In this document: one piece after another, positions 1 through 24,000 of the stretch | Position numbering within the stretch: position 1 is the first letter of the stretch | How the letters are laid out: every line of letters starts with the position of its first letter | Assembly (NCBI GenBank): GCA_023411815.1 | Contig: JAEYOJ010000076.1 | Span: 57,579-81,578 of the forward strand | Direction: 5' to 3' | DNA: 24,000 nt | Source of the DNA: Pseudomonadota bacterium | GTDB lineage: Bacteria > Desulfobacterota > Desulfovibrionia > Desulfovibrionales > Desulfovibrionaceae | Position numbers and translations under genes: made by a program | The notes under the pieces: generated by a model | The model's database searches: none | The model's input: only the letters and a program-made list of their open reading frames with translations | Told to the model about the DNA's origin: nothing

Positions 1-240
1 GGCCGCAAAATGGAGCCCTTCATCGTCACCGTGCCGCCCAAGCCCGAGGACGGGCTGACCTATGCCCACCATCCGGGCCAGGAGTTCATTCACATGCTCG
101 AAGGCCGCCTGGAGATCCGCATCGGCAAGAGCAGCGTGGTCCTGGAGGCCGGCGACAGCCTCTATTTCGACTCCAACTTCCCTCACGCCCTGCGCGGCCT
201 GGACGACAAGCCGGCCAAGTTCCTGGACGTGATCATCTAG
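1..240 (+). CDS. Cupin-domain protein, C-terminal part (5' end outside window; possibly an XRE/cupin-type regulator)
   Basis: The frame is open from base 1 to TAG at 238-240. Two cupin-like motifs are present (HPGQEFIHMLEG ... GDSLYFDSNFPHAL). Confidence 0.7.
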   Translation, partial: GRKMEPFIVTVPPKPEDGLTYAHHPGQEFIHMLEGRLEIRIGKSSVVLEAGDSLYFDSNFPHALRGLDDKPAKFLDVII

Positions 241-264
241 CGCATTCCAGCGAGGAGAACGAGG

Positions 265-1914
265 ATGCACAAGCTTTCGCCCGTGTCATACGACGACTTC
301 AAGGACAAGTTCTCCCTGGAGGTGCCCGAAGGCTACAACTTCGCCTTCGACTTCCTGGACGCCGAGGCGGCCAAGGACCCCGCGCGGCCGGCCATGGTGC
401 ACATCGACCCCGACGGCAAGCGCCGCGACTACGACCTGGCCTTCTTCAGCCGCGAGTCGGCCAGGCTGGCCAACGCCCTGGTCGCCCAGGGCCTCAAGCG
501 CGGCGACCGGGTCATGGTCATCCTCTACCGCCGCGTGGAGTTCTGGGTGACCATGCTGGCCCTGCACAAGATCGGCGCCGTGCCCATCCCCTCGCCGAAC
601 CTGCTCACGGCCAAGGACATCGAGCAGCGCATCAACTACGCAAAGGTGCGCGCCGTGGTCTGCGAGCACACCATCACCGAGCGCGTGGAGCAGGCCAGGC
701 CCAAGTGCCCGACCCTGGGCGTCATGGTGCAGGTGGCCGGCGACGCGCTTCCGGCCGGCTGGGCGGGCTACTACGCCATCCTGCAGAAGGCCGGCGACGG
801 CTTTCCCGCTCCCAAGGGCAAGGACAAGCCCGGCGGCAATGACCCGCTGCTCATCTTCTTCACTTCCGGCACCACGGGCATGCCCAAGATGGCCGAGCAC
901 ACCCACGGCTACGCCCTGGGCCACTACACCACCGGCGCCTACTGGCATGACCTGAGGCCCGGCGACCTGCACCTGACCCTGGCCGACACGGGCTGGGGCA
1001 AGGCGGTCTGGGGCAAGTTTTACGGCCAGTGGATGGCCGGGGCCACGGTCTTCACCTGGGACTTCCGCGGCAAGTTCGACCCCGAGCATCTGCTGCAGCT
1101 CATCGCGGAGCACAAGGTCACCAGCTTCTGCGCGCCGCCCACGGTCTACCGCTTCCTCATCCGCCTGGACGTGTCCAAGCTCGACCTGTCCGCCCTGCGC
1201 CACTGCACCACGGCCGGCGAGCTGCTCAACGACAGCGTGTTCCTGGAGTGGAAGCGGTTGACCGGCCTGTCCATTTACGAGGGCTACGGCCAGACCGAGA
1301 CGACCCTGCAGATCGCCACCTTCCCCTGGATGGAACCCAAGCCCGGCTCCATCGGCCGCCCGGTGCCCGGCTGGAACCTGACCCTGCTCAAGGAGGACGG
1401 CACGTCCTGCTCGCCCGGCGAGGAAGGCGAGATCTGCATCGCCGTGGAGCCCAAGCGTCCCGTGGGACTGTTCACCGGCTACCTGGACGAGCCGGCCAAG
1501 ACCGCCTCGGTGGTCTACGACGGCTACTATCATACCGGCGACAAGGCCTGGATGGACGAGGACGGCTACTTCTGGTTCCTGGGCCGTACCGACGACCTCA
1601 TCAAGTCCTCGGGCTACCGCATCGGACCCTTCGAGGTGGAGAGCGCGCTCATCACCCACCCGGCGGTGGTGGAGGCGGCGGTGACCGGCGTGGCCGACCC
1701 CGTACGCGGCCAAGCGGTCAAGGCCACGGTCGTGCTGGCCAAGGGCTACGACCCGAGCGACGAGCTGACCAGGGAGCTGCAGCAGCACGTCAAGAAGACC
1801 ACCGCGCCCTACAAGTACCCGCGCATCATCGAATACGTGACCGAGCTGCCCAAGACCATCTCGGGCAAGATCAAGAGAGCGGAGATCAGGCAGCGGGACG
1901 AGCAGAAAGGCTAA
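265..1914 (+). CDS. AMP-forming acyl-CoA synthetase (medium-chain/aromatic acid-CoA ligase family)
   Basis: 549-aa ORF with a GAGGAG RBS 5-10 nt upstream of the ATG. AMP-binding signatures: FFTSGTTGMPK, YGQTE, YYHTGD, SSGYRIGPFEVE, PKTISGKIKR. Substrate cannot be inferred. Confidence 0.9.
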   Translation: MHKLSPVSYDDFKDKFSLEVPEGYNFAFDFLDAEAAKDPARPAMVHIDPDGKRRDYDLAFFSRESARLANALVAQGLKRGDRVMVILYRRVEFWVTMLALHKIGAVPIPSPNLLTAKDIEQRINYAKVRAVVCEHTITERVEQARPKCPTLGVMVQVAGDALPAGWAGYYAILQKAGDGFPAPKGKDKPGGNDPLLIFFTSGTTGMPKMAEHTHGYALGHYTTGAYWHDLRPGDLHLTLADTGWGKAVWGKFYGQWMAGATVFTWDFRGKFDPEHLLQLIAEHKVTSFCAPPTVYRFLIRLDVSKLDLSALRHCTTAGELLNDSVFLEWKRLTGLSIYEGYGQTETTLQIATFPWMEPKPGSIGRPVPGWNLTLLKEDGTSCSPGEEGEICIAVEPKRPVGLFTGYLDEPAKTASVVYDGYYHTGDKAWMDEDGYFWFLGRTDDLIKSSGYRIGPFEVESALITHPAVVEAAVTGVADPVRGQAVKATVVLAKGYDPSDELTRELQQHVKKTTAPYKYPRIIEYVTELPKTISGKIKRAEIRQRDEQKG

Positions 1915-1920
1915 GAAAAT

Positions 1921-1985
1921 CGGGAAGGACGTTGCCCTCCCCGAACCCCACCCACCAGGGGCGGACGCGCCCCTGGACCCGCGCA
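1921..1985 (+). repeat. REP-like two-hairpin element, copy A
   Basis: cgggaagg-acgtt-gccctcccc, then ccagggg-cggacgcg-cccctgg, then acccgcgc. The architecture matches the copies at 7901-7967, 8110-8173, 18111-18180 and 18221-18284. Confidence 0.6.
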
Positions 1986-2003
1986 TGGTGAGAAGTGTTA
2001 TGG

Positions 2004-2036
2004 AAAGGGCCGGGAGAGAAGATCTCCCGGCCCTTT
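2004..2036. terminator. Hairpin between convergent genes (likely bidirectional terminator)
   Basis: Perfect 14-bp stem AAAGGGCCGGGAGA / TCTCCCGGCCCTTT with loop gaaga. On the plus strand the stem ends in TTT followed by GTTG. It lies between the acyl-CoA synthetase stop (1914) and the minus-strand gene stop (2088). Confidence 0.65.
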
Positions 2037-2087
2037 GTTGCACAGGCTCAGTAGCTCAGTCTGCTTGGTTTACATCGCTGATGGTGA

Positions 2088-2804
2088 TCAATGCGGCTCA
2101 GCCGGGCCACGCAGGCGCGTCCATATGCGAGCGATGAAGGCTCCGAGCACCTGCCGCAAAGGCCGGCCAATGGGCTTTTCGGTATGGCTCTCGGCTGCGT
2201 GGGCCACCAGGGCGGCGATATCGCCCGGAGCAATGGACAACCTTTCTCCGTAGGCCTCCAGGTACTGCCGCAACGTACGTTCGAAGTCCTCCGGCCGGGC
2301 CGGGCCAGGGGCGGCCTCAATGCCCACTTGGCCTTCGGCGTTGACGAACAGGTTCAGCGACCGGCCCTGGGCGTCAAAGCCGAAAACCTCCGTATACTCC
2401 ACTTCGCTCGGCTCGACGTCGATGAGTGCTTCTTCCAGCGTCTCGTACAGGCGCATCTCGCAACAGGCGGACTCGAACAGGATGAGCGGCGGCGTGGGCG
2501 CGGCCGGGCCGCTCCGCGCGCCACGATCCGTGCGCGGAGCCGGGCCGGACCGGGCGAAGAGGAGCGCGAGCAGGCCCGCCGAGAGTGCCTCCACGGCCAG
2601 ACGCGCTGGCAGGAGCCCGTCCGCGTGGCCTTGAAGACTCAGGATCGACGCCTCGTACACCAGCGGCGTCAGGACCACCGGCCAAAGCACCTGTCGCTTG
2701 AACGAAGCCCCGCGCTTGCGCAACAGGGCTTGCGTAACGCGCACGAGAATGAACGCCGGTCCGAGGAAGAAGGCGAGCGGGCCCTGAAGGTCGACGGGGA
2801 TCAT
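2088..2804 (-). CDS. Membrane-anchored 'domain-X' protein (hypothetical), paralogous in its C-terminal part to 4567-5004
   Basis: ORF 2088-2879. I prefer the ATG at 2804 (MIPVDLQGPLAFFLG...); the longest form starts at GTG 2879, so the start is uncertain. Three hydrophobic segments (PLAFFLGPAFILVRV, LWPVVLTPLVYEASILSL, LAVEALSAGLLALLFA) are followed by a Pro/Arg/Gly linker and then domain X (about 2088-2492). The domain-X core EVFGFDAQGRSLNLF...VGIEAAPGPARPEDFERTLRQYLEA matches EYFGFDAKGRPLRFL...VGIEAADQPAQPEALERNLRAYLKA of the other copy. Confidence 0.55.
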   Translation of the reverse strand: MIPVDLQGPLAFFLGPAFILVRVTQALLRKRGASFKRQVLWPVVLTPLVYEASILSLQGHADGLLPARLAVEALSAGLLALLFARSGPAPRTDRGARSGPAAPTPPLILFESACCEMRLYETLEEALIDVEPSEVEYTEVFGFDAQGRSLNLFVNAEGQVGIEAAPGPARPEDFERTLRQYLEAYGERLSIAPGDIAALVAHAAESHTEKPIGRPLRQVLGAFIARIWTRLRGPAEPH

Positions 2805-2921
2805 GCGCTTTTCCCTGCCAATACGTGTGATGATGGACCCGAGCTCCTGCCGCAATGGCCGGCCCGTCCGCAAGACCACGGACAGGCCGCTCCGCGCGGG
2901 TTGCGTTGGATCACTCCCGGA

Positions 2922-3386
2922 TCATTCAACGTCCGGATAGTTCTCGTCGGGGATGGAACAACAGTCCGAGTAATTCTCGTCGGGGACGCGATACCAGGAA
3001 ATTATCTTCCATTCCCTGTCATAATCGCGCAGCATGTACCAGAACCGACTACGGACATCGCCAGTGTCGGGAAGGCGCCTGATGATTTCCACAGTAACCT
3101 CGACGTCATCCTCCCTGATCGGCCCGTCGGCGGTAATGGCTCCAGTATCCTGAGCCGGGTCGATCTCCACGATCATGCAGTCGCGCCATGGTATGGATGG
3201 ACTGTCAAGCTCGATGCCGCAGCACATGATAGCATTCCGCGTCTCCCGGTCCTGGGCCGTGCAGTAGGTCATAATGGCTGCCTCCGGGGTGGACAGGTCG
3301 ATTTCTCCCTCGGCCTGAGCCATCGAGACTGCAAGGAGAAGCGCCAAGATCAAGACCAGCAACATAGTGAAACGAGTTGCGGACAT
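2922..3386 (-). CDS. Exported Cys-rich protein (hypothetical); candidate periplasmic partner or immunity protein for the M23 peptidase
   Basis: 154 aa. Sec-type signal peptide MSATRFTMLLVLILALLLAVSMAQA/EG with no lipobox Cys. Six Cys residues. C-terminal tandem motif VPDENYSDCCSIPDENYPDVE. Its ATG lies 3 nt after the upstream gene's TAG (TAGgttATG). GC is lower than the flanks. Confidence 0.7.
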   Translation of the reverse strand: MSATRFTMLLVLILALLLAVSMAQAEGEIDLSTPEAAIMTYCTAQDRETRNAIMCCGIELDSPSIPWRDCMIVEIDPAQDTGAITADGPIREDDVEVTVEIIRRLPDTGDVRSRFWYMLRDYDREWKIISWYRVPDENYSDCCSIPDENYPDVE

Positions 3387-3389
3387 AAC

Positions 3390-4223
3390 CTACTCCGTTT
3401 TGATGAAATCAGCCGGATTACGCCTTTTGGTCTTGCCGTTCTCTATTTCGTATACTTCGAGATGGACATGGGGCTTTATTTCCGGTTCCTGATATTGCTC
3501 TCTCAGATCATGGAGCGTGCCGATCACCTGGCCTTCCTTGACTTGCGCGCCGCGCGGAATGCTTGGGGTGAAATGGAGCATGCGCACGGAATACTGTTTG
3601 TTGTCGGCGTCTCTTCTGGTTGTAATGCGCACGCCGTCATCAATGATCTCAGCCGCACCGTCGATGGTGGCGAAGACAGGATCTCCTACCTTGCCGATAT
3701 AGTCGATTCCCGCGTGCTTCCTCTTGCCGTGGGATCGGGATGACTCATATGTGCCTTCTCCCGCAATATCGTTCCGGATTTCCTGCCCGGTCGGGTTGGT
3801 CCAGGCCAGTTCCGGCCCGTGGGGGATTTTCCCGGCGTCCCGCCAAGCCTCGTGCTCCTCGTAGGCCTCCTGGGCCGCGCGAAATTCTCCGCTGCCCAGC
3901 GGCACGCGCAGGGGCTGGCCGGCCCTGCGTCGCGGGTTGACGAAGGAGAGCACCTCCTCATCCAGGCCCAGGGCCTCGGCCGACTGCGCAAGGCTTTCCC
4001 CGACCCGGGGCGCATAGCTGCCATGCCCGTTCCAGTTGCCGTACCTGTCCCGGCTCACGACGAGCCTGCCCGGCAACTCCACGGACGCGCCGCCGTCATG
4101 CCCTTCGCGCACTCTCGCCTTCAGGCGCACGCTGCTCGCGGCGTCATCCCCGCTGCGCCGTGCGAGCTCGTCTTCGTCAAAAAAAGATGTGAAAGCCTCT
4201 GCGATGCGATCGAAAATGCTCAT
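3390..4223 (-). CDS. LysM + M23 (LytM-type) peptidoglycan metallopeptidase without signal peptide
   Basis: I call the ATG at 4223 (MSIFDRIAEAF...), which has an AAGGTGG RBS 7 nt upstream. The track's longer ORF to 4514 is an out-of-frame run through the terL relic. LysM-like segment: YAPRVGESLAQSAEALGLDEEVLSFVNPRRRAGQPLRVPLG. M23 motifs: HAGIDY (HxxxD) and HVHLE (HxH). The N-terminus is acidic and non-hydrophobic. Confidence 0.85.
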   Translation of the reverse strand: MSIFDRIAEAFTSFFDEDELARRSGDDAASSVRLKARVREGHDGGASVELPGRLVVSRDRYGNWNGHGSYAPRVGESLAQSAEALGLDEEVLSFVNPRRRAGQPLRVPLGSGEFRAAQEAYEEHEAWRDAGKIPHGPELAWTNPTGQEIRNDIAGEGTYESSRSHGKRKHAGIDYIGKVGDPVFATIDGAAEIIDDGVRITTRRDADNKQYSVRMLHFTPSIPRGAQVKEGQVIGTLHDLREQYQEPEIKPHVHLEVYEIENGKTKRRNPADFIKTE

Positions 4224-4273
4224 GAAATCCCACCTTGTGCAAGCTGAAAATAGAGTAGCCGTTGCCACTATCC

Positions 4274-4480
4274 TCAATACCCCGCCATGCCGTCCGCCGG
4301 CCTTCCGCCGATACCGCCCCTGCGCCGGGCCGGGGCTTTGCGGCCAGGCTCCTCGGCGGCCAGGGCCGCGTATTGCAGGGCGTCGTGCACGTGGCTGTAG
4401 GCATTCTTCAGGGGCCGCTCGGCGAAGCGCTCCTCGCCGCCGGACATGATTGGCAGACGTTCGTAGCGGTAGCCGGACAG
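4274..4480 (-). pseudogene. Displaced 3' fragment of the terminase large-subunit gene (last ~68 codons plus stop)
   Basis: Minus-strand translation gives LSGYRYERLPIMSGGEERFAERPLKNAYSHVHDALQYAALAAEEPGRKAPARRRGGIGGRPADGMAGY*. This is collinear with the C-terminus of terL (6193-6400), about 91% nucleotide identity by my hand count (~19 mismatches in 209). There is no upstream terL sequence and no start context. Confidence 0.85.
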
Positions 4481-4485
4481 CCCCT

Positions 4486-4527
4486 GAAAAAGGAGCAGCC
4501 TTGGCCAAATGCATTGACCAAGGCTGC
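4486..4527 (-). terminator. Rho-independent terminator after cassette B
   Basis: Minus strand: GCAGCCTTGG-(13 nt loop containing AATGCATT)-CCAAGGCTGC followed by TCCTTTTTC. It lies 40 nt after the stop of gene 4567-5004 and directly abuts the terL relic. Confidence 0.65.
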
Positions 4528-4566
4528 CTTGCTGCTGAAGTTGCCGGGTAATCTGTTGAAAAGAGA

Positions 4567-5004
4567 TTATCTTCTGTTCTTGCTCAGTTGCTTACGAATA
4601 AACGCGAACAGTTCCCTGAATCCGTCCCGAAAGAAATGAAAAATAAAATGCGGATCATATACATACGAGTACCCCTCGACGGCCATGGCCATCAGGCAGG
4701 ACAGGTCGCACTCCGGGTCTTCGGCGCGCGCATCGGCCGCCTTCAGATAGGCGCGCAGGTTCCGCTCCAGGGCTTCGGGCTGCGCGGGCTGGTCGGCGGC
4801 CTCGATGCCCACCCGAATATGATCCAGGGCAAGGAAGCGCAACGGCCTGCCTTTGGCATCAAAGCCGAAATACTCGCCTTCAAGGACATCGTAGGCTTCG
4901 TAGTGGGCCTGGGCATCCTCCAGGTTTGAGAAGACATTCAGGTTGACGCCATCAATGTCGAAAACAAACAATGGGAATACGAGTTGGTTCGAGGTCTGCT
5001 CCAC
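4567..5004 (-). CDS. 'Domain-X' protein (hypothetical), soluble paralogue of 2088-2492
   Basis: 145 aa with a GTG start at 5004 and a GAGGA RBS 9 nt upstream. About half of the residues are identical to the other copy over a ~48-aa core (hand alignment). The C-terminal tail is aromatic and basic (YVYDPHFIFHFFRDGFRELFAFIRKQLSKNRR). Confidence 0.7.
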   Translation of the reverse strand: MEQTSNQLVFPLFVFDIDGVNLNVFSNLEDAQAHYEAYDVLEGEYFGFDAKGRPLRFLALDHIRVGIEAADQPAQPEALERNLRAYLKAADARAEDPECDLSCLMAMAVEGYSYVYDPHFIFHFFRDGFRELFAFIRKQLSKNRR

Positions 5005-5050
5005 GGACGTTCATCCTCGCGGTTTGGTGCACTTGAATACAACAAGGCTT

Positions 5051-5755
5051 TCAATGCTCCTCCATCACCTCGATCCCCGGCGCGACCTCATGGACGAACG
5101 CCTCGGCCTCCCGCTGCGTGGAAAACACGCCTCCCGTGAACACGCCGTCGATGATCTCTCCTTGGATGTTCATGCTGGCGATGACCCGCCCATTGCAATA
5201 GTGTATAATGAGCTGTCGCCCCACGTTTCCCCGCGTCAAATCGGCGAACAAGGGGTGATATGCGTCCGAAAAGCGATACAGGATTTGAAACAAGACCGCA
5301 GGGCCGAAACTCCTCTGCTCGATCGACGCGGACTGCAGCATGCCGGGTTGCAGATCGAGTTCCAGCGGGTCGGGCGCGAATGGGCCATGTACCGGTATCT
5401 CCCCGATCCCAGGCAGTACCTCGCGGATGAAGTCCTCGGCTTCCTGGAGCGTTTTGTATGATCCACCACTGATAGTACCACGAAGTATTTCAGCTTGTAC
5501 TCTAGTGCTGACGAGTATTCTTTCCTTATATGAAATGGCAAGGCGTCGTCCAATATTTTCCTTGGTTAACTTCGCAAAATCGCTACAGAATGGATCAACA
5601 AGTCGGAGTACGACGTTGTATTCTTTGCTTGATGCCGCAATCCAGGCTGACCCAATCATGTGAGGCTCCAATTCATATTTAAGCGTATCAGCAAAAGAAA
5701 TTGTGTAAGAAATAAAAACAAAACAGATCAGTGAAATAAATATATTTTTGCACAT
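5051..5755 (-). CDS. Exported protein with two tandem SecD/SecDF P1-head-like repeats (hypothetical)
   Basis: 234 aa. Signal peptide MCKNIFISLICFVFISYTISFA/DT. Internal repeat: FAKLTKENIGRRLAISYKERILVSTRVQAEILRGTISGGSYKTLQEAEDFIREVLPGI versus FADLTRGNVGRQLIIHYCNGRVIASMNIQGEIIDGVFTGGVFSTQREAEAFVHEVAPGI. From memory, the pattern F..T..N(I/V)G(K/R).LAI....V.S...I...I.GG...I.G.F...EA resembles the SecD periplasmic head; this is not verified. Its ATG lies 3 nt after the upstream TAG (TAGattATG). Confidence 0.7.
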   Translation of the reverse strand: MCKNIFISLICFVFISYTISFADTLKYELEPHMIGSAWIAASSKEYNVVLRLVDPFCSDFAKLTKENIGRRLAISYKERILVSTRVQAEILRGTISGGSYKTLQEAEDFIREVLPGIGEIPVHGPFAPDPLELDLQPGMLQSASIEQRSFGPAVLFQILYRFSDAYHPLFADLTRGNVGRQLIIHYCNGRVIASMNIQGEIIDGVFTGGVFSTQREAEAFVHEVAPGIEVMEEH

Positions 5756-5758
5756 AAT

Positions 5759-6145
5759 CTACTCCTTATCCAAGGTTGTGTAGATAGCATACTGAACAAC
5801 AAATGCATCGGAATCTGTGGATATAATAAAACGCCAGTTCACGGTGTCATGTCCAAAGTAGTTAAATCGAAATGTCTGCGTGGAGTGAGGCACAAGGAGC
5901 GCACCCCTGCTTCCATCGTGGTTGCTGGATATGGAAATCATTGCTCCAAGGACATTTACGTTTTTTACTTCGATCCAGACAACTTGGCCGAGTGTCGCGG
6001 AAAAGACAACACCTCCGTTCCAGATCCCCGTATCCCAAAGATGTCTTTTCCCACTCTGTCGCTGGGACTCATTATCCTCGCCATGTCCACTCGATGTAAG
6101 TTCATTGATCGCCTCTTTGAACCATCTGGAAAACTCGCTGCTCAT
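5759..6145 (-). CDS. Hypothetical 128-aa leaderless protein (effector candidate of cassette B)
   Basis: ATG at 6145 preceded by a strong GGGAGGAG RBS. The track's longer form starts at a TTG overlapping the terL stop and is rejected. The gene is AT-rich (~40% GC by eye) and the sequence looks beta-rich. I recognise no motif. Confidence 0.6.
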   Translation of the reverse strand: MSSEFSRWFKEAINELTSSGHGEDNESQRQSGKRHLWDTGIWNGGVVFSATLGQVVWIEVKNVNVLGAMISISSNHDGSRGALLVPHSTQTFRFNYFGHDTVNWRFIISTDSDAFVVQYAIYTTLDKE

Positions 6146-6191
6146 GATGCTCCTCCCATATTGGTGAATGGTTCCCATGCACAATTCATTT

Positions 6192-6400
6192 CTCAATACC
6201 CCGCCATGCCGTCCGCCGGCCTTCCTTCCGCTCCGCCCCTGCGCCGGGCCGGGGCCTTGCGGCCGGGCTCCTCGGCGGCCAGGGCCGCGTACTGCAGGGC
6301 GTCGTGAATGTGGCTGTACTGGTTTTTCAGGGGCCGCTCGGCGAAGCGCTCCTCGCCGCCGGACATGACCGGCAGGCGTTCGTAGCGGTAGCCGGACAGG
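6192..6400 (-). repeat. Direct-repeat copy 2 (functional terL 3' end), partner of 4272-4480
   Basis: The offset between the copies is exactly 1920 bp. Homology starts at the stop codon (ctcaatacc...) and ends at ...gccggacag. Confidence 0.85.
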
Positions 6401-7641
6401 AAGCCCTTGCGCAGCAGCGTGCAGCTCGGGGAGAGCAGAAAAGCCGGGGCGTCCGCCTCACCGCCGGCCAGGAACCCGGCCACGGCCTCGCGCCGGGCCG
6501 TGAAGTCGTTGCTGCGCGCGGGCTGGGTCGGGATGCCCGCGGCGGCCAGCTCGTCCATGCAGGTGCGCTCGTCGGTCTGGGCGCGGGCCCGGCCAGCCGG
6601 GTCGCCGTGGCTCTGCACGGACAGCCCGGCGAAGCGCGAGCGCAGGGCCGGGGCCACGACCTCGCGGGCGAAGCGGCGGATGCCCGTGCCCTGCCCCGCG
6701 AATTCGGCCAGCACGAGCAGCCTGCCACCGGGCGCGAGCTGCGTCGCCACGCAGGCCGGGGTCAGGCCGAAGTCCCAGCCCAGCAGGAGCGGCACGCCCG
6801 GCAGTGCTGCGAGATCCTGCCGCGCCAAATGGCGCTCGTCGTCGTACTCCGGGTACACGGGCCTGCCCTCGGCTACGCAGCCGTAGCGGCCTTGCAGGTA
6901 GACCGCGACCCACTGGCGGCTCTTGCCCGCGGCCTGGCGCAGCCAGTACTCGCCGCCCAGCGGCTGGTGACGCAGGTTCTCGGCCAGCGGGTTGAGCGCG
7001 AACCCTTCTTTCATCTCGACCAGAGCGGCCGGCTGTCTAAAGAATTCCCAGCCCTCGGGCCGCCGCTCCTCGGCCAGCCTGTGCCACCAGTGGCCTTCGT
7101 CGGGAGGGTTGCTGTCCATGACGAGCCCGGACCAGCTCGGCCCGCCTAGCCGCTTGGGCGGATAGCGGCCCACGCGGCCCAGCAGGGCGTCGAGCACGGC
7201 CTTGTCCACCTCGCGCGCCTCGTTGACCCAGGCCCCGGTCAGCTCCAGGGACAGGAGTTTGCGCGCGTCGTCGGCGCTGTCCAAAGCCAGGAAGAGCGCC
7301 TCCATGTCCAGGCGCGTGCCGTCGGCCAGCGGAGCGGCCATGCGCGCCGTGAGCGGCGCGCTGCCGCGCACCGGGCAGACCTGCGCCGGAGCCCAGTCGG
7401 CCCAGGTCTTGAGCGTGGTGGTGCGCAGCTCGGGATAGGTGTTGCGCACCACGGCGAAGCGCGTGCGCCGCACGCCGTCCGGGCCGGGCCGCTGGCGCGC
7501 GGCGCGCAGCAGCAGCTCCACGCACATGGCCGAGGACTTGCCCGAGCCCACCGGCCCCATGACCCCGCGCACGAAGGCCCGGCTGCGATGGAAGCGCGCC
7601 AGGGTCGGCTCGGCGCGGTAGCCCACGACAAGTTCGCTCAT
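6193..7641 (-). CDS. terL: Phage terminase large subunit (TerL)
   Basis: 482 aa. GGGGAGG RBS and an ATGA overlap with terS. Walker A is GPVGSGKS, followed by VVRNTYPELRTTT. The candidate Walker B region is LTGAWVNEA. RNase-H-like nuclease motifs: LLLGWDFGLTP, HGDPAG, HIHDALQYA. Confidence 0.9.
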   Translation of the reverse strand: MSELVVGYRAEPTLARFHRSRAFVRGVMGPVGSGKSSAMCVELLLRAARQRPGPDGVRRTRFAVVRNTYPELRTTTLKTWADWAPAQVCPVRGSAPLTARMAAPLADGTRLDMEALFLALDSADDARKLLSLELTGAWVNEAREVDKAVLDALLGRVGRYPPKRLGGPSWSGLVMDSNPPDEGHWWHRLAEERRPEGWEFFRQPAALVEMKEGFALNPLAENLRHQPLGGEYWLRQAAGKSRQWVAVYLQGRYGCVAEGRPVYPEYDDERHLARQDLAALPGVPLLLGWDFGLTPACVATQLAPGGRLLVLAEFAGQGTGIRRFAREVVAPALRSRFAGLSVQSHGDPAGRARAQTDERTCMDELAAAGIPTQPARSNDFTARREAVAGFLAGGEADAPAFLLSPSCTLLRKGFLSGYRYERLPVMSGGEERFAERPLKNQYSHIHDALQYAALAAEEPGRKAPARRRGGAEGRPADGMAGY

Positions 7642-8321
7642 CGGCCGGCCTCCCCGTCGCTGCCTGCGGCCTGGGCTTCATCGTCCAGGCGGATGTCGAA
7701 GCGCACCAGCAGCGGCTCGTCGGCCTCGTCGCCGGACCGCCCCGACTGGCCGGACTGGCCGAGCAGGCCCAGCACCTTGGCCAGCAGCTCCCAGGCCTTG
7801 ATCCTGTTGGCCTGGCCCGGGTCCTTGCCCTCGCCGCTGGCCTCCTCGTACAGCCCGGACACGACCATCTCGCGCGTTACGTTGGTTACCGGCGGTGTAG
7901 CTGGAGAGGGGCTCTGCCCCTCTCCAGACCTCTCCCCGCCAGGGCGTGACGACGCCCTGGACCCGCGATGTTGCGTGGCGGTCGGCTCGGGGGCTTGCGG
8001 ATGTTCGAGCGCTGGTTGTGCGCTTTGGGCATGGGATTGGTCTTGAAACCCTTCAAGACAGCTTATCGTATCGTCCAGCGACTCCGCGAAGCGTCCCACA
8101 CCCGAACTACGCGGGTCCAGGGGGCCGTTGCCCCCTGGTGGGAGGGGTCTGGGGAGGGCGACGCCCTCCCCGGCTCTTGCTTTCGCCTCCAGCAATCGTC
8201 CTGCAGTGAACGCGGCCAGGCGCTCGTCGTAGCTTGCCGCCACGGCCGCGCGCGCCCCGTCGCCGCAGCGTTCGTACTCCGCGAAAAACCGCTCCTGCCG
8301 CTCCTTTGTCCCCTTGCGCAT
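7638..8321 (-). CDS. terS: Phage terminase small subunit (TerS) carrying a ~90-aa low-complexity insertion
   Basis: ATG at 8321 with a GGAGGGTG RBS. The N-terminus KERQERFFAEYERCGDGARAAVAASYDERLAAFTAGRLLE matches the usual TerS HTH pattern (KQErF..EY....na..Aa..AGYs...A...a.rLL). The C-terminus is ANRIKAWELLAKVLGLL. The middle part (7901-8173) is encoded by REP-like repeats. Confidence 0.75.
   Translation of the reverse strand: MRKGTKERQERFFAEYERCGDGARAAVAASYDERLAAFTAGRLLEAKARAGEGVALPRPLPPGGNGPLDPRSSGVGRFAESLDDTISCLEGFQDQSHAQSAQPALEHPQAPEPTATQHRGSRASSRPGGERSGEGQSPSPATPPVTNVTREMVVSGLYEEASGEGKDPGQANRIKAWELLAKVLGLLGQSGQSGRSGDEADEPLLVRFDIRLDDEAQAAGSDGEAGR
7901..8173. repeat. Inverted pair of REP-like two-hairpin elements (MITE-like) inside terS
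   Basis: Copy B at 7901-7967 (ctggagagggg-ctctg-cccctctccag ... ccagggcg-tgacga-cgccctgg-acccgcg). Copy C at 8110-8173 is the same architecture in reverse complement. They flank a ~140-bp core. Confidence 0.6.
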
Positions 8322-8333
8322 GCCGCACCCTCC

Positions 8334-8366
8334 AAAAAAGAAGCGGGGAGGCTTGCGCCTCCCCGC
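8334..8366 (-). terminator. Intrinsic terminator-like hairpin immediately upstream of the terS RBS
   Basis: Minus strand: GCGGGGAGGC-GCAA-GCCTCCCCGC-TTCTTTTTT, running directly into GGAGGGTGCGGC-ATG (terS). Perfect 10-bp GC-rich stem, GNRA-type tetraloop and a T-tract. Confidence 0.6.
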
Positions 8367-8787
8367 GTTGCATGGGCCGGATTGCCCCATCAGGCTTTTA
8401 TAATAGCATAATTGCGCTGAATGCGCCAGTCTGGCTGTCGCTTATTAGTTGAATGCTCGGTCAGGAAACAGCATCAACTCCTGCCTGCCGGTTTAGGCCA
8501 GCCATCCAATTCGCAGGCCCAAACAGTAGCAAAGGATTCCAAGTTCCGCAGGACATCGTTTTCTTTCTTTACGGCGTTTTTATCTTGCTCGGACATAGCC
8601 TGCTATATATGGTTTCCAATAGAGTTCCATCCAACGCCGGCAGTTAAGTACGCGATATCCTTAAATCCGGATGAATGGAGGCGGCTGAATATTTGTATAC
8701 GTCTCTTCTCCTGCTCCACACGGGCAAGGCATGCCGAAGTTACGATACGCGCCCATTCCAGAAGAGCCCTGGAAGGATCAATGCTTG

Positions 8788-8816
8788 TTGAAGCAGGAAA
8801 AATATGTTATTATAAT
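8788..8816 (+). promoter_or_regulatory. Sigma70-type promoter candidate for the stressosome operon
   Basis: TTGAAG (8788-8793), a 17-nt spacer, then TATAAT (8811-8816), in an AT-rich region about 75 nt upstream of the rsbR-like ATG. Confidence 0.45.
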
Positions 8817-8890
8817 AGATTATATTGCAATTCAAATTTGAGAGATAGCTACATTGCTCCGAGTGCATACTTGAAGAGTTGGAGGACAGA

Positions 8891-9763
8891 ATGCCAAAGA
8901 CGGATAATGCAGTCATTCAGATGATCAGGGACAAAAAGAAGCAAATCCTGGAGGCCTGGCTGAAGGCCCAGTATGAAAGCAAGGTCATCAGGCTGGACCT
9001 CATCAACAAGGGCGAGCTGGCGACCCAGTCCGAGGAGTTCCTCGATGCCTTCGTGGACGCCCTCAAGACCGGGAATTTCGAGGACATCGCGGCCCCCGAG
9101 TACAAGTCCGTGGTCCAGATGCTCGGCGACATCTCCAGGTCGCGGACCAGGCAGGGCTTCAGTCCGACCGAAACCGCCACCTACGTCTTCAGCCTCAAGG
9201 ACACGCTCCTTGAATTTCTGCAGGACGAGTTCCGCGACAGGCCCGGCGAACTGAATGCACAGATCACCAAGTTCTCCAAGCTGCTCGACAGCCTGGGTCT
9301 CGTGACCTTCGAGTCCTACACGCACGGCCGCGAGGACATCATCCAGCGTCAGCAGCAGGAGATCCTCGAGCTTTCCACCCCGGTCATCCGCATCTGGAAG
9401 GGCGTGCTCTCGGTCCCGCTCATCGGCACGCTCGACAGCGCGCGCACCCAGATCATCATGGAGAACCTCCTGCAGCAGATCGTGGCCACCGAGTCCTCCG
9501 TGGCCATCCTCGACATCTCGGGCGTGCCGGCGGTGGACACCCTGGTGGCCCAGCACCTCCTCAAGACCGTCAGCGCGGCGCGGCTCATGGGCGCCGAGTG
9601 CATCATCAGCGGCATCCGGCCCGAGATCGCCCAGACCATGGTCAACCTCGGCGTGGACATCAACGTGAAGACCAAGGCCACCTTGGGCGAGGCGCTCAAG
9701 GAGGCCTTTACCCTGGTAGGCCTGCGAGTCGTCCGCAACGAGGTCGCATCCGAGAGGCGCTAG
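8891..9763 (+). CDS. rsbR: RsbR-like stressosome sensor protein (N-terminal sensory domain + C-terminal STAS)
   Basis: ATG at 8891 with a GGAGGA RBS at 8881; the track's TTG start at 8879 is rejected. STAS region: LSTPVIRIWKGVLSVPLIGTLDSARTQ...ILDISGVPAVDTLVAQHLL...GAECIISGIRPEIAQTMVNLG. The stop abuts the next start (TAGATG). Confidence 0.85.
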   Translation: MPKTDNAVIQMIRDKKKQILEAWLKAQYESKVIRLDLINKGELATQSEEFLDAFVDALKTGNFEDIAAPEYKSVVQMLGDISRSRTRQGFSPTETATYVFSLKDTLLEFLQDEFRDRPGELNAQITKFSKLLDSLGLVTFESYTHGREDIIQRQQQEILELSTPVIRIWKGVLSVPLIGTLDSARTQIIMENLLQQIVATESSVAILDISGVPAVDTLVAQHLLKTVSAARLMGAECIISGIRPEIAQTMVNLGVDINVKTKATLGEALKEAFTLVGLRVVRNEVASERR

Positions 9764-10159
9764 ATGGACAAGATCCCCATTCTCAGGATGGGCCCGTTCC
9801 TCCTGGTGACCATCCAGGTGGACATGCACGACCGGCTGGCCATGACGCTCCAGGACGACCTGACGCGCATGGTCGGCGCGAGCGGCGCAAAGGGCGTGCT
9901 CATCGACATCTCGGCCCTGGACATCGTGGATTCCTTCATGGGCCGCATGCTGGGCAGCATCGCCTCCATGACCCGCATCATGGACGCCGAGACCGTGGTC
10001 GTGGGCATGCAGCCCGCGGTGGCCATCACGCTCGTGGAACTGGGGCTGTCCCTGCCCGGAGTGCTCACGGCGCTCAACGTGGACAAGGGCATGGAGATGC
10101 TCACGCAGCGCCTGGGGCTGGCCGCGAGAGACGGCAAGGCGACGCATGAAGACGACTGA
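9764..10159 (+). CDS. rsbS: RsbS-like single-STAS stressosome scaffold protein
   Basis: 131 aa. IPILRMGPFLLVTIQ...LIDISALDIVDSFMGRML...VVVGMQPAVAITLVELGL is collinear with B. subtilis RsbS as I recall it. Ser57 in the VDSF motif aligns with the phospho-acceptor. Confidence 0.9.
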   Translation: MDKIPILRMGPFLLVTIQVDMHDRLAMTLQDDLTRMVGASGAKGVLIDISALDIVDSFMGRMLGSIASMTRIMDAETVVVGMQPAVAITLVELGLSLPGVLTALNVDKGMEMLTQRLGLAARDGKATHEDD

Positions 10160-10550
10160 GCTGGAGGCCCTGCGGGTAGCCGACGAGGCCGGAATCGTCA
10201 GCGCCAGGCGTCTGGCGCGCGATCACGCCGTGCGGCTCGGCTTCAGCCTGGTGAACCAGACCAAGCTGGTGACGGCAGTGAGCGAGCTGGCCCGCAACAT
10301 GGTCGTTTACGCGGGAGGCGGAATTGTCCGCATCGAGGAGATCGCGAGCGGGATGAGGCGAGGTCTGCGAATAACCTTTCAGGACAGCGGCCCGGGCATA
10401 CAGGACATCGAGCTGGCCATGCGCGACGGCTATACGACCGGCGGCGGGCTCGGGCAGGGATTGCCCGGCTCCAAGCGCCTGGTGAGCGAGTTCACCATCA
10501 ACTCACGGGTGGGCGTCGGGACGACCGTGACCATCACCCACTGGAAATAG
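10146..10550 (+). CDS. rsbT: RsbT-like serine/threonine kinase (GHKL, HATPase_c_2)
   Basis: 134 aa with a 14-nt overlap with rsbS. Motifs: VTAVSELARNMVVYAGGG, FQDSGPGIQD, GGGLGQGLPGSKRL, GVGTTVTITHW. Confidence 0.9.
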   Translation: MKTTELEALRVADEAGIVSARRLARDHAVRLGFSLVNQTKLVTAVSELARNMVVYAGGGIVRIEEIASGMRRGLRITFQDSGPGIQDIELAMRDGYTTGGGLGQGLPGSKRLVSEFTINSRVGVGTTVTITHWK

Positions 10551-11594
10551 ATGCGCACAATGTTGAGCGGCCTCAAGGCGCACGAGCGGTTTCCCGTCTC
10601 CGAGTCCAGCCAGGTGGGCAGCCTGCGCCGCGCGGTGGCCGCCCTGGCCCGCGGTCAGGGCATGGGCCAGGAGCAGGCGGCCAGGGCCGCGATAATGGCC
10701 ACGGAGATGGGCACCAACCTCGTCAAGCATGCGCGGGGCGGGGGCGAGGTGCTCGTGCGCTCCATCTCCGGAGGGCCGGGCGGGCTGGAACTGCTGAGCC
10801 TGGACAAGGGCCCAGGCATGGAGAACCCGGCCCGCATGCTCCAGGACGGGGTCTCCACCACCGGCAGCCCCGGAACCGGCCTGGGCGCGCTCAAGCGGCT
10901 CTCCAACGAGTTCGGGATCTACTCCCGCCTCGGGTCGGGCACCGCCGTCTTCGTGCGCTTATGGGCCAGGGACCATGACCTCCAGCCGATCGCCGCTCCC
11001 TGCGAAATGGGCATGGTCATGCTGCCCAAGCCGGGCGAGGAGGCCTGCGGCGACGGCTGGTGCATCTCGCCCGCCGAGGGCAGGCTGACGGTGCTGGTCA
11101 GCGACGGGCTCGGCCATGGCCCGCTGGCGGCCGCGGCCTCCCAGGAGGCCATCCGCGCCTTCAGCGAAAGGCCGGATCTCGCGCCGACCGAAACGGTGAG
11201 CATGGTCCATGAGCGCCTGCGGCGCACTCGCGGGGCGGCCGTGGCCGTGGCCGATGTCCACGCCGGTCGGGCCGCTCTGGACTATGCCGGCATCGGCAAC
11301 ATCGCGGGCAGGATCATGCGCCCGGACGGCGCCATGACGAGCCTCGTGTCCATGAGCGGGATCGTCGGCCACCAGATCGGCAGAATGCAGGCGTTCTCCT
11401 ACGCCTGGGGCGAGGGCGACCTGCTGATCATGAACTCCGACGGATTGCGCACGGCCTGGGACCTGTCGGCCTATCCCGGCCTGGAAAACCAGCATGCGGC
11501 CGTCATCGCCGGCGTCCTGTACCGGGACTTCACCCGCGGCAGCGACGACGTCGCGGTCGTCGCAGTGCGGGCGGGGCGGGGCGGACGGCCATGA
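10551..11594 (+). CDS. ATP-binding SpoIIE/PP2C-family phosphatase (RsbT/RsbW-like ATPase domain fused to RsbX-like phosphatase)
   Basis: 347 aa. The N-terminal half has GHKL motifs (ATEMGTNLVKHA, LDKGPGMEN, GTGLGALKRL). The C-terminal half is PP2C-like (GEEACGDGWCI...LVSDGLGHGPLAAAAS...ADV...NSDGL). Its ATG directly follows the rsbT TAG. Confidence 0.85.
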   Translation: MRTMLSGLKAHERFPVSESSQVGSLRRAVAALARGQGMGQEQAARAAIMATEMGTNLVKHARGGGEVLVRSISGGPGGLELLSLDKGPGMENPARMLQDGVSTTGSPGTGLGALKRLSNEFGIYSRLGSGTAVFVRLWARDHDLQPIAAPCEMGMVMLPKPGEEACGDGWCISPAEGRLTVLVSDGLGHGPLAAAASQEAIRAFSERPDLAPTETVSMVHERLRRTRGAAVAVADVHAGRAALDYAGIGNIAGRIMRPDGAMTSLVSMSGIVGHQIGRMQAFSYAWGEGDLLIMNSDGLRTAWDLSAYPGLENQHAAVIAGVLYRDFTRGSDDVAVVAVRAGRGGRP

Positions 11595-13003
11595 GCCTGC
11601 CTATCCTGCAGCTCGACATCCGCTCCCAGGAGGACTTCATCCTGGCGCGCCAGCGCGCGAGAAAGATAGCCTCCCTGGCCGGCTTTTCGGTGCAGGACCA
11701 GACCCGCATCACCACCGCGGTTTCGGAGATAGTGCGCTACACCCTCCAGCATGCCGCCTCCGCCGATCTCAATTTCCGCATAGCCGGACCCGAGGAGTCG
11801 TCAAGGCTAGAAATTTCCATCCAGGCCCCTGAAAATGGCGCTGAGCGCACGCGCGAGATATTCCAGGACCCTTCCGGCAGGCTGAAGGAGTTGGGCGTCC
11901 TTGGAGCCCAGCGGCTCATGGACGATTTCCGGGTGATTGATCAGGACGGCTCGGGCCTGTTCCTGTACATGGACAAGCTGCTGCCGCCCGGCAAGCCCTA
12001 CATTACGCCTGGGATCATCGCCAAGTGGCGCGACATCCTCATGCACGAGGTTCCGGATTCGCCCATCAAGGAACTTGAACGGCAGAACCGGGAAATGCTT
12101 CGGACCCTGGAGGAGCTTCGCGCCAAGGAGCTTGAGCTGGCCCGCCAGCTAAAAGAGGCGGACAGACTGAACAGGGAGTTGGACCGGACGAACCAAGGTG
12201 TCATCTCCTTGTATAACGAGATCGAGAACAAGAACAGCAATCTCAGGCACGAGATAGCCGAGCGCGAGGCCGCCGAGGAGAAGCTCGGGGTGACCATGCA
12301 GGAGCTGGAGCGCTCCAACGCCGAGCTTGAGAGTTTCGCCTATGTGGCCTCGCACGACTTGCAAGAGCCGTTGCGCATGATCACCAGTTTCCTGCAGCTC
12401 CTGGAGGCCGAGCTTTCCGGCAAGCTCGACGCCGAGGCGCGGGAGTACATCCAGTTCGCGGTCGGCGGGGCGACCCGCATGCAGAAGCTCATCGAGGACC
12501 TGCTCACCTATTCGCGGATCGGCAGGAAGGGCATGTCCTTCACGGACACGGACCTCGGCCGCATCCTGGACGTGGTCGTCGAGGATATCGGCCGCCTGGT
12601 CGCCGAGACAGGGACCACGATCGCCAGGGACAACCTGCCCACGGTGCATGCGGACCCGACCCAGATGATGCAGCTCCTTTCGAACCTCGTGCGGAACGCC
12701 ATCAAGTTCCGCAAGCCAGACGAGCCGCCTTTGGTCAGGGTAGGCGGGCGGGAGGACTCGAACGAGTGGGTCGTGTGGGTGGCGGACAACGGCATCGGCA
12801 TCGAGCGGCAGTATTTCGAGCGCATCTTCGTCATCTTCCAGCGCCTGCACGCCAGGGACGAATACCCGGGCACGGGCATAGGCCTGGCTGTCTGCAAGCG
12901 CATCGCGGAGCGCCACGGCGGCCGCATCTGGGTCGAATCCGAGCCGGGCCGGGGATCGACCTTCTACTTTTCCATCCCCAAAGGTCAGGAGCAGAGAGCT
13001 TGA
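11591..13003 (+). CDS. Sensor histidine kinase with an N-terminal degenerate RsbT-like domain and a coiled coil
   Basis: 470 aa with an ATGA overlap upstream. N-terminus: ILARQRARKIASLAGFSVQDQTRITTAVSEIVRYTL (an RsbT-like helix, but no clear DxGxG box). Coiled coil around residues 160-240. HisKA FAYVASHDLQEPLR. HATPase motifs NLVRNAIKF, DNGIGI, GTGIGLAVCKRI. Confidence 0.85.
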   Translation: MSLPILQLDIRSQEDFILARQRARKIASLAGFSVQDQTRITTAVSEIVRYTLQHAASADLNFRIAGPEESSRLEISIQAPENGAERTREIFQDPSGRLKELGVLGAQRLMDDFRVIDQDGSGLFLYMDKLLPPGKPYITPGIIAKWRDILMHEVPDSPIKELERQNREMLRTLEELRAKELELARQLKEADRLNRELDRTNQGVISLYNEIENKNSNLRHEIAEREAAEEKLGVTMQELERSNAELESFAYVASHDLQEPLRMITSFLQLLEAELSGKLDAEAREYIQFAVGGATRMQKLIEDLLTYSRIGRKGMSFTDTDLGRILDVVVEDIGRLVAETGTTIARDNLPTVHADPTQMMQLLSNLVRNAIKFRKPDEPPLVRVGGREDSNEWVVWVADNGIGIERQYFERIFVIFQRLHARDEYPGTGIGLAVCKRIAERHGGRIWVESEPGRGSTFYFSIPKGQEQRA

Positions 13004-13440
13004 TGATCAGGGACAGGAAACCCACGATCCTCTTGATCGAGGACAACCCGGGCGATGTCCGCCTGACGCGCAAGGCGATCGAAAGAGGCAAGATCGAGGC
13101 CGAGCTCGTCGTGGCCAGGGACGGGGTCGAAGCCATGGCCTACCTGCGCCGGGAAGGGCGACCCGCCGGGGTGCGCTTGCCGGACCTAGTGCTTCTCGAT
13201 CTCAACTTGCCTAAAAAGGATGGCCGGGAGATACTGGCCGAGATAAAGCAGGACCCGCAGCTCAGGGCCATTCCCGTCATCGCCCTCACCAGCTCCAAGT
13301 CGGAGAACGACATCGCCAGAAGCTATCAGCTGCACGCCAACAGCTACATCATCAAACCTTCCAGTTGGGAAGAATACGAACGCGTGATCTCGGCTGCGTT
13401 GGCGTACTGGCTGGGCATTGCCGTGCTGCCGGAAAGGTAA
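13003..13440 (+). CDS. Stand-alone receiver-domain response regulator (CheY-like)
   Basis: 145 aa with a TGATG overlap with the kinase stop. ILLIEDNPGDV...DLVLLDLNLPKKDG...IPVIALTSS...YIIKP. Confidence 0.9.
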   Translation: MIRDRKPTILLIEDNPGDVRLTRKAIERGKIEAELVVARDGVEAMAYLRREGRPAGVRLPDLVLLDLNLPKKDGREILAEIKQDPQLRAIPVIALTSSKSENDIARSYQLHANSYIIKPSSWEEYERVISAALAYWLGIAVLPER

Positions 13441-13443
13441 GCG

Positions 13444-15420
<1,977 letters not shown>

Positions 15421-15527
15421 GCCCCGGGAACCAGCCTGGGACCGGGCAGGCCGGAAGCGCTTCCTTGGCCCGCCCACGGCCCACGCCGGGCCTTGTCTCG
15501 CGCGCGACCGGCGCATAGGGAAAACCC

Positions 15528-15896
15528 ATGGCCCGCGACTTCGAATACGTCTTCGTCTACGGCACGCTGCGCCGCAGCTTCCAGAACCACCGCCTGCTGT
15601 CCCGCTCGGCCTGCCTGGGCGGGGCCAGCACTCGCGAGCGTTACGCCCTGTACGTGAGCGAGTATCCCTGCGTGGTCCGCGACCAGCCCGTGAGTCCCAT
15701 CGTCGGAGAGGTCTACAAGGTCGATCCGGCCACGCTCATGGTCCTGGACGCCCTGGAGGAACACCCGCAGGTCTACCGCCGGGAAAAGGTGCCGGTCGTG
15801 CTGGACGACGGCCGGGAGATCGAGGCCTGGCTCTATTTCCATCCCCGCCCGAGCGGCCGGCTCATCGCAAGCGGCGACTACGCTGGAGGCGGGTAG
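15528..15896 (+). CDS. Gamma-glutamylcyclotransferase-like (GGACT/AIG2-like) protein
   Basis: 122 aa. The N-terminal YVFVYGTLRR motif and overall size are typical of the family. Confidence 0.7.
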   Translation: MARDFEYVFVYGTLRRSFQNHRLLSRSACLGGASTRERYALYVSEYPCVVRDQPVSPIVGEVYKVDPATLMVLDALEEHPQVYRREKVPVVLDDGREIEAWLYFHPRPSGRLIASGDYAGGG

Positions 15897-16035
15897 CGTT
15901 CCCGCGGACCGCCGGAGCGGCCCGCGACCATGCCGGCCGGCCCGCGAACTTGCTTTTTCCCGCCAGTCGCGTACAAAAGCTCACCTTATGCCAGCTTGGC
16001 CATAACTAAAATTCCCTGACCGAGCCCCAGATAGA

Positions 16036-16731
16036 ATGGACTTCATCCTCGACGGCCTTTCCACCGCCCTGCGTCTGCTGGCCGGGCTGGACCCGGAAAC
16101 CTTCTCCGCCGTACGGGCCACGCTGGCCACGACCTTTATGGCCATCAGCGCGGCCCTGGCCCTGGGAATTCCGCTGGGCTTCTGCCTGGGATTCTTCGAT
16201 TTCCCGGGCAAACGCGCCGCGCGCGCCGTGGCCGACACAGCCCTGGCCCTGCCCACCGTGGTCATCGGCCTCATCGTCTTCGCCTTCCTGTCCCAGCGCG
16301 GCCCCCTGGGCCACCTGGAGCTCCTGTTCTCCATTCCCGGCATGGCCGTCGGCCTGGCCATCCTGGGCCTGCCCATCGTGATCACCATGACCGCCACGGC
16401 CGTGGAGGGCATCGACCGCAGGCTCACCGAAACCCTGCTGACCCTGGGCGCCGACCGCCGCCAACTGGCCATCGCCTCCCTGTGGGAGGCGCGTTTCCCG
16501 GTCATGCTCTCCACGCTCACGGCCTTCGGCCGCATAGTGTCCGAGGTGGGCATCGCCATGATGGTCGGCGGCAACATCAAGTGGCATACGCGCACCATCA
16601 CCACGGCCATCGCCATGGAGACGGGCAAAGGCGAGTTCGCCATGGGCATTGCCCTGGGCATCGTGCTCATGGCCATCGCCTTCCTGGTGACCCTCTCGGC
16701 CCACTGGATCAAGCGGAGGGCCGCGCCGTGA
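16036..16731 (+). CDS. ABC transporter permease, tungstate/oxyanion (TupB-like) type
   Basis: 231 aa with multiple TM segments. Binding-protein-dependent permease loop EGIDRRLTETLLTLGADRRQL. My recollection of TupB-like proteins suggests tungstate; substrate is not proven. Confidence 0.75.
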   Translation: MDFILDGLSTALRLLAGLDPETFSAVRATLATTFMAISAALALGIPLGFCLGFFDFPGKRAARAVADTALALPTVVIGLIVFAFLSQRGPLGHLELLFSIPGMAVGLAILGLPIVITMTATAVEGIDRRLTETLLTLGADRRQLAIASLWEARFPVMLSTLTAFGRIVSEVGIAMMVGGNIKWHTRTITTAIAMETGKGEFAMGIALGIVLMAIAFLVTLSAHWIKRRAAP

Positions 16732-17381
16732 GCATCCCGCTGTTCGAGGCCCGCGACCTGAGCTTCCGCTATCCCGGCCGGCCGGAAGTGCTCCTGCCGG
16801 GCCTGCGCGTGGCCGCCGGCGACATCCTCGGCCTGGCTGGTCCCAACGGCACGGGCAAGAGCACGCTCCTGCGCATCCTGGCCTTCCTGTACCCTCCGGC
16901 CGCTGGCGAACTGCTTTTCGACGGCCAGCCCGTGACCGGCGAGGCCCAGCGCGCCCGCCTGCGCCGCCAGGTGACTCTGCTGCCGCAGGAGCCCAGGCTC
17001 CTGTCGCGCTCCGTGTGGCACAACGTGACCTACGGCCTGCGCGTGCGCGGCGACAAGCGGCTTCTGGACGAGCGCGCGGCCGAGGCCCTGGGCATGGTTG
17101 GCCTGGATCCGGCGCGCTTCCTGTCCCGCTCCTGGCGGCAGCTCTCGGGCGGCGAGGCCCAGCGCGTGGCCCTGGCCGCGCGTCTCGTCCTGCGGCCGCG
17201 CGCGCTCATCCTGGACGAGCCCACGGCCAGCCTGGACGCGGCCTCGGCCGAACGCATCCGCCAGGCCGCCCTGGCCGCGCGAGAGGAGCAGGGCACCACG
17301 CTCATCATCGCCAGCCACGACCTGCGCTGGCTCGACACCGTATCCGACCACGTATTGCGCATGGGGGATAATCCCGCGTAA
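16728..17381 (+). CDS. ABC transporter ATP-binding protein (TupC-like)
   Basis: GTG start at 16728 overlapping the permease TGA (GTGA). Walker A GPNGTGKST, signature LSGGEAQRVALA, Walker B LILDEPT. The track's longer N-terminal extension overlaps the permease and is rejected. Confidence 0.85.
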   Translation: MSIPLFEARDLSFRYPGRPEVLLPGLRVAAGDILGLAGPNGTGKSTLLRILAFLYPPAAGELLFDGQPVTGEAQRARLRRQVTLLPQEPRLLSRSVWHNVTYGLRVRGDKRLLDERAAEALGMVGLDPARFLSRSWRQLSGGEAQRVALAARLVLRPRALILDEPTASLDAASAERIRQAALAAREEQGTTLIIASHDLRWLDTVSDHVLRMGDNPA

Positions 17382-17405
17382 GCAATGGTCGCGGAGGAGC
17401 TGCCC

Positions 17406-18107
17406 ATGAAAGCCGTCGGCATCATCGGCTACAAGAAAACCGGCAAGACCACTCTGGCCGTAAGCCTGGCCAGCGAGCTGACCTCGCGCGGCCTGCGCGT
17501 GGCCGCGGCCAAGTTCACGCACCATGCCTTCGACCGCGCCGACACGGACACGGCCAAGCTGGCCGAGGTCTGCTCCGCGGTCATGGGCCTGTCCGAGAAT
17601 CAGACGCAAATGGTTTGGAACGACAAGCGCCATCTGCCGGACCTGCTGCCTCTGGTGAGCGCGGACGTGCTCATCGTGGAGGGCGGCAAGTCGCTGGGGT
17701 GGCTGCCGCGCGTGCTGCTGCTGCGCTCGGCCGGCGAAGCCGACGAGCTGGGCCGCGACCTGGCCCTGGCCACCTACGGCGGCGTCGGCGCGGCCGGGCT
17801 GCACTCCGTGTCCGCCGTGTCCGAACTGGCCGACATCGTCCTGGCCAAGGGCTTCGCCTTGCCCGGCCTGGACTGCGGGGCCTGCGGCCTGGAGAGCTGT
17901 CGGGCCCTGGCCGAACGCATGGCCGCCGGCACGGCCGACGACCTGCGCTGCAAGGCCTCGCACGGCGGCCTGCGCATCAGCGTGGGCGGAACGACCCTGG
18001 CCATGAACCCCTTCGTGGCCTCCATCGTGCGCGGCTCCATCATGGGCATGCTCGGCCAGCTCAAGGGCTACGCGCCGGGCGTGAGCGTGCGCATTGACAT
18101 GGACTAA
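17406..18107 (+). CDS. MobB-like P-loop protein with a C-terminal Cys-motif domain
   Basis: ATG at 17406 preceded by GGAGGAG (preferred over ATG 17385). MKAVGIIGYKKTGKTTL resembles the MobB P-loop. The C-terminal part has a CGACGLESC...C motif suggestive of an Fe-S ligand set. Confidence 0.65.
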   Translation: MKAVGIIGYKKTGKTTLAVSLASELTSRGLRVAAAKFTHHAFDRADTDTAKLAEVCSAVMGLSENQTQMVWNDKRHLPDLLPLVSADVLIVEGGKSLGWLPRVLLLRSAGEADELGRDLALATYGGVGAAGLHSVSAVSELADIVLAKGFALPGLDCGACGLESCRALAERMAAGTADDLRCKASHGGLRISVGGTTLAMNPFVASIVRGSIMGMLGQLKGYAPGVSVRIDMD

Positions 18108-18110
18108 GAG

Positions 18111-18284
18111 CTGGGAGAGGGGCGCCGCCCCTCTCCCAGACCCTCACCCTGCCAGGGGGATGATCCCCCTGGATCCCGCATTTTTTGTAAATTGAACCCC
18201 GAGCCGCGCGCGAACGAATTGCGCGGGTCCAGGGCCGCGTCGGCCCTGGTGGGATGGGTCCGGGAAGGGCAACGCCCTTCCCGG
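18111..18284. repeat. Inverted pair of REP-like two-hairpin elements between convergent genes
   Basis: Copy D at 18111-18180 (ctgggagagggg-cgccg-cccctctcccag ... ccaggggga-tga-tccccctgg-atcccgca, then TTTTTT). Copy E at 18221-18284 has the same architecture in reverse complement. Confidence 0.6.
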
Positions 18285-18300
18285 TTCTCTGTGCTCCGCC

Positions 18301-19701
18301 CTATCCCAGCCAGCGCATCAAGGCCTTGCGCAGGCCCGTGAGCTTGGGCCTGGGCGGGTAGCGGAACTTCCAATCCGGCCGGAAGCCGCGGCGCATGATG
18401 CTGCGCTGGTAGCCGAAGGCGTCGAAGCCGGCCTGGCCGTGGTAGCGGCCCATGCCCGACTCGCCCACGCCGCCGAAGGGCAGGGTGTGCGGCACGAGAT
18501 GCAGGGCCGTATCGTTGATGCACACGCCGCCCGAGGTCGTGTCGCGCAGCACGCGGGCCACGGACTCGTCGTTCTCCGTGAACAGGTACAGGGCCAGGGG
18601 CTTGGGTCTGGCGTTGACGAAGGCGATGGCCGAGGCCAGGCTCTCCACCGTGAGTACGGGCAGAATGGGCCCGAAGATCTCCTCCTTCATGAGCGGGTCG
18701 TCCGCGTGCACGTCCGTGTATATGGCCGGGGCCATGTACAGCTCGCCGGAATGGTTGTCGCCGCCGAACAGCCTGCGTCCGCGCGTGGCCGCCTGCAGGT
18801 TCGTCAGGCGCTGGAAGTGGTCCTGGTTGACGATGCGCCCCAGGGCCTTGCTGCGACTCGGGTCCGTGCCGAAGAATTCCGTCACGGCCCGCACCAGCGC
18901 GGCTTCCAGCTCCGTCTTCACGCCCGCGTGGACCAGCACGTAGTCGGGCGCCACGCAGGTCTGGCCCGCGTTGAGGAGCTTGCCCCAGACGATGCGCCGG
19001 GCCGCCGTGACGATGTGCTCGTCGGACATGCTCCTGCCCACGATGCACGGGCTCTTGCCGCCCAGCTCCAGCACCACGGGCGTGAGCGTCCGGGCCGCCG
19101 CGGCCAAGACCTTGCGGCCCACGCGGGCCGAGCCGGTATAGAAGATGAAGTCGAAGCCGAGGTCCAGGAGCAGCTCGGCCGTGTGCGCGCCGCCCTCGAT
19201 GCAGAACACGTGCTCGGGCAGGAAGGTCTCGGTGACGATGCGCGCGATCTCGCGCGATGTGTGCGGGGCCTTGCTGGAAGGCTTGAGCATGACGCAGTTG
19301 CCCGCGGCCAGGGCGCTGACCAGCGGGGTAAGGGCCAGCCCCAGGGGATAGTTCCAGGGCGACAGAATGAGGCATGCGCCGTAGGGCTCGCTGCGCACGT
19401 AGCCGCGCGAGGGCTGAAACAGGAGCGGCACGGGCACGCTGCCCGGCCGCATCCACTGCCGCAAACGGCTCCGGGCGTAGCGGGCCTCCGAGAGCACCGC
19501 GCCGACCTCGGTCACCCAGGCCTCGTCCTCGGGTTTGCCGAGGTCGTCGGCCAAGGCCTTGAGCAGGGCGCTCTCGTTGGATTTCACGGCCAGGGACAGC
19601 CGCCGCAGGGAGTCGCGGCGGAAGGCGTATGGCTTGGTGTTGCCTTCGTCGAAGAAGCGTTTCTGGGCCAGGAAGAGGGCGCGCAGCTCCTGCTCGGTCA
19701 T
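18301..19701 (-). CDS. NAD(P)-dependent aldehyde dehydrogenase (class-3 / coniferyl-aldehyde-DH-like)
   Basis: I call the ATG at 19701 (MTEQELRALF...). Motifs: WNYPL, LELGGKSP, and catalytic Cys in NAGQTCVAPDY, plus EEIFGPILP. Confidence 0.9.
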   Translation of the reverse strand: MTEQELRALFLAQKRFFDEGNTKPYAFRRDSLRRLSLAVKSNESALLKALADDLGKPEDEAWVTEVGAVLSEARYARSRLRQWMRPGSVPVPLLFQPSRGYVRSEPYGACLILSPWNYPLGLALTPLVSALAAGNCVMLKPSSKAPHTSREIARIVTETFLPEHVFCIEGGAHTAELLLDLGFDFIFYTGSARVGRKVLAAAARTLTPVVLELGGKSPCIVGRSMSDEHIVTAARRIVWGKLLNAGQTCVAPDYVLVHAGVKTELEAALVRAVTEFFGTDPSRSKALGRIVNQDHFQRLTNLQAATRGRRLFGGDNHSGELYMAPAIYTDVHADDPLMKEEIFGPILPVLTVESLASAIAFVNARPKPLALYLFTENDESVARVLRDTTSGGVCINDTALHLVPHTLPFGGVGESGMGRYHGQAGFDAFGYQRSIMRRGFRPDWKFRYPPRPKLTGLRKALMRWLG

Positions 19702-19898
19702 GGACGGTCTCCTGCTCTGGTTGCGGTGCCGGACCTCAACTTTCCTTGGTGACACCCCAAGGCCCGGGGGTCAAGCCGCGCGGAGGCGTCGGCGAAGCTC
19801 CGGGAAATACTTGACAGGTCGGTCCCGGCGTGGGATTTGCCATTTTTCCACGAAATCCCTGCTCCGCGCCCACGCCGTGAGCGACACGAGGACGAGCC

Positions 19899-20393
19899 GT
19901 GTCCAGCAAGGACCGTTACAAGAAAAACTACCCCGTATCCTGGGATCAGCTGCACCGCGACAGCCGGGCCCTGGCCTGGAAGCTCGTGGACGTGCGCCCG
20001 TCCTGGGAAGGCATCATCGCCATCACCCGCGGCGGCCTGTTCCCGGCCGCGGTCATCGCCCGCGAGCTGGACATCCGGCGCATCGACACCGTTTCGGTGG
20101 TCAGTTACGACTGGAAGACGCAGGGCAAGCCGCGCATCGTCAAGCCCCTGGCCGAGAACACGGACGGCGAGGGCTGGCTGCTGGTGGACGACATGGTGGA
20201 CACGGGCAAGACCGCCAGGTTCATCCGCGAGCTGCTGCCCAAGGCGCACTTCGCCACGGTCTACGCCAAGCCCGAGGGCAAGCCCCTGGTGGACACGTTC
20301 ATCACCGAGGTCAGCCAGGACACCTGGATCCTCCAGCCCTGGGACTCCGAGGTTCAGTTCGTCGAGCCCATTGTCGGGCAGCGCTCGACATAA
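19899..20393 (+). CDS. gpt: Xanthine-guanine phosphoribosyltransferase
   Basis: 164 aa with a GTG start. Collinear with E. coli Gpt as I recall it (VSWDQL...[21 protein letters not shown]...SY...; [13 protein letters not shown]; [18 protein letters not shown]; QDTWI.QPWD). Confidence 0.9.
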
Positions 20394-20436
20394 GCCATAC
20401 ATGCGCTATCACGGAAAGGTGACAAGGAGAGGGGAC

Positions 20437-21564
20437 ATGAAACGCATTCTCACGCTGCTGTTCGCGCTGTTCTGCCTCGGCGCGCTCGCCGCCTGCGGCG
20501 ATTCCAAGAAGGAAGAGGCCAAGCCGGAAGGCGCCCAGGCGCCGGCCGGTGAAACCGCCCAGGCTCCCGCCGGCGACCTGCTGGTGGGCTTCGTGTACGT
20601 GTCGCCCGTGGGCGACGCCGGCTACTCCTACGCCCATGACCAGGGCCGCAAGGTCGTGGAGGAGATGGACGGCGTGACCACCATGTACCAGGAAGCCGTG
20701 CCCGAGGGTCCGGACTCCGAGCGCGTCATCTTCAACATGGCTCGCAAGGGCGCCAAGCTCATCTTCACCACGAGCTACGGCTACATGGACCCGACCATCC
20801 GCGTGGCCAAGGAGTTCCCCGAGACGCTCTTCATGCACTGCTCGGGCTTCAAGACCGCCGACAACGCCGGCAACTACTTCGGCCGCATGTACCAGGCCCG
20901 CTACCTCACGGGCATGGTCGCCGGCGCCATGACCAAGAAGAACATCATCGGCTACGTGGCCGCCTTCCCCATCCCCGAGGTCATCCGCGGCGCCAACGCC
21001 TTCACCCTGGGCGTGCGCGCGGTGAATCCCCAGGCCCAGGTGCGCGTGGTCTGGACCAAGACCTGGTACGACCCGACCACCGAGAAGGAAGCCGCCAAGA
21101 GCCTGCTCGACGTGGGCGCGGACGTCATCGCCCAGCACCAGGACTCCCCCGGCCCGCAGGAGGCCGCCCAGGAGCGCGGCGCGTACTCCATCGGCTACAA
21201 CTCCGACATGAGCCAGTTCGCGCCCAAGTCCCACCTGACCGCCGCCGTCTGGAACTGGGGCGTGTTCTACAAGGACCAGGTTGAGAAGGTGCTGAACGGC
21301 ACCTGGAAGCCCGAGGTCGCCTGGTGGGGCATGGAGACCGGCATCGTTGACATCGCTCCCTTCGGCCCCATGGTGCCCGAAGAGATCAAGGCCAAGGTCG
21401 AGGACGCCAAGCGGAAGATCGTCGCCAAGGAGCTGGTGGTCTTCGCCGGTCCGGTCAAGAACCAGAAGGGCGAGGTGGTCGTTCCCGAAGGCCAGACCGC
21501 CACGGACGAGCAGCTGCTCGGCATGAACTGGTTCGTCGAAGGCGTTGTCGGCAGCACCGAGTAA
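20437..21564 (+). CDS. BMP-family ABC transporter substrate-binding lipoprotein (nucleoside-type)
   Basis: ATG at 20437 with an AAGGAGAGGGG RBS. Lipobox LGALAAC. The mature part matches the BMP/PnrA-like pattern (GFVYVSPVGDAGYSYAHD..., GYVAAFPIPEVIRGANAF). Confidence 0.9.
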   Translation: MKRILTLLFALFCLGALAACGDSKKEEAKPEGAQAPAGETAQAPAGDLLVGFVYVSPVGDAGYSYAHDQGRKVVEEMDGVTTMYQEAVPEGPDSERVIFNMARKGAKLIFTTSYGYMDPTIRVAKEFPETLFMHCSGFKTADNAGNYFGRMYQARYLTGMVAGAMTKKNIIGYVAAFPIPEVIRGANAFTLGVRAVNPQAQVRVVWTKTWYDPTTEKEAAKSLLDVGADVIAQHQDSPGPQEAAQERGAYSIGYNSDMSQFAPKSHLTAAVWNWGVFYKDQVEKVLNGTWKPEVAWWGMETGIVDIAPFGPMVPEEIKAKVEDAKRKIVAKELVVFAGPVKNQKGEVVVPEGQTATDEQLLGMNWFVEGVVGSTE

Positions 21565-21591
21565 CCTGTCGCGACGAGATGTGATCAAGAA

Positions 21592-22647
21592 ATGCGCCTT
21601 ACGGTGACAAAACGGCAGGAGCCCTGGAAGTGGGGCTCCTGCCTTATTTTTCCGGCCGCCCTGGCCCTGGCCCTGGGCTTGTCCGCGCTGCTGCTCGCCC
21701 TGCATGGCAAGCCGCCGGTCGAAGGCATGCGCCTGCTGTTCGACGGGGCCTTCGGCTCCGCGCATTCACTGGAAGACACCCTGCGCAAGGCCGTGCCCCT
21801 GTTCCTGGTCTCGCTCGGCGTGGCCGTGACCTTCCGCATGCAGGTCTGGAACATCGGGGCCGAGGGCCAGTACGCCCTGGGCTGCATCGGCGCGACCTGG
21901 GCCGTGCTGACCTTCCCCGGCCTGCCCATGCCGCTCATGCTCCTGCTCATGCTCCTGTCCGCTGCCGCGGCGGGCGCCGCGTGGGCGCTGATGCCCGCCC
22001 TGCTCAAGACCAGGCTCGGCATGAACGAGATCATCTCCTCGCTCATGCTCAACTACATCGGCATCCTGTTCCTGGAGTACCTGGTCTACGGCCCCTGGAA
22101 GGACCCGGCCAGCTTCGGCTTCCCCATGACAGTCGAGTTCCCGGCCGCCGCGACCATCCCGCGCTTCCCCGGCTCGCGCCTGCACTGGGGCCTGGCCCTG
22201 TGCGCCGTGTTCGCCGTGCTCATCTGGGTGCTCTTCCGCCACACGCGCATCGGCTACGAGCTGCGCGCCAGCGGCTCGGGCGCTCGCGCCTCGCGCTACG
22301 CGCGCATGGACTACAATTTCCTGGTCGTGCTCTCCATGCTCATCTGCGGCGCCCTGGCCGGCATCGCGGGCTTCGTGGAGATCTCGGCCGTGGTGGGACG
22401 CCTGCAGCCCAGCGTCATGGTCGGCTACGGCTTCACGGCCATCGTCGTGGCCTGGCTGGCCAGGCTGCACCCGCTGGTCATCGCCCTGGTCAGCGTGCTG
22501 CTGGCCGGCCTGCGCGTGGGCGTGGAAAACCTCATGCTCGACCTGCAGGTGCCCGCGGCCTTCGGCGGCATCATCGAGGGCCTCGTCCTGCTATCGGTCC
22601 TGGCCGGCCAGTTCTTCCTGATCTACAGGATCAAGCGGATAGAATAG
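21592..22647 (+). CDS. ABC transporter permease (BMP/nucleoside system, first permease)
   Basis: 351 aa, polytopic. WNIGAEGQ motif typical of this permease family. Confidence 0.85.
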   Translation: MRLTVTKRQEPWKWGSCLIFPAALALALGLSALLLALHGKPPVEGMRLLFDGAFGSAHSLEDTLRKAVPLFLVSLGVAVTFRMQVWNIGAEGQYALGCIGATWAVLTFPGLPMPLMLLLMLLSAAAAGAAWALMPALLKTRLGMNEIISSLMLNYIGILFLEYLVYGPWKDPASFGFPMTVEFPAAATIPRFPGSRLHWGLALCAVFAVLIWVLFRHTRIGYELRASGSGARASRYARMDYNFLVVLSMLICGALAGIAGFVEISAVVGRLQPSVMVGYGFTAIVVAWLARLHPLVIALVSVLLAGLRVGVENLMLDLQVPAAFGGIIEGLVLLSVLAGQFFLIYRIKRIE

Positions 22648-22724
22648 CAGGCGAAGAGAATCGGGTGGCTCTGCCTCCGCCCCTCTCCGGGGACGCGACG
22701 GCGCCCCCGGACCCCCCGGTGGGC

Positions 22725-22768
22725 GGCAAAGCGCGAGGCGGCGCAAAGCCGCCGCCTCGCGCTTTGCC
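22725..22768. repeat. Perfect 19-bp stem hairpin in a GC-rich repeat-like spacer
   Basis: ggcaaagcgcgaggcggcg-caaagc-cgccgcctcgcgctttgcc. It is preceded by a REP-like segment (ccctctccggggacgcgacggcgcccccgg). No T-tract follows. Confidence 0.5.
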
Positions 22769-22828
22769 GCAGGGCATGGTAACTTTACTTTTCGGTTGCC
22801 GACTCTAGCTTGGAGAACGAGGACAGCC

Positions 22829-23572
22829 ATGACCGTGGAAGGCGACGAGGACATAGAAGGGCTCAAGGCCATCGGCCGCATCGTGGACGAGATCCTGGGA
22901 CTTTTGTGCGCCGAGGTGCGCGCGGGAGTGACCACGGCCGAACTGGACGCCAAGGCCGGGCAGTGGCTCGCCGAGCGCGGGGCGCGGCCCACGCCCAAGC
23001 AGGTCTACGACTTTCCCGGCAACCTGTGCATCAGCGTCAACGACGAGGTGGTGCACGGCATCCCGTCCGAACGGGCGCTCCGGTCCGGCGATCTGGTCAA
23101 GCTGGACCTGACCGCGGACAAGGACGGCTATGTGGCCGACGCCACGCGCATGGCTTCCGTGGGGCCCATGGACAAACGTGTGTTGAAGCTGGCCCGCTGC
23201 GCCGAGGCGGCCTTGATCAAGGGGTTGGAGCAGGCCCGCGCGGGCAAACGGCTGCGCGACATCGGCCGGGCCGTGGAGGCCGAGGTGCGCCGCCGGGGCT
23301 TCGCCATCATACCGCCGCTTCAGGGCCACGGCGTGGGGCGCACCGTGCACGAGTTGCCCAATGTGCCCAACTACGACGACCCGAGCGCGACCCAGGAGCT
23401 GCACGAAGGCCTGATCATCACCCTTGAGCCCATCATCAGCATGGGCAAGCCGGATATCCGGCAACTCTCGGATGGCTGGACCCTCAAGACGTGCGACGGC
23501 TCGTACTCGGCGCACTACGAACAGACGATCATGGTCACCAAGGGCGCTCCCCTGGTGCTCACGGCGCAGTAG
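22829..23572 (+). CDS. map: Type I methionine aminopeptidase
   Basis: ATG at 22829 with a GGAGAACGAGGA RBS. NLCISVNDEVVHGIP, DLVKLDLTADKDGYVADA, GHGVGRTVHE, LIITLEPI, AHYEQTIMVT (metal-ligand pattern D, D, H, E, E). Confidence 0.9.
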   Translation: MTVEGDEDIEGLKAIGRIVDEILGLLCAEVRAGVTTAELDAKAGQWLAERGARPTPKQVYDFPGNLCISVNDEVVHGIPSERALRSGDLVKLDLTADKDGYVADATRMASVGPMDKRVLKLARCAEAALIKGLEQARAGKRLRDIGRAVEAEVRRRGFAIIPPLQGHGVGRTVHELPNVPNYDDPSATQELHEGLIITLEPIISMGKPDIRQLSDGWTLKTCDGSYSAHYEQTIMVTKGAPLVLTAQ

Positions 23573-23679
23573 GCGCGCAGGCCAGGGCATGACGCCTCTG
23601 TCCGCCAGCGGCCGCACACTTCGCGCCACGCGGCTCTCCGGCCGCGAAACTGAAATGTTTTTGAGGAAAGGTTGGGGGT

Positions 23680-23727
23680 CCGGGGGAAGGGAAACCCCTT
23701 TTGCAAAATGGGTTTCCCTTCCCCCGG
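23680..23727 (+). terminator. Long hairpin after map (REP hairpin-1 type; possible terminator)
   Basis: ccgggggaagggaaaccc-cttttgcaaaat-gggtttcccttcccccgg, a perfect 18-bp stem. No clear T-tract follows. Confidence 0.45.
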
Positions 23728-23746
23728 CCGCCGGAGGCATCATCCC

Positions 23747-24000
23747 ATGTCCATAGATCTTATTCTTCCCCTTCTCGCGGCGGCGGTGCAATCGGGCACG
23801 CCGATCCTGTACGCCACGCTGGGCGAGATGTTCACCGAGCGTTCGGGGGTGCTCAACCTGGGCGTCGAGGGCATGATGATCGTCGGCGCGCTGTTCGCCT
23901 TCATCACGGCCAAGCTCACGGGCTCGCCATGGCTGGCCTTCATGGTCGGCGGGCTGGCGGGCATGATCTTCAGCTCGCTGCACGGCCTGGTCTGCCTGGT
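23747..24000 (+). CDS. ABC transporter permease (BMP/nucleoside system, second permease), 5' part
   Basis: ATG at 23747; the frame stays open to the window end. My own translation is MSIDLILPLLAAAVQSGTPILYATLGEMFTERSGVLNLGVEGMMIVGALFAF..., typical of the second permease of this family. Confidence 0.8.
   Translation, partial: MSIDLILPLLAAAVQSGTPILYATLGEMFTERSGVLNLGVEGMMIVGALFAFITAKLTGSPWLAFMVGGLAGMIFSSLHGLVCL

Follow-up and report, generated by a model that had tools for sequence, protein, structure and literature searches.

Duplicated terL 3′ end around a cargo cassette in a chromosomal terS-terL islet of a Desulfovibrionaceae bacterium

In the 24-kb stretch of DNA analyzed here (the window), an intact large-terminase gene, terL, is followed by a cassette of three small genes with a terminator and then by a second copy of the terL 3′ end that lacks a gene body. 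The best explanation is that a second, older terL allele left its 3′ end, now displaced, as this orphan (4274-4480), and that in this gene family cargo differing between strains occupies a slot directly behind the terL stop codon. The arrangement probably arose by recombinational displacement of a module, with homology in terL as the anchor and an illegitimate join at the other end, and then spread by ordinary homologous recombination. The setting is not a phage genome but a chromosomal islet of about 6.4 kb (terS-terL and cargo) between host genes. From terS to the right border, its features are:

7638..8390, minus strand: terS, small terminase (Pfam Terminase_2 at 3.5e-4; phrog_51)
6193..7641, minus strand: terL, large terminase, intact 482-aa ORF (phrog_2 at 1.2e-19)
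6192..6399, minus strand: repeat copy 1, the true terL 3′ end (last 68 codons, stop codon and 1 nt)
6146..6191, minus strand: J1, spacer that separates terL from gene A and contains a ribosome-binding site
5759..6145, minus strand: gene A, 128 aa, no signal peptide, GC 37-49%
5051..5755, minus strand: gene B, 234 aa, a signal peptide and then two SecDF-P1-head-like repeats (PF22599 at 7.2e-14; hydrophobic N-terminus)
4567..5004, minus strand: gene C, 145 aa, uncharacterised small-protein family
4485..4528, minus strand: Rho-independent terminator (15-bp stem and T-tract), end of the cassette, directly adjoining the orphan
4273..4480, minus strand: repeat copy 2, the orphan terL 3′ end (68 codons and stop codon, without gene body)
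3390..4223, minus strand: M23 peptidase gene, 277 aa, no signal peptide, first gene of the putatively displaced module (PF01551; endolysin PHROGs)
2922..3386, minus strand: orf154, secreted Cys-rich protein
2088..2879, minus strand: orf263, a membrane segment and a C-terminal domain paralogous to gene C, last islet gene
1914..1985, strand not assigned: REP-like palindromic element, right border of the islet

The two terL ends and the genes behind them

A repeat search of the window placed the direct repeats at 4273-4480 and 6192-6399. They are 208 nt long and 91% identical with no gaps, and their starts are 1919 nt apart. The pair had been described as about 209 bp, about 91% identical without an indel and 1920 bp apart; the repeats are real, and their length and spacing are corrected here. 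A recount gave 19 mismatches in 208 positions, with exact runs of 43, 34, 26, 23, and 23 nt. In a self-BLAST the repeat scored 294 bits, compared with at most 41 bits in 20 dinucleotide-preserving shuffles. The 208-nt pair is by a wide margin the longest in the 24-kb window, the runner-up being 48 nt long and 73% identical. Homology runs from 1 nt past the terL stop codon (TGA, the complement of 6193-6195) to ...GCCGGACAG (4480/6399), as the initial annotation had proposed (a start within 1-2 nt of the stop codon and the same end).

With terL on the minus strand (6193..7641), the gene body continues into the copy at 6193-6399, and that at 4274-4480 is the orphan. The displaced terL end without a gene body that the initial annotation recognized is supported, at 4274-4480. 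Both copies encode the last 68 TerL residues, with the nuclease motif HIHDALQYA in the intact gene and HVHDALQYA in the orphan, matching the roughly 68 residues with H(V/I)HDALQYA first read there. The frame is still open in the window stub. The 57-aa ORF that gene callers place at 4274..4447 was rejected as spurious, since it is a terL fragment, and this "hypothetical protein" should get no gene annotation.

After the stop codon the two copies are followed by entirely unlike sequences, from 1 nt on. Within the repeat the differences are mostly synonymous or at codons variable among alleles, with a dN/dS of 0.27; the copies differ at codons 27, 31, 57, and 58, all variable among alleles. When polarised with relatives, seven changes were specific to the orphan, all GC-to-AT transitions, compared with one such transition in the intact copy. 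We dropped the dN/dS of 0.27 as proof of two functional parents, as it became ambiguous once these transitions were found; the orphan changes resemble neutral decay and there are only 19 differences, which leaves this case for two parent alleles, both functional, a weak one. The orphan matches its own terL at 66 of the first 69 nt, compared with 57 of 69 for the L028 stub and 59 of 69 for that of L040. The much better preservation of the window orphan fits later homologous recombination with a functional allele that renewed the stub.

The three genes and terminator described between the repeats were found as a compositionally foreign cassette (GC 37-62%, versus 64-78% in the flanks) that ends in the terminator. 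The terminator is conserved in L028, L040, and L035. We rejected an integron cassette, as no integrase was found and the sole inverted repeat at the cassette end is the ordinary terminator. J1 and the first ~40 nt of gene A form the conserved left flank: homology is unbroken from terL to window position 6107 in L038 and L040, and L028 has a second J1 copy (3926-3981, 92% identity). The first 13 aa of gene A are those of a 153-aa protein of L040, the rest of which is unrelated. Homologues of gene B are encoded in L028, L038, and L052, and those of gene C (69-83%) lie 3′ of terL in L028 and L035-37. The gene C family numbers 350 clusters among representatives. An AF2 model of gene C (pLDDT 89, from a 61-sequence alignment) had no fold match when searched with Foldseek against PDB and BFVD. 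Gene A, gene C, orf154, and orf263 have no family match in Pfam, NCBIfam, PADLOC, or PHROGs, and A, B, and C have no tblastn match among 50,697 phage genomes.

On the other side of the orphan, the junction through the spacer to the M23 gene is conserved in L052, which has two copies of orf154. The orf263 product is 39% identical to that of gene C over 103 aa, and a 237-aa homologue of it is encoded directly after gene B in L038. A gene of the gene C family closes both modules. As the downstream module ends in a gene C paralogue, the structure looks like a tandem of two islet cargo modules, of which the second is 5′-truncated.

The islet in its chromosome and in relatives

The window TerL is 40-44% identical to annotated podophage TerLs over 92-94% of the protein, and the N-terminal domain of the phage Mx8 TerL matches at 7106-7621 with 53% identity (tblastn). 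It has no Pfam match at 0.01, its relatives carry PF04466 or PF03237, and an exact-protein look-up returned no record. The motifs GPVGSGKS (Walker A), GWDFG, HGDPAG, and HIHDALQYA are present and kept in ten relatives; as in other TerL proteins, their residues would be catalytic in the ATPase and nuclease. By sequence matches and motifs, the gene is a genuine terL. Its ORF is intact at all ten of the ten loci, with dN/dS of 0.18-0.49. No portal, capsid, or tail gene, and so no phage morphogenesis module for terL, was found within the 24-kb window. In terS, the N- and C-terminal parts are conserved and the middle ~100 codons are REP-like insertions in frame (REP copies at 7924-7992 and 8110-8177); by tblastn against L028, L038, L040, and L035 the two ends alone match.

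Relatives with 67-86% identical TerL also have host genes on their flanks, and their terL ORFs are unbroken, at dN/dS of 0.2-0.35. YibE_F, alkaline phosphatase, and SOD genes are recurrent chromosomal neighbours among them, and the window islet lies in another neighbourhood. In a more distant relative (L043) the order is terS-terL-SU10 portal, and in L045 and L053 host genes separate terL from a cluster of SU10-type portal and capsid genes. Neither the islet nor its surroundings contain an integrase, other recombinase, tRNA gene, or Rfam element, no window ORF has a recombinase domain, and the remark in the initial annotation that no integrase is present holds. A tRNA-targeting island and a structured RNA were discarded on these grounds. 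Two further ORFs were rejected as genes: orf432 (8849..10147, minus strand), opposite a host operon on the plus strand, resembles a shadow ORF, whereas orf167 (8421..8924, plus strand) resembles AT-rich intergenic sequence.

Past the terL stop codon, the alleles of the window, L028/L038, L035, and L040 continue into at least four different sequences. Yet another follows the window orphan and is common to L052. The junction of the terminator with the terL stub is common to the window, L028, and L040, although the contents are A-B-C, A′-B-stub-C, and A*-C*, respectively; a junction common to L028 and L040 with different contents predates this genome. L035 has the terminator and no stub, L035 and L038 both have cassette genes without any stub, and the minimal islet, in L035-37, is terS-terL-C. 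L028 and L038 have near-identical terL genes (dS 0.095) and the same downstream host genes, with unlike cargo. The L040 A-like protein has another C-terminus than that of gene A and its gene overlaps one of the gene C family; the L040 slot also encodes a defence-type ATPase (PADLOC mad3).

L040 has one stub, and L028 has three terL 3′ pieces in series, a full end and two stubs. The full end lies at 2690-2896. The second piece (3851-3981) consists of the last 75 nt of terL, then a J1 of the window type and the beginning of gene A, and the third (4630-4711) of the first 82 nt. Unlike the -207 breakpoint, that of the middle stub is at -75 and cuts the end of gene B. The combination of terL end, J1, and gene A start therefore occurs twice in L028, but its two J1 sequences differ and come from different alleles rather than from a simple duplication in cis. 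The L028 and L040 stubs are decayed and truncated at different points.

No allele with an empty site, in which an intact terL directly precedes the M23 gene, was recovered among the relatives. The sole relative with M23, L052, has a terL end and then M23 on a contig that starts inside terL, 181 nt before the stop codon, so that it has the order looked for and stops short of proving an empty site. Its M23-linked terL end has 13 differences to the window intact copy and 21 to the orphan; this closeness to the intact copy is unexpected if the resident allele was the M23-linked one. Metagenome scans with the M23 protein and with a 25-nt terL-end pattern gave no match. A sliding-window comparison of terS-terL with four relatives gave no clear recombination breakpoint, including inside terL.

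Origin of the orphan terL end

What we infer about the sequence of events, the enzymes involved, and which way the DNA was transferred is as follows. A related islet segment, with an intact terL, J1, A, B, C, and the terminator, would have entered a cell and recombined with a resident islet whose terL preceded M23, orf154, and orf263. One crossover would have used homology in terL or terS, and the other end would have joined illegitimately beside the T-tract of the terminator, ~207-220 nt before the resident terL stop codon, an event of homology-facilitated illegitimate recombination. The product would be an intact terL with new cargo, followed by the stub of the resident terL and the old cargo shifted downstream. 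At the junction there is a microhomology, GCTGCT/GCTCCT (GCTSCT), between the terminator arm by the T-tract and terL just upstream of the repeat; it is short and blurred by lineage-specific small indels. Since the cassette lies between two terL-homologous arms, with the gene as left arm and the stub as right arm, a RecA-type double crossover could copy it into a related terL and regenerate an intact gene. The repeats could also recombine and loop the cassette out. A dedicated recombinase would be unnecessary.

Of the two mechanisms first suggested, this one, homologous recombination in terL with an illegitimate crossover, fits best. The initial annotation had also taken the 1920-bp unit as the incoming module. 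Displacement is retained, but the 1919-bp unit cannot be shown to be what entered, as the junction is shared with L028 and L040 around other contents and no breakpoint was found that would mark the left limit of the incoming DNA.

The strongest of the alternatives, though we think it unlikely, is that replication slippage or an unequal exchange between sister chromatids duplicated the terL end in cis within one genome, with neutral decay of the extra copy and separate acquisition of the cassette. The seven GC-to-AT transitions of the orphan against one in the intact copy are as for a decaying duplicate. A larger tandem duplication that includes cassette genes, named at the outset as the case against displacement, is seen in part in L028, where the terL end, J1, and the start of gene A recur. 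However, the J1 copies there are of different allele types. The window duplicates the terL end only and none of A, B, or C; its two copies are wholly unlike from 1 nt past the stop codon, and they differ at the allele-variable codons 27, 31, 57, and 58. Nor does slippage yield a 207-nt duplication that exactly brackets a foreign low-GC insert.

The second mechanism of the initial annotation, site-specific integration that regenerates the gene end, is disfavoured and appears quite improbable. It would require a 1.9-kb circular cassette with its own terL 3′ end and an integrase acting in trans, with the repeats as attL and attR. The direct repeats do flank the cassette exactly, terL is rebuilt to its stop codon, and the icd/icdC locus has the same anatomy (PMC13626634). 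In the window, L028, and L040, the stub also shares its first terL position. A junction at one and the same place in three genomes could in itself mean site specificity, but common descent explains the common junction because the adjoining spacer is also homologous. The cassette, islet, and window encode no integrase or recombinase. The 19 mismatches are spread across the repeat, with a longest exact run of 43 nt and no obvious identical core with divergent flanks. The crossover position is not fixed, as the middle stub of L028 breaks at -75 and cuts gene B, and L035 and L038 have cassette genes and no stub. Contents that vary between conserved flanks point instead to homology-based exchange.

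It is very improbable that the stub is kept for a function, whether as a second packaging (pac-like) or regulatory site or as a switch that removes the cassette and changes four TerL residues. At least ~70 nt are retained 3′ of the terminator of the gene-C-family gene in three genomes, the exact runs of 43 and 34 nt would suffice for RecA-dependent loop-out, and the frame of the window stub is open. The decayed L028 and L040 stubs are cut at different points, however, and L035 and L038 do without one. Structured RNA or Rfam elements were not found, and the alternative forms were not seen in four assemblies of the same strain.

We regard as negligible the chance that the assembly collapsed or chimerically joined two strain variants: the source is probably metagenome-derived and short contigs break off close to the repeat (L050 begins 30 nt into it, L052 181 nt before the stop codon), but three independent ENA assemblies reproduce the arrangement, their contigs L048 and L049, which span both copies, and L051, which spans the orphan with both its junctions, being 99.7-100% identical to the window, Logan contig L050 independently confirms the orphan-M23 junction, assemblers can tell the copies apart because 19 sites differ, and related genomes have homologous junctions. 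An assembly artefact, which the initial annotation had asked to exclude, is thereby rejected.

Known systems and meaning

Sequential displacement by homology-facilitated illegitimate recombination is documented for T6SS/Rhs loci (Kirchberger et al. 2017, PMC5361080). Like Rhs, CDI, and T6SS arrays, the islet has a conserved upstream gene as homology anchor with variable cargo immediately 3′, and older modules shifted downstream are headed by anchor fragments without a gene body, several in series in L028. As in those arrays, there is no recombinase, and orphans may later be exchanged by ordinary homologous recombination. Here, however, the anchor is a phage large-terminase gene rather than a toxin-delivery gene, and the duplicated piece is a constant gene end rather than a variable toxin tip. 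The C-terminus of terL itself is not polymorphic. Compared with the toxin-immunity cargo of Rhs, CDI, and T6SS loci, the cytoplasmic M23 followed by secreted orf154 (doubled in L052) and the A-like swap of L040 are a suggestive layout only.

Islands that target tRNA genes are integrative elements that regenerate a gene 3′ end. In E. coli icd, e14 and phage 21 leave an icdC pseudogene (PMC13626634). Similar to e14/icd, the window has an intact hybrid gene, an insert, and then the displaced 3′ fragment as a direct repeat with few substitutions, and loss of the insert would leave a chimeric but functional gene. Those elements are whole prophages or islands with an integrase next to the att site, unlike the 1.7-kb insert of three small genes found here, with breakpoints at -207 and -75 and a junction common by descent.

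Prophages and satellites such as P2 and P4 have cargo hotspots ("morons", defence hotspots) between conserved genes. The terL slot resembles them in its sharp border between a conserved gene and a hypervariable low-GC slot with its own terminator, and in the unrelated genes of each allele. It differs in that the backbone is terS-terL only, chromosomal and without the rest of a phage. P2 and P4 hotspots are not known to keep stubs of the flanking gene, as the terL slot does.

Gene transfer agents (GTAs) and other domesticated phage gene sets can lie at several loci, as with RcGTA and BaGTA, and the Desulfovibrio agent Dd1 is known only as particles and a predicted terS-terL pair (PMC11841831, PMC6854486). 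Like GTAs, the terS-terL pairs described here are intact among host genes, have recurrent neighbours, and can be split from a portal-capsid cluster (L045, L053). Unlike GTAs, there are no structural genes in the window. We offer as speculation, with doubts, that in Desulfovibrionaceae the terS-terL(-C) islet is the domesticated DNA-packaging module of a system spread over several loci, either GTA-like or capsid-hijacking, that the slot after terL takes up cargo that varies by strain and may consist of toxin-immunity or defence genes, and that the stub is a portable right homology arm. Slow prophage decay is an alternative reading of the lone terS-terL pairs. If the speculation is true, cassettes running from terL to a terL stub could be inserted into related terL genes by homologous recombination, the essential nuclease motif being rebuilt each time, and would make up a cassette system that does without a recombinase and has a terminase gene as its anchor.

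The islet is a clean comparative case of cargo genes stacked behind a conserved gene without a dedicated recombinase, and carries the orphan-fragment logic of Rhs, CDI, and T6SS loci over to the terminase gene of a phage. A set of lone intact terS-terL pairs in the chromosomes of Desulfovibrionaceae comes to light as well, with a hypervariable slot directly behind the terL stop codon. Should these pairs be functional, for instance in a GTA-like system, the locus would couple DNA packaging to exchangeable cargo and offer a way into the Desulfovibrio transfer particles, which are still poorly characterised.

The repeated terL end and the genes it brackets

The 3' end of terL occurs twice in the window. 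A repeat search of the window delimits an indel-free direct repeat of 208 nt (4273-4480 and 6192-6399, 1919 nt from start to start) whose copies differ at 19 of 208 positions (90.9% identity; exact runs of 43, 34, 26, 23 and 23 nt). In the pairwise alignment of the two copies similarity ends abruptly on both sides. Self-BLAST scores the repeat at 294 bits, a value that 20 dinucleotide-preserving shuffles never approach (maximum 41 bits), and the second-longest repeat of the window is only 48 nt at 73% identity. Two ENA contigs (L048 and L049) cover both copies and a third (L051) covers the orphan copy with its two junctions, all at 99.7-100% identity to the window; the junction of the orphan with the M23 gene is seen again in a Logan contig (L050). 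Metagenomes containing this strain are ENA ERZ28600665/SAMN17215455, ERZ28602179/SAMN17215449 and SRR13358433. As the arrangement recurs in independent assemblies, an assembly artefact is ruled out for practical purposes, and the repeat reported in the initial annotation is real.

Features of the islet; all genes of terS-terL, the cassette and the downstream module lie on the minus strand
7638-8390, minus: terS, small terminase (Terminase_2, phrog_51), overlapping terL
6193-7641, minus: terL, large terminase of 482 aa (phrog_2, 1.2e-19)
6193-6399, minus: true terL end, last 68 codons including HIHDALQYA, and stop codon
46 nt between terL and gene A: spacer J1
5759-6145, minus: gene A, 128 aa
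5051-5755, minus: gene B, 234 aa, signal peptide and two SecDF-P1-head-like repeats (PF22599, 7.2e-14)
4567-5004, minus: gene C, 145 aa
4528-4485, minus: terminator upstream of the orphan, 15-bp stem and T-tract
4274-4480, minus: orphan terL end with its own stop codon and without a gene body; it encodes the same 68 residues, five of them changed
3390-4223, minus: M23 peptidase gene, the first after the orphan
2922-3386, minus: orf154, secreted 154-aa protein
2088-2879, minus: orf263, 263-aa membrane protein
1914-1985, 7924-7992, 8110-8177, 18197-18290, and L048 9499-9564 and 9660-9743, both orientations: several copies of a ~65-nt GC-rich palindromic (REP- or MITE-like) element

TerL shares 40-44% identity with podophage TerLs across more than 90% of its length; against the N-terminal domain of the phage Mx8 TerL the figure is 53%. 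TerS has 250 aa in the window versus 133-140 aa in phage-like relatives because two of the palindromic copies lie inside its ORF, in the non-conserved middle and with the frame kept. A further copy lies at the islet's right edge. A 57-aa protein called at 4274-4447, also in L048, L049 and L051, lacks a ribosome-binding site; we rejected it as a gene, since it is no more than the end of the orphan terL fragment read in frame.

The cassette has a GC content of 37-62%, compared with 64-78% in its flanks. Within gene B (cf. 3231-3844 of locus L028) the SecDF-P1-head-like domain of ~100 aa is tandemly duplicated after the signal peptide, and the two halves have unequal GC contents of about 40% and 58%. 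Over its C-terminal 130 residues, orf263 is paralogous to gene C (39% identity). The same ORF holds a 44-nt direct repeat (2125-2168 and 2821-2864, 82% identity) encoding GRPLRQ.LG..I.RI at its N- and C-terminal ends, which may be a further module-junction scar, with the end of an otherwise lost gene-C-family gene fused to the following gene.

Cargo and stubs at related loci

Cassettes and neighbouring genes at loci with TerL relatives, with the window for comparison
Window: cassette A-B-C
L028: TerL 86%; upstream PhzF-like gene; downstream DUF2795, GDT1, malQ; cassette gene A remnant, B, second stub, C
L038/L039: TerL 86%; upstream SOD; downstream DUF2795, GDT1; cassette (L038) gene A remnant, B, orf263-like gene, without stub
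L040: TerL 84%; upstream hybrid kinase; downstream SMC-like ATPase; cassette A-like gene (only the first 13 residues like gene A) and C-family gene nearer orf263
L035-37: TerL 80%; upstream aminotransferase; downstream ferredoxin gene; minimal form terS-terL-C; cassette (L035) gene C and terminator, without stub
L041: TerL 67%; upstream SOD; downstream pyrB

An intact terL ORF is present at every relative locus compared, with pairwise dN/dS of 0.18-0.49. The sequence after its stop codon is of one type in the window terL, L040 and the middle stub of L028, of another in the native copy of L028 and L038, of another in L035, and of yet another in the window orphan and in L052, a JGI contig (3300049891, Ga0526189_330861) with an M23-linked terL end. 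Because this sequence varies among alleles, terL is a conserved anchor and the cargo switches exactly at its end. L028 and L038 are alleles differing by cargo exchange, as their terL genes are near-identical (dS 0.095) and both are followed by the host genes DUF2795 and GDT1.

The spacer, terminator and stub start are homologous in the window, L028 and L040 (81-83%). L028 carries three serial terL 3' pieces: an intact end, a piece with the last 75 nt, and a piece with the first 82 nt (4630-4711). In its middle piece (3851-3981), which is 92% identical to the window, the last 75 nt of terL are followed by J1 of the window type and by the gene A start (9 nt); this piece truncates gene B at its end. 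Compared with their own terL over the first 69 nt, the stubs match at 66/69 positions in the window, 59/69 in L040 and 57/69 in L028; the latter two have many non-synonymous changes, and the window stub has kept its reading frame. Judged by these sequences, the stubs are of unequal age. The initial interpretation is borne out in part, in that the displaced terL end marks cassette turnover.

Origin of the duplicated end

The anatomy, the shared and distinct junctions, the array of stubs and the absence of a recombinase are observed directly, and recombinational module displacement with an illegitimate join is the reading they best support. Which allele was resident, which enzymes acted and in what order events took place we infer. 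An incoming terL-J1-A-B-C-terminator segment would pair with a resident terL-M23-orf154-orf263 islet through terL/terS homology, and its non-homologous end would join illegitimately by the terminator T-tract, ~207-220 nt ahead of the stop codon of the resident terL. A GCTSCT microhomology at the join is short and blurred by later indels. As the anchor homology extends downstream past the join, the last 207 nt of terL would be duplicated, and the resident cargo would be displaced downstream of the new cassette.

The junction is common to three genomes, and the founding event is therefore old. Of the incoming 1920-bp module first proposed, the displacement stands, but the junction, found also in L028 and L040, is inherited and was not made in the window's genome. 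After the founding event the cassette would sit between two terL-homologous arms, so that a naive terL could receive it by an ordinary double crossover. The stub left by this transfer would consist largely of the recipient's 3' end, functional until recently, which would account for the much fresher state of the window stub compared with the others. The different breakpoint of the middle stub in L028 indicates that displacement occurred more than once. The same process has been proposed for T6SS effector-immunity arrays and Rhs/CDI orphans (PMC5361080), which the terL islet resembles in this respect.

The dN/dS of 0.27 between the repeat copies weakly suggests two functional parent alleles. 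When the 19 differences were polarised with relatives, however, seven were orphan-specific GC-to-AT transitions versus a single change unique to the intact copy; this is the pattern of neutral decay in a GC-rich genome and makes the dN/dS test ambiguous. The M23-linked terL end of L052 differs from the intact window copy at 13/181 positions and from the orphan at 21, and does not fit a simple resident/incoming picture. Comparison with relatives revealed no recombination breakpoint within terL, and searches for M23-linked terL relatives proved no empty-site allele with intact terL directly followed by M23.

Recombination, one of the mechanisms initially suggested, is likely on our reading; the other, integrase action, is unlikely. 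Site-specific integration of the e14/icd-icdC type (PMC13626634) has an anatomy that the locus shares, but it is disfavoured: there is no recombinase, mismatches are scattered over the whole repeat, the second breakpoint in L028 differs, and some relatives have cassette genes without a stub. A simple duplication in cis is improbable, as it leaves unexplained both why the terL end alone is duplicated and how it exactly brackets foreign low-GC DNA. That the stub itself functions, as a pac-like site or loop-out switch, is very unlikely and finds no support in the present data.

Chromosomal setting and cargo

terS and terL lie here in a chromosomal islet (roughly 1986-8420), not in a phage. No portal, capsid, tail or integrase gene occurs in the 24-kb window, and no tRNA gene or Rfam match was found at the islet. 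An AMP-dependent synthetase gene flanks one side; on the other come a partner-switching and histidine-kinase operon and then further housekeeping genes. Positions 8400-8900 have a GC content of 43-47% and are probably a divergent promoter region bounding the islet. A 432-aa minus-strand ORF at 8849-10147 was set aside, as it looks like a shadow ORF opposite a plus-strand host operon that leads into HATPase, SpoIIE and histidine-kinase genes at 10146-13003.

More distant relatives include L043 (TerL 59%), which has the usual phage order Mor-terS-terL-SU10 portal-capsid. L045 (9001-19542) and L053 (618-10054), with TerL at 63-65%, encode TPR, ferredoxin, YibE_F and alkaline phosphatase between terL and an SU10-type portal-capsid cluster, and relatives with TerL at 59-67% (L045, L053, L041, L046 and L047) recurrently adjoin YibE_F, alkaline phosphatase and Fe-SOD genes. 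These arrangements suggest an old phage-derived gene set, possibly GTA-like, that is vertically inherited in the Desulfovibrionaceae and fragmenting in the chromosome with terL kept. L035 and L036 come from one JGI sample; they agree at 99.97% from the terS-terL-C islet on and are wholly different upstream of ~7444 (a 670-aa protein gene versus an aminotransferase gene), so that either the strain was rearranged at the islet border or the assembly is chimeric.

Genes A and C, orf154 and orf263 have no family match in Pfam, NCBIfam, PADLOC or PHROG, and A, B and C have none among 50,697 phage genomes. The gene C family comprises about 350 clusters of 100-150-aa proteins without a Pfam model; the AF2 model of gene C is confident (pLDDT 89) and has no Foldseek neighbour in PDB or BFVD. 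The M23 peptidase is cytoplasmic and the next gene encodes the secreted orf154, which is doubled in L052. There (1062-2038) tandem orf154 genes of 144 and 153 aa (73% mutual identity) follow M23 and precede a gene-B-like gene, so the same modules exist in another order. In L040 a 153-aa protein encoded after terL (3969-4430, overlapping the gene-C-family gene) begins with the gene A start (residues 1-13, MSSEFSRWFKEA) and continues into a basic, His-rich C-terminus unrelated to gene A; this constant start with a variable end resembles polymorphic toxin loci. Directly after the L040 stub lies a 531-aa SMC_N/AAA_23 ATPase (5102-6697; PADLOC mad3, 7e-32, nearly full length), which hints that defence genes also use the slot after terL. 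The cargo may be toxin-immunity or defence genes, of which some features of its layout are reminiscent. If lone terminase pairs are a true working packaging module with exchangeable cargo, the finding would gain weight.
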